Origin: Deinococcales bacterium
GTDB lineage: Bacteria > Deinococcota > Deinococci > Deinococcales > JAAFIG01
NCBI GenBank assembly: GCA_031414595.1
Contig: JANNVX010000058.1
Location: 1-38,910, forward strand
Reading direction: 5' to 3'
DNA: 38,910 nucleotides
Below are positions 1 to 38,910 of the stretch, one piece after another; position 1 is the stretch's first letter, and each line of letters opens with the position of its first letter. A program made the translations under genes and the position numbers. The notes under the pieces were generated by a model that worked only from the letters and a program-made list of their open reading frames with translations, was not told where the DNA came from and ran no database searches.

Positions 1-111
1 CCATATCACTTGGCGACGAGTTTTTTCTTTGGCATCTTTGCACTGTTTGTAGTGTTTCTCGAGTTCTTCAGTCGTATGGTGGGCGGTTAGAGGTGTGCCT
101 AATCTTGACAT
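1..111 (-). CDS. IS630-family transposase, N-terminal fragment (runs off the window edge)
   Basis: Manual translation from ATG at 111 gives MSRLGTPLTAHHTTEELEKHYKQCKDAKEKTRRQVIW, resembling the '..EELE..Y...KD..E..R.Q.IW' N-terminus of IS630 HTH transposases. Below the ORF-track size cutoff. Confidence 0.7.
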   Translation of the reverse strand, partial: MSRLGTPLTAHHTTEELEKHYKQCKDAKEKTRRQVIW

Positions 112-140
112 TCCTTATTATCTACCTAAAGTTGGTATTA
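1..140 (-). mobile_element. Left end of a probable IS630-family insertion sequence
   Basis: Transposase start is preceded on the minus strand by TAATACCAACTTTAGG, a TA-flanked terminus-like sequence. The other end is outside the window, so the inverted repeat cannot be confirmed. Confidence 0.5.
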
Positions 141-184
141 AGCGTAACACAGCCGCAATACATCCACTCCATAGCAAATGAAAT

Positions 185-210
185 GGGAGCGCAGCCGATG
201 CTACGCTCCC
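185..210 (-). terminator. Probable intrinsic terminator of the pullulanase gene
   Basis: Minus strand GGGAGCGTAGC-ATCG-GCTGCGCTCCC (11-bp stem, one G-U pair) followed by ATTTCATTT, 14 nt past the stop codon. Confidence 0.6.
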
Positions 211-224
211 CTTACAAAAAGTTC

Positions 225-3200
225 TTATTGGTAAAGAATATAAGCGCTTAGCGGCTCGAGCTTAAGGCTACCTGAGACTTTACCTAAGCTGCCATTGCTG
301 GCTCTTAAACCATTGGCGGCAATGTTCCATGTGCCGGCTGGTAACTGCATGGTTTGCTCGCCTTTTGTGCCGTGCAGAATCACCACAATCCGCTTCCAAC
401 TGTCTTTTACGACTCCACCATCGAGGGTATACGCCACCACCCCATTGGGCAGACTCGAGTCTGGTAGGAACTTGAGGTGCTTACGAATTTGTTCGGCACT
501 GGTCAGCTTAAAGGCTGGGTGGGCTTTACGAATAGCGATTAAGCCTTGGTAGTATTTTTGCACATCGGGGAATTGTGCGCCCCTTGTCCAGTCGTACTTG
601 TTCGCGCCGTCGCCCGCATTGTAACTGTTGTTGTTTCCCCCCTTGGTGCGTCCCATTTCCACGCCACCCTCGAGAAACGGCACACCTTGGCTGGTCAACA
701 CAATTGCCCCACCGAGTTGCACGGCTCGAGCTTTCAGGGCAATTGGTGCATCGGGCATGGCTTTATCCAGTTTATCCCAAAGCGTCAGGTTGTCATGGGC
801 CGATATGTAGTTAATCGTCTCGAGGGGGCTGTCGGTGAAATCAGAAATGCTCCCTTCGTAATTGATGCTACCAACAATCCCTTTTTTAATGGCAGTTAAA
901 CTGGTTAAGCCACCCATCACAAAGCCAGCTTTTGTTCCATCCAAATCGCCACGCATGGCATTGCGGATGTTGTCGTTAAAAACCGCAAATTGAGTACCGC
1001 GTTGTGCGCCTTTGCCAAAGCGAGTCGGTCCGCCACCAGTCCACGGTTCGCCGTACAGCACAATGTCTGGGCGGATAGCACGTAGGGCTTTGGTGAAATC
1101 CGTCACTGTGCCTTTGGTGAACATCCCAATTAAGTCAAACCGGAAGCCATCCACCCCATATTCTTTTGTCCAGAACAGCACACTCTCGCGGATGTACTTA
1201 CGCACCATCGGGCGGTCATCGTGCAGCGCATTGCCCACACCCGATTCATTGAGGACTTGCCCTTGGTCGTTGGTGCGGAAATAATAGTACGGCACGGTTT
1301 CCCAAAATGCACTCTCTTCACCTCTGGCAGGTACGGTGTGGTTGTAGACAACATCCATGACCACCCGCATTCCAGCACCGCGAATCGCTTGGAACATGGT
1401 TTTGGTTTCAACAATGGTTTTTACGGGGTCGTTTGGGTCGGTGCTGTATTGTTCTTCGGGCATATTAAAGAGGTTGGTTTCATAACCCCAGTTATAGACT
1501 CCACTGTTTTTAGGATTGAAGTTCTGAATTGGTAATAAATGCAGGTCGGTCACACCAAGGTTTCTCAGGTAATCCAAGCCACTACTTGCGCCATTAGGTG
1601 CTTTTGTGCCAGTCTGGGCAAAGCCAAGGTATTTGCCACGCAAGTTTTCGGGTACGCTACTCGAGGCATCCGAGGTCAAGTCCCGAACATGTAATTCGTA
1701 CAAGATACTTTCAGTTTGTGGGCGCTGGATTGGTTTGGGGAGCGTCCAATTTTTCGGGTTGGTACGGCTTAAATCCACCACCATGCTGCGGGTCGAATCC
1801 GCACTGGCAGCATAAGAATTTATATCGGCAGCGACTCTGGTCTGCCCATAACTCTTAAAGCGGTATTGGTAGTATTTGCCATGCAGGTCGCCTTTGATGG
1901 TCGCAAACCAAACGCCGTTTGCGCCGCGCTGCATGTCTATAATTTCGCTCGGACCATCTATTAAATTATCAAACACAAATAGTTCGGCACTGCTCGAGAC
2001 CGGCGACCAGACCTTAAACACGGTTTGATTTTTGCTGTAGCGGTTGCCAAGATCGTCTTTGCTGTACTGATACTCTTTGCCGTCAAGGACTTCACGGGCA
2101 TAGACGGTACGCGGTAAATCACCTTCGATGGTCATTTCAATAAAGTTACTGATTTCTTTGGCACTAATCGGTTTCTCGAGGTTAATTGCCAGCACTTGCA
2201 CAGGTCCTGTGGTCGGTTTAGCAATCACGGCTCGAGGCGGGACGGTGGCTGGGGCAATAATATCTTTGTTATTGATGCTGTCTTTAACGATGTTGCGGTT
2301 AAAATCTACCACAAAACGCACAATTGTACCGTCGGTGGCAATTGCCAGCCCGATGTTGCCACCTTCGGCGGCAAAGTCCGCGCCATAATTTTCTGCCCAA
2401 CTGCCGCCGCGAGCTACTTTGTATTCGTAATTGCCTTTGGGGAAAGCAGCCACAAATTCAAACACACCTTTACTAACTTCGATCATGCGGGTGATGTCGC
2501 CATTTGGATTCCAGTCTGCGCCACCAAGTGCGCCTTGGATTGTTCCGGGCAACACCACCTTGGTGGGGTCTAGGCTGTCGGTGTTTGCCAGCACTGGCGC
2601 ACCACCAGCTCCAATAGATTTAATGGCGAGGGATTTGCCGTTGATGGTCAGTTTAATTTTGTTGTTAAAGCTCTCGGGGGTCGCCGCTTTAGGAATCCAA
2701 GCCCGAATGACACTAGGGCTATCCAAAAAGGCAGGTTCGCCGCGTGGTGGGGCGGCACTGGCAGCAAAAGCATCCACTTTCGCCCTCGAGTCAAAAACGT
2801 CTTTGTTGCCTTGGAGCAACCAAATTTCGGCTTTGCCATTTTGTACATTTGCAAAACGGTCGGCTTCGGTGTCTTTGGCTTGCCAATCGCCTAGCCGCAC
2901 AATAAAGTTGACTTTGGCAACCGCCACAGGTAAATCCAGTGTCGCAACTTGTCCAAAATCATCCGAGCCATTAAACGGATAGGATTTACCATCCGCGCCA
3001 TCTGCCCAGACCCAAAGATTCCAGCCTTCATAGTCGCCTCTGGTGCGTTTGTAATGCACCACAAAACGGGTTGTCCCCTCGGCTATCGGGGCAGCAACGG
3101 CAGCGGCTCGAGCGGGAATGGTGGCGGGGGCAGTAATTTCGGTGGGGTTATTAAGGCTATCCATAATTTTCTTCGTCGCGTAGTTAAACACAAATTTGAT

Positions 3201-3515
3201 AATCGTATTGTCGGCTAGGACATCAAGTGTTAGGTTTGCGCCACCTTTCTCTCCATTTTTACCGTAATTTTCGTCCCAAGTCTGGTTAATTGCCACTTTA
3301 TATTCATATTTGCCCTTGGGGAAAGCAGCCACAAATTCGTACACGTCAGTGCTGACTTCGGTCATGCGGGTAATATCACCCGCCGGATCCCATTCTTTGC
3401 CACCTAGGGCTTTTTGAATTGAACCGGGCAAGGTCACGATTCTATTGCTTTGAGCGCTCGAGAATGCAAGGGCAAGACCAAGCATCAGGGCGATGACCAC
3501 CAAAAATCTTTTCAT
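225..3515 (-). CDS. pulA: Secreted type I pullulanase (GH13) with two X25-like repeats, CBM41 and CBM48
   Basis: YNWGY, DGFRFDLIG, YGEPW and NYISAHDN GH13 pullulanase motifs. CBM41-like VHYKRTRGDYEGWNLWVW. Duplicated 'LPG.IQ.ALGG..W.P.GDITRM...YEYKVA' module. Start moved to ATG 3515 (GGAGG RBS, signal peptide MKRFLVVIALMLGLALAFSSA). Confidence 0.93.
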   Translation of the reverse strand: MKRFLVVIALMLGLALAFSSAQSNRIVTLPGSIQKALGGKEWDPAGDITRMTEVSTDVYEFVAAFPKGKYEYKVAINQTWDENYGKNGEKGGANLTLDVLADNTIIKFVFNYATKKIMDSLNNPTEITAPATIPARAAAVAAPIAEGTTRFVVHYKRTRGDYEGWNLWVWADGADGKSYPFNGSDDFGQVATLDLPVAVAKVNFIVRLGDWQAKDTEADRFANVQNGKAEIWLLQGNKDVFDSRAKVDAFAASAAPPRGEPAFLDSPSVIRAWIPKAATPESFNNKIKLTINGKSLAIKSIGAGGAPVLANTDSLDPTKVVLPGTIQGALGGADWNPNGDITRMIEVSKGVFEFVAAFPKGNYEYKVARGGSWAENYGADFAAEGGNIGLAIATDGTIVRFVVDFNRNIVKDSINNKDIIAPATVPPRAVIAKPTTGPVQVLAINLEKPISAKEISNFIEMTIEGDLPRTVYAREVLDGKEYQYSKDDLGNRYSKNQTVFKVWSPVSSSAELFVFDNLIDGPSEIIDMQRGANGVWFATIKGDLHGKYYQYRFKSYGQTRVAADINSYAASADSTRSMVVDLSRTNPKNWTLPKPIQRPQTESILYELHVRDLTSDASSSVPENLRGKYLGFAQTGTKAPNGASSGLDYLRNLGVTDLHLLPIQNFNPKNSGVYNWGYETNLFNMPEEQYSTDPNDPVKTIVETKTMFQAIRGAGMRVVMDVVYNHTVPARGEESAFWETVPYYYFRTNDQGQVLNESGVGNALHDDRPMVRKYIRESVLFWTKEYGVDGFRFDLIGMFTKGTVTDFTKALRAIRPDIVLYGEPWTGGGPTRFGKGAQRGTQFAVFNDNIRNAMRGDLDGTKAGFVMGGLTSLTAIKKGIVGSINYEGSISDFTDSPLETINYISAHDNLTLWDKLDKAMPDAPIALKARAVQLGGAIVLTSQGVPFLEGGVEMGRTKGGNNNSYNAGDGANKYDWTRGAQFPDVQKYYQGLIAIRKAHPAFKLTSAEQIRKHLKFLPDSSLPNGVVAYTLDGGVVKDSWKRIVVILHGTKGEQTMQLPAGTWNIAANGLRASNGSLGKVSGSLKLEPLSAYILYQ

Positions 3516-3663
3516 AAACCTCCAAAAGACTCGAGCCAAGGGTTCTCGAGGAATCTCGAGATGAATGTTTGACTGAGGATGCTCTAGTCTCCCGAGGAAG
3601 CGCTTCCATGTCAAGGGGGTAAGGTTGCGCGGCACTTAAAAGGTTTACCAGTAGAATCTGTTT

Positions 3664-4794
3664 ATGCAAATTCTTGTCTTAAATGCAGGCAGTTCCAGTC
3701 TAAAATACGCAGTTATTGACACAATCTCGTCTGTAACACTGGCTCGAGGGCTGATTGAACGGATTGGGCTGCCTCAAGCCGCTTATCTACGCGGTCAACA
3801 AATTGTCAAAGTGCTGGCAATGAATCATGCACAGGCTTTAACCGCGATTGCTAAATTTGAGGATTTCTCGAATGTCCAAGCGATTGGACACCGAGTGGTT
3901 CACGGCGGACTGGCTTTCTCGACCCCAAGCAAAATAGATTCTCAAGTGCTGGCGGTACTCGAGGAGAATGCAAAATTTGCACCCCTGCATAATCCACCCA
4001 ACATTGTTGGGATTAAAGCCGCCAGAGAAATCCTACCCGCTCTCGAGAACGTCGCCGTGTTTGACACGGCTTTTCATGCCACCCTGCCCGAACAAGCCTA
4101 TTTATATGCTATTCCCGTCCAAATGGGTTTACGGCGCTTTGGTTTTCATGGAACAAGTCATGGGTTTGTGGCTGCTCAGGCTGCCAAATTCTTAGAACAA
4201 CCACTCGAGAAACTCAAACTGATTACCTTGCATATTGGAAACGGTGCAAGTGCTTGCGCTGTTCTATTTGGTAAAAGCATAGACACCAGCATGGGATTCA
4301 CCCCACTTGAAGGTCTGGTCATGGGAACACGCAGTGGCGACATAGATGCTGGATTGGTCTTGGAATTGGTACGGCGCAACGGTGTAGAAGCCACCGATAC
4401 TTTATTAAATAAACAATCTGGGATGCTTGGTTTGGCGGGCGCAGCCGACCTGCGGGATGTCTGGAAAGCCTTAGATGCTGGCAGCCACCAAGCCCAAACC
4501 GCCTTAGACCTTTTTGCTTACCGTATTCAAAAAACCATTGGTGCATATGTTGCCGCCCTCAATGGCATAGATGCGATTATTTTCACGGCTGGTGTAGGCG
4601 AAAACGACCTACGAATGCGAGCTAAAATTCTGGGGAAAATGGGTTGGTTGGGTATCACCTTGGATGAAACTGCCAATCAATCAAAACAAACCCGAATTTC
4701 TACCGCCAACTCAACGGTGGCGGCTTTGGTTATTCCAACCAATGAAGAACTGGCAATTGCTTTGGAAACAAAAAAATTGCTCTCTTCCGCCTGA
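3664..4794 (+). CDS. ackA: Acetate kinase
   Basis: ILVLNAGSSSLK, IGHRVVHGG, APLHNP, VFDTAFH, FGFHGTSH, GTRSGDID and IPTNEE motifs. Confidence 0.96.
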   Translation: MQILVLNAGSSSLKYAVIDTISSVTLARGLIERIGLPQAAYLRGQQIVKVLAMNHAQALTAIAKFEDFSNVQAIGHRVVHGGLAFSTPSKIDSQVLAVLEENAKFAPLHNPPNIVGIKAAREILPALENVAVFDTAFHATLPEQAYLYAIPVQMGLRRFGFHGTSHGFVAAQAAKFLEQPLEKLKLITLHIGNGASACAVLFGKSIDTSMGFTPLEGLVMGTRSGDIDAGLVLELVRRNGVEATDTLLNKQSGMLGLAGAADLRDVWKALDAGSHQAQTALDLFAYRIQKTIGAYVAALNGIDAIIFTAGVGENDLRMRAKILGKMGWLGITLDETANQSKQTRISTANSTVAALVIPTNEELAIALETKKLLSSA

Positions 4795-4847
4795 CCAAAA
4801 CCGCTTTGTGGTCTCAAGAGGGCAGTGTTTCGTGTAAGCTACTGGCA

Positions 4848-6491
4848 ATGAAAACTCTTGTCAGTATTGCCGAAGCCAAGGCACACTTGGAAAAATTACT
4901 TGAACGTGCTGCTCAGGGCGAAGAAATTGTGATTGTGGAAAACGGTTTGCAAGTAGGGGCGTTAAGTTATGCCGCCTCGAGTGAGCCAGCCTCTGTGGTC
5001 TCGAGTGAGCCAGCCTCTGTGGTCTCGAGTGAAGCTGTAGTCTCGAGTAAACCAAGTCCTAAACCTGTGGCTAAAAAGCCAATTCATACCACCAGTCGCA
5101 AAGGTTTTTCGGTCGAAAGTTATGGTGCGGCACGCACTGTCACGGGTTCTAACCATTGGTTGCGGATGGGTGGACAGAACATCATGCTCGATTGTGGGCA
5201 GTTTCAGGGTTCTAAAGCCTTGGACGCGATTAACGACCAAGATTGGGCATATAAAATTGCTGAAATAGATGGATTTTTCTTGTCTCATGCCCATTTAGAC
5301 CATGCTGGGCGCTTACCCAAATTGGTGCGTGATGGTTATAACAAACCAATTTTTGCTACACCAAGCACCAGACAAATCGTCGAGCATTTACTGCTTGATT
5401 CTGCTAAGTTACAAAAAGAAGATTTTGAACGTGACCAACGCAAAAATAAAAGTAAAGCCATGCCGCCGCTTTTTGCAGAAGCCGATGTGCAAAAAGCCTT
5501 GACGCTATTTGAAGTAATCGAGTACAACAAACCGCTCGAGTGGAATGGTGTTCGGGTCACGGCACAAGTGGCTGGACATATCCCCGGTAGTGCCAGTTTG
5601 TTATTTGAAAGCCCTGAAGGGCGTTTTGTCTTTAGTGGCGACCTCGGCAACGCCCGCAAAGATATTTTGCCAGACCCCGTACCCTGCCCAGATGCCGATA
5701 TTGTCCTGATGGAAAGCACCTACGGCGACCGTGACCATAAACCCTTCGAGCAGACGCTCGAGGAATTTGCTGCTCTTTTGATTGAAGCCACCAAAAGCGG
5801 TGGCAAAGTCCTGATTCCGAGTTTTGCGCTCGAGCGCACCCAAGATTTGCTGTACCACATTGCCCGTCTCGAGGAAGAAAATCGTATTCCAGTGCTGCCC
5901 GTTTTTGTGGATAGCCCACTTGCCAGCCGTATTGAAGAGACTTATGCCGCCGCCAAGTACGAATTCGAGCCGCATGTGCAAAAATTCTATACCGCACAAC
6001 GCAACCCGTTTGAACCAAAAAACTTTAAGTACACTGCCAGCACCGATGAGAGTAAAGCCCTGAATGCGCTGCCAGGTTCAGCAATAATAATCGCTGGGGC
6101 GGGAATGCTGACCGGCGGACGAATCCTGCATCATCTTCGCAATAATTTAGGCAATAAAAACACCAGTGTCGTGATTGTCGGCTATCAACCCCAAGGTGGA
6201 CTGGGGCGCTTACTGATAGATGGTGTGGACAGCATCAATTTATTTGGCGAGAAAGTCGCGGTTCATGCTCGAGTCTTCACGGTCGGTGGATTTTCTGCCC
6301 ACGCTGACCAAACCGAATTACTGGATTGGAGCAAAGGCGTATCTGGCGAAATTCGTTTAGTACACGGCGAAATTAAAGCCATGGAAGTGCTGCAACAAAA
6401 ACTGATTGCTCGAGGGCAACAAAGCAGTCTTCAAGCCGCCATGATTCCCGTTCCTGGCGACACTGGCAATAAGGGCGGCGAACCAGAATAG
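4848..6491 (+). CDS. beta-CASP metallo-beta-lactamase ribonuclease with an N-terminal Phd/YefM-like domain
   Basis: HAHLDH, AGHIPGS, FSGDLG, ESTYG, FSAHAD and LVHGE motifs. N-terminus MKTLVSIAEAKAHLEKLLERAAQGEEIVI matches the Phd/YefM pattern. Start set at ATG 4848. Confidence 0.88.
   Translation: MKTLVSIAEAKAHLEKLLERAAQGEEIVIVENGLQVGALSYAASSEPASVVSSEPASVVSSEAVVSSKPSPKPVAKKPIHTTSRKGFSVESYGAARTVTGSNHWLRMGGQNIMLDCGQFQGSKALDAINDQDWAYKIAEIDGFFLSHAHLDHAGRLPKLVRDGYNKPIFATPSTRQIVEHLLLDSAKLQKEDFERDQRKNKSKAMPPLFAEADVQKALTLFEVIEYNKPLEWNGVRVTAQVAGHIPGSASLLFESPEGRFVFSGDLGNARKDILPDPVPCPDADIVLMESTYGDRDHKPFEQTLEEFAALLIEATKSGGKVLIPSFALERTQDLLYHIARLEEENRIPVLPVFVDSPLASRIEETYAAAKYEFEPHVQKFYTAQRNPFEPKNFKYTASTDESKALNALPGSAIIIAGAGMLTGGRILHHLRNNLGNKNTSVVIVGYQPQGGLGRLLIDGVDSINLFGEKVAVHARVFTVGGFSAHADQTELLDWSKGVSGEIRLVHGEIKAMEVLQQKLIARGQQSSLQAAMIPVPGDTGNKGGEPE
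4976..5047 (+). repeat. In-frame tandem repeat (24-bp unit CTCGAGTGAGCCAGCCTCTGTGGT x2 plus degenerate units)
   Basis: CTCGAG starts at 4976, 5000, 5024 and 5042. Encodes the SSEPASVV repeats of the interdomain linker. Confidence 0.9.
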
Positions 6492-6494
6492 AAA

Positions 6495-8117
6495 CTATGA
6501 ATTTATTGGAGGTGTACTTTGTCTTTTAAATTGTCGCCAAGTTCTTTCAAACTCTTGAATTCTGTTCTCCAAGAAATCCCTTCGGTTATTTTGATGGCGT
6601 GAAATATTTTCCATTACAGTATTTTTTTCACGAATTAGGAATTCGCGTTTCCGCTCATAGCTATCCAAAATATCTTGTGTTTCACTTTGTTTTTGCTTTA
6701 ATTGCCCAAGATGAGCTTCCAACTGTTTTGTCAGTTGTTCAATTTCTCTAGTGACTCGAGCAGTTGCATCAGGCATTTGTACCATTAGAGCTTGTCGCTG
6801 CTTTTCATAGTTTTGAAATGCTTCCGAATAATTGCTTTCATCTACTAGAAGTATTGAAAATTCTTCTAGTAAGTCTTGATATTCCTTTGATTCACATAAT
6901 TCATGGCTTTTTTGGAAGGATGTTTGCTTTTTCTTGGTTTGTGCCATCGCGTGACGATTTTCTGAGTTCCAAGTTACAATCGCGTAAGTGAAAAGCAAAA
7001 TAGCACTAATTAAAGCAAAAGCAATTTTGGTAAAACTAATTGAACCAGTAACGGCACTTGTGGTACTAAACTCACCTGGTCTCTGACCAGCAACAATACT
7101 TTCGCTCACTCCACCCAAGTAACGAAATGTCTCTAAGCTAATCAGAAATTCAATACCTGTCATTAGTGCAATAATAGAAAAAGCTGCTGCTCTAGCATAT
7201 ATAAAAGAATTTTTTACGTCTGAATTACGGTCTGGTTTAGCTTGTATATTTTCTTCTTCAAGCATTTCGGTATATTTATCAGCTTGGTACTGAAGCAGTA
7301 AACGAGTGACCAATTCGTAAGCATACGAAAGAGCAACACCAATACCTGCGGCAAAGATAAAAACAAAAGCATTATTCGTACTAAACGTTGTCTTGCCAAA
7401 AAAAACTCGAGCAATTGTAAAGCTCATAATGATTCCCGTAAGGAAAGGAATCCAAGCCAGTAAATTGCTACTGGTAGCTTGGCTTTTTATAGAGGGGTCT
7501 TCAATAGCAGGTACAGCAACACCATGATGTAATTCGGCTAATGTTATCTCGGGTTTTAAGGTTATGCCAAAACGAGCGAACCGAATTGTCAAAGCATTCC
7601 GTTTCTTGGTAATATCATCCTTAAACATAGCAGGGTCTTTGCTCATATCAAGATTAAGTTCTTCAATTTTTCCTTCAATATGTTTACGCTGTGTTACCTC
7701 CATTGTATTTTCGATAGCTGGCTCTGCTTCAAGTTGGCTGATTTTTTCATGTAGTTGTTTAGTTATTGTGTCTTCTAGTTCTTGGGCTGGAGTGTTTTGA
7801 ATTAGAGTATTTATTGAAGTGATTTCTATATCTGTTTCTTGAGAAAATTTTTCACCAACCGTACAATCAGTGCTGTATGCTGCTTCAGTTTCTCCTACTT
7901 CCAAGTCCAAAGCACTCCAATCTCGAGTTAAGCGATCTAGTGTATTAGAGTGGTAGTCCTTAAACTCAGCAACATAAACTGGTAGTGGCGGCAAGTCACC
8001 AAAAGTTCCAACTGTCAACTCTCGCCGTCCCAATGGTCTATAACCATTCAGGGAATACTTCTGCTCTGGTTGGTACGATTTAAGCCTTACTAGGACATTA
8101 GATTCATTAGTTGCCAT
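6495..8117 (-). CDS. Hypothetical membrane protein (about 4 TM segments flanked by long coiled coils)
   Basis: 540-aa ORF with AGGGGG RBS. Hydrophobic segments LLAWIPFLTGIIMSFTIA, AFVFIFAAGIGVALSYAY, AAAFSIIALMTGIEFLISL and IAFALISAILLFTYAIV. E/Q/K-rich helical N- and C-terminal regions. Confidence 0.8.
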   Translation of the reverse strand: MATNESNVLVRLKSYQPEQKYSLNGYRPLGRRELTVGTFGDLPPLPVYVAEFKDYHSNTLDRLTRDWSALDLEVGETEAAYSTDCTVGEKFSQETDIEITSINTLIQNTPAQELEDTITKQLHEKISQLEAEPAIENTMEVTQRKHIEGKIEELNLDMSKDPAMFKDDITKKRNALTIRFARFGITLKPEITLAELHHGVAVPAIEDPSIKSQATSSNLLAWIPFLTGIIMSFTIARVFFGKTTFSTNNAFVFIFAAGIGVALSYAYELVTRLLLQYQADKYTEMLEEENIQAKPDRNSDVKNSFIYARAAAFSIIALMTGIEFLISLETFRYLGGVSESIVAGQRPGEFSTTSAVTGSISFTKIAFALISAILLFTYAIVTWNSENRHAMAQTKKKQTSFQKSHELCESKEYQDLLEEFSILLVDESNYSEAFQNYEKQRQALMVQMPDATARVTREIEQLTKQLEAHLGQLKQKQSETQDILDSYERKREFLIREKNTVMENISRHQNNRRDFLENRIQEFERTWRQFKRQSTPPINS

Positions 8118-8127
8118 TTCTACCCCC

Positions 8128-8814
8128 TTACAACCTTTCCAATAATTCGTCTAATCGAGGTAAAGTAGATGCTACGGTTGTAGCATACAACTGGTCATAT
8201 TTTGGGTGGTTATTTAAGCGCTCACCAAAATTATCACGAACATCTTGAATACGGTCAAATTTGACTCCACCAACCAAAACCCATTTCATTCGTGAGTCAA
8301 GCAGCATGGTTTCTGCTGTCATAGGGAAAGTGGATTTTCCGGTTTTACTATCACTTGGATCATCCGAAAATACACCATCTGTAAGAATGACAAGACCTAC
8401 ACGGCGACTATTAAATTTTACAAACTGAGCATTTGCCAGTAATAATGCTTCACTCAACGCAGTGCCATCTTTTTTACATCGAGTATCAAACCCTGTTCGG
8501 ACTTCTATCTTTATTGCCCTTGTTATAGGTTCACCGGGATTTAGTAGAGATGCTCTATCGCACATTTTTATAATCGATATATTTGTACTTGAGTCAAAAT
8601 TTTCGATTTTTCCCAAAGCGTCAAATGCTAGTTTCCGAAACTCATAACGTGGGTCGGTTGGCTTCAAGTTACCAAAAGGATATGTTGATGTTGATGTATC
8701 CACAATAACAATGATGTGAGGTGCGCCACTGACTTGACTCAGAAGAAACCAAACCGCCGCAGTGAAGAACAGAAAACCCACTGCCCAAAGTCGAACATCA
8801 ATCTTTTTTTTCAC
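8128..8814 (-). CDS. Membrane-anchored von Willebrand factor A (vWA) domain protein
   Basis: N-terminal TM helix, then MIDAS elements IIVIVDTSTS (DxSxS), GTALSEAL and LVILTDG. GTG start at 8814 follows GGAGG. Confidence 0.8.
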   Translation of the reverse strand: MKKKIDVRLWAVGFLFFTAAVWFLLSQVSGAPHIIVIVDTSTSTYPFGNLKPTDPRYEFRKLAFDALGKIENFDSSTNISIIKMCDRASLLNPGEPITRAIKIEVRTGFDTRCKKDGTALSEALLLANAQFVKFNSRRVGLVILTDGVFSDDPSDSKTGKSTFPMTAETMLLDSRMKWVLVGGVKFDRIQDVRDNFGERLNNHPKYDQLYATTVASTLPRLDELLERL

Positions 8815-8828
8815 GGTCACCTCCTATC

Positions 8829-9320
8829 TTATCTTAGAGCGACAATGGTTGCTATGTTACTTGAAGCAACCGAAAGTTTAACTGAAAAAATCACTGTTTT
8901 TAATGTGGTATTTTCACTTTTCCCACATTGAGATTCAACAACCCAAGAAAAAGTCAAAACAGTAAATCTGCTAGTTTCTAGTACATCCGAAATTGTTTCG
9001 ATATAAGAAGGTGCGTCTAGAAATTTGCTAGTGCAATTCTTTGAGTAAAGAAATTGTAGGATAAAATTCTGTAACCTAGAATCTGAACGCCATGCAAATT
9101 CAGAGATTCCGCCCAAAAAAGCTCGAGTTTTTTCGGCAACAATTTCTCGGGACGATATTTGTACAAGTGGAAACTGTAAATTCAGAGTTGGATTCGGGAT
9201 GAATAAGTTGCCACCAAAAGCCAAAACTGTTGCAATGACAACCGTTACGATACCCGCGATGATTTGCTTTTCAAATTCATTAAAGAACTTTTTCCCATAC
9301 GGTGTGTTCGGCTGTGACAT
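8829..9320 (-). CDS. Hypothetical protein with an N-terminal TM helix
   Basis: AGGAGG RBS before ATG 9320. Hydrophobic IIAGIVTVVIATVLAFGG. Tightly packed with the vWA gene. Confidence 0.65.
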   Translation of the reverse strand: MSQPNTPYGKKFFNEFEKQIIAGIVTVVIATVLAFGGNLFIPNPTLNLQFPLVQISSREIVAEKTRAFLGGISEFAWRSDSRLQNFILQFLYSKNCTSKFLDAPSYIETISDVLETSRFTVLTFSWVVESQCGKSENTTLKTVIFSVKLSVASSNIATIVALR

Positions 9321-9445
9321 AAATCTCCTCCTAGACATATTGGGTGTAGTATATTTTGATTGTCGGAATTTATTTTACTACAAAATGATTCAGTCGTTAA
9401 GTTATTTGAAATACCAACATACCAACCATTCACATCTAAATTTTT

Positions 9446-11167
9446 GTGTATACTTTCTCGGTGAAAAGTGACCATGTTATTCAAGGTGGCGCACTCAATG
9501 CGTTGCGGGCTGCACATGAAGCTCTTAGGAAGTCCCGCAGTACCCGTAAAATTGAAAAAGGTGCGGGGCTTAGTAACGGGGCAATTGGACGTGTACTTCA
9601 ATCTGGTCTAGGTAATCCGTGGAATATATTGCAAAAGTTGCGCCAAGCCTATAGTGAAGAGGTTGCTCCGTTTATTGAACCTCTATTTTCAAGCCAACTC
9701 GAGAAACCAAATTTACTTGGGTACGTTAAAACTGATTTTTTTGAGAAATCAAATAATCTACTTGAATACTCTAATCAAAATCCGATAAGTTCCCCACCCG
9801 TTTTTGATAAAACCAAAGATACTTACGCGCTTCAAATACGAATTTTGCAAAGCAAAGAAGTGCTTTTGAGTTGTGTCAACCATTTGCTTGAAGTTCCAAA
9901 GACTCCTATTCACGGTATTAACCAAAAAATAGTTATTACTTTTGATGCTGAATGCTCGCCATTGTTGGGGCAAGATTGGTTCTATAACAGAATACGTGAA
10001 TTGCTCGAAAAGAAGGTTACTGTGGATACATTATGGCGTAGAGATATTGTATCCGGTACTTATTCACAACACTTTTTACGCTGTTTTTTTAACGCCCTTG
10101 CATATGATGAATTTAGCTTAGGGCGGCTTTTTTTTAGTAATTCCTCTAAGCGCACCCTAGATGCTATTTTGCACTCAGAGCGAGGGTTTTTAGTTATGAA
10201 CCTTCAAAATCCTGATATGCCAACTGGTCTATATATATCGTTGGAAGACTTTCCTATCTCAACAGAAGAGAAAATGATGTTGCTTCGTGGTGCGGTGGGT
10301 CAGCTTGTAGCAGGGCTTGAATCCATGCTAAGTGATTCAAGTAAGCCAATGATTGAATCTAAAACCAAAAGAGTCCACGACCAAGTGTTATATGAACATG
10401 AGCTTGCTCGAGTAGAAAAGCATCAAGGAAGCAGTTTTTTGCTAAAAGCAACCTTTAGCACACTTTTATACCCTGAGAATTGGTTTTTTGGCACTCCAGA
10501 CGCAGAGTATGACGAATGGTATGACCGTACCTTAACTCGCTACCTAAACTTATATCCGACATATGAAGCTCGAGAGAAAGTCAAAAAAATTATTGATGCT
10601 CGTAAAGAGCGATGTAGTGCATTTTTGGAAACAATTAAAAATAATATTGTTACACATTTGGTTTCTCGAGATGCAGTTGTTGATTACATCAAGACGGGTT
10701 TGCGAAGCGATTCATATGATGATGATATTCCTGATTCTTGGAAACTTAGGAAACGACGATTAGACACCTTGGAAGCATTTTTAGGAAATCCAAATTATCG
10801 TTTTGCTATGCTTACGAGGGAAGAATTAAAAAAAGCCACAGGCTTTAACCGCGATTTATTTGCTTTACCCGTTATTGGTGTGGCAGGTAGTAGTGTTATC
10901 TTTGAGTATGTAATGCCAAAGGATATGGTAATTTCGGACAAACCATTATCACCCAAGAAGCGAGTTCATACAACACTAAGGCATACTGCGCTCGCCGCAT
11001 TTCTAGTGGAAAGTGGTAATGAGTGGTACGAATCCACAAGTGCAAAAAATCGTGGACTAGCAGCTTTTGATTACCTAAAAAAACTTCTTAACGATCAAAG
11101 GAGTGGTGCAGCTTTAACAATGCAATCCATCCCACAAAGAAAAATTCTAAAAACTAGAGCGGCTTAG
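9446..11167 (+). CDS. Hypothetical protein with a possible N-terminal XRE-like helix-turn-helix
   Basis: 573-aa ORF divergent from the vWA operon. STRKIEKGAGLSNGAIGRVLQSG resembles an HTH. The remainder is not recognised and the start is uncertain (GTG 9446 or 9461). Confidence 0.7.
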   Translation: MYTFSVKSDHVIQGGALNALRAAHEALRKSRSTRKIEKGAGLSNGAIGRVLQSGLGNPWNILQKLRQAYSEEVAPFIEPLFSSQLEKPNLLGYVKTDFFEKSNNLLEYSNQNPISSPPVFDKTKDTYALQIRILQSKEVLLSCVNHLLEVPKTPIHGINQKIVITFDAECSPLLGQDWFYNRIRELLEKKVTVDTLWRRDIVSGTYSQHFLRCFFNALAYDEFSLGRLFFSNSSKRTLDAILHSERGFLVMNLQNPDMPTGLYISLEDFPISTEEKMMLLRGAVGQLVAGLESMLSDSSKPMIESKTKRVHDQVLYEHELARVEKHQGSSFLLKATFSTLLYPENWFFGTPDAEYDEWYDRTLTRYLNLYPTYEAREKVKKIIDARKERCSAFLETIKNNIVTHLVSRDAVVDYIKTGLRSDSYDDDIPDSWKLRKRRLDTLEAFLGNPNYRFAMLTREELKKATGFNRDLFALPVIGVAGSSVIFEYVMPKDMVISDKPLSPKKRVHTTLRHTALAAFLVESGNEWYESTSAKNRGLAAFDYLKKLLNDQRSGAALTMQSIPQRKILKTRAA

Positions 11168-11234
11168 CATATACAATTCTTGTAAGCTCTTGCTAAAGTC
11201 GGTTCAAAAGTTCAAAAGACTAATTGTTCATCGG

Positions 11235-11606
11235 TTAATTTTTGATGCGTAAACTGGCACGTTCACACAGCACTTCAAGCACCTCAAACATGCACAGCAC
11301 TTGATACTGACGAACCCGAGTTGGCTCGAGAACGGCTGTCTCGAGCCACAAACTGCCCTGCACCTCATCGTAACTGCTGCTCAAGTTGCCGCGAAAATCA
11401 TCTAAGTGCGTGACTGACCAAACCCGCACGCCACTAAACTCAAAAAAACATTGTTCTGTTCCCAAACCACCTTCAGAGGTGTACTCGAGATGTAAACTTG
11501 CCTCGAGTTTCAACACCCCCTGCACATATTCGAGACGCTGCAAGACCAGTGCTTCACGCCCCCGCAGAATCCCGTGCCTGGTTTTAATTGGCTGGTAGTG
11601 GGGCAT
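11235..11606 (-). CDS. Hypothetical protein
   Basis: 123-aa ORF starting 10 nt after the upstream stop, with an AGAGG RBS. No motif recognised. Confidence 0.6.
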   Translation of the reverse strand: MPHYQPIKTRHGILRGREALVLQRLEYVQGVLKLEASLHLEYTSEGGLGTEQCFFEFSGVRVWSVTHLDDFRGNLSSSYDEVQGSLWLETAVLEPTRVRQYQVLCMFEVLEVLCERASLRIKN

Positions 11607-11616
11607 AGCAGCCTCT

Positions 11617-12825
11617 TTACCTCACTTGTAACGCAAGCCTTTGCGCCTCGAGCAGCGCTGTCTTGGGGTCAAGTCCGCCTTTTAAGCTGCGTTCCATTTG
11701 GGCTTCGAGAATATCACGCCATTTTTGGTACTCGAGCAGGTGTGGTGGGTTGTAGGCTTTTTCTAAGGCTTCTAGCCCAGCTTTCATGATTGGTTCGCCC
11801 ACAAAATCACCCAAGGGTTTAATCGCACTTTGGCGCACTGGCAGGTAATAGGATTCTTTGACAAAACGCACCACATTTTCGGTACGGGTCAAAAATGCCC
11901 AGAATTCAAATGCGCCTTTGGTTTCGGCTTCGGGGTTGCCCTTGGGAATAATCAGTTGTGATTCGCCCGCTAAGGTACGTCCCGGCATGGCAGAAGCCCC
12001 AATTTGAAAAGGTAGGACATCTTTAACCAATGGGTAAGCACTGGTTGGAACAGTCACCATAAAGGCTTTGGTTCGTACCCAGTCTATGACCGCAAAGTTA
12101 ATTTCGGCAAAATTACGGACTATCGCTTTGCCACCACGGGTTAAGTCATACATCATTTGTAGGGTTTGCATCGAAGCGGTTGAATCAAAATCGGGTTTGT
12201 TGTTGTTATCTAAAATATTACCACCTCGGCTCGAGACCATCGAACCAAAAATCCAACCATCCACAAAAAAGATTGCGCCTTTGCTGGTGCGGTTGGTTAG
12301 GGCATTACTGGCTTTAATATAATCATCCCATGAACGCGGCGCAGCTAAACCCTTTGCCTTAAACGCATCGGCGTTATAGGCAGTAATCAAGGTACTGGCA
12401 GCCCAAGGCAAACCAAAACGCTTATTATTTACCTGCCCGTATTCCCAGATGGTGTCATTAAAATCTTGGACTGTGCCTTTGGGCAGTGTCTCGAGCAAGG
12501 ATGTGGCATCAAGTAACTGGTTGCCTAGGGCTAAGCGCGTAAAAAAAGCATTGTCTATCTGCACCAGACTGGGCAAATCACCTTTGGCTGCCAAAGCCGC
12601 TTGGAGTTTAATTTGAATGTCCTTAAAATCGCCCGGTTCAGCCACTTCGACACTGTATTTATTTTGTGAATTATTAAATTCCTTAGCAAAGGTTTTTATT
12701 AAAGCTGCACTACTTTCACTTCCAACATAATGCCAGAAGGTAATTTTAGTTGGCGCGGCGGCTCGAGACGACAAACCAAGCAAAGCGGCAGCCACCGCCA
12801 AAATAGGAAGAACAAGCCATTTCAT
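11617..12825 (-). CDS. ABC transporter substrate-binding protein (family 1, UgpB/sugar-like)
   Basis: Signal peptide, ITFWH, FNNSQ, GLPW...YNADAFK..GL.APRSWDD, and GAFEFWAFLT..YLPVRQSA motifs. Confidence 0.88.
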   Translation of the reverse strand: MKWLVLPILAVAAALLGLSSRAAAPTKITFWHYVGSESSAALIKTFAKEFNNSQNKYSVEVAEPGDFKDIQIKLQAALAAKGDLPSLVQIDNAFFTRLALGNQLLDATSLLETLPKGTVQDFNDTIWEYGQVNNKRFGLPWAASTLITAYNADAFKAKGLAAPRSWDDYIKASNALTNRTSKGAIFFVDGWIFGSMVSSRGGNILDNNNKPDFDSTASMQTLQMMYDLTRGGKAIVRNFAEINFAVIDWVRTKAFMVTVPTSAYPLVKDVLPFQIGASAMPGRTLAGESQLIIPKGNPEAETKGAFEFWAFLTRTENVVRFVKESYYLPVRQSAIKPLGDFVGEPIMKAGLEALEKAYNPPHLLEYQKWRDILEAQMERSLKGGLDPKTALLEAQRLALQVR

Positions 12826-12926
12826 AGATGTAGTCTATCAGGAATGTCGGATGAGCCTCATGAAAGAATTGTCAAGAAACCTTTTTGGTTGCCCCGCCGA
12901 CGTGCTTTTGACTTGATTCCTATTCT

Positions 12927-14564
12927 CTATTTGCGAGATTGTAACCAAATTTCAAGTGCCACAACCCGTTCCTCTACAAAATTAAGATGCTCGCCACGTT
13001 CAAAACGATTCTCGAGAGTAACCAAAAAAGCCTTTGTACTCAATAATCCGTACTTGGCAAGATGACTCTGCTCAAAAAGTGCTTTCAAACCTTGAAATTC
13101 TTGAGCGAAACCAATGCTATGGTACGCACCCCACGTATCTTTTCCATGGCGCTTTAGCATTTTAGGATGATAACGGTGGGCGAAGCAGCGTTTGAAAAAT
13201 GCTCGAGCGCCCAGCTTATTGTCTATGTGAAGGGCTGGTGGAATTGCAAGCGCAATCTCAAGAGATTTTCTGGTTAAAAATGGGTAATGTTGACTGATTC
13301 CATATTTCCACAATACTGACTGCTCGAGTGAAAACGCAGCATGACTGTACAAAAGCTGCTTGTAAACATCTCTTCGAGTTTTTGGTAATTGATCATGCAA
13401 CCAGCCAATCAAAACCGCACTTTGAGCTTCGTTACTTAATTTAAGGTAAGTTGCCTGCTGAAGACAGTCTTGGTCATAATCTTGGTTTATCTGCCAATCA
13501 CGCTGATTGATTTGCATAAATTCTGAAAGTCGCCATAGTTGAGCTATCAATGCCACATAATTCTTGGTACGAATAAAATCTCCAAGAAAAGACAAATCTT
13601 CCCGAAAAGCATCACCGCCAACGCCGCAAATTAGACTATTCACACCAAGGAATTGAAAATGCAAAGCACGTTGTGTCTCGAGTTCACCACCAGCAATCGC
13701 AACATTAGGTTCATCATAATCTGTTGCGTACTGAACCCAGTTTTTATAATCCCAACACCCTGATATTGGCATCGTATCCATTTGTATATTTTCGCCAACA
13801 AATTCGACGGCAAACTCGGCAAAAACGGTATCCGTATTTCTATCGCCACTTCTGACAACGTGATGCAAGGCGTAAAGCTGTTCTGATTTAAGTTTTGCAA
13901 TGCTTAACAATAAACTTGAGTCAAAACCGCCACTCAATAAAACACCTACCGAATCAGATTCTGGCGATGCTTTAAGCAGTTCTGTTTCAAGAAGTCTTCC
14001 AAGTGTATCAACATCCGAATTGATTTTAACTTCGGGGATTTTAGCGAATTTCTCGGCGTAAACTTCTTTTCGATTCAGTGAATAGGCATAATTCGGGCGA
14101 ACTCGAACGATATTCTTCCAAGGTGTGATTTCCCATTGCGGACTACTGGCATAATTCGCGGCAAGAAAAACCTCAAGGTAAAGTTTGTCTATTTCATTGA
14201 GGTTTAGATGTTGCCTAAGATTTTCTAAAGAAACTGAAATGGCAAAACTGTTTGGAGTACGTGAGTAAAATAATGGAATACTACCCATAATGTCTCGAGC
14301 TAAAATTATTTTATCGGGCATGACCAAAATTGCTGCAAAGTTACAAACCATGTCTTCAAGTGATTCAAAAAGTTGCAAATAACTACCAAATTGCTTGGCT
14401 TGTTCAAAGAATTTTAAGGTGGCTTTACGATACCCAACTTTTGTGAAAACCAATAACAGCCCTAGCTCGAGTGACTGCTCAAGAACAACCAATGCTTTAG
14501 GTAATTTGCCAAGAAGTTCAATTTGACTCTGGTCTTGGAGCTTAAAATTCCGCAATTCGATCAT
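12927..14564 (-). CDS. Lasso peptide cyclase (C protein, asparagine synthetase-like)
   Basis: LARDIMGSIPLFY, VLLSGGFDSS ATP-pyrophosphatase motif, GVGGD and YPFL. No N-terminal glutaminase Cys. Overlaps the B2 gene. Confidence 0.88.
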   Translation of the reverse strand: MIELRNFKLQDQSQIELLGKLPKALVVLEQSLELGLLLVFTKVGYRKATLKFFEQAKQFGSYLQLFESLEDMVCNFAAILVMPDKIILARDIMGSIPLFYSRTPNSFAISVSLENLRQHLNLNEIDKLYLEVFLAANYASSPQWEITPWKNIVRVRPNYAYSLNRKEVYAEKFAKIPEVKINSDVDTLGRLLETELLKASPESDSVGVLLSGGFDSSLLLSIAKLKSEQLYALHHVVRSGDRNTDTVFAEFAVEFVGENIQMDTMPISGCWDYKNWVQYATDYDEPNVAIAGGELETQRALHFQFLGVNSLICGVGGDAFREDLSFLGDFIRTKNYVALIAQLWRLSEFMQINQRDWQINQDYDQDCLQQATYLKLSNEAQSAVLIGWLHDQLPKTRRDVYKQLLYSHAAFSLEQSVLWKYGISQHYPFLTRKSLEIALAIPPALHIDNKLGARAFFKRCFAHRYHPKMLKRHGKDTWGAYHSIGFAQEFQGLKALFEQSHLAKYGLLSTKAFLVTLENRFERGEHLNFVEERVVALEIWLQSRK

Positions 14565-14898
14565 ATTCCTTTAATGACTCCAAACTTTGCGAAATGGGTA
14601 TCTGATTGACTTCTACCCAAGCATGGGACGCAACAGGTTCATGTTGCACGCCAAATACCACAACACCACAAATATTATTTTTTCGTAATAAATGTACCAG
14701 AAGTGTAGACCTGACTAAGCAAGTGCAGTCAAAAGGTGCAAGGCTACAGACAAAATTAACAAGTCGTACAAATGATTTAGCTTGTTTTGGCTCGAGCTTG
14801 CCACGAGGTACACCAATAAAATGTGTAACTGCATTAATACCCTCACGTTCAATCGAGCGGCGTACTCTTGGCAACATCCAAGCTGTGTAAATCAGCAT
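14542..14898 (-). CDS. Lasso peptide leader peptidase (B2, transglutaminase-like)
   Basis: TCLVRS (catalytic Cys), VVFGV and SHAWVE (His) motifs in a 118-aa protein. Confidence 0.9.
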   Translation of the reverse strand: MLIYTAWMLPRVRRSIEREGINAVTHFIGVPRGKLEPKQAKSFVRLVNFVCSLAPFDCTCLVRSTLLVHLLRKNNICGVVVFGVQHEPVASHAWVEVNQIPISQSLESLKEYDRIAEF

Positions 14899-15164
14899 GA
14901 TTCCTCAGTGATTAAATGATGTTGTTGCAGCAAAGCAATACTTTCTCGAACTGATTGCTCGAGTTCTAAATCTGTACCTTCAAATTCTTCTTTAAAGCAT
15001 TTGAGAATTTGTTCAAAATTAGCTGGTAGTGCTTGCCAAACAGCATTGATAATATCATCACCACGTAGCACTACATCGCCTGAAAAATGAATGAAGACAA
15101 CAGACTGATTTGCGGCATTGACACTGACCTTGACACTCTCGAGTGGTTTCCAAATGATGCTCAT
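14892..15164 (-). CDS. Lasso peptide RRE / PqqD-family protein (B1/E)
   Basis: 90 aa with beta strands followed by 'VWQAL...FEQILKCFKEEFE...LEQSVRESIALLQQHHLI', the PqqD winged-helix pattern. Lies between the ABC and B2 genes. Confidence 0.8.
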   Translation of the reverse strand: MSIIWKPLESVKVSVNAANQSVVFIHFSGDVVLRGDDIINAVWQALPANFEQILKCFKEEFEGTDLELEQSVRESIALLQQHHLITEESC

Positions 15165-16639
15165 GTTGCCTCGAGAATAGTTACTCGGTCATTGCTATCC
15201 CGTTGCAGTATCACCACATTATCCGCTAAACTCTGTACAAGTGGCTGGTGAGCAACCACGACGGTCTTGAGCTTCTGTCGATACTTTTTGATAATGCCAA
15301 CAGCTTTTTCGGCTAAAGCATCATTCATAGCGCTAAAACTTTCATCTAAATAGACTAAACGTGGTGAATCTGCCACTATTAAAGCCAGTGCCACCAGTTG
15401 TCTTTCGCCACCCGACAATTTAGCCAAGGGTAAGGTCAAATCTGTTACTTTAAGAAGCCCAAGTAATTCTTGAGAAACTTCTGCTTTTACCTGTGGTAAG
15501 TCCAATATTTCTTGTAAAGTCCAATCTGGAAACTCGAGTCGCTGATGTAAATACCGAACATTTTTACGTTCACCATGATTAAATAAGGCTGACATCAGAG
15601 TTGTCTTACCAACGCCTGTTGCTCCTGTTAGAACCGTTAGCCCCTGTTTAGGCTCGAGTTGCAAAGCTGGTAGTGGTGGTTGTTCGGGTTCTCGAGCTAA
15701 AAAAGTTTTGATACGGTCAAATGCACCTGAAAGTTGGCTATGCTGCGACCAAGCGTCTATAACTGTGTTTATATCGTTAATAAAGTGACTTGCATACATT
15801 GATAAAGCAATTGCTAGACCTGTACTGACTGTTCCATCTTGAATCTGAGGAAGCAAAAAGACAAAACCTAATGGTGTAAGCAAAAAGTTGAAGAAAACAA
15901 AACTATAACTAGCCAGTGTAGTTTGAACACTTAAACGTTGGGCTTTTTGAATCGCAGTATTAAATTTTTCTTCGTAAATTTTTGATTGACGATTAAAAAC
16001 TGTTATTTGTACAAATTGTCCGACTCCCATAATAAGATTTTCTAATTTCTCTGTAACTTGTCCCCAAGCACCATAATATGCCTTACTTGACTTTTCAACA
16101 CTTTTATTGAGCCACCAAGGAATCCACAGTGCTAAAATCGTATAAATCAGAACAAAAATTGTTAAAGATATAGACTGTGTAAGTAAGATTGCAAATCCAA
16201 TGACAGCTTTCAAAAAACCAAAACTCGCATCCTGTATCATTCGCCAATATATTCTGTACTCGGTCGCATCGTTCATCGCAAGTTGCAATGTTTCAGGGTT
16301 CAATTGCTGATTAATATCTGTGTCTGTATGTATTTTAAGTTTTAAGACAAGTTGATTACGAATAGATTTCATAGCTCCCATTGCTAGAGTGGAACGAGCA
16401 AATGAAAGCAAGGTAGCAAAACTAATTAAAAGTATTACCAAGCCCACATAAGTAAAGACAAATTTAGGCATTTGCTCAAGGCTTTTCTTACCTAATACTT
16501 CATCCACAACTAAGCGGTAAACTTGTGGAAAGGTAGATTCCACTATCGCCATTCCAATGACAGAAAAAATCAAAAGACCGAGTATTTTCGGATCAAATGA
16601 GTTGGGTTTTAATGAACGGTTCTTTTCTTGATTGATCAT
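15161..16639 (-). CDS. ABC exporter, fused TMD + compact NBD (lasso D protein)
   Basis: Multi-TM N-terminus, Walker A GATGVGKT, LSGGE signature, Walker B LVYLDE and VVAH. ATGA overlap with the RRE gene. Confidence 0.85.
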   Translation of the reverse strand: MINQEKNRSLKPNSFDPKILGLLIFSVIGMAIVESTFPQVYRLVVDEVLGKKSLEQMPKFVFTYVGLVILLISFATLLSFARSTLAMGAMKSIRNQLVLKLKIHTDTDINQQLNPETLQLAMNDATEYRIYWRMIQDASFGFLKAVIGFAILLTQSISLTIFVLIYTILALWIPWWLNKSVEKSSKAYYGAWGQVTEKLENLIMGVGQFVQITVFNRQSKIYEEKFNTAIQKAQRLSVQTTLASYSFVFFNFLLTPLGFVFLLPQIQDGTVSTGLAIALSMYASHFINDINTVIDAWSQHSQLSGAFDRIKTFLAREPEQPPLPALQLEPKQGLTVLTGATGVGKTTLMSALFNHGERKNVRYLHQRLEFPDWTLQEILDLPQVKAEVSQELLGLLKVTDLTLPLAKLSGGERQLVALALIVADSPRLVYLDESFSAMNDALAEKAVGIIKKYRQKLKTVVVAHQPLVQSLADNVVILQRDSNDRVTILEAT

Positions 16640-16656
16640 ACTTCACCATAATAAAC

Positions 16657-16679
16657 GGATGCCACATTTTGTGGCATCC
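16657..16679 (-). promoter_or_regulatory. Intergenic hairpin between the precursor and ABC genes
   Basis: GGATGCCACA-TTT-TGTGGCATCC, a perfect 10-bp stem. Confidence 0.65.
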
Positions 16680-16698
16680 CTAACAGATTTACAATAGC

Positions 16699-16833
16699 TT
16701 ACGGATTGAATTCTATTCTTATGTATCTTCCGTAATCCCCATCAGCTACAGGACCACCTTTAAGAATTTCAGTGAACGCATTTCCAAGAATTTTGAGTTG
16801 TGGTTTGCGGACTTGCTTTTTATTTTGCTTCAT
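16699..16833 (-). CDS. Lasso peptide precursor (A), 44 aa: leader MKQNKKQVRKPQLKILGNAFTEILK, core GGPVADGDYGRYIRIEFNP
   Basis: GAGGTG RBS before ATGATG (16836/16833). xxxPxLxxxG leader pattern. Gly-start core with Asp at position 8. First gene of the biosynthetic operon. Confidence 0.82.
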   Translation of the reverse strand: MKQNKKQVRKPQLKILGNAFTEILKGGPVADGDYGRYIRIEFNP

Positions 16834-16872
16834 CATCTCACCTCTGTATTGTATTCGCCCAATTTTTCCTAT

Positions 16873-16915
16873 AAAAAAAGAGCCGTCCTGAGTGGTACAC
16901 TCAGGACGGCTCTTT
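16873..16915 (-). terminator. Strong terminator-like hairpin upstream of the lasso precursor
   Basis: AAAGAGCCGTCCTGAGTG-GTA-CACTCAGGACGGCTCTTT, a perfect 18-bp inverted repeat (16877-16915), followed by a T7 tract on the minus strand. Confidence 0.7.
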
Positions 16916-17070
16916 GCAATTTTTTGAGCTTTAAGTCGTATATAACAATACAAATTGATTTTTGGATTTTGTACTTTCTCGAGTACCCATACTTTTTGAA
17001 TGTGATTATCTTCTTTGATTTAGTCGTCCCGCCGACCAGCTTTACCCTCGAGCAACGTTACACTAATCGC

Positions 17071-18237
17071 ATGAATATCGCTGTCTTATGTCATCCCTCG
17101 GCTGGTGGCTCTGGAGTTGTGGCAACCGAACTAGCACTGGCTTTGGTGGCTGGGGGACACCGTGTCCATATGATTGCCACCCAAGTACCTTTTCGCTTAA
17201 ATGCGATGCGGCTTCCAGACCTCGAGTTACCGAATTTAGACAATAATTTTGAACCCTTGGGCGGCGAAGTGATGTTCCATGAAATTCAAAATGCCAATTA
17301 TCCACTTTTTGACCAACCACTGACCAGCCTCGCAGCCGTCAATACTTTGGTCAGCGTGATTGAAGAACACAACATAGATTTGGTTCACGCCCATTATGCG
17401 ATTCCTCATGCCACCAGTGCGCTGCTGGCAAGGGATATGGTGGGCGGCAAGGTCAAAGTCGTGACCACGCTACACGGCACAGATGTAACCCTTGTTGGTC
17501 TCGAGCCAAGTTTTTTACGCACCACCCGTTATGCCATCGAAGCCTCGGATGCGGTTACGGCAGTGTCGGATTATTTGGCAGACCACACCAATACGGTCAT
17601 GGGCGCAAACAAAAACATAGATGTGGTGTACAACTGGGTGGATACAGAACGTTTTGCTCCGATTACTGACAGCACTTACCGCAGCCGTTTTGCTCGAAGC
17701 GACGAAAGCCTAATTGTTCACGCCAGTAATTTTAGGGAAATCAAACGCCCCAAAGATGTAATTCGCGTTTTTGCCAATTTATTAAAGCACCAAAAAGCGC
17801 GGTTGATTATGATTGGTGATGGACCTGAGCGCTTGCCAACACTCGAGTTAGCCAAAAGCATGGGCATTGCCAAAAATGTGCATTTTATTGGTTCTTTTCC
17901 CAATGTCGAAATGATTTTTGGTGTTGCCGATTTACTGCTGCTTCCCTCCAGTAAAGAGAGCTTTGGGCTGGTGGCACTCGAGGCAATGGCATGTGGTGTA
18001 CCCGTCATCTCGAGCAACGCAGGTGGACTACCCGAAGTGGTACTTCACGGAATAACTGGTTTTACCCTACCAATTGGCGATGTGGCGGGCATGTCTGAGG
18101 CTGCTATAACCGCCCTGGAGCAGTTGCCACAAATGCGAATCGCAACAAGAGAACGTGCCATTAAGGAATTTCACCCTGATGTAATCCTGCCAAAATATAT
18201 TGGAGTCTATGAACGTACACTAAAACCATTGGGGTGA
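17071..18237 (+). CDS. bshA: N-acetyl-alpha-D-glucosaminyl L-malate synthase (bacillithiol biosynthesis, GT4)
   Basis: GGSGVVATELA, HAHYAIPHA, TTLHGTDVTLVG, HASNFREIKR and ESFGLVALEAM motifs. True start is ATG 17071. Confidence 0.94.
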   Translation: MNIAVLCHPSAGGSGVVATELALALVAGGHRVHMIATQVPFRLNAMRLPDLELPNLDNNFEPLGGEVMFHEIQNANYPLFDQPLTSLAAVNTLVSVIEEHNIDLVHAHYAIPHATSALLARDMVGGKVKVVTTLHGTDVTLVGLEPSFLRTTRYAIEASDAVTAVSDYLADHTNTVMGANKNIDVVYNWVDTERFAPITDSTYRSRFARSDESLIVHASNFREIKRPKDVIRVFANLLKHQKARLIMIGDGPERLPTLELAKSMGIAKNVHFIGSFPNVEMIFGVADLLLLPSSKESFGLVALEAMACGVPVISSNAGGLPEVVLHGITGFTLPIGDVAGMSEAAITALEQLPQMRIATRERAIKEFHPDVILPKYIGVYERTLKPLG

Positions 18238-18291
18238 AATTGCCTGTTTTTTCTCGAGCAGTTATGTCCATTATCGCTTAGAATAAATCTT

Positions 18292-19437
18292 GTGAAAGCA
18301 AACATTATCGTTCTTGGGGCTGGGATTATCGGCTCGAGTGTGGCACATTTTCTGGCTTTACAAGGTGCAAAAGTTCTGGTTTTAGAACAAGACCCGAAAG
18401 CTGCCACTGACCAAACTGCCAGCAGCAGTGCGGCTCGAGCCACTGGTGGTTTCCGCGTGCAGTACGGCACAAGCATCAATGTGCAATTATCTTTGTTGGC
18501 GCGGCAACTACTGCTTGATTTTGAGAACCAGACAGGTGTTAATCCGGGTTACGAGCCACATGGTTATTTGTTTTTAGCCACTTCTGCCGCCCAATTACAG
18601 TCTTTAGAAGCGGCTTTGCTGGTGCAGCAACAAACGGGTTTAATGGTGGCTCGGGCAGTCAATCCAATAGAAATTGCCCAACTTAATCCCGCCCTGAATT
18701 TAGAAGCTGTACTCGGCGGAACATTCTGTCCGTGGGATGGTTTTATTCGTCCGCTCGAGATGCTTAGAGGTTTTGCGGAAACTGCCACGCAGCACGGCGC
18801 AGAATTTAAGTACGGTATCAAAGCTAAACTCGAGACTCGAGATAAAAAAGTTGTGGTTATCACACCCGATGGGCTGCTAGAAGCCGACGCAATTGTCAAT
18901 TGTACAGGTGCATGGGCTGGAACACTCGGACTGGAGATTCCAGTCACCCCAGAAAAACGCCAAATTGCCGAGACAATAGAAACAAAGGTTTTACCCCCAG
19001 ACATGCCGATGAGTATTTACTGCGATTCGGGTTTTCATTTGCGGGTACGTCAACAGCGTGTGCTGCTGCTGCGTCCAAGTTTAGTTACATCCAATCATCT
19101 TTTTGACCTCGAGCCGGACATGACTTGGTTAGCCCCAATGCAGCAAGAAGCTGATACTCGAGTTCCGGTTTTACAAAATGTTGCGATTGCTCGGACTTGG
19201 GCTGGGTTGTACGAAAATAGTCCAGATAAACATGCGATTTTTGGTCAGCATCCCGAGTACCCAAATTTTTATTTAATCAATGGCTCAAGTGGACATGGCA
19301 CAATGCACAGCCCAGCTTTTGGGCAACTGATGAGCCAGTTAATTCTGACCAGCAAAACCCAAAGCCTGAATATGCACCAACTGCGCCCAGCGCGTTTTGT
19401 TGAAAATGATGCGATTATTGGCAACAGTTTATTGTGA
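18292..19437 (+). CDS. FAD-dependent oxidoreductase (DAO / sarcosine oxidase beta-like)
   Basis: GAGIIG Rossmann motif, NCTGAW, WAGLYENSPD and SGHGTMHSPAFG. Confidence 0.88.
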   Translation: MKANIIVLGAGIIGSSVAHFLALQGAKVLVLEQDPKAATDQTASSSAARATGGFRVQYGTSINVQLSLLARQLLLDFENQTGVNPGYEPHGYLFLATSAAQLQSLEAALLVQQQTGLMVARAVNPIEIAQLNPALNLEAVLGGTFCPWDGFIRPLEMLRGFAETATQHGAEFKYGIKAKLETRDKKVVVITPDGLLEADAIVNCTGAWAGTLGLEIPVTPEKRQIAETIETKVLPPDMPMSIYCDSGFHLRVRQQRVLLLRPSLVTSNHLFDLEPDMTWLAPMQQEADTRVPVLQNVAIARTWAGLYENSPDKHAIFGQHPEYPNFYLINGSSGHGTMHSPAFGQLMSQLILTSKTQSLNMHQLRPARFVENDAIIGNSLL

Positions 19438-19575
19438 AACAGCCTAGTGCTGTTATCGCTCAGTTTCTACACTTTCCTACGCTTACCCTTGCGTCCTTGG
19501 CGAAAATTGTTGTGGCGTGTAATGTGTTGGTCAGAGTTGCTCGAGATAGACTAGCTCGAGCAACGATAAGAGAGG

Positions 19576-20943
19576 GTGAATTTTATTCCTACAACGTGCC
19601 ACATTATAACTTATGGTTGCCAAATGAATGAATACGACACACACGTTGTTGAATCACAACTGGTGGCGCTGGGTGTTGAACTGGTCAAAGCGGTTGACGA
19701 AGCCGATTTTGTACTGGTGAATACCTGTGCGGTGCGTGGTAAACCCGTGGATAAAGTCAGGGCTGTGCTTGGTAATCTGCGCCGAATCAAACGGGAACGC
19801 GGTTTAATTATTGGGATGATGGGTTGTTTGGCACAACTCGAGGAAGGGCAAGAAATTGCTAAAAAATTTGATGTTGATATTCTCCTAGGACCCGGTGCGC
19901 TTTTAGATATTGGTGCAGCCCTAGAAAGTAACCAGCGCTTTTGGAGCATGGCTTTTAAGGATGACATTCATGATTTTGTGCCACCAGCCCCACAAAATAA
20001 ACTCTCGGCACACCTGACGATTCAACGTGGTTGTGACCACCACTGTACCTACTGCATTGTGCCAGAAACAAGGGGTCCTCAAGTCTCGAGACACCCAGAT
20101 TTAATTCTGCGTGAACTTGAGTCTTTGGTGGCAGCAGGGGCGCTCGAGGTAACGTTACTCGGACAAAATGTCAATTCTTATGGCAAAGACCAAACGGGGT
20201 ATCCAGACTTTGGGGACTTGCTGCGTCAAGTGGGTCAAAGTAGCATCCCACGCATTAAATTTACCACCAGTCACCCAATGGATTTTTCCGATAATATTAT
20301 TCGTGCAATTGCCGAAACTCCAAATGTCTGCAAGTACATTCATTTGCCGGTTCAAAGCGGTTCAAATAAAGTCCTTAAAGCCATGGGGCGTGAATATACC
20401 CGCGAATGGTATCTCGAGCGAATACAAAAAATGCGTTCCTTAATTCCAGATTTGTACATCACCACTGATTTCATTGTCGGTTTTCCAAATGAAACCGAAG
20501 AAGATTTCCTCGAGACGATTTCCTTGTACGATGCCGTCCAGTACGACGCTGCTTTTATGTACATTTACAGCGCCCGCCCTGGTACACCGAGCTATAAGCA
20601 CTTTAAGGACTTGCCAAAAGAAATCAAATCCGAGCGAATAGACCGACTTGTGAGTCGGCAAAAACACTGGTCGCAAATCAAATACTCGAGTCTAATTGGA
20701 AAAGAAGTCGAGTGCTTAATTCGAGGACAAGCCTTTGAACCAAGTTTTTCCGAAGGTCACACCGAAGGCAACCATGCGATTTTCTTGCCTTTTGAACAAG
20801 CAGCCGTACCCGGAATTTACAAAGCCAAAGTTGACCATGCCACGCCGCATCGGTTATTTGGTCAAGTGACAAGTATTGTTAAGCAAGCTGATTTCATGCC
20901 GCTACAGTTACACACGGTTCACTCGAGTAATCTGATGATTTAG
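19576..20943 (+). CDS. miaB: tRNA-2-methylthio-N6-dimethylallyladenosine synthase
   Basis: [16 protein letters not shown], radical [35 protein letters not shown] and YSARPGT motifs. Confidence 0.95.
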
Positions 20944-21196
20944 CGCTATTCTTTGAGGGTGCAAAAAGACGGCTCTACAAGAAACCTAAACCCCCTCAAA
21001 AAGAGGGTTACTGTCGTGCTGCACAAAATGTGGTTGCTGCGAAAAGTCATTTCTGGCAGGACTCCGCCGAAGCCATGGATTGGAGCGCCTAAACCGTACC
21101 GACAGCAATAAGGAATTTTTGTCGCAACTTGGTGGCGGATAGGCTACAACCAAAGTCGGATTCTTTTCTTCATCTTTTGTGCATAAAATACTCGAG

Positions 21197-22945
21197 ATGA
21201 AGAAATTATTGTTGGCTTTGGCGGTGATGCTGACTCCCGTTTCTGGGGTTTTGGCACAAAGTGCGGGTTCGGATAGTTTGAATGACCCCATTTACTCGTT
21301 TATGGGTAATGGTGGTTATGATGCGCTTGATTACAACATCAATTTGCGTTTTTCGGCAGATAAAAAAACTTTGGTGGGTACAACCACGATGGAAGCTGTA
21401 GCAACTCAGGATTTAAGTGCTTTTAATCTTGATTTTGGCAGCATGACTGTTTCTAATGTGGTGGTCAATGGCTCGAGTGCCAGGTTTGCCCAAGCCGACC
21501 CCGAAATGACCATTTCGCCAAGTGTGTTCTTAAAAAAAGGCGAGAAATTCAAGGTCAGTATTGTCTACAGTGGCGCTCCGGGTACAAAACTTGGGGCTGC
21601 CAGTAATTTTGGGCAGTGGTTGATTAGCCCGGCAGGTTTGACGGTTTTGGCAGAACCAAGTTTGATGTTTACGTGGTCGCCAGTCAATGAACACCCCACC
21701 GATAAAGCCACTTTTAGTTTGAATTTGACTTCAAGTCAAAAAGATACAGCACTTGCCAACGGCGAATTTATCGGAAGGGTTGAAAATACCGATGGGACTG
21801 CCAGCAGTTCATACCGAATTGGTACACCGACTGCCACATACTTTGTGGTGATGGCGGTCGGGAATTGGAAACTCGAGGAGGCTGGAAAGGTTGGCAATAC
21901 TCGAGTGCGGCATTATTTTGCGCCCGGTACGAGTGATGTAATGCGCCAAGCAATTGCCGAGACCAATGGTATTATTAGGTTCTACTCGGATAAACTCACA
22001 GCCTATCCGTTTGCCGAAGCTGGGGTTTTAACTTCTGATAATGACCTTGGTTTTGCCCTCGAGACACAAAGTTTAATCAGTATGCCGACCAGTTTTGGAC
22101 AAGGTGAGCGACTGATTGATACCACAGAAGTTGTGGCGCATGAATTCGCACATCAGTGGTTTGGGGCGTTAGTGACCTTCAAAAATCATGAGGATATTTT
22201 TATCCATGAGGGTTTTGCCGAGTATTTGGGTTGGGTGTACACGGCTGAACGTTTTAAGGATCGCGTTGGTGAGAATTACATCGCGGGCAATATCCGCAGT
22301 TTCTACCCCAATGCAGTCAATGGGCGCTATGTAGAAAGCCTCGCAAAAACCCGCTTGGTTACGTCCTTAAAGGCACAACTTGGGCAGCGCAAACTCAGTA
22401 AGGAGAATACCGCCAAAGCCCTCGAGTTGCTATTTGGTGCTTCGCTGCCAACTTTGGCTCGAGATGCAGTTTTGGCGCAAGTCCCAGCTGATGGTTTTGG
22501 CAAAACCCAATTTGCTGATGCAATTGCGACGCTTCCTTTTAGTCAGGTGATTGTACCGCTTCGTCATTTATATGAAATCATGGCTTTAACAGGGCGCTCA
22601 GTTGGTGATTTAGCCCCGAATTGGGATGTTCTCACACCTCCGGGCAAATTAAAACAAGGCGATGATTTATTTAATTCTGGTGTTTATATTCGAGGGGCAA
22701 GTACGGTTCATGCCCTGCGCTTAAAAATCGGCGATGAGGCTTTTTGGAAATTATTGCGTGGTTTTTTAGAGAAGTACAAATTTTCTAATGCCAGCAATGC
22801 CGATTGGCTCGAGTTTGTCCAAAGCACCGCCGGTCTCGAGGCTCGAAGTTTACAAGAACGCTGGTTATGTGATGATGTCGTACCTGATTTTCCAGAATTG
22901 GGCTTAAAAGCCACAGATTTTAAGCTCGGTGCAGATTTCAAATAG
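21197..22945 (+). CDS. Secreted M1-family zinc aminopeptidase
   Basis: Signal peptide from ATG 21197, GNGGYD, FALETQ exopeptidase-type motif, HEFAHQWFG-...-HEGFAEY and VYIRGA. Confidence 0.9.
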   Translation: MKKLLLALAVMLTPVSGVLAQSAGSDSLNDPIYSFMGNGGYDALDYNINLRFSADKKTLVGTTTMEAVATQDLSAFNLDFGSMTVSNVVVNGSSARFAQADPEMTISPSVFLKKGEKFKVSIVYSGAPGTKLGAASNFGQWLISPAGLTVLAEPSLMFTWSPVNEHPTDKATFSLNLTSSQKDTALANGEFIGRVENTDGTASSSYRIGTPTATYFVVMAVGNWKLEEAGKVGNTRVRHYFAPGTSDVMRQAIAETNGIIRFYSDKLTAYPFAEAGVLTSDNDLGFALETQSLISMPTSFGQGERLIDTTEVVAHEFAHQWFGALVTFKNHEDIFIHEGFAEYLGWVYTAERFKDRVGENYIAGNIRSFYPNAVNGRYVESLAKTRLVTSLKAQLGQRKLSKENTAKALELLFGASLPTLARDAVLAQVPADGFGKTQFADAIATLPFSQVIVPLRHLYEIMALTGRSVGDLAPNWDVLTPPGKLKQGDDLFNSGVYIRGASTVHALRLKIGDEAFWKLLRGFLEKYKFSNASNADWLEFVQSTAGLEARSLQERWLCDDVVPDFPELGLKATDFKLGADFK

Positions 22946-22949
22946 AGGT

Positions 22950-22984
22950 AAAAAGCGCAGCCCTTTACATGGGCTGCGCTTTTT
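22950..22984. terminator. Bidirectional intrinsic terminator
   Basis: AAAAAGCGCAGCCC-TTTACAT-GGGCTGCGCTTTTT between convergent genes. Confidence 0.85.
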
Positions 22985-22989
22985 AATTC

Positions 22990-24828
22990 CTACACGCCCG
23001 CCAGTTCTTGGTCAGCATATTGCAAATTGTAGAGCGTGGCGTAATACCCCTTATGCCGTAGCAACTCGTCGTGGCTGCCTTCTTCAACAATTTTTCCTTT
23101 TCGCATCACAATAATTCGGTCACAATTTTTAATCGTGCTTAAGCGGTGGGCAATAATAATACTGGTGCGTCCGTGCATGACTTTAGCCAGCGCATCTTGG
23201 ATTTGCAGTTCGGATTCGGTGTCTATGTTGGCAGTGGCTTCGTCTAAAACCAGTAAAATATCAGGGTTGGCAATTAAAGCCCGAGCAAAGGCGAGTAATT
23301 GTTTTTGTCCAGTCGAAAGGGTTGCTCCGCGCTCTTTGACTTCGGTTTTATACCCTTTTTCTAGGCTCGAGATAAAGTCGTGAACACCAACGTATTTACA
23401 GGCTTGGATGATTTTCTCGAGCGGGATGGTTTCGTCATTCATTCGCAGGTTTGATTCAATCGTGCCGCTAAAAAGGTACACATCTTGCAGCACTACCCCA
23501 ATGTGTTTACGGAGGTCGCGCTGCACAATGTCACGGACATCTGTGCCATCCACCAAAATACTGCCTTTTTGAATGTCGTAGAATCTCGAGACTAGGCTGA
23601 TGATGCTGGTTTTTCCTGCGCCTGTTGCGCCAACTAAGGCAACGCTCTGTCCGGGTTTGACATGTAAGTTAATACCGCGCAGTACCCAATCGGTCTCGAG
23701 GACTTCTTCACCCACGGGTTTATAACTAAACCAAACGTCCTTGAACTCCACTTCGCCTTTGAATCCGCCAACGATTTTCTTGGCGTTTGGTGCGTCGGTC
23801 ACGACTTCGGGTTCGTCCAATATCCCAAAGATTCGTTCGGCACTTGCCATGGCTGCTTGTAAGGTGTTGAGGACATTGCTTAAATCTTCTAAAGGGCGGA
23901 AAAAATCAAAGACATAACGGGTAAAAGCGTACAGCACACCAATACTGACGGCATTTCGCACCGCATCGCCGCCGCCGACCCAAATCACGGCTGCCAGTGC
24001 GCCATTGCCAATAATGCCAACGGTTGGAAAGAAAAAGCTAAACCAGCGCACGGCTTTTAAGAATTCTTTAAGGAAATCGGTGTTGAGCTTGTCAAAATCA
24101 CGGCGTTGGCGTTCCTCGCGGTTAAAAATTTGGACTGTTCCCATACCTGTAATGTTTTCGTTTAGAGCAGTGTTGACAATCGCTTGCTTGATGCGGATTT
24201 CACGGTAACTTTTACGAAATTTGGTTTGAAAAAAACGCAGCGCAAGAAACAGAATCGGTACAACAGCAAAAGCAACCAATGCCAGTTTGCTGTTTAAGGT
24301 GAACATCAAAATTGCAGTTGCCCCAATCACAAAAACGCTCTGCACCAAGGTCATTAAGCCGTCAGTGATAAAACTGTTGATTGCGTCCACATCCGAAGTC
24401 ACCCGAGTGATTAAACGCCCGACTGGGTTACGGTCAAAATAGGCAAGCGGCAAGCGTTGCAATTTAGAAAATAAATCGGCACGAATGTCAAACAGCACAC
24501 TCTGACCCATGTAGGACAGCACATAATTAAAGCCAAAGCGCACCACAAATTCGATGATTGCCACCACAGCAATAATAATTCCGATGGTCACAATTCCATT
24601 CCAGCGCTCGTCTATGCCAACAGCCGCAAAACTCGAGCCAGCTTTGGGAATCAGGTACTGGTCTATGACTTGGGCTTGTAAGAACGGATAAAGCCGGTTG
24701 GTAGCACTGTTCAAAAATGCCAGCAGCAACGCACCCGCCGCGACCCACATGTAGGGGCGTAAATAGCCAAAAATTCGTTTGGTCAATTGCCAATCAAATT
24801 GTTTTTGGAAAGCGTCTTCTTCTCTCAT
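22990..24828 (-). CDS. tmrA: Heterodimeric ABC exporter subunit, TmrA-like
   Basis: TMD+NBD with GATGAGKT, degenerate signature LSTGQ and canonical Walker B LLVLDEA. The N-terminus resembles Thermus TmrA. Confidence 0.85.
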   Translation of the reverse strand: MREEDAFQKQFDWQLTKRIFGYLRPYMWVAAGALLLAFLNSATNRLYPFLQAQVIDQYLIPKAGSSFAAVGIDERWNGIVTIGIIIAVVAIIEFVVRFGFNYVLSYMGQSVLFDIRADLFSKLQRLPLAYFDRNPVGRLITRVTSDVDAINSFITDGLMTLVQSVFVIGATAILMFTLNSKLALVAFAVVPILFLALRFFQTKFRKSYREIRIKQAIVNTALNENITGMGTVQIFNREERQRRDFDKLNTDFLKEFLKAVRWFSFFFPTVGIIGNGALAAVIWVGGGDAVRNAVSIGVLYAFTRYVFDFFRPLEDLSNVLNTLQAAMASAERIFGILDEPEVVTDAPNAKKIVGGFKGEVEFKDVWFSYKPVGEEVLETDWVLRGINLHVKPGQSVALVGATGAGKTSIISLVSRFYDIQKGSILVDGTDVRDIVQRDLRKHIGVVLQDVYLFSGTIESNLRMNDETIPLEKIIQACKYVGVHDFISSLEKGYKTEVKERGATLSTGQKQLLAFARALIANPDILLVLDEATANIDTESELQIQDALAKVMHGRTSIIIAHRLSTIKNCDRIIVMRKGKIVEEGSHDELLRHKGYYATLYNLQYADQELAGV

Positions 24829-24832
24829 TTTA

Positions 24833-24874
24833 AGCTCCTAGCTCCTAGCTCCTAGCTTCTAGCTTCTAGCTCGA
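24833..24874. repeat. Heptamer tandem repeat (AGCTCCT/AGCTTCT)
   Basis: AGCTCCT x3, AGCTTCT x2, then AGCTCGA. Confidence 0.85.
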
Positions 24875-24946
24875 GACTGTCTCAAGCAAATGTATACCCG
24901 ATAAATAACTTTCCATAAATAACAAGACTTTCTCTAAGTATTGTTT

Positions 24947-24981
24947 TAGCTAGTAGCTAACAACTAGCAGCTAATAGCTAC
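24947..24981. repeat. Degenerate heptamer tandem repeat (TAGCTAN)
   Basis: TAGCTAG TAGCTAA CAACTAG CAGCTAA TAGCTAC, overlapping the stop codon of the TmrB-like gene. Confidence 0.7.
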
Positions 24982-26788
24982 TCTCCACCTCGAGTTCGGT
25001 TTGTAGGCTTTGTTTGCGCTCCATTTCAGCGTAGTAGCCACCTTGGGCAATCAGGTTTTCGTGGCTGCCAGTCTCTAAAACCCGCCCATGCTCGAGAACC
25101 ACAATTTGGTCGGCAAAACGCAGGGTAGAGACACGGTGTCCTATTAAAATCACGGTGCGGTTGGCTAAGACAGTTTTGAGTTCATTTAAGATTCGGCTTT
25201 CGGTTTCGGTGTCCACAGCGCTCATGCTGTCATCTAAAATCAGAATGGCAGGTTCTCGGGCAATCGCCCTTGCCAGCGCGGTGCGTTGGCGTTGTCCACC
25301 AGAAAGGGTTACGCCACGTTCGCCTAAAATTGTCTCGAACTGTTCCTTAAAGTCCAGTACATCTTTACTGAGTCCCGCAATTCGGGCAGCATTTTTGACC
25401 CGTTCTAAGTCGGGGTTGTTTGGTTCGACTGTTTGGGTGCTGTTGGGTAAACCAAAGGCAATGTTTTCAGATATTTTATCGGAGAACAAAAATGGTTCTT
25501 GTGGCACAAGTCCAATTGCACCACGCAGCACTTGGATTGGCACGTTACGGGCATCTGTACCATCTATTAAAACTGTGCCGGTGCTTGGGTCAATCAAGCG
25601 CCCAATCAATTGTGCCAGTAAGGTCTTGCCGCTTCCGGTGCGCCCAGTGATGCCGATGGTTTTGCCTTGTTCTATTTTTAAGTTGATGTTTGATAACAAT
25701 ACCCGCCCATCTGCCTTAAAACTGACATCCTTAAATTCGATTGCGCCTACCACTTCTTTAATGCTTGGGTCGGCTCGAGCATCGGTAATCATGCTTTTGG
25801 CATCAAGGATTTCTTGTAAACGCGACCAACTACTCGAGCCACGTTGGAAAACATTAGTCATCCAGCCTATGGCTAACATCGGCCAACTCAGTTCAAATAA
25901 ATAAGTAAAGAACTGCACGAATTTACCGGGGGTTAATCCAGCAAAATTGGCCGCCGCATTGCCAGATAATGCCCCTTGATAGAGTAATTCTCTCGAGCCG
26001 ACCAGCAGCACAATCACAAACACGGCGTTCATAAAAATGCCCACGGCTGCCCATTCGGGGGCTTCGGCAAGTGCCAATGCCATACTGCGTTTTTTATACT
26101 CGGCGTTCATGCCTTTGTATTCGTCAATTTCGCGGTCTTCGATGGCGTAACCTTTAACCACACGAATACCACTAAAGTTTTCTTGGGCTTTGGCACTGAT
26201 TAAACTGACCTGTTCTTGGACTGCCACATAACGCTTAGCAATGATTCTAACCATGATTGCCAGTAAACCCGCAATAAAAGGAAACACGCCCAGCACAATA
26301 AAACCTAACGTTGGCGACAACCAAATCATCAAGCCCAAACTCATGATTAAACGCAACAAGGTCTGCGAACCAGCGTTAATTCCAAAGCCAAGCATTTCAC
26401 GAACCATGTTTAAGTCCGAAGTCAAACGGCTCATCAAGTCCCCTGTTTTGGTGACATGAAAGTACGTTTGGTCTAAGGTGGTCAAATGATCAAAAATGGC
26501 TTTTCGCACATCGTAAGCCACACGGTAACTCGAGACGACATTGTATTGGCGCTGCATAAACACAATAATGTTGGCAGCCAGCGTCGTCAGAATAATATAA
26601 GAGGCATTTAAGCCAATCGTTTCTAAAGTGGCTCGACCCGCGTAGAGTTCATCAATCACAAACCGAACAAAAAAAGGTGGTCCAAGTAAAGAAATGCCCA
26701 CCGAGAAAAACACGCAAGTTAAACCGAGTGTCCATTTCACCCTGTACTGCATGAAGAAAAAACCAAGTCCACGAAAACCTTTGAGCAT
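24971..26788 (-). CDS. tmrB: Heterodimeric ABC exporter subunit, TmrB-like
   Basis: TMD+NBD with GRTGSGKT, LSGGQ and non-canonical Walker B ILILDDS (Asp for the catalytic Glu), complementary to the partner subunit. Confidence 0.85.
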   Translation of the reverse strand: MLKGFRGLGFFFMQYRVKWTLGLTCVFFSVGISLLGPPFFVRFVIDELYAGRATLETIGLNASYIILTTLAANIIVFMQRQYNVVSSYRVAYDVRKAIFDHLTTLDQTYFHVTKTGDLMSRLTSDLNMVREMLGFGINAGSQTLLRLIMSLGLMIWLSPTLGFIVLGVFPFIAGLLAIMVRIIAKRYVAVQEQVSLISAKAQENFSGIRVVKGYAIEDREIDEYKGMNAEYKKRSMALALAEAPEWAAVGIFMNAVFVIVLLVGSRELLYQGALSGNAAANFAGLTPGKFVQFFTYLFELSWPMLAIGWMTNVFQRGSSSWSRLQEILDAKSMITDARADPSIKEVVGAIEFKDVSFKADGRVLLSNINLKIEQGKTIGITGRTGSGKTLLAQLIGRLIDPSTGTVLIDGTDARNVPIQVLRGAIGLVPQEPFLFSDKISENIAFGLPNSTQTVEPNNPDLERVKNAARIAGLSKDVLDFKEQFETILGERGVTLSGGQRQRTALARAIAREPAILILDDSMSAVDTETESRILNELKTVLANRTVILIGHRVSTLRFADQIVVLEHGRVLETGSHENLIAQGGYYAEMERKQSLQTELEVESSY

Positions 26789-26953
26789 TAAACCCCAGCA
26801 ACTCGAGTTGAGCGTTCCCGAGTTTTGGCAAGCCTAACACCAAGGCAACTTGCATTACATACGCATTTTGAATTATAGAATTGGTTGGATGTCTGGACTA
26901 TACTGCGCGGCGTGTCAGGCATCCGTAAGGTATGGATTTGCTAGAATGTGACC

Positions 26954-27370
26954 ATGAACTTCAAATCAGGATTGTTGCTGACTGTCTGTGTCAGTGCTAT
27001 TGGGTTTTCTGTCTCGAGTGCCACGACTGCCCACCGAATGCAATCCATTAAACAATTAAAACTGCAAGCAGTCCAAACAGCCGTAACTTGCAATTATTGT
27101 CATATCAGTCGGTACGGTGGTAATAAATGGAATGCTTTTGGCACTGCCATTCAAATTGCCTATTTTGACAAAGCCAAAGGGGATGTCAGCCTTGCCATTT
27201 ATCAAACCTTAAAAGCCCGTAAAGACGCAGACCAAGACGGTTTTGTTGACCTCCTCGAGATTGTCGCTAAGACCTTACCGGGCGATAAGAACAGTCGTCC
27301 GAGTAAAACCGTGGCGTTACTCGAGACTGAACTTAAACAATTGGGTGGGGTCGAGGCGTTTCGGCGTTGA
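26954..27370 (+). CDS. Small secreted c-type cytochrome-like protein with an acidic Ca-binding-type motif
   Basis: Signal peptide, CNYCH (CxxCH) heme motif and DADQDGFVDLLEI...TLPGD motif. Confidence 0.7.
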   Translation: MNFKSGLLLTVCVSAIGFSVSSATTAHRMQSIKQLKLQAVQTAVTCNYCHISRYGGNKWNAFGTAIQIAYFDKAKGDVSLAIYQTLKARKDADQDGFVDLLEIVAKTLPGDKNSRPSKTVALLETELKQLGGVEAFRR

Positions 27371-27405
27371 TAAGCTACTGGCTTCTAGTGCTTAGCTACT
27401 AGTAT

Positions 27406-28566
27406 TTAGGCGGCGCGTTTGCGTCCACGTTTTTTCGGTTCTTCTGGTTCGACAATCGGGGCAGGTGGTGTCTCGAGACTTTGGCTGGGTACTTTGGTCG
27501 GGACTGGGGGCTTACTTGGGACTGGTGCTGGAGCTTTTGTGGCAACTACTTTAATTGGAGTCGCCAGACTGGTGTCTTTGGGTTTGATTCGTTTCCCTGA
27601 ACGGGTTTGTTTAGCGAGGACTCGGGCGGCTTTTTCAGCTTCGCGCTCGAGCAAATGTTCAACAATTTGGGCATGGTTTAAGGTTGCCCCCTGAGCGCCG
27701 ATGGCTTGGGCTGCCATTGCCCCTGCGATATTGGCATATGCTACGGCTCTTGATAAGGTAAAATTACTTAGGACAGCATGGGCAAACGCCACCGTGAAGG
27801 CATCGCCAGCCCCTGTCGTGTCCAGCACATTTTCAACTGCATAGCCCTCGAGCAATTCTGATTCTCTAGGAGTCCAAAGAATTGCGCCGAGCGCTCCGAC
27901 TTTTATCACCACAGTTTGTAAACCAAGGGCTTCTAGGTTCTCTAAGGCTTCAGAAATACTGTTTTCACCTGTAATCCTAAATAACTCGAGTTGATTCATC
28001 AGTAAATAATCGGCGCTTTTGACCATCTCGAGTAAACTTGTGCCAGCCGCATTGACAGCCCCAGTGCCAAGGTCAATAAAGACGGGGATGTTTGCTTTCT
28101 TGGCTTGCTGCATGGCGTTTAAGGTGTATTCGCGTTGCGCCCCAGTAATCAGGGCGTAAGCACTGATAATCACTGCATCGCTGGAAGTCAGGGGTTTTGA
28201 ATTTATTTGCCCGACATCTAAATAACGATTTGCTCCACTGGCACTAATCATGGTGCGTTCTGCACCTTCGGTGACTAAAATAGTGACGGTGCTGGTCATG
28301 ACGCTGCCATCAAATTGCAGGGCGTTGAGTTGCACCCCACTCTTTTTTAAGTTTTCCAGTGCCACATCTGCAAATGGGTCTTGTCCAACTCGAGCCGCCA
28401 AGGTCACGCTATGCCCAAGGCAGGCAGCATGGTATGCCATTGTGCCACCCGCACCGCCGGGCAGCAAGACAGTGCGACTAGGGGTGATGTCTTCACCTGC
28501 CACGGGAATTCGTTCTAAAAAGTGCATATGGTCTACGGTGACATCACCAATAACGTAAAACTTCAA
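27406..28566 (-). CDS. PfkB-family carbohydrate kinase with a Pro/Lys-rich C-terminal tail
   Basis: GDVTVD, PGGAG, VGQDPFA, MNQLE and DTTGAGDAF motifs. TTG start with AGGAG RBS. Confidence 0.88.
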   Translation of the reverse strand: MKFYVIGDVTVDHMHFLERIPVAGEDITPSRTVLLPGGAGGTMAYHAACLGHSVTLAARVGQDPFADVALENLKKSGVQLNALQFDGSVMTSTVTILVTEGAERTMISASGANRYLDVGQINSKPLTSSDAVIISAYALITGAQREYTLNAMQQAKKANIPVFIDLGTGAVNAAGTSLLEMVKSADYLLMNQLELFRITGENSISEALENLEALGLQTVVIKVGALGAILWTPRESELLEGYAVENVLDTTGAGDAFTVAFAHAVLSNFTLSRAVAYANIAGAMAAQAIGAQGATLNHAQIVEHLLEREAEKAARVLAKQTRSGKRIKPKDTSLATPIKVVATKAPAPVPSKPPVPTKVPSQSLETPPAPIVEPEEPKKRGRKRAA

Positions 28567-28602
28567 GATTTGCTCCTAAAAGACTAAGAATAGACCCATT
28601 GT

Positions 28603-28662
28603 ACTGTATGTTGGAGTTAGATTCCAAATAAATTGATTTGGAATCTAACTCCAACATACAGT
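28603..28662. repeat. Perfect 27-bp inverted repeat (palindromic element)
   Basis: ACTGTATGTTGGAGTTAGATTCCAAAT (28603-28629), 6-nt spacer, exact reverse complement (28636-28662). Confidence 0.9.
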
Positions 28663-29340
28663 GATTGGCGTGAACTTATAACCCACGCCCCAAATGGTGT
28701 GCAAATAACGTGGTTGGCTTGGCACTGGCTCGAGGATTTTACGAAGGCGCACCACAAAATTGTCCACCGTGCGGCTGCTGGGGTAGCTATCTTGTCCCCA
28801 GACCAAATCAAGAATTTGATTGCGGCTAATGACCTGATTGGGGCGCTCAGTAAAGAGTTTTAAGAGCAGCATTTCACGTTCGTTTAGGCGCTCGAGTCCA
28901 CGTGAGGTACTGACCGTAAATGCCAAAAAATCAATGCTGATGCCCGAAAATTGGTATTGACTCGAGTCTTGGCGCAACCAATTGGCACGGCGTAAAATTG
29001 CCGCCACCCGCATTAAAAATTCTGGTAAATGAAACGGTTTGGTCAGGTAATCATCTGCTCCTGCCGCAAAGCCTTCGACTCGCTCTTGGGCTTGGTTCTT
29101 GGCGGTTAAAAATAAGACGGGGGTCTGTAGTTTGGCGGCTCGAGCTTCACGGCAGACCTGAAAACCATCTTTTTCGGGCAGCATCACGTCCAGCACTACT
29201 AAATCTGGGCGCAAACCAAGCCATGCCGCTAAACCAGCTTTGCCATCTCGAGCTAATCTGACGGTGTAACCCTCGGCGCTTAAATTAAACTCGAGTAAAT
29301 CGGCTATCGAGACTTCATCTTCAACCACCAATATCTGCAT
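28645..29340 (-). CDS. OmpR/PhoB-family response regulator
   Basis: MQILVVEDE, LDVMLP, FLTAK, GADDYLTKPF and winged-helix RTVDNFVVRLRK...TIWGVGY. Start is ATG 29340. Confidence 0.93.
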   Translation of the reverse strand: MQILVVEDEVSIADLLEFNLSAEGYTVRLARDGKAGLAAWLGLRPDLVVLDVMLPEKDGFQVCREARAAKLQTPVLFLTAKNQAQERVEGFAAGADDYLTKPFHLPEFLMRVAAILRRANWLRQDSSQYQFSGISIDFLAFTVSTSRGLERLNEREMLLLKLFTERPNQVISRNQILDLVWGQDSYPSSRTVDNFVVRLRKILEPVPSQPRYLHTIWGVGYKFTPITVCWS

Positions 29341-29341
29341 C

Positions 29342-30523
29342 TTAAACCCGTGCCAGTGCTGCCATACTTTCGGGTTGTTTTGCCAGTGGCAAGCTGACCA
29401 CAAAGCGCGTTCCGATAAGCAAAGGCTCACACCTGACCGAACCGTGCATTAAGCCAACAATCCCGCGCACCAAATACAAACCCAAGCCCAAGCCCTTGGC
29501 GACTCGAGTCATTTCTTGTCCGACACGGTAAAACTGATCAAAAATATGAGGGATTTCCGAAGCCGCAATACCGATACCTCGGTCTTCAAAACTCAGCAGT
29601 GCATTTTTACCTTTGGTCTCGAGCCTGATAAAAATTGGTTTTTCTGGATTTGGGCTGTACTTAATCGCATTTTCAAGCAAGTTGACCAGTACAATTTCAA
29701 AAGCGGCTGGGTCAAGCGCCACCAGTACATCCGACCTGATGTCTAAGTGCAAGACCACACCACGTTTTTCGAGGTTCAGACCTTGTTTTTTTAGGTATAA
29801 GGTCAGTACATCTGACCAATTTTGAACCTTTAGCTGCTGCACCCCAAGACCCTGCTCCAGCCGAGCTGTGGCTAAAACCCGCTCAGAAACATCTTGGAGG
29901 CGTTCAACTTCGCGGTTCATACGCTCCAGCACATCCAATTGTTTATCTCTGGGCAATTCGCGGTACTGGGCAGTTTCGACCAATAAACGCAAACTGGTAA
30001 TTGGAGTACGGAATTCATGGGTGGCTGCCATCAAAAAATTTTCTTGGCGACGGCGCAGTTCAAAATCGGTCTGCATTGATTTCCAAATCATCAGTAAGCC
30101 GCCCAACATCACCAACAAAAAAAATGGGACTTCAAAAGCAAACATCCGCAAATAACGGGTTTGTCGTTGCTTAAAGGCTTCAAGTGCTGTAGCCCTAACT
30201 TTAACAGGACGGCTTAAATCAAGATGCTGGCTCAGTTGCTCCATTTGTTTAAGCAATCTTTCTTGCTTGGCGGGTAATGCCGACTCGAGGGCTAATTCAG
30301 CAAGTTTGGCTTCGTTTTGCCATTGCAGGGCAGTTTGCTGGATGCTGTGTTCGATGTATTGCTGCTGAAAAAGCATCCACCAAATCACTTGGGCAAATAG
30401 AAAAATCACCACCGCCACAAATGCGAAGCGGATTCGTTGTCTGGAGCGGTACAAACTCGAGACCCAAGAGTTGAGGGGTAACTGGGCTGGATTCACTAAG
30501 CAGCATTGTGCCAGAAAAACCAA
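29342..30523 (-). CDS. Sensor histidine kinase
   Basis: Two TM helices, H-box THEFRTP, N-box NLLENAIKYS, DRGIG, IFDQFYR and GLGLGL. The true start is probably downstream of 30523 (e.g. GTG 30496). Confidence 0.9.
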   Translation of the reverse strand: MVFLAQCCLVNPAQLPLNSWVSSLYRSRQRIRFAFVAVVIFLFAQVIWWMLFQQQYIEHSIQQTALQWQNEAKLAELALESALPAKQERLLKQMEQLSQHLDLSRPVKVRATALEAFKQRQTRYLRMFAFEVPFFLLVMLGGLLMIWKSMQTDFELRRRQENFLMAATHEFRTPITSLRLLVETAQYRELPRDKQLDVLERMNREVERLQDVSERVLATARLEQGLGVQQLKVQNWSDVLTLYLKKQGLNLEKRGVVLHLDIRSDVLVALDPAAFEIVLVNLLENAIKYSPNPEKPIFIRLETKGKNALLSFEDRGIGIAASEIPHIFDQFYRVGQEMTRVAKGLGLGLYLVRGIVGLMHGSVRCEPLLIGTRFVVSLPLAKQPESMAALARV

Positions 30524-30549
30524 AAATTGTTTAGTGATTTGTCTGCCCC

Positions 30550-30578
30550 TTTACAAAACGGATTTTGTTTGCTAAGTT
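30550..30578 (+). promoter_or_regulatory. Putative sigma70-type promoter of rplJ-rplL
   Basis: TTTACA-17 nt-TAAGTT with an extended TG. Confidence 0.5.
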
Positions 30579-30634
30579 ACTGCGGCTGCCCAAAAGCAGT
30601 CATTCTCGAGTTTGCTCGAGACACGGGAAACCGT

Positions 30635-30755
30635 GGGCATTGGAGACAGCGGGGGCTGCCGAGCTTAATGATCCCGCCGAGATGCGCGTACCTTAAATTA
30701 CTTAAGTATGCCGCGTTTTAGAGTCAAAAGAACAGTCAAACGCGGCTTTTTTATG
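30635..30755 (+). promoter_or_regulatory. Ribosomal protein L10 leader with attenuator hairpin
   Basis: AGACAGCGGG...TTAAT..CCCGCCGAG core, followed by GCCGCGTTT...AAACGCGGC-TTTTTT just upstream of rplJ. Confidence 0.8.
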
Positions 30756-30781
30756 CTGCCTTGACCACAAAGGAGAAAAAC

Positions 30782-31279
30782 GTGGCGAACATTAGAAATA
30801 CCGAAACACTCGCCTCGCTAAAAGCTGCCCTTGAAGGACAGTCGAGCTTCTATGTTGTAAATTACCAAGGTCTGCCCAGCAATCAAATTGTCGCCCTGCG
30901 AAAAGAACTTCGCAGCATCGGCGCTTCGATTCTGGTTGCCAAAAATACCCTGATTCACAAGGCTGTGTCCGAACGTGGTTTCGAGATGCGCGATGTGTTT
31001 CATGGTCCCAGTGCGCTTGTACTGGTAGGCGATGACGCGGTTACACCCGTCAAAAGACTAGCCGAATTTGCCAAGAAGAACGACAAAGGAATTCCACAAG
31101 CCAAAGGTGGAGTTCTTGACGGGGAAATGCTCGATGCGAAGAAACTTGAAGCCCTAAGCAACATGCCAAGCAAAGACGAATTACGCGCCCAAATGGTTGG
31201 CGTACTCTCGAGTAAGCTCTCGGAATTTGTTGGTATCTTAGAAGCAAAAGTCGCAAAAGACGAAGGCGTAAGCGCCTGA
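30782..31279 (+). CDS. rplJ: 50S ribosomal protein L10
   Basis: NYQGL, LRKELR, VAKNTL and GPSAL motifs. GTG 30782 follows an AGGAG RBS. Confidence 0.96.
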
Positions 31280-31316
31280 ACAGCACCAGGCGTATCCGCC
31301 TGAAGGTAGGAGAATT

Positions 31317-31685
31317 ATGGCATTAGATATTGCAAGCATTAAAGAACAACTTTCCGGCGCAACTGTCCTCGAGTTGAAATCATTGATTGATGACCTCAAA
31401 GAAACTTGGGGCGTAACCGCAATGGTTGCTTCAGGTCCAGCCGCAGCAGGTCCTGCTGAAATTGTCGAAGAGAAGACCGAATTTGATGTTATCCTCAAGA
31501 GCATTGACGCAGCCAAGAAAATTGCTGTGATTAAAGAAGTCCGTGCGATTACTGGTTTAGGATTGTCCGAAGCCAAGGCATTGACCGAAAATGGTGGCAA
31601 CATCAAAGAAGGCATCAACAAGGATGACGCAGCCAAGCTCAAAAAGCAACTCGAAGATGCTGGTGCAGTTGTCGAAGTCAAATAA
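31317..31685 (+). CDS. rplL: 50S ribosomal protein L7/L12
   Basis: [26 protein letters not shown] and [11 protein letters not shown] motifs. Confidence 0.98.
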
Positions 31686-31720
31686 TATGTTAGTATAACT
31701 CGAGGGCTTCCTCGAGTTTT

Positions 31721-31795
31721 GGGCAGGTAGCTCAGCGGTAGAGCGGTCGCCTTACAAGCGACTGGTCGCAGGTTCAATCCCTGTCCTGCCCACCA
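31721..31795 (+). tRNA. tRNA-Val (anticodon TAC)
   Basis: Cloverleaf with acceptor GGGCAGG/CCTGCCC, anticodon arm GTCGC-CTTACAA-GCGAC, T-loop GGTTCAATCC and encoded CCA. Confidence 0.96.
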
Positions 31796-31796
31796 C
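31751..31796 (+). repeat. attL, 46-bp direct repeat (3' part of tRNA-Val)
   Basis: CTTACAAGCGACTGGTCGCAGGTTCAATCCCTGTCCTGCCCACCAC, identical to 38289-38334. Confidence 0.95.
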
Positions 31797-31800
31797 ACAG

Positions 31801-31843
31801 ACGCATTACTTACAGTTTATGTAGTAATGCGTTTCTTTATTTT
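31801..31843 (+). terminator. Element-supplied terminator downstream of tRNA-Val
   Basis: ACGCATTAC(T)TACA-GTTTA-TGTAGTAATGCGT followed by a T-rich tract. Confidence 0.65.
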
Positions 31844-32339
31844 CCAAACGTGTTCAAGGTCACGTTTCGCAGTTTTGGCGGTGCTTGTGGGTAGCGCTTT
31901 GACTGCTGCTATTCGAGCGGCGGACTTGCCCTCACTCCTCGAGCGGCATTTCCCTAATTCCCTCGAGCGTGGTTTCCGAGTTCGCCCCTTGTGGCGTTCC
32001 GAGTCTCGAGCCACAGACGCAGCCCTAAAACGCTTCAAAGATGGCGCGTGGGTGCTTACAGACTTTGCCCTGTCCAAGTCTTGGAATGCCTATCAATTCT
32101 TAACTGACTTGTGTTCCTATGCCCCTCGAGAAGCGGCGCGGCTGTTACTTGCTGAAACTGACACACAAGACACCCCAGCCAAACCCGTAGCCCTAACAAG
32201 CCCAGCCCCTCAACTTCTCGAGCCTGAAACCTTGGCAGAGTTGCCCGAGTGCCTGACTGACTTCCTACACTTGAATCGTTTGTACTTTGGCGGTCGTCTG
32301 ACCCACAACCCAGACGGCACAGTATCAAACGAAGCCTAA
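31827..32339 (+). CDS. Hypothetical protein resembling a degenerate primase zinc-binding (CHC2-like) domain
   Basis: ADLPSLLERHFP...PLWR.E...WVLTDF...NAYQFL...EAARLL follows the DnaG ZBD layout but lacks the Cys ligands. The start is uncertain and probably downstream (about 31880-31900). Confidence 0.5.
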   Translation: MRFFIFQTCSRSRFAVLAVLVGSALTAAIRAADLPSLLERHFPNSLERGFRVRPLWRSESRATDAALKRFKDGAWVLTDFALSKSWNAYQFLTDLCSYAPREAARLLLAETDTQDTPAKPVALTSPAPQLLEPETLAELPECLTDFLHLNRLYFGGRLTHNPDGTVSNEA

Positions 32340-32425
32340 ACCTATCTTCTCGAGCCTTTAGCCGATTGGATAGCTTCTGTATGTGTTGATTTTGGCATAG
32401 GACAGTACAAAGTAGGTGGTGAAAA

Positions 32426-32635
32426 GTGAGCCGAGAACTACGCACCCCTGTTTACTTGATACCCCTGTCCTTAAATCAAACCAAGCCCAGCACAGTGTTT
32501 TTGTCTCAAGTCGGGGTTCTTGCCCTTGCTTTTAGTGATGGCGCGGCTCGAGTCAGCTTGTCCAGTCGTCCGAGTCAATTATGCTCGAGTTGGGGGCTGT
32601 TGTGCGTTGCTTGGGTGGTGTGCCATGCCAATTAA
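32426..32635 (+). CDS. Small hypothetical ORF overlapping the putative dso and the rep start
   Basis: GTG preceded by AGGTGG, 69 aa. May instead be a frameshifted Rep N-terminus or non-coding origin sequence. Confidence 0.3.
   Translation: MSRELRTPVYLIPLSLNQTKPSTVFLSQVGVLALAFSDGAARVSLSSRPSQLCSSWGLLCVAWVVCHAN
32444..32468 (+). other. Putative double-strand origin (nick site)
   Basis: TACTTGATA matches the CTTG/ATA nick consensus of pC194/phiX174-type origins. It is flanked by two ACCCCTGT direct repeats and lies just upstream of rep. Confidence 0.5.
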
Positions 32636-33701
32636 ACGTTCTTTGGTCGTCTCATCACAAGACCGAATGCTGATAGCCCCATCTGGCAACACTTGGCGCG
32701 AAACTCACAGCGCCAAACGCAAACGCCGCAAACTCTCAGCACGGTTAAACGGTGGTGTCCGTGTTTACCTCAAGACTCGAGGCAGGGGCGCAAACAAGCG
32801 CTGTAGTGTTTTGACCTTAACCATTGACCCACAAGACCGCACCCCGAAACAAGCCTATGAGCAAATGTGCAAAGCATGGAATGCCCTGAGTACATGGTGG
32901 CGCAAACGCTACCCTGCCATGAGATTCTTTAGGACTGTAGAACTTCATGGGAACGGCTTCCCACACTTCCATGTGATGCTGATTGCAGCACCATTCATTC
33001 AACAAAAAGCGATTGTTGACCAGTGGAAAAACTTACTCGGGCAGTCTCGAGCAGTGGTAGACATTCGGGCAGTGCGAAACCCAGAACACGCCATACGCTA
33101 TGTGACTAAGTACCTCTTAAAGCAATCCGAAGCCCTCGAGCAAGTCAGAACCCAAGCCCAAGAAGCCTTTAAGACTGCCACAGAACAGGCGCTCGAGTGG
33201 CAAACAGCCGCCGATGCTGCCCGAAGTTTAGGACTCGAGGACGAAGCACGGCGCTGTGAACAGGAAGCCCAAAATATCGGCGGCGCTGGTGATGAAATGC
33301 GTATTGCTGCCCTGATTGCAGACATCAAACGAGCCAAAGCAGAAGGCAGGATAGAAAGCGCGGTGTATCAAGAAGAACTCTTAGAACAGGTGAAAGCCGA
33401 AATACAAGCGGCTCGAGAACAAGCCCAAGAACAACAGCAACAAGACCCCAACTCGAGAAACATTGCTGATGCGTCTTGGTGGGGTCGTCGGGTGCGTCCG
33501 TGGAGTGCAAGCCGTGGTTTGCTTGACTCAGAGCAAGGCACGGTTGATAAGTGGTGGAATAGTCTGTCAATCGTGCCAATGATTACACCGTTTCAGGCGT
33601 GTCAGATTGCCTATAGCCTAAATTTTGAGACATACAACTTTGATCCAAAAATAGGCTTTTATGACTTTCGAGCCAATGCCCCAAACCCAGCCCAAGCGTA
33701 A
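32625..33701 (+). CDS. HUH rolling-circle replication initiator (Rep)
   Basis: Motif I VLTLTID, motif II FPHFHVML (HUH), motif III YVTKYLLK (two Tyr) and distal RPWSASRG. The frame is open from 32520; ATG 32625 has a GGTGG RBS. Confidence 0.88.
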   Translation: MPIKRSLVVSSQDRMLIAPSGNTWRETHSAKRKRRKLSARLNGGVRVYLKTRGRGANKRCSVLTLTIDPQDRTPKQAYEQMCKAWNALSTWWRKRYPAMRFFRTVELHGNGFPHFHVMLIAAPFIQQKAIVDQWKNLLGQSRAVVDIRAVRNPEHAIRYVTKYLLKQSEALEQVRTQAQEAFKTATEQALEWQTAADAARSLGLEDEARRCEQEAQNIGGAGDEMRIAALIADIKRAKAEGRIESAVYQEELLEQVKAEIQAAREQAQEQQQQDPNSRNIADASWWGRRVRPWSASRGLLDSEQGTVDKWWNSLSIVPMITPFQACQIAYSLNFETYNFDPKIGFYDFRANAPNPAQA

Positions 33702-33851
33702 GCAACAAAACCAAAAAGTGAGACAATAGCGACCGGTGTCTATCCCAAAAGCTGGCTAGGACTCTAGCAGTCTAGCCAAGAATGTAAAGTAAAAAATGCC
33801 ACTGTGAGTAAGTAACAACGAACTCTGTAACTGATTTACCCTAACTGTAAC

Positions 33852-33880
33852 TTGAGTTTACGGTAAACTTAATATACTAC
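33852..33880 (+). promoter_or_regulatory. Putative promoter containing a palindromic operator
   Basis: TTGAGT-17 nt-TACTAC with the palindrome AGTTTAC-G-GTAAACT at 33855-33869. Confidence 0.45.
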
Positions 33881-33944
33881 GTGGTACTCGGTAATAAACC
33901 CTTATAATTTACCAGTGCTACACCTATAAAAAAGGTAGGAAACT

Positions 33945-34221
33945 ATGAAAACTTCGGTAGCTAGGTCAGTTCAAACGTGGCGTAGCCTTAATGCGAAAAA
34001 GCACCCACTTGATATAGAAACCCTAACGGATGCTCAATATACTCGAACATTTCTTTGGTACTGATTCGACGGCGGTTTTGCTCGAGAATGTTTCAGGTAT
34101 TCGTGAGTTATTGGAGCTTGACAAGAAGAAAGTCAGGGATTTGCTTTACTCGCCTTATATTGGTGAAGGTACAGCAGCACAAGTTATGATTTTATGCGAA
34201 ATGCTTAGAAGGGTGCGGTAG
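33945..34221 (+). pseudogene. Frameshifted RadC(UPF0758) N-terminal HhH-like gene, no JAB domain
   Basis: The frame from ATG 33945 (AGGA RBS) gives ...IETLTDAQ. Skipping one base near 34038 continues ILEHFFG...LLENVSGIRELL...IGEGTAAQVMILCEMLRR, matching the RadC N-terminal pattern. Confidence 0.6.
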
Positions 34222-34789
34222 TATTTTTGTGTGCCAAGGCTTCATATTGAAAACTTTTCAAAATTTGTGAATCAACCTCTTTAGCTTTCATAACTATCCA
34301 AGCTCCAAGACTTATGGCTAAATCAGTGCTGTTCTCGTATTTGTTAAATTTAATTAGCCACAAATCAAGGGCATCTGAAATTATTTCAGATTGAGTCTTT
34401 TTAGACTTCTTAGAAACGGTTCTTAGTCGTTCTTTGAGGCTTGGGCTTATGGTAAAAGTCAAATTTGACTTTTCTATTTTAGAGCCATCCAAAGTATTAA
34501 ACTTCCACAATTCGTATTTTTTATTTACGAAACATACAAGCGTCACTTTTTCGCTGAAGTCTTGCCATATCTTTTCTGGTGGGTCAATCGTTTGGTTTAA
34601 CTCTGGGTGAAAATTTAGCCATTCTTCAAGTGATTTACGAACAATCAAAGCAATAGAAATTTCTGCTAATTTTGCCATTAAATCTAACCTCAACTTTATT
34701 GCTGTAGGGATTTTAACGGTAAAACTCTTTGATCCAGACGCTATGCGAGGTCTTCCCCCCTTACTTATTTGGTTCGACAAATCGCCCAT
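34205..34789 (-). CDS. Tandem ribbon-helix-helix (CopG/Arc-like) transcriptional regulator
   Basis: Two RHH-like units, SFTVKIPTAIKLRLDLMAK...IALIVRKSLEEWL and LTFTISPSLKERLRTVSKK...QSEIISDALDLWL. N-terminal GGRPR. Confidence 0.72.
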   Translation of the reverse strand: MGDLSNQISKGGRPRIASGSKSFTVKIPTAIKLRLDLMAKLAEISIALIVRKSLEEWLNFHPELNQTIDPPEKIWQDFSEKVTLVCFVNKKYELWKFNTLDGSKIEKSNLTFTISPSLKERLRTVSKKSKKTQSEIISDALDLWLIKFNKYENSTDLAISLGAWIVMKAKEVDSQILKSFQYEALAHKNTTAPF

Positions 34790-34850
34790 AATCTCATTCT
34801 ACATTCCTAAAGGCTAGTCATGATAATTTAGCATTTGAAAACCTATGTTA

Positions 34851-34879
34851 TTGACTTTTTTTCAAAATTAGTTTACTAT
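34851..34879 (+). promoter_or_regulatory. Near-consensus sigma70 promoter for the element's rightward operon
   Basis: TTGACT-17 nt-TACTAT. The -10 is overlapped by GTTTACTATC, which recurs as GTTTACCTATC at 34892-34902. Confidence 0.65.
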
Positions 34880-34929
34880 CGCAAAAAGGTGGTTTACCTA
34901 TCTTTTTGCTTGCAATAGGAGAACTGTAT

Positions 34930-35598
34930 ATGAGTACAAAACTTGTCAAAGTACCGTTAGCCGCGTATGAAAAAGCGGTCAAGCTATCTCAAGAGAAAGG
35001 CGTAACCATAGGCGCGGCTCTTGAGTATTTCGTGAACATGGGCGAGGTACAGCCGAATCAAGCTGACTCGGTAAACCAAAACGTGAATACTTATCCATCT
35101 TCTGTCATGGTCTCAATCGAGGACTCTAAACAAGTCCAGACATTACCGCGAGTAAATAACAATCTGAACGCTGGTGACATTATGGGTTTACTCGAGAAAG
35201 CCTATTCCAAAGGGCAAGACGATATTCTCAGTGAACAGCGCATGGAGTTGTTGGAAGAGGCTGCCGCGGTCAGCAAAGAAATGGTTATTTCAAATACTAA
35301 AAAGATGGACAAAATAGAAACCATTCTAGGTGGTTTAGGTTTAGGTCTGGCTGACCATCTCGAGCAGCACACACGAGTCATTCAAGGCGATGTAAACGCA
35401 ATGCAACCACAATCAACTATTGATGTAATTACGGAAGCATTTCGTAGGGTTAAAGGGCATGGTGATATGGAGAAAGCCCTAGAAAATTTCAAGACTCAAA
35501 CACAAATAGGCGAACTCGAGGATACAGAAGCCCCTGAATTGCAAGACGCTATAGAAACCCAGACACCACCTAAACGGCGTGGGTTTCTCGGCTTATGA
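34930..35598 (+). CDS. Hypothetical protein with RHH-like N-terminus and amphipathic C-terminal tail (KRRGFLGL)
   Basis: AGGAGA RBS before ATG 34930. KLVKVPLAAYEKAVKLSQEKGVTIGAALE fits an RHH pattern. Confidence 0.7.
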   Translation: MSTKLVKVPLAAYEKAVKLSQEKGVTIGAALEYFVNMGEVQPNQADSVNQNVNTYPSSVMVSIEDSKQVQTLPRVNNNLNAGDIMGLLEKAYSKGQDDILSEQRMELLEEAAAVSKEMVISNTKKMDKIETILGGLGLGLADHLEQHTRVIQGDVNAMQPQSTIDVITEAFRRVKGHGDMEKALENFKTQTQIGELEDTEAPELQDAIETQTPPKRRGFLGL

Positions 35599-35852
35599 GT
35601 CAGGACGTTAAAATCATGACTACAGCACTTGAAAAAGCAAATCATGCTGGTTATAGCGAAGGTCAACAAATTGGCGTTGTTGATGGTGTCGTTATTGGTC
35701 TTGTATTTGCGTTTGTGGCGGTGGCTTCGGTGTCCTACTTCTTACAACGTAAAGCACTGTTAGAAGTTCAAAAAAATAAATCTCAAACTTTACCTACTCC
35801 AAGTATTGCATTGGTAAGTAATGAAAAAGTTATGTCAGGAGGGTGGTTATGA
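35595..35852 (+). CDS. Small single-TM protein
   Basis: ATGA overlap with the upstream gene. Hydrophobic GVVIGLVFAFVAVASVSYFL followed by basic residues. Confidence 0.7.
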   Translation: MSQDVKIMTTALEKANHAGYSEGQQIGVVDGVVIGLVFAFVAVASVSYFLQRKALLEVQKNKSQTLPTPSIALVSNEKVMSGGWL

Positions 35853-36229
35853 GTCCTTTACTTGCACTTCAATGGATTTTTGGGGCGTTTGCTTCAATTT
35901 TTGGTTTGAAGCTGACTGCTGCACAATTGGGGTTTGATTTAACAATTTACAAGCCTACAGCCCCTCCCAACACGCCACAAGGTCAAGGTGGTGGCAATCC
36001 TGCCCCTAACCCACCAAATAATGGAAGTCTTGTCAAAGACTTGGTTAGCAATCCCTCGAGTATGTGGGCATTGGCTGCACTGGGTTTCGTCAGTGTATTC
36101 GTTATTGCTCAGGTTAGAGCGGCTGGTGGTGACGCGGCGGCAGGTGTGCGTGGCGTGTACAAAGAAGCCCAAGCAACAACAAGAAATCTGGCAGACCCAA
36201 ACACACAAATAAGAAAACGAAAGCGTTAG
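35849..36229 (+). CDS. Small membrane protein (two hydrophobic segments, Pro/Gly/Asn linker, basic C-terminus)
   Basis: GGAGG RBS and ATGA overlap. Hydrophobic LLALQWIFGAFASIFGL and MWALAALGFVSVFVIA. Ends in RKRKR. Confidence 0.72.
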   Translation: MSPLLALQWIFGAFASIFGLKLTAAQLGFDLTIYKPTAPPNTPQGQGGGNPAPNPPNNGSLVKDLVSNPSSMWALAALGFVSVFVIAQVRAAGGDAAAGVRGVYKEAQATTRNLADPNTQIRKRKR

Positions 36230-36257
36230 CCCAAGGACTCATTTTTTTAGGAGAACT

Positions 36258-36437
36258 ATGAAGTTAGTAGCTGGAATTGTTATTGGTTCAGTCGTTGGAA
36301 TTACGTTGTGGAACACCTTTATAACCATGCCTGACATGAGGAAGAGGCAAGAATACGCAATGAAAGAAAACGAACGCTGTAAAGCCCTCATGATGGCATA
36401 TTTCCCCGATAGAAAAGATATGTGGGGAATGATGTAA
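36258..36437 (+). CDS. 59-aa protein with an N-terminal TM helix (not in the ORF track)
   Basis: AGGAG RBS. Translates as MKLVAGIVIGSVVGITLWNTFITMPDMRKRQEYAMKENERCKALMMAYFPDRKDMWGMM. Confidence 0.68.
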   Translation: MKLVAGIVIGSVVGITLWNTFITMPDMRKRQEYAMKENERCKALMMAYFPDRKDMWGMM

Positions 36438-36461
36438 TTAGTAAGCCTAATAGGTGAATTT

Positions 36462-36701
36462 ATGAAATTGATAGGCGGAACAATGGTCGTTCTGGGTGGC
36501 TTAGGAGTTTTACAGGGAATAGTCACGTCAGGGAATATCTTGGGTGTGAGCTATGTTACTAACCCAAGTAACCCTTCACAAATTATCGAACCCAGTACAG
36601 AACAGCGTCTCAGAGCAATAGCAGGAACAGTCATAGTAACGGGTGCATCAGTCCTATTACTGTTTTGGGGTACTCAAATTTATAACAAAAAAGATGCGTG
36701 A
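36462..36701 (+). CDS. Small two-TM protein
   Basis: AGGTG RBS. Hydrophobic LIGGTMVVLGGLGVLQGIV and AIAGTVIVTGASVLLLFWG. Confidence 0.7.
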   Translation: MKLIGGTMVVLGGLGVLQGIVTSGNILGVSYVTNPSNPSQIIEPSTEQRLRAIAGTVIVTGASVLLLFWGTQIYNKKDA

Positions 36702-36712
36702 AGACGCAATGA

Positions 36713-36751
36713 AAACCCCGCGCTTTATGCTTGGCGGCTGGCGCGGGGTTT
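36713..36751. promoter_or_regulatory. GC-rich inverted repeat between the membrane-protein genes and the integrase module
   Basis: AAACCCCGCGC-17 nt-GCGCGGGGTTT. Confidence 0.55.
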
Positions 36752-36763
36752 GGGGATGAACTT

Positions 36764-37078
36764 ATGAATAAGGTAGCAGGAAAAGCATTGAATCACAAGT
36801 CTTTTGGTTCATCGGCTTTAAGTTTACAAGAGTTATCTCGGCTACGCCCCTTTATGCTTTTCTTTGAGTTTTTTCTTACACTCGAGGATTTAGAACGCAA
36901 TAGCCTTTCAGAGCGCGTTACTATACAAGCATACAGCGCTGTTCAAATGGCGGCGGCTTCCTTGTTTTCTGTACTTCTTAAAGCCCTACCCCCTCGAGTT
37001 GCCAGAGAAGCACAAAGCGCCATTCAAAACGCTCTTTTCTCGCTTGACTTGGAAGACCCGAAGAAGGGCGGCGCGTGA
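36764..37078 (+). CDS. Hypothetical protein
   Basis: Helical ORF directly upstream of the integrase. ATG 36764 chosen; function not recognised. Confidence 0.5.
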   Translation: MNKVAGKALNHKSFGSSALSLQELSRLRPFMLFFEFFLTLEDLERNSLSERVTIQAYSAVQMAAASLFSVLLKALPPRVAREAQSAIQNALFSLDLEDPKKGGA

Positions 37079-37111
37079 TGGCTTCTTTGTGCAAAGCCAT
37101 AGGCGGCACTC

Positions 37112-38209
37112 ATGCCTAGGCGCATTCTCAAAGATAGGGGTAGCACCAAGGCTAAAGCCCTGTCCCTTGCTGATTCCTCACCCTCAAGCATTTACGGACG
37201 CGTTGCAGCCGATAGGGTGGCAGGTCTTACAACTTTACAGCGTGGCATCCTACCTACTCCCCAAATGCTGCTTGGTGTTTGGCTTGAGCATTTTGTGACT
37301 TCCGAAACAACAGCCCAAACCCAAAGCACAAAAAAGAATGCTCGAGCTTACTTAAAGCGAATCCTGCCCGAATTGGGCGGGGTTCGGCTTGGTGCTTTGA
37401 ATCCGCTTATGTTGCGTTCGTTCATGGATTCAATCTGTGACTTGTCGAGCAGTACCCAACAAAAGATATACGGCTTATTAAAACGTGCCTTACAGGATGC
37501 GGTCAATCTCGAGGTGCTACCGCGTAACCCGATGACTGCTGTTAAACGCCCGAAGCTAAAACCAGTCAATGAGACTGAACCGCTCGAGCCTGAACAAGTC
37601 GAGAACCTGATTAGGCTCTTAAAAGGTCATCGGCTCGAGTTGCTGTTCCATCTTTGCTTTACTTGTGGCTTACGAATTGGTGAGGCGTGTGCTTTACGTT
37701 GGGATAATCTTCGCGGTTCGGTACTACAAGTCAATCACACCATTAACCGCTTCTACAGCAAGAAAAATGACGAAGAACTGTTTCGTCCTGCCAAGTCTGG
37801 TAGCGCTCGAGAAATGCGAATAGACGCGGATACACTGGCATTGTTTGCCCAGCACAAGACCCAGCAAGAACACCAGGGTCGGGGCTTTAATCCGCTTGGC
37901 TTGGTGTTCTTGTCCATTACTGGCACACCTTTAGATGCCAATAATTTTTATAACCGAGTCTTTAGAGACCTTCTCGAGCAAGCTGGACTACGCGCTCAAG
38001 GAACTCATGCCATGCGTAAAACCTACGCAACCCTTGCGGCTGTGGTGCTACCAATTCAGGATGTACAGGCACGGATGGGACACAAAGACCCGCGTATGAC
38101 GACTTTGCGGGTCTATGCCAAGAGCCAAGCAAGGCGCAATACAAAAGCAGCCGTGCCATTGTCTGAACTGATTAAGGCTTCAAAGATTGACGAGGCAGAC
38201 AGTGAGTAG
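37112..38209 (+). CDS. int: Tyrosine recombinase / phage-type integrase
   Basis: GLRIGE (R), AKSG (K), HAMRKTYAT (HxxR) and MGHKDPRMTTLRVY (H, Y) motifs. Core-binding region ALQDAV...LPRNPM. Adjacent to attR. Confidence 0.93.
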   Translation: MPRRILKDRGSTKAKALSLADSSPSSIYGRVAADRVAGLTTLQRGILPTPQMLLGVWLEHFVTSETTAQTQSTKKNARAYLKRILPELGGVRLGALNPLMLRSFMDSICDLSSSTQQKIYGLLKRALQDAVNLEVLPRNPMTAVKRPKLKPVNETEPLEPEQVENLIRLLKGHRLELLFHLCFTCGLRIGEACALRWDNLRGSVLQVNHTINRFYSKKNDEELFRPAKSGSAREMRIDADTLALFAQHKTQQEHQGRGFNPLGLVFLSITGTPLDANNFYNRVFRDLLEQAGLRAQGTHAMRKTYATLAAVVLPIQDVQARMGHKDPRMTTLRVYAKSQARRNTKAAVPLSELIKASKIDEADSE

Positions 38210-38288
38210 TATTTTGAGGTCATGGTGTGGCGTGGGTTTATCTCGCGTCACAGATTCAAATTTACAATACTTTACAAAATTGAAGCAT

Positions 38289-38334
38289 CTTACAAGCGAC
38301 TGGTCGCAGGTTCAATCCCTGTCCTGCCCACCAC
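38289..38334 (+). repeat. attR, 46-bp direct repeat (displaced 3' part of tRNA-Val)
   Basis: Identical to 31751-31796. Confidence 0.95.
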
Positions 38335-38340
38335 GTTAAG

Positions 38341-38374
38341 GACGCAAGAATTTAATTCTTGCGTCTCGTTTTTT
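38341..38374 (+). terminator. Probable original tRNA-Val terminator
   Basis: GACGCAAGAAT-TTA-ATTCTTGCGTC followed by TCGTTTTTT, directly after attR. Confidence 0.7.
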
Positions 38375-38399
38375 CTTGGCTTTACACCCTAACTACACC

Positions 38400-38738
38400 C
38401 TAACTCGCCCCTCGAGCTTTCCAATACTCGAGCCATTGGGGTTTGACCAGTGCCGCGTCAAGTTTCCAGCTTTGAATTGGGATATCGTAATGGGTTAAGC
38501 GTTCGCGCTGTGCTAAATCAAAAACCCTTTGCCCATAACTGCTTGACCTCGCGTAAGCACTTAGCCCGTTCAAGTCACCATACACAGCACTCGAGCTGCC
38601 AATACTGACCCCTGCCAGAATTGCCCTCGGGCGTTGGGGGTGATTCCAACCTCGAAAAGCGAGTGCAAGCAGCCACAGCAAAGGCTTAGGCGTGAGGCTC
38701 GAGAGGAGGTTTTGTGAGCCGTAGAAATTGCCGAACAT
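38400..38738 (-). CDS. Hypothetical protein, possibly a gene remnant next to the IS
   Basis: 112-aa ORF with no recognised motif, starting about 35 nt from the IS end. Confidence 0.35.
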   Translation of the reverse strand: MFGNFYGSQNLLSSLTPKPLLWLLALAFRGWNHPQRPRAILAGVSIGSSSAVYGDLNGLSAYARSSSYGQRVFDLAQRERLTHYDIPIQSWKLDAALVKPQWLEYWKARGAS

Positions 38739-38772
38739 TATGTATTTGAAGGACTTTCCTTATTTTCTGCAT

Positions 38773-38910
38773 TAGACGTTATCGGAAATAAGAAACTAGC
38801 TCGATTTCCGCAAAGCCCGTTTGCGAAAAGCACAGCGAAGGTTATGCAAACCACAAGCAATCTCCATAAACCAATCAGAGCAATACCACTTCGTATTCCG
38901 CAACACGTCC
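38773..38910 (-). mobile_element. Right end of a probable IS5-family (ISL2-group) insertion sequence
   Basis: Terminus-like TAGACGTTATCGGAAATA (38773-38790) lies just past the transposase stop. The partner end is outside the window. Confidence 0.6.
38796..38910 (-). CDS. DDE transposase C-terminal fragment (IS5/ISL2-like)
   Basis: Manual translation DVLRNTKWYCSDWFMEIACGLHNLRCAFRKRALRKSS* contains the 'MEIACGLHNLR' C-terminal pattern of DDE_Tnp_4 transposases. Confidence 0.72.
   Translation of the reverse strand, partial: DVLRNTKWYCSDWFMEIACGLHNLRCAFRKRALRKSS

Follow-up and report, generated by a model that had tools for sequence, protein, structure and literature searches.

Introduction

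Most IMEs measure 5–15 kb, and in the sections of the surveys drawn on here their target sites are often the 3' ends of tRNA or protein genes (PMC5357655, PMC5704250). For small plasmids and IMEs, the same sections describe RCR initiators (Rep_1, Rep_2 and Rep_trans types) with an actual or proposed relaxase role. AICEs are integrated at tRNA genes and combine a pC194-family RCR Rep with small hydrophobic Spd proteins, as described in the part of PMC2440964 used here. We analysed a stretch of 38,910 nucleotides from a Deinococcales bacterium (contig JANNVX010000058.1, the window) that carries a 6,538-bp insertion. The preliminary description of this locus is extended here by an origin block, the fold and stop codon of o170, the rarity of the Rep clade, equally small relatives and a link between tm128 and proviruses.

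Like the streptococcal IMEs with RCR-type relaxases, as portrayed in the consulted parts of PMC5357655 and PMC5704250, the element is small, compact and site-specifically integrated. It too lies at a tRNA gene, pairs a tyrosine integrase with an HUH/Rep-type initiator in place of a canonical MOB relaxase, encodes RHH accessory proteins and no mating pore, and falls inside the 5–15 kb range. It differs in its host phylum and in its Rep clade (PF23343/Rep_1, two-tyrosine), which is outside the IME families named in those parts; it also lacks a TcpA-type coupling protein, no conjugative helper was found in the MAG, and its mobilization is putative. With AICEs such as pSAM2 it shares integration in a tRNA gene, a tyrosine integrase, a rolling-circle Rep whose nick motif is of pC194/phiX type, small hydrophobic proteins and modular regulators (PMC2440964, same part), but it has no FtsK/SpoIIIE-type Tra gene and is ∼ 60% of the size of pSAM2. 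Its hydrophobic proteins apparently have no similarity to Spd proteins.

Replicons of the pC194/phiX174 superfamily likewise have the HUH motif, Y-x-x-K-Y and, close to rep, a conserved block that includes CTTGATA, whereas the element is integrative, carries a primase-ZBD-like gene alongside and has no match in 72,556 plasmid and 50,697 phage records. The Thermus viruses P23-77 and IN93 (Matshushitaviridae) have the same host phylum, and the tm128 family is common to their provirus relatives; unlike these viruses, the element lacks a packaging ATPase, VP16 and VP17, and it is one third of their genome size. The fusellovirus satellites pSSVi and pSSVx presumably resemble it in having about 6 kb, an integrase, a replication module and no capsid genes. 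The same features recur in PICMI, as far as the portion of PMC10803314 used here goes. PICMI and pSSVi/pSSVx differ in their replication and regulatory genes, and any satellite lifestyle of the element is putative.

Results

Insertion in a tRNA-Val gene

ARAGORN placed a tRNA-Val(tac) gene, the only tRNA gene of the window, at 31721–31795 (plus strand), with the anticodon at tRNA position 33. A repeat search found a perfect 46-nt direct repeat with copies at 31751–31796 (attL core) and 38289–38334 (attR core), at a spacing of 6538. The core starts two bases 5' of the anticodon and ends one base beyond the tRNA, the 3' part of the gene from the anticodon loop on being the attL copy. Both analyses agree with the preliminary description, in which 46-bp att repeats starting at the tRNA-Val anticodon loop bounded a 6,538-bp unit. 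An identity of 46/46 within 8.9 kb is far above chance; the next repeat families measured 20–33 nt at 70–85% identity. A terminator-like hairpin (38340–38366) lies 3' of the attR core.

The unit is an insertion because a congener, G003, has an empty site: on its contig C48 (L043), rplJ-rplL-tRNA-Val joins a homologue of window positions 38335–38395 directly (88% over 108 nt). The duplicated 3' half of tRNA-Val bounds a real mobile element of 6,538 bp. By Rep search the element was missing from 7/7 same-genus species representatives, which fits a recent gain. The identical 46-mer core flanks other integrases, only 33% identical, in G001 and G005, as expected of an integration hot spot.

The tyrosine integrase gene (37112–38209, plus strand) matches PF00589 (E 1.1e-17) and phrog_1 (E 3.5e-52). 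Read manually, the sequence has the residues R, K, HxxR, H and Y ordered as expected, the full catalytic set claimed before. An 83% identical integrase occurs in G003 within a different element at tRNA-Val(cac). The enzyme would recombine the attP core with the tRNA gene, and the reverse reaction would yield a 6,538-bp circle. No excisionase was recognizable in the window copy of the element; relative L008 has an HTH_17 excisionase-like gene, and L010 also has an excisionase-like gene. The earlier view of a discrete minimal tRNA-integrated rolling-circle element is upheld, its lineage being one of the Deinococcales.

Depths of the element contig and its flank in four runs of one study, possibly the source of the window, were 36.6/35.4, 25.7/25.2, 45.3/45.6 and 10.9–13.6/13.8, that is, about one element copy per chromosome. 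The excised 6,538-bp circle that had been proposed was not seen in the contigs of these runs, nor were extra copies, and no joints were reported; with k=31 the contigs cannot separate attL/attR from attB/attP.

Rep and the probable origin

The Rep gene (32625–33701, plus strand; 358 aa) encodes a rolling-circle protein of the HUH superfamily, two-tyrosine type, which matched PF23343 (E 1.2e-13) and Rep_1 (E 1.6e-9). The motifs H-F-H and Y-V-T-K-Y were invariant in 12/12 homologues (alignment A1). The HUH Rep noted earlier is thereby confirmed, with its start moved from the TTG of the longest ORF to the ATG at 32625. Homologues numbered 18 among 5.8 billion clusters. By tblastn, Rep matched none of the plasmid and phage records given above, and IMG/VR contained no relative beyond one 15-residue match. 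The clade is rare, and its members in the phylum all come from one uncultured Deinococcales family.

A block of ∼ 36 nt (32450–32485, plus strand), with CTTGATA at 32455–32461, sits 170 bp upstream of the rep ATG. In 6/6 aligned elements, whose Reps are 64% identical, the block was invariant but for one column, and its flanks were variable. Of the 19 family genomes searched, the 6 with Rep each had its 30-mer a single time (reversed control, 0), and IMG/VR did not contain it. CTTGATA preceded rep, on the same strand, in 5/5 distinct relatives. This motif is the nick-site core of the pC194/phiX174 superfamily. Conservation of the block points to a probable double-strand origin, with CTTGATA as the probable nick site at which Rep would start rolling-circle replication. 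In the 328-nt gap after rep there was no single-strand-origin-like fold (z −0.88 and −0.13).

The gene before the origin, o170 (31887–32339, plus strand; start corrected to GTG 31887), had 10 homologues, every one linked to this Rep family. Residues 1–99 of the L008 homologue, in its AlphaFold model, matched the DnaG ZBD 1d0q_A (Z 11.1, rmsd 2.4, 93 aa) and 2au3 (Z 9.8); the next unrelated row had Z 2.9. On this model, o170 is predicted to fold like a primase zinc-binding domain without the zinc ligands, and it may aid origin or single-strand recognition, or priming. The window copy has an in-frame TAA (32337–32339), and the conserved frame runs on to 32431; 9/9 other homologues read through this position for ∼ 27–30 conserved residues. 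The reading frame shows conservation beyond the TAA, which makes the mutation either recent or tolerated.

Regulators and membrane cassette

RHH194 (34205–34789, minus strand; 194 aa), a double ribbon-helix-helix regulator encoded divergently to the cassette operon, matched RHH_1 in two stretches (E 1.3e-6) and the Arc-like phrog_582. The o222 protein (34930–35598, plus strand) had no Pfam RHH match; its AlphaFold secondary structure (E3-9, H10-23, H27-37, H81-151) comprises a beta-alpha-alpha RHH N-terminus and a single helix of ∼ 70 residues, followed by a conserved basic/hydrophobic C-terminal tail. The two RHH-type genes listed previously are thus recovered, one by RHH_1 and one by its model. 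Only 6 matches to o222 were found in 1.84 billion representatives; homologues are present in L007, L008 and L049. RHH194 also gave a BfmA mobilization N-terminal match of 18.7 bits, below the cut-off of 24, and the L008 RHH protein a NikA-like match of 27.2 bits (cut-off 27), both weak matches to relaxosome accessory families. The small ORF o63 (34030–34221, plus strand), from the ORF list, lies in a low-GC stretch and had no family match; its one weak relative adjoins a provirus in L070.

Four plus-strand genes follow o222: tm85 (35595–35852), whose start overlaps the o222 stop, encodes a single-pass protein (TM 26–44); tm128 (35849–36229), also characterized by its homologues, has two hydrophobic segments, a Pro-rich linker and a basic C-terminal tail; tm59 (36258–36437) has an N-terminal hydrophobic segment, and tm79 (36462–36701) a signal-like segment and one TM segment. 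These segments, from a Kyte-Doolittle scan, bear out the earlier count of four small membrane proteins. The conserved helical protein o115 (36731–37078, plus strand) has 35% identical homologues in L008 and L007 and further ones in L068 and L049; ESM Atlas gave generic helical-repeat leads only. By the ORF list, cassette and int form one close-packed operon. The divergent RHH protein may repress this single operon, which would begin with the RHH/coiled-coil gene, continue into the membrane genes and end with int.

As a correction to the preliminary description, the cassette varies among relatives: only the gene after the RHH/coiled-coil gene (the tm85 position) keeps its place. In L008 and L049 the o222 homologue is followed by counterparts of tm85, which agree in position and have weak sequence likeness (26–29% identity); tm59 and tm79 had no homologue among the loci compared. 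The four-gene cassette thus appears lineage-specific. It would be accessory, and may serve to exclude, or interact with, membrane-containing viruses bearing a tm128 homologue.

Relatives and missing machinery

Relative L008, which is fully delimited (8,097 bp, 45-bp repeat), sits at tRNA-Pro and is built on the same plan. No Pfam ATPase or capsid match was obtained for its ORFs, and Walker A matches fell solely in short non-coding frames (18–56 aa). The element is thus no deletion remnant of a larger member of its own family, a possibility considered before. An element in G003 combines the backbone seen in the window (minus-strand RHH, RHH/coiled-coil, TM, o115, int) with another putative initiator (phrog_33635 endonuclease, E 8.7e-12), a modular shuffling typical of plasmid-like elements. 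L007 carries a TM gene and an M23 peptidase gene after rep; these genes and the tm128 provirus family are more virus-like than plasmid-like. In L011 the o170-origin-rep module stands alone, adjoining fakA and then cytochrome genes, which indicates that remnants of the family do occur.

The six frames of 31797–38288 contained no Walker A motif ([AG]xxxxGK[ST]), as the preliminary description had stated for the ORFs. No ORF reached the length, or the predicted beta content, that a spike or jelly-roll protein would need. Cassette proteins had no PHROG match at E below 0.01, the genome no Zot-family match, and the 94%-complete MAG no VirB4/VirD4. The earlier statement that a relaxase is missing stands for canonical MOB relaxases; it is no argument against plasmid-type mobilization, since RCR initiators act, or may act, as relaxases. 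The proposed CRISPR search gave 0/49 G000 spacers matching the element or its relatives.

Discussion

We favour, as the probable explanation, an integrative rolling-circle plasmid-like element of the general kind of IMEs with RCR-type initiators, or of AICEs minus the transfer gene. The locus is an insertion with an intact tyrosine integrase, an intact two-tyrosine HUH Rep and a conserved CTTGATA block. As it encodes no NTPase, capsid or mating-pore gene, it would need outside help to spread, whether from natural transformation, a virus, or a conjugative or DNA-pumping element. Counting against this explanation are the lack of a circle or extra copies, of an excisionase, of a single-strand-origin fold and of a helper, the o170 stop, the M23 and TM genes of L007 and the provirus family of tm128. 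Of the three options offered previously, the integrative plasmid is now the best reading and the autonomous ssDNA virus is disfavoured. A helper-dependent satellite gains a lead from tm128, but a lead only, such a lifestyle being possible. The idea of an ssDNA virus-like element or of spread by vesicles was overstated, as nothing shows ssDNA virions, vesicles or an excised circle.

It is very improbable that the element is an autonomous minimal ssDNA virus, filamentous (inovirus/plectrovirus-like) or pleomorphic (pleolipovirus-like), with the membrane proteins as coat or envelope. Its size would fit, the name of PF23343 derives from plectrovirus ORF2 and inovirus gpII, and three or four short TM proteins are a feature used to recognize inoviruses, but the morphogenesis ATPase pI is the sole conserved inovirus marker in the part of PMC6813254 consulted, and the element has no P-loop motif in any frame and the genome no Zot-family match. 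The missing ATPase rules out membership of the inoviruses or pleolipoviruses, and the resemblance drawn earlier fails there. The cassette without PHROG matches or conservation in relatives, the lack of an ORF suited to a spike or jelly-roll, and the Rep and origin searches of phage records and IMG/VR also argue against such a virus. A recently immobilized relic, vertically inherited in the integrated state and past excision and replication, is unlikely. The TAA in o170 where 9/9 homologues continue, the single copy per chromosome in four runs, the lack of an excisionase-like gene, unlike L008 and L010, and the remnant L011 would agree with it; yet the att cores are still identical, no reading frame of Rep, int or the cassette is interrupted, the origin block is undamaged, the o170 mutation is recent or tolerated, and the pattern in congeners fits a recent gain.

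Less unlikely, though still doubtful, is a satellite or hitch-hiker of P23-77/IN93-like internal-membrane viruses (Matshushitaviridae-like): excised and rolling-circle amplified DNA would be packaged, perhaps as a multimer, in helper capsids, and membrane proteins including tm128 would aid entry or redirect helper assembly. The tm128 family occurs in 19/364 Deinococcota genomes, and at 7/7 loci of at least 18 kb examined it lies in a P23-77/IN93-like provirus context, where it precedes genes for an M23 peptidase and for homologues of the P23-77 ATPase, VP15, VP16 (5/7) and VP17 (7/7). In the phage collection, matches of the provirus ATPase were confined to the Thermus viruses IN93, P23-77 and Tsatsa. 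The close-packed operon of cassette and int, the TM and M23 lysis-type genes of L007 and the minimal satellites known elsewhere (PICMI; PMC10803314, part used) are also in keeping with a satellite. Against it, proviruses share just 1/6 cassette genes, tm128, whose 33–40% identity makes the sharing old. A comparison of the window ORFs with 20 P23-77 proteins gave no match at E up to 1; in P23-77 itself no tm128 was detected, and the tm128 profile did not match the positional counterpart VP6 (hhalign probability 0.6%). The g5 relatives lack tm128 (0/6), the P23-77-type ATPase was not found in G000, where phrog_2666 matched FtsK-like genes only, no G000 spacer matched, and the depth ratio was about 1. 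In favour of a satellite, contig C690 of G001 encodes the ATPase (E 1.8e-63), VP15 and VP16, so the same genus hosts P23-77-like viruses; G001 also has a small-element-type contig carrying tm96-tm128-o115.

As a numerical coincidence only, 3 × 6,538 gives 19,614, and the IN93 record has 19,604 bp.

Insertion site

The preliminary description had delimited a 6,538-bp unit by perfect 46-bp att repeats at the anticodon loop of tRNA-Val, and ARAGORN, a repeat search and an empty site in a relative all agreed with it. The tRNA-Val(tac) gene at 31721-31795 was the sole tRNA that ARAGORN found in the window. The repeat search returned a perfect 46-nt direct repeat (31751-31796 and 38289-38334; spacing 6,538 bp start-to-start) that starts two bases 5' of the anticodon of this tRNA; the remaining repeat families of the region were imperfect and short. 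In G003, a genome of the same genus, contig C48 carries rplJ-rplL-tRNA-Val(tac) with 85% identity to window 30547-31805, and its tRNA stretch joins directly to a homologue of window 38289-38395 (88% over 108 nt). This element-free junction (locus L043) shows that the 6,538-bp unit is an insertion. A strong terminator-like hairpin lies at 38340-38366, 3' of the right att copy, as expected if the insertion displaced the tRNA's own terminator. The marks of site-specific integration, namely a tyrosine integrase, an att core duplicated from the 3' half of the tRNA and a relative with the site empty, were present.

The same tRNA-Val(tac) core (46/46) is also used by elements of the genomes G001 and G005, with integrases that are only 33% identical. 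Other elements occupied this core at three loci, L042 (G001:C462), L046 (G005:C745) and L050 (G001:C310); in G005, similarity to the window's left end (93%) extends ~90 nt beyond the core. Other contigs of the genus also contain the short repeats at 38326-38403 and ~38651-38715. The terminal 138 bases of the window (38773-38910) were found in a Logan contig at 25-35 times the flank depth in three metagenome runs and at about 9 times in a fourth, the latter value being taken from a depth bin. This stretch is either a high-copy repeat or sequence common to abundant other organisms.

Gene content

The gene map was based on Pfam, PHROGs and NCBIfam together with homologue alignments; NCBIfam gave generic recombinase names for the ORFs of the element and nothing further. 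All genes but RHH194 lie on the plus strand. The first gene, o170 (31887-32339; primase-ZBD-like by homologue model, no named family), is followed by Rep (32625-33701; 358 aa), by o63 (34030-34221; no family assigned) and, on the minus strand, by RHH194 (34205-34789), which encodes a double RHH protein. Then come o222 (34930-35598; RHH plus a long helix), the membrane proteins tm85 (35595-35852), tm128 (35849-36229), tm59 (36258-36437) and tm79 (36462-36701), the helical o115 (36731-37078; no family assigned) and Int (37112-38209). The four kinds of gene named in the preliminary description were all recovered: an HUH Rep (PF23343, E 1.2e-13; Rep_1, E 1.6e-9), an integrase (PF00589, E 1.1e-17; phrog_1, E 3.5e-52), two RHH-type genes (RHH194 and o222) and four small membrane proteins, each with one or two hydrophobic segments in a hydropathy scan. 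The reported lack of a Walker A motif also held, as a regular-expression scan of the element in six frames was empty.

In the AlphaFold model of o222 (pLDDT 68.6), an N-terminal strand and two helices, consistent with RHH, precede a single helix of ~70 residues and a disordered tail, the basic-hydrophobic end of which is conserved. The ESM Atlas gave an RHH lead at 0.85 for o222 and generic helical repeats only for o115; o222 had 6 matches among 1.84 billion representatives. By eye, o63 resembles the helix-hairpin-helix N-terminus of RadC-like proteins, with no family match. Both o63 and RHH194 fall where the GC content of the element is lowest (0.37). The genes from o222 to int overlap or are spaced by 25-34 nt and probably form a single operon, divergent from RHH194. 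A promoter scan gave a site count not above that of shuffles.

Rep and a predicted double-strand origin

Across 12 aligned Rep homologues, F-L-T-L-T, P-H-F-H and Y-V-T-K-Y were all invariant, with H114-F-H116 and Y159-x-x-K-Y163 kept in 12/12 sequences. Judged by these motifs, Rep is a two-tyrosine HUH initiator. Comparison of the Rep profile with PDB sequences gave no useful match.

Upstream of rep, a block of ~36 nt (32450-32485) was invariant but for one column in all six distinct elements aligned (that of the window and those at loci L007, L008, L009, L010 and L011), while the flanks varied. Conservation of the block between elements whose Reps are just 64% identical to that of the window argues for a cis-acting site. 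A 30-mer of the block occurred exactly once in each of the six Rep-bearing genomes among 19 family genomes scanned, and the reversed 30-mer used as a control had 0 occurrences in the same 19. Within the block, on the rep strand and 170 bp 5' of the rep ATG, lies CTTGATA, the core of the nick site in the pC194/phiX174 group; the heptamer by itself is not a rare sequence (8 occurrences in the window versus 4.1 expected). We take the block as the predicted double-strand origin, and it offers a direct target for purified Rep. A second CTTGATA at 34008 was rejected as an origin, being not conserved in the relatives. No structured single-strand origin was found in the 328-nt gap 3' of rep, where folding was no better than in shuffles (z -0.88 and -0.13).

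A primase-ZBD-like gene before the predicted origin

We found 10 homologues of o170 in a collection of 5.8 billion protein clusters, and all those that could be placed adjoin this Rep. In an AlphaFold model of the homologue from L008 (pLDDT 73.9), residues 1-99 match the zinc-binding domain of bacterial primases. The best rows of the structure comparison were the DnaG ZBD 1d0q_A (Z 11.1, rmsd 2.4 Å, 93 of 102 residues aligned), the primase 2au3 (Z 9.8) and two T4 primosome entries, presumably gp61 (Z about 6); the next unrelated row had Z 2.9. With the same model, the best two Foldseek matches were the same primase entries (E 0.024). The family retains a single invariant Cys and a single invariant His, so that zinc binding by this domain is unlikely, and the model points to a zinc-less primase-ZBD-like domain. 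A catalytic primase domain is absent from o170. A stand-alone protein of this type tied to a rolling-circle origin is not standard in such replicons. The o170 gene of the window has an in-frame TAA at 32337-32339; the other homologues (9/9) run on for ~27-30 conserved residues, and past the TAA the window's frame is open and conserved to 32431.

Relatives and distribution

Rep had 18 homologous clusters in the collection of 5.8 billion, and its closest relatives (84% and 70% identical) lie on contigs of 150 kb and 57 kb. A tblastn search of phage and plasmid collections gave no match, IMG/VR only one match of 15 residues, and a direct search of viral, genome and metagenome contigs with the single Rep nothing; the Rep loci analysed came from alignment-based searches. 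Literature searches directed at other subjects returned nothing on this Rep clade. Among 364 Deinococcota species genomes, six had strong Rep matches and two more had very weak ones. The six all belong to one MAG family: Rep was present in G000, the MAG of the window, and in 5/6 genomes of a sister genus. Locus L008 has the same plan as the element. Rep was absent from 7/7 other genomes of the window's genus.

L008, the best-delimited relative, is an 8,097-bp unit delimited by a repeat of 45 bp from the 3' half of tRNA-Pro(ggg). It starts with the o170 homologue, the origin block, Rep, a RelB-like pair and a minus-strand RHH gene (NikA-like, 27.2 bits at a cut-off of 27). Next come separate RHH and coiled-coil genes that jointly correspond to a split o222, and genes for one TM and one winged-helix-like protein. 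An o115 homologue, two unknown genes, an excisionase-like gene (HTH_17) and int complete the unit. None of its ORFs matched a Pfam ATPase, and Walker A occurred only in short non-coding frames. On this evidence the family is genuinely minimal. That the element might be a deletion remnant of a larger element of its own family, which the preliminary description named as a refuting outcome, is contradicted by the small size of L008 and by its ORFs, none of which matches a Pfam ATPase.

The other loci vary around this plan. In L009 and L011 the o170-origin-rep module follows fakA without a tRNA, and in L011 cytochrome genes come directly after the module. L007 is without o170 and int and has a TM gene and an M23 peptidase 3' of rep. 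L010 has the order Xis-Int-att-o170-Rep; we rejected its reading as an attP circle junction and regard it as a tandem junction, because, in the same MAG, tRNA-Pro is followed by a PrimPol-type element and an L008-type int-attR end lies on a separate contig. In this MAG (G017; L034, L010 and L035), the tandem at tRNA-Pro(ggg) consists of the PrimPol-type and then the L008-like rolling-circle element and ends beside groEL.

In G003, locus L049 (C32:50500-61500) starts just 3' of tRNA-Val(cac) and, ~7.5 kb on, has an integrase that shares 83% identity with that of the window; a search of this locus for an att repeat or right boundary found none. Between tRNA and int lie a minus-strand RHH gene, a split o222 homologue, a tm85-like gene, an o115-like ORF and a PIN toxin pair. 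A 523-aa protein takes the place of o170 and Rep; its sole match was to a PHROG 'endonuclease' (E 8.7e-12), and its assignment as a Rep_trans protein was dropped as it had no Pfam support. This shuffled backbone, together with the tRNA-Val core common to 33%-identical integrases, argues that modules are exchanged freely, as in plasmid-like or IME-like elements. A 4,746-bp contig of a Planctomycetota MAG (L012) has a 141-bp terminal overlap and is thus probably a closed circle of ~4.6 kb; it carries a distant Rep (29% identical, PF23343) and a staphylococcal-nuclease-like gene, and no integrase.

Copy state and candidate helpers in the host genome

Sequence of the element was found in five metagenome runs, and all sampled words in four of them (X1-X4), which come from one freshwater sediment study and may be where the window originates. 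In Logan contigs (k=31), the depth of the element contig was 36.6 in X1 (left flank 35.4, right flank 34.2), 25.7 in X2 (25.2 and 20), 45.3 in X3 (45.6 and 47.9) and 10.9-13.6 in X4 (13.8 and 13). The unitig of the 46-nt repeat had ~2x flank depth where listed. The element is present at one copy per chromosome in these runs. The k=31 contigs showed no joints and no sequence differences at a depth ratio of ~1, and in such contigs the integrated and excised arrangements look the same.

No match to the Zot (PF05707), VirB4 or VirD4 families was found in G000, which is 94% complete. Besides the host FtsK, G000 has a second FtsK/HerA-like ATPase gene at the start of contig C3, which is patchy in distribution (3/21 genomes searched, G000 included). 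This gene (L054, G000:C3:49-2325) is truncated at the contig start and encodes 758 aa of an FtsK/SpoIIIE-HerA-like protein, with a Phd/ParE pair and housekeeping genes after it; the product is possibly a DNA translocase of another mobile element. As a probe for helpers, phrog_2666 was discarded as unspecific, since it matches host FtsK in 19/19 genomes; only its matches to short open frames (~230-245 aa) were informative. G000 has CRISPR arrays on C11, C82 and C101 with 18, 14 and 20 copies of a 35-nt repeat, and the C11 repeat is in part similar to the C82/C101 repeat read as its reverse complement. Spacers directed against the element, a search for which the preliminary description had proposed, did not turn up: 0/49 in the three arrays matched the element or its relatives over >18 of 34 nt.

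tm128 and P23-77-like proviruses

In the clustered collection, tm128 had 4 homologues, on contigs of 1.1-5.9 kb. A profile search found relatives in 19 of 364 Deinococcota genomes: besides G000, 2/7 genomes of its own genus, 6/111 of genus g7, 3/3 of g26, 6/26 of g13 and one weak match in g19. The sister genus bearing the Rep had none (0/6). We examined eight contexts, seven of 18-20 kb and one contig of 2.9 kb. In all seven long contexts, tm128 lies within a provirus resembling the Thermus viruses P23-77 and IN93 (L063-L067, L069 and L070, in G122, G060, G126, G206, G203, G169 and G101; three other Deinococcota genera). An M23 peptidase gene follows within 1-2.5 kb of tm128 (7/7), and further on lie homologues of the P23-77 packaging ATPase (7/7), VP15 (7/7), the small capsid protein VP16 (5/7) and the large capsid protein VP17 (7/7), often with ORF28 and VP29. 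The proviruses thus share a conserved tm128-(ORF7-like)-M23 peptidase block 5' of the ATPase. Against a phage collection, one provirus ATPase matched only the Thermus viruses IN93, P23-77 and Tsatsa. In L063, the provirus additionally encodes a serine recombinase and an S24/HTH repressor.

At two loci the gene 3' of tm128 resembles P23-77 ORF7, and in P23-77 the gene before ORF7 encodes the structural protein VP6; homology of tm128 to VP6 was rejected by profile comparison (hhalign probability 0.6%). A holin function was considered for tm128 in view of its position upstream of the M23 peptidase, its two hydrophobic segments and its charged tail. A tblastn search of the phage collection with tm128 gave no match. 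The 2.9-kb contig, from G001, carries a tm85-like gene, tm128 and an o115-like gene, arranged as in the window, and other contigs of G001 bear a P23-77-type ATPase (E 1.8e-63), VP15 and VP16. No window gene other than tm128 had a relative in the proviruses. The absence of a capsid gene noted in the preliminary description was likewise upheld: 20 P23-77 proteins found no match among the window ORFs at E up to 1 (phmmer), whereas the same 20 do find homologues in the seven provirus loci.

Relationship to known elements

The insertion, the integrase, the HUH Rep, the origin-like block, the small relatives and the lack of an NTPase or capsid gene argue together for an integrative rolling-circle replicon. 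Membership among inoviruses or pleolipoviruses, doubted from the start for want of an ATPase, fails on the empty six-frame search for Walker A. Pleolipoviridae are defined by a conserved NTPase together with their spike and membrane proteins; the element, in contrast, has no NTPase motif, and its largest ORF besides Rep and Int is o222, of 222 aa. Matshushitaviridae have a packaging ATPase and the single-jelly-roll proteins VP16 and VP17, which are absent from the element (phmmer). For inoviruses, PMC6813254 gives a pI-like (Zot/FtsK-HerA) morphogenesis ATPase as the marker, whereas the element is without one and PF05707 is also unmatched genome-wide. In size and hydropathy, tm85, tm59 and tm79 would fit the short (30-90 aa) single-TMD structural proteins of inoviruses; they had no PHROG similarity at E below 0.01.

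The closest described kinds are AICEs and IMEs that use RCR-type initiators; by analogy with the latter (PMC5357655, PMC5704250) the Rep of the element could serve as relaxase. RHH matches to the NikA and BfmA families were at or below the cut-off. AICEs such as pSAM2 are tRNA-integrated and combine a pC194-family RCR Rep and small hydrophobic Spd proteins with an FtsK-type Tra (PMC2440964); unlike them, the element is without an FtsK/SpoIIIE-domain Tra, with neither Walker A in six frames nor such a Pfam match. An element first filed as an IME is reported to be a budding virus, of 21-28 kb and with a pI-like ATPase, in the recent preprint bioRxiv 10.64898/2026.09.15.751708.

Two other readings bear on how the element moves. 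It and its kin might be satellites of P23-77/IN93-like internal-membrane icosahedral viruses, that is, minimal integrative rolling-circle replicons with their own copy of a viral membrane-protein gene, riding in helper capsids. The tm128 family common to the element and the proviruses, the lysis-type genes in L007 and the occurrence of P23-77-like viruses in the same genus (G001) are indirect leads towards this; tm128 is the one gene so shared, and we consider the satellite reading unlikely. To our knowledge it would, if true, be the first satellite of a bacterial single-jelly-roll, internal-membrane virus. Slightly less probable still is that the window holds a recently immobilised copy, to which the in-frame stop in o170, the absence of a gene resembling an excisionase and a depth of one copy would point; its integrase and HUH Rep are both intact. 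We favour an integrative rolling-circle replicon. The integrase-plus-Rep kind is itself already known, and small elements of this kind without transfer genes are seemingly widespread and little described. New are the Deinococcales lineage and a Rep clade that is rare, an origin block kept in the relatives, a zinc-less primase-ZBD-like gene that stands alone, a backbone of RHH/coiled-coil and TM genes, and the gene family common to the element and P23-77-like proviruses, the last offering a concrete route to probing how minimal elements move between cells.

Other regions of the window

The stretch 6495-11606 is low in GC (0.38-0.43 versus about 0.48), and its five ORFs of 123-573 aa had no Pfam match at E 1e-5. 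A second low-GC stretch, at 12927-16639, has an asparagine-synthase-like gene beside that of an ABC exporter; the two may form a small cluster for peptide modification and export.

Follow-up and report, generated by a model that had tools for sequence, protein, structure and literature searches.

The stretch of DNA analysed here (38,910 nucleotides, hereafter the window) contains a 6.5-kb element, positions 31797-38334, inserted at a tRNA-Val(TAC) gene and flanked by a perfect 46-nt direct repeat (D1). Its host is an uncultured Deinococcales lineage, in which it represents an integrative rolling-circle replicon. The preliminary description had drawn attention to five tightly packed genes with two ATGA overlaps. 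Each of these ORFs was recovered at the positions reported, and the operon runs on to a sixth gene, giving a span of 34930-37078. The features of the element and its border are as follows.

31721-31796, + strand: tRNA-Val(TAC) (ARAGORN; Rfam tRNA, 73 bits)
31751-31796, + strand: attL, the left copy of the 46-nt repeat, formed by the 3' 46 nt of tRNA-Val(TAC)
31827-32339, + strand: g170, a conserved protein adjoining attL, with 71-75% identity in the related loci L010, L011, L012 and L013
32625-33701, + strand: HUH rolling-circle Rep, 358 aa from MPIKRS (PF23343 REP_ORF2-G2P, 1.2e-13; Rep_1, 1.6e-9)
34030-34221, + strand: putative 63-aa ORF, from the ORF list only, with no Pfam or PHROG match
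34205-34789, - strand: 194-aa RHH regulator, divergent from the operon (RHH_1, 1.3e-6, residues 110-146)
34851-34879, + strand: promoter-like TTGACT-17-TACTAT in the divergent intergenic region, 9/12 positions
34930-35598, + strand: g222, 222 aa, soluble and acidic, ending in KRRGFLGL
35595-35852, + strand: g85, 85 aa, bitopic with a predicted helix at 26-44; its start overlaps the g222 stop (ATGA)
35849-36229, + strand: g126, 126 aa, predicted helices at about 4-22 and 71-89, basic end RKRKR
36258-36437, + strand: g59, 59 aa, predicted N-terminal helix 4-22, then a charged tail
36462-36701, + strand: g79, 79 aa, two predicted helices (3-21 and 50-68), end NKKDA
36764-37078, + strand: g115, 104 aa from MNKVAGK, sixth operon gene (tblastn, 35-36% identity in L010 and L009; alignments A5 and A8)
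37112-38209, + strand: tyrosine integrase (Phage_integrase, 1.1e-17; phrog_1, 3.5e-52)
38289-38334, + strand: attR, the right copy of the 46-nt repeat

Borders, mobility and genes of the element

The mobile setting of these genes is borne out by the repeat itself, by an empty site in a genome of the same genus and by junctions in relatives. In that genome (G003, contig C48), located through a search with the left flank, the homologue of window positions 38335-38395 comes immediately after the tRNA gene, as expected of an empty attB. The corresponding query with the right flank returned mostly matches to a multi-copy repeat. Junctions of the attP type, in which integrase, att and the first gene follow one another, are found on the relatives L012 and L049. 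In its own integrase, its att sites and the signs of excision given by the empty site and these junctions, the element agrees with integrative mobilizable elements (IMEs). This evidence for excision comes from relatives of the window copy. Contig-level sequencing depth of element versus flank in four metagenome runs of one study was 36.6 vs 35.4, 25.7 vs 25.2, 45.3 vs 45.6 and 10.9 vs 13.8, giving no sign of extra free copies in those runs. Among the sequencing runs listed as containing the stretch, none is recorded as RNA. The window element is thus present at about one copy per chromosome.

The Rep scores above the PF23343 cut-off as a gene II-type protein, with H114/H116 and Y159/K162/Y163 as its invariant residues (alignment A2). 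It is 64-66% identical in five loci from Deinococcales MAGs, while tblastn against the phage collection INPHARED and against plasmid collections gave no match. More distant relatives occur in archaeal and Planctomycetota MAGs (L014-L019), one locus having a serine recombinase and another a tyrosine integrase. Near these distant Reps, 66 ORFs encoding at least 110 aa lie within 6 kb of Rep; 47 were scanned, and none contains a Zot domain. The integrase is 83% identical to that of the element in G003 and to that of L025. For g170, which has no Pfam or PHROG match, comparison with relatives places the true start probably later than annotated, near a VGSALT motif. The divergent regulator contains two RHH-like segments, with Arc/CopG-like PHROGs matching residues 104-151 and a second match at 9-63, and has counterparts in L010 and L025.

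Signals in the operon largely agree with the preliminary description. The ATGA start/stop overlaps lie at 35595 and 35849, and the remaining gaps among the five genes are 28 and 24 nt. Ribosome-binding motifs had been reported before most genes, and Shine-Dalgarno-like sequences (GGAG, AGGAGG, AGGAG and AGGTG) indeed lie 5-8 nt upstream of 4/5 starts, g85 being the one without. The near-consensus promoter is plausible by its position in the divergent intergenic region, but the element region holds six such 9/12 sites against 7.8 +/- 2.9 in shuffled sequence, a count not above chance. A 24-nt repeat (34849-34872) overlaps the promoter-like site and is 79% like 34245-34268 (D8). This pair was the only one of its kind seen on the element, where no centromere-like repeat array was found. 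GC3 is 0.26-0.36 for g85, g126 and g79, compared with 0.42-0.50 in most neighbouring host genes.

The operon proteins and their recurrence in related elements

To summarise the head protein, g222 is predicted to begin with an RHH-like N-domain (about residues 1-40), which a linker connects to a long helix (81-151), and to end in a basic/aromatic tail. It contains no hydrophobic helix and is acidic (23 K+R versus 33 D+E). Thus, the earlier description of the cluster as small membrane proteins holds for four of the five genes and fails for the first. In the AF2 model (mean pLDDT 59), strand 4-9 is followed by helices 10-23 and 27-36 and by helix 81-151; the strand-helix-helix segment at residues 4-36 reaches a pLDDT of about 70-78. 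Residues G139, H143 and Q146 of the long helix are invariant across five sequences. The closest homologue, P0002, is 52% identical, and weak ones occur in L009/L010 and L025.

The RHH assignment of the N-domain is weak. In the Atlas, the closest cluster (score 0.85) is 94% RHH_1, which serves as a lead only, and hhalign aligns the N-domain in matching register with the regulators' first RHH at E 0.0021, with a probability of only 13%. Pfam, searched at E up to 1 with the N-domain and its four counterparts, gave no match in any of the five, and comparison of the g222 model with 48,161 PDB chains yielded nothing beyond generic matches to long helices (Z up to 6.8).

The tail of g222 follows a pattern seen across modules. 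A C-terminus with basic residues, Gly and aromatic or hydrophobic residues occurs once per module in all four modules compared. In modules lacking a winged-helix gene it is found on the core protein (KRRGFLGL in the window, KKRGLFS in L009); where a winged-helix protein is present, the tail is on that protein instead (KKKRGWLSRLFG in L010, GGGFFARLFRGR in L025). The hydrophobic moment of these tails, 0.17-0.35, is not above that of other C-termini of the same operons (0.12-0.66), so that membrane binding by the tail is a conjecture drawn from four cases. Reading the tails as clamp-binding sequences was rejected, as comparison by eye gave no motif match.

Membrane helices were assigned from Kyte-Doolittle hydropathy in 19-residue windows, and the basic stretches that the preliminary description placed after the helices are present as described. 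g126 is organised as a hydrophobic N-segment, a Pro/Gly/Asn-rich spacer, a second helix, a conserved RAAG..AAAGVRGVYKEAQ segment and the terminal RKRKR. Its homologues are 67%, 53% and 35% identical; the last (G001:C543, E 1e-12) is flanked by a p58 gene on one side and a g115-like gene on the other. An Atlas search with g126 peaked at 0.78, below a useful score, with unnamed viral clusters nearest. Readings of g126 as a u-spanin or as a TonB-like spacer protein were discarded, with no lipobox Cys and no motif match on inspection by eye. The 59-aa gene had been described as missing from the ORF list. In fact it is listed, and its exact product is present in a public protein collection (NCBI plus Logan gene calls), while none of 18 other family genomes contains a homologue. 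g79 has one homologue, P0157 (79% identity), on a contig of 1144 bp, a length shared by the contig carrying the g126 homologue P0154. The last gene product, g115, is a predicted three-helix protein (AF2 helices 21-48, 54-73 and 77-96; pLDDT 67.5), and its model had no match in BFVD at E <= 0.001.

Conservation of these genes as a set proved to be partial. In L009, L010 and L025, an RHH-like gene or domain, a core protein of 182-224 aa, a one-helix ORF of 87-96 aa and a g115-like gene recur in the same order, although the first gene of L025 is a different one (523 aa, without Pfam match). In all three loci the head gene and the one-helix ORF touch or overlap, with gaps of 0, -1 and -4 nt, so that with the window the four loci show gaps of -4, 0, -1 and -4 nt. 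Pairwise BLASTP of g85 against its positional counterparts was not significant (E 0.062 and 0.65). Joint recurrence holds for the head, one-helix and g115 genes and does not extend to g126, g59 and g79, which are absent from these three loci. L009 is a contig of 5.2 kb with Rep and the module, on which no integrase was found. Judged from these sequences, the operon appears to behave as a core module rather than as cargo. Its head protein diverges far faster (16-25% identity among modules) than Rep or g170.

Searches for relatives beyond these loci were largely negative. Pfam, PHROG, NCBIfam, PADLOC and PDB sequence searches gave no match explaining any of the six operon proteins, and no unrelated cargo family was hit in the first four of these libraries. 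When g79, g126 and the alignments A9, A8 and A2 were compared with PDB sequences, nothing meaningful emerged, and in IMG/VR no relative turned up for g222, Rep, A2, A6 or A8. Of two scans of metagenome contigs, one was empty and the other returned L007 and L008 only. Both are false: they encode sugar-binding proteins that have only the short word SQEKGVTI in common with the query. With a mobile context, no cargo-family match and partial joint conservation, the findings do not clearly speak against the preliminary view of these genes as a transfer or virion module, and its two specific models are taken up below.

A possible role for the operon

From these features we infer DNA binding, membrane attachment, complex formation, a repressor role and a purpose for the operon. 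We propose, with a probability of roughly 40%, that the operon builds a membrane-anchored DNA-binding complex which serves the excised circle, for spread or for maintenance. In this proposal g222 would bind element DNA through its RHH-like N-domain and oligomerise through its helix of roughly 70 residues, while its basic/aromatic tail and the translationally coupled one-helix protein g85 would hold it against the cytoplasmic membrane from the inside. The proteins g126, g59 and g79 would occupy a variable slot of small membrane proteins, and the three-helix g115 would complete the operon. The divergent RHH protein may act as a repressor that holds the operon off while the element is integrated. 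Movement of the DNA would proceed by rolling-circle replication or host machinery, and would have to rely on these because the element itself has no NTPase: the Walker A pattern [AG]x4GK[ST] does not occur in any of the six frames of 31797-38288. Rep could double as a relaxase. In the element's own MAG (94% complete, with plasmids perhaps unbinned) neither VirB4 (PF03135) nor VirD4 (PF02534) was found, and AAA_10 appeared only below its cut-off.

Neither purpose fits neatly, since an element that integrates can do without a device for its segregation, and DNA export in the known systems depends on an NTPase. Within the proposed complex, we lean slightly towards horizontal spread, in which the DNA is handed to an exit route, over maintenance of the episome.

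A role in episome maintenance only is unlikely, though it accounts for several of the same observations. The head protein would then be a single-protein partition or replication-organising factor that places the excised circle, with the small membrane proteins as anchors or accessories. The predicted strand-helix-helix domain and long helix of g222 suit such a factor, the lack of an NTPase matches an NTPase-free tether, and contigs with attP-type junctions occur in relatives. Additionally, L009 retains the module on a 5.2-kb contig with Rep and no integrase found. However, with the window element integrating and present at about one copy per chromosome, segregation is dispensable, and no centromere-like array was found on the element. 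A third of a 6.5-kb element and up to four membrane proteins are also much for a tether, and the module diverges far faster than Rep and g170.

We consider it quite improbable that the small membrane proteins are particle components. By this account they would be parts of a filamentous or pleomorphic virion, made by a new ATPase-less virus or by a satellite using the assembly ATPase and secretin of a helper, with coating or delivery of the DNA as the task of the head protein. Small membrane proteins do follow a G2P-type Rep on a small integrating element, and g79, with a signal-like helix, a second helix and a short basic end, is laid out as coat-protein precursors are. Small transmembrane proteins serve as an inovirus feature in a recent preprint (10.64898/2026.09.15.751708). 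An M23 peptidase, seen in no other relative, adjoins a small membrane protein in L009, albeit away from the module on the same contig. Against these points, no Zot/pI domain was found on the element or in its 94%-complete genome and no Walker A motif on the element, and no operon protein exceeds 222 aa as an adsorption protein would. Moreover, g79 and g126 have no PDB match, the five IMG/VR queries and the INPHARED phages (searched with Rep) returned no relative, and g126, g59 and g79 are not common to L009, L010 and L025.

Host-directed cargo also seems a poor explanation for the operon. Here the products of g126, g59 and g79, with that of g85 as a possible fourth, would have no part in DNA handling. 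They would serve in exclusion or immunity, or act as holin-like or small toxin/antitoxin membrane proteins, protecting the host or the element or killing cells that lose it. Proteins with such functions are typically small, with one or two helices and charged ends, and the genes in question form a variable slot that differs among related elements, are low in GC3 (g85, g126, g79) and are very narrowly distributed, with 2-3 relatives among 5.8 billion clusters. The slot, however, lies inside the operon between two co-recurring genes and not at an end of the element, and the presence of g126 in the same slot of a second genome at only 35% identity indicates long association with the module. PADLOC, Pfam and PHROG gave no match, and no endolysin or soluble toxin partner was found in the window element; Pfam detected no muralytic domain there, and no holin-endolysin cassette can be recognised. 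Lastly, it is very doubtful that the operon is a complete apparatus, working without any NTPase, that fixes the excised circle to the membrane and envelops it there. The product would be a membrane vesicle or else a particle, pleomorphic or filamentous, that has neither a capsid protein nor an assembly ATPase. Parallels for membrane-wrapped DNA are offered by plasmid vesicles of archaea and by pleolipovirus-like agents, and an apparatus of this kind, if real, would be their bacterial counterpart in the Deinococcota.

Returning to the membrane-anchored DNA-binding complex, small circles that combine integration with rolling-circle replication turn up in many uncultured lineages, and their movement from cell to cell is mostly obscure. 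Here a third of 6.5 kb is given to a conserved operon without relatives in any library searched, on an element without a motor protein. Should the operon export DNA, it would amount to a minimal transmission device without a motor; should it only hold the episome in place, it would represent a new NTPase-free type of maintenance. Either way, its six genes form a compact system that is open to experiment, and the phylum includes tractable relatives (Deinococcus, Thermus).

Comparison with known systems

Assignment of the element to the filamentous phages or to pSAM2-type elements, the groups behind the coat and spread proteins named in the preliminary description, fails given the absence of a Zot/pI ATPase, of a Walker A motif and of a large adsorption protein. 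With Tubulavirales such as the Thermus phage phiOH3, the element shares a G2P-type Rep (PF23343), a small genome and the ability to integrate, and its run of small one- or two-helix proteins with basic ends resembles their structural module. For phiOH3, the published description (PMC4763002) gives a Zot-domain ORF8 and an ORF6 of roughly 500 aa, and the preprint 10.64898/2026.09.15.751708 names the pI/Zot assembly ATPase as the only conserved inovirus marker. Unlike phiOH3, the window element has no pI/Zot ATPase: PF05707 matched none of the 11 element proteins and nothing in the element's own 94%-complete genome, whereas control genomes were positive. A large adsorption protein and likeness to solved coat proteins are lacking as well. 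A major coat protein would be short, with a signal peptide, a mature helix of about 50 aa and a basic C-end. By hydropathy windows, g79 has two hydrophobic helices and ends in NKKDA; neither it nor g126 resembles any solved structure in sequence, coat proteins included. The first and largest product is not coat-like. The filamentous-phage ssDNA-binding protein has an OB-fold, and g222 is instead a predicted DNA-binding, RHH-like coiled-coil protein.

Likeness to pSAM2-type AICEs covers several points. Both integrate into a tRNA 3' end by a tyrosine integrase, encode a rolling-circle Rep, fall in a size range of about 6-11 kb, contain several small membrane proteins in a block (the Spd proteins in AICEs) and exist in integrated and circular forms. 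The AICE combination of integration at a tRNA site by a tyrosine integrase with a rolling-circle Rep is found here. The FtsK/SpoIIIE-like Tra translocase of AICEs is not (no Pfam hit; no Walker A). The small membrane proteins had no Spd match in Pfam or PHROGs, which are general libraries. Furthermore, AICE hosts are mycelial actinomycetes whereas the host here is a Deinococcales bacterium, and the Rep has no matching plasmid record.

The C-terminal tails of the modules presumably resemble the membrane targeting sequence of MinD. As in MinD, short C-terminal basic residues are followed by Gly and aromatic or aliphatic residues on a soluble protein, although the tails of these modules are shorter, with 6-11 residues beyond the basic cluster, have an unremarkable hydrophobic moment and belong to unrelated proteins. 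MinD itself attaches to membranes by an amphipathic sequence at its C-terminus (PMC8155659).

Finally, the proposed role of g222 can be set beside two tethers of small replicons. Par of the staphylococcal plasmid pSK1 and the membrane protein p16.7 of phage phi29 are DNA-tethering proteins that work without an NTPase. Like g222 as read here, they combine a DNA-binding domain with a coiled coil (and, in p16.7, a membrane anchor), serve a small replicon and need no NTPase. No sequence or fold match to them was obtained for g222, whose N-domain is predicted to be RHH-like and not a winged helix, and to such a tether the window operon adds small membrane proteins and a three-helix protein.

An integrated element at tRNA-Val(TAC) and its relatives

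The last 46 nt of a predicted tRNA-Val(TAC) gene are repeated perfectly at 38289-38334. Between these att copies lie a conserved 170-aa ORF (g170), an HUH Rep, a 63-aa ORF, a ribbon-helix-helix (RHH) protein, an operon of small genes and a tyrosine integrase. Helices listed here were counted from hydropathy windows.

about 31721-31795, plus strand: predicted tRNA-Val(TAC) gene
31827-32339: g170
32625-33701: HUH Rep (PF23343, 1.2e-13; Rep_1, 1.6e-9)
34205-34789, minus strand: RHH protein, 194 aa
34930-35598: g222, acidic 222-aa core protein, no hydrophobic helix
35595-35852: g85, 85 aa, one hydrophobic helix
35849-36229: g126, 126 aa, two hydrophobic helices
36258-36437: g59, 59 aa, one hydrophobic helix
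36462-36701: g79, 79 aa, two hydrophobic helices
36764-37078: g115
37112-38209: tyrosine integrase

In G003, a genome of the same genus, the orthologous tRNA is directly adjoined by a homologue of the window's right flank, and this locus is an empty site. The element is present once in its own genome, and its 6552-nt contig and the flanks are equal in depth in four metagenome runs from one study. The final 140 nt of the window (38770-38910) are part of a repeat that occurs, nearly identical, in at least 20 places across the genome, many of them at the ends of contigs; its contig depth is ~1000, and it is probably an insertion sequence or MITE which broke the assembly. CTCGAG occurs 163 times in the whole window compared with 4.6 +/- 2.1 in shuffles, at equal density in g170, Rep, integrase and host genes, and the operon is poor in it (only 4 within 34930-36701). 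Elsewhere, 6000-17000 has a GC of 0.36-0.41 versus ~0.48 and genes with low GC3, and may be another acquired island.

Among 1.84 billion representatives, Rep has 1062 distant matches at E <= 0.001, only 7 of which (its own sequence counted) reach E <= 1e-30. Five Deinococcales MAGs contain full-length relatives of 64-66% identity, and Rep is present in 6 of the 364 Deinococcota genomes searched, all from one family. No other protein is as well conserved in the element family as g170 (71-75% identity); family searches gave no match for it, and its middle part presumably resembles, by eye, a DnaG-type zinc ribbon having lost its cysteines.

Among the related loci, L010 holds a copy integrated at tRNA-Pro, where there is a 45-nt repeat; L025, in G003, lies at tRNA-Val(CAC) and has an integrase 83% identical to that of the window and a different first gene. 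The order in L012 is integrase, single att core, g170 and Rep; in L049 (genome G005) it is Xis, integrase, 46-nt Val att and a 523-aa gene. This succession of integrase, single att core and first element gene (L012 1900-2060; L049 1400-1640) is, judged from gene order, the one expected for a circular or tandem form. At L009 3640-4299, downstream of Rep, an M23 peptidase (3.8e-19) comes after a protein of 84 aa whose N-terminal part has a hydrophobic helix; the peptidase, absent from the window element, could serve a wall-opening function. Unlike the window element, L010 (9204-9994) and L025 (7330-8090) each have a toxin-antitoxin pair located between the Rep and regulator genes, the former with a RelB-like antitoxin match (Pfam, 1e-3) and the latter PIN-like by eye.

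Layout and products of the operon

The preliminary description of 34930-36701 as five tightly packed genes agrees exactly with the ORF listing. Both ATGA overlaps are present, at 35595 (222-aa stop, 85-aa start) and 35849 (85-aa stop, 126-aa start), the remaining spacings are 28 and then 24 nt, and a Shine-Dalgarno-like motif lies 5-8 nt upstream of 4 of the 5 starts. The label of an operon for small membrane proteins suits four of these genes but not g222. The proposed promoter exists as a TTGACT-17-TACTAT site (34851-34879), but such sites are no more frequent than chance (6 versus 7.8 +/- 2.9 in shuffles). In a 24-nt direct repeat of 79% identity, each copy with a TTGA..TCAA inverted motif, one copy (34849-34872) overlaps this site and the other (34245-34268) is located at the regulator gene's 3' end; on sequence grounds, the copies are candidate operators.

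The AF2 model of g222 (mean pLDDT 59) has a strand-helix-helix at 4-36 and a helix at 81-151. Its fold search returned generic coiled coils only, and neither g222 nor its N-domain had a Pfam match. An hhalign comparison matches the N-domain, in register, to the RHH regulators of the element (E 0.0021, probability only 13%). For g115, the model is a three-helix protein (pLDDT 67.5) with no match in a viral fold search. Each of the 4 modules compared encodes one basic-Gly-aromatic C-terminus, carried by the winged-helix protein where such a gene exists and otherwise by the core protein. We take this tail to be reminiscent of the MinD membrane-targeting sequence; its hydrophobic moment is unremarkable.

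A conserved module with a variable slot

L009, L010 and L025 share the order small RHH-like gene, core protein, one-helix ORF and g115-like gene; the separate RHH-like gene of these loci is fused to the core-protein gene in the window. Core proteins are 182-224 aa long, with G139, H143 and Q146 of a GLGLxxxHLxQH motif in common, and in all three loci a one-helix ORF of 87-96 aa abuts the core gene. Between the latter ORF and the g115-like gene is a variable slot:

L009: empty
L010 and L025: winged-helix protein (MarR-like, 1e-3 in L025)
G001:C543 (a further related locus): g126 homologue, 35% identity, E 1e-12
window: g126, g59, g79

A large protein collection contained two further g126 homologues (67% and 53% identity), one of g79 (79%) and one of g222 (52%), the nearest to g126 and g79 each on a contig of 1144 bp. 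Among 364 Deinococcota genomes, the core family was not found outside its four founding genomes, apart from one borderline match (9.8e-4). No g59 homologue was found in 18 other family genomes, and in pairwise comparisons g85 was not significantly similar to the ORFs at the same position in related loci.

Possible roles and comparison with known systems

The best-supported reading, to which we give a probability of about 0.4, is that the operon makes a membrane-attached DNA-binding (tether) complex. This complex would serve the element's own life cycle, under control of the divergent RHH protein. As to its purpose, spread may be slightly more likely than maintenance, given the part of the genome taken up by the operon, its faster divergence than that of Rep and g170, and its variable slot for membrane proteins; the absence of an NTPase and an architecture as simple as a tether's point in the opposite direction. 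That the operon acts in maintenance only is unlikely. Still more doubtful, and equally so, are true particle proteins or a satellite, and host-directed cargo.

The virion or transfer module first proposed is not borne out in the form of a filamentous phage or a pSAM2-type element, since no motor or adsorption protein was found. Profile searches found no Zot/pI domain on the element or in its own genome, no reading frame of the element contains a Walker A motif, and no operon product is long enough for an adsorption protein. Searches of the element's own genome gave neither VirB4 nor VirD4. Membership among the filamentous phages and among pSAM2-type elements was rejected on their defining features. 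The element encodes no endolysin, searches of solved structures (PDB, by sequence) and defense systems gave no match, and searches of IMG/VR found no relative. A functional analogy with either type of system could still hold.

In the libraries searched, nothing described so far corresponds to the operon. A narrow literature search found nothing on such elements in Deinococcota, though the print record may hold some. The known Deinococcota inovirus phiOH3 has, according to PMC4763002, a Zot-domain protein and an ORF6 of ~500 aa, whereas the window element has neither a Zot domain nor a long adsorption protein. Small integrative rolling-circle replicons are a known kind of element, and this one represents a new lineage of them.
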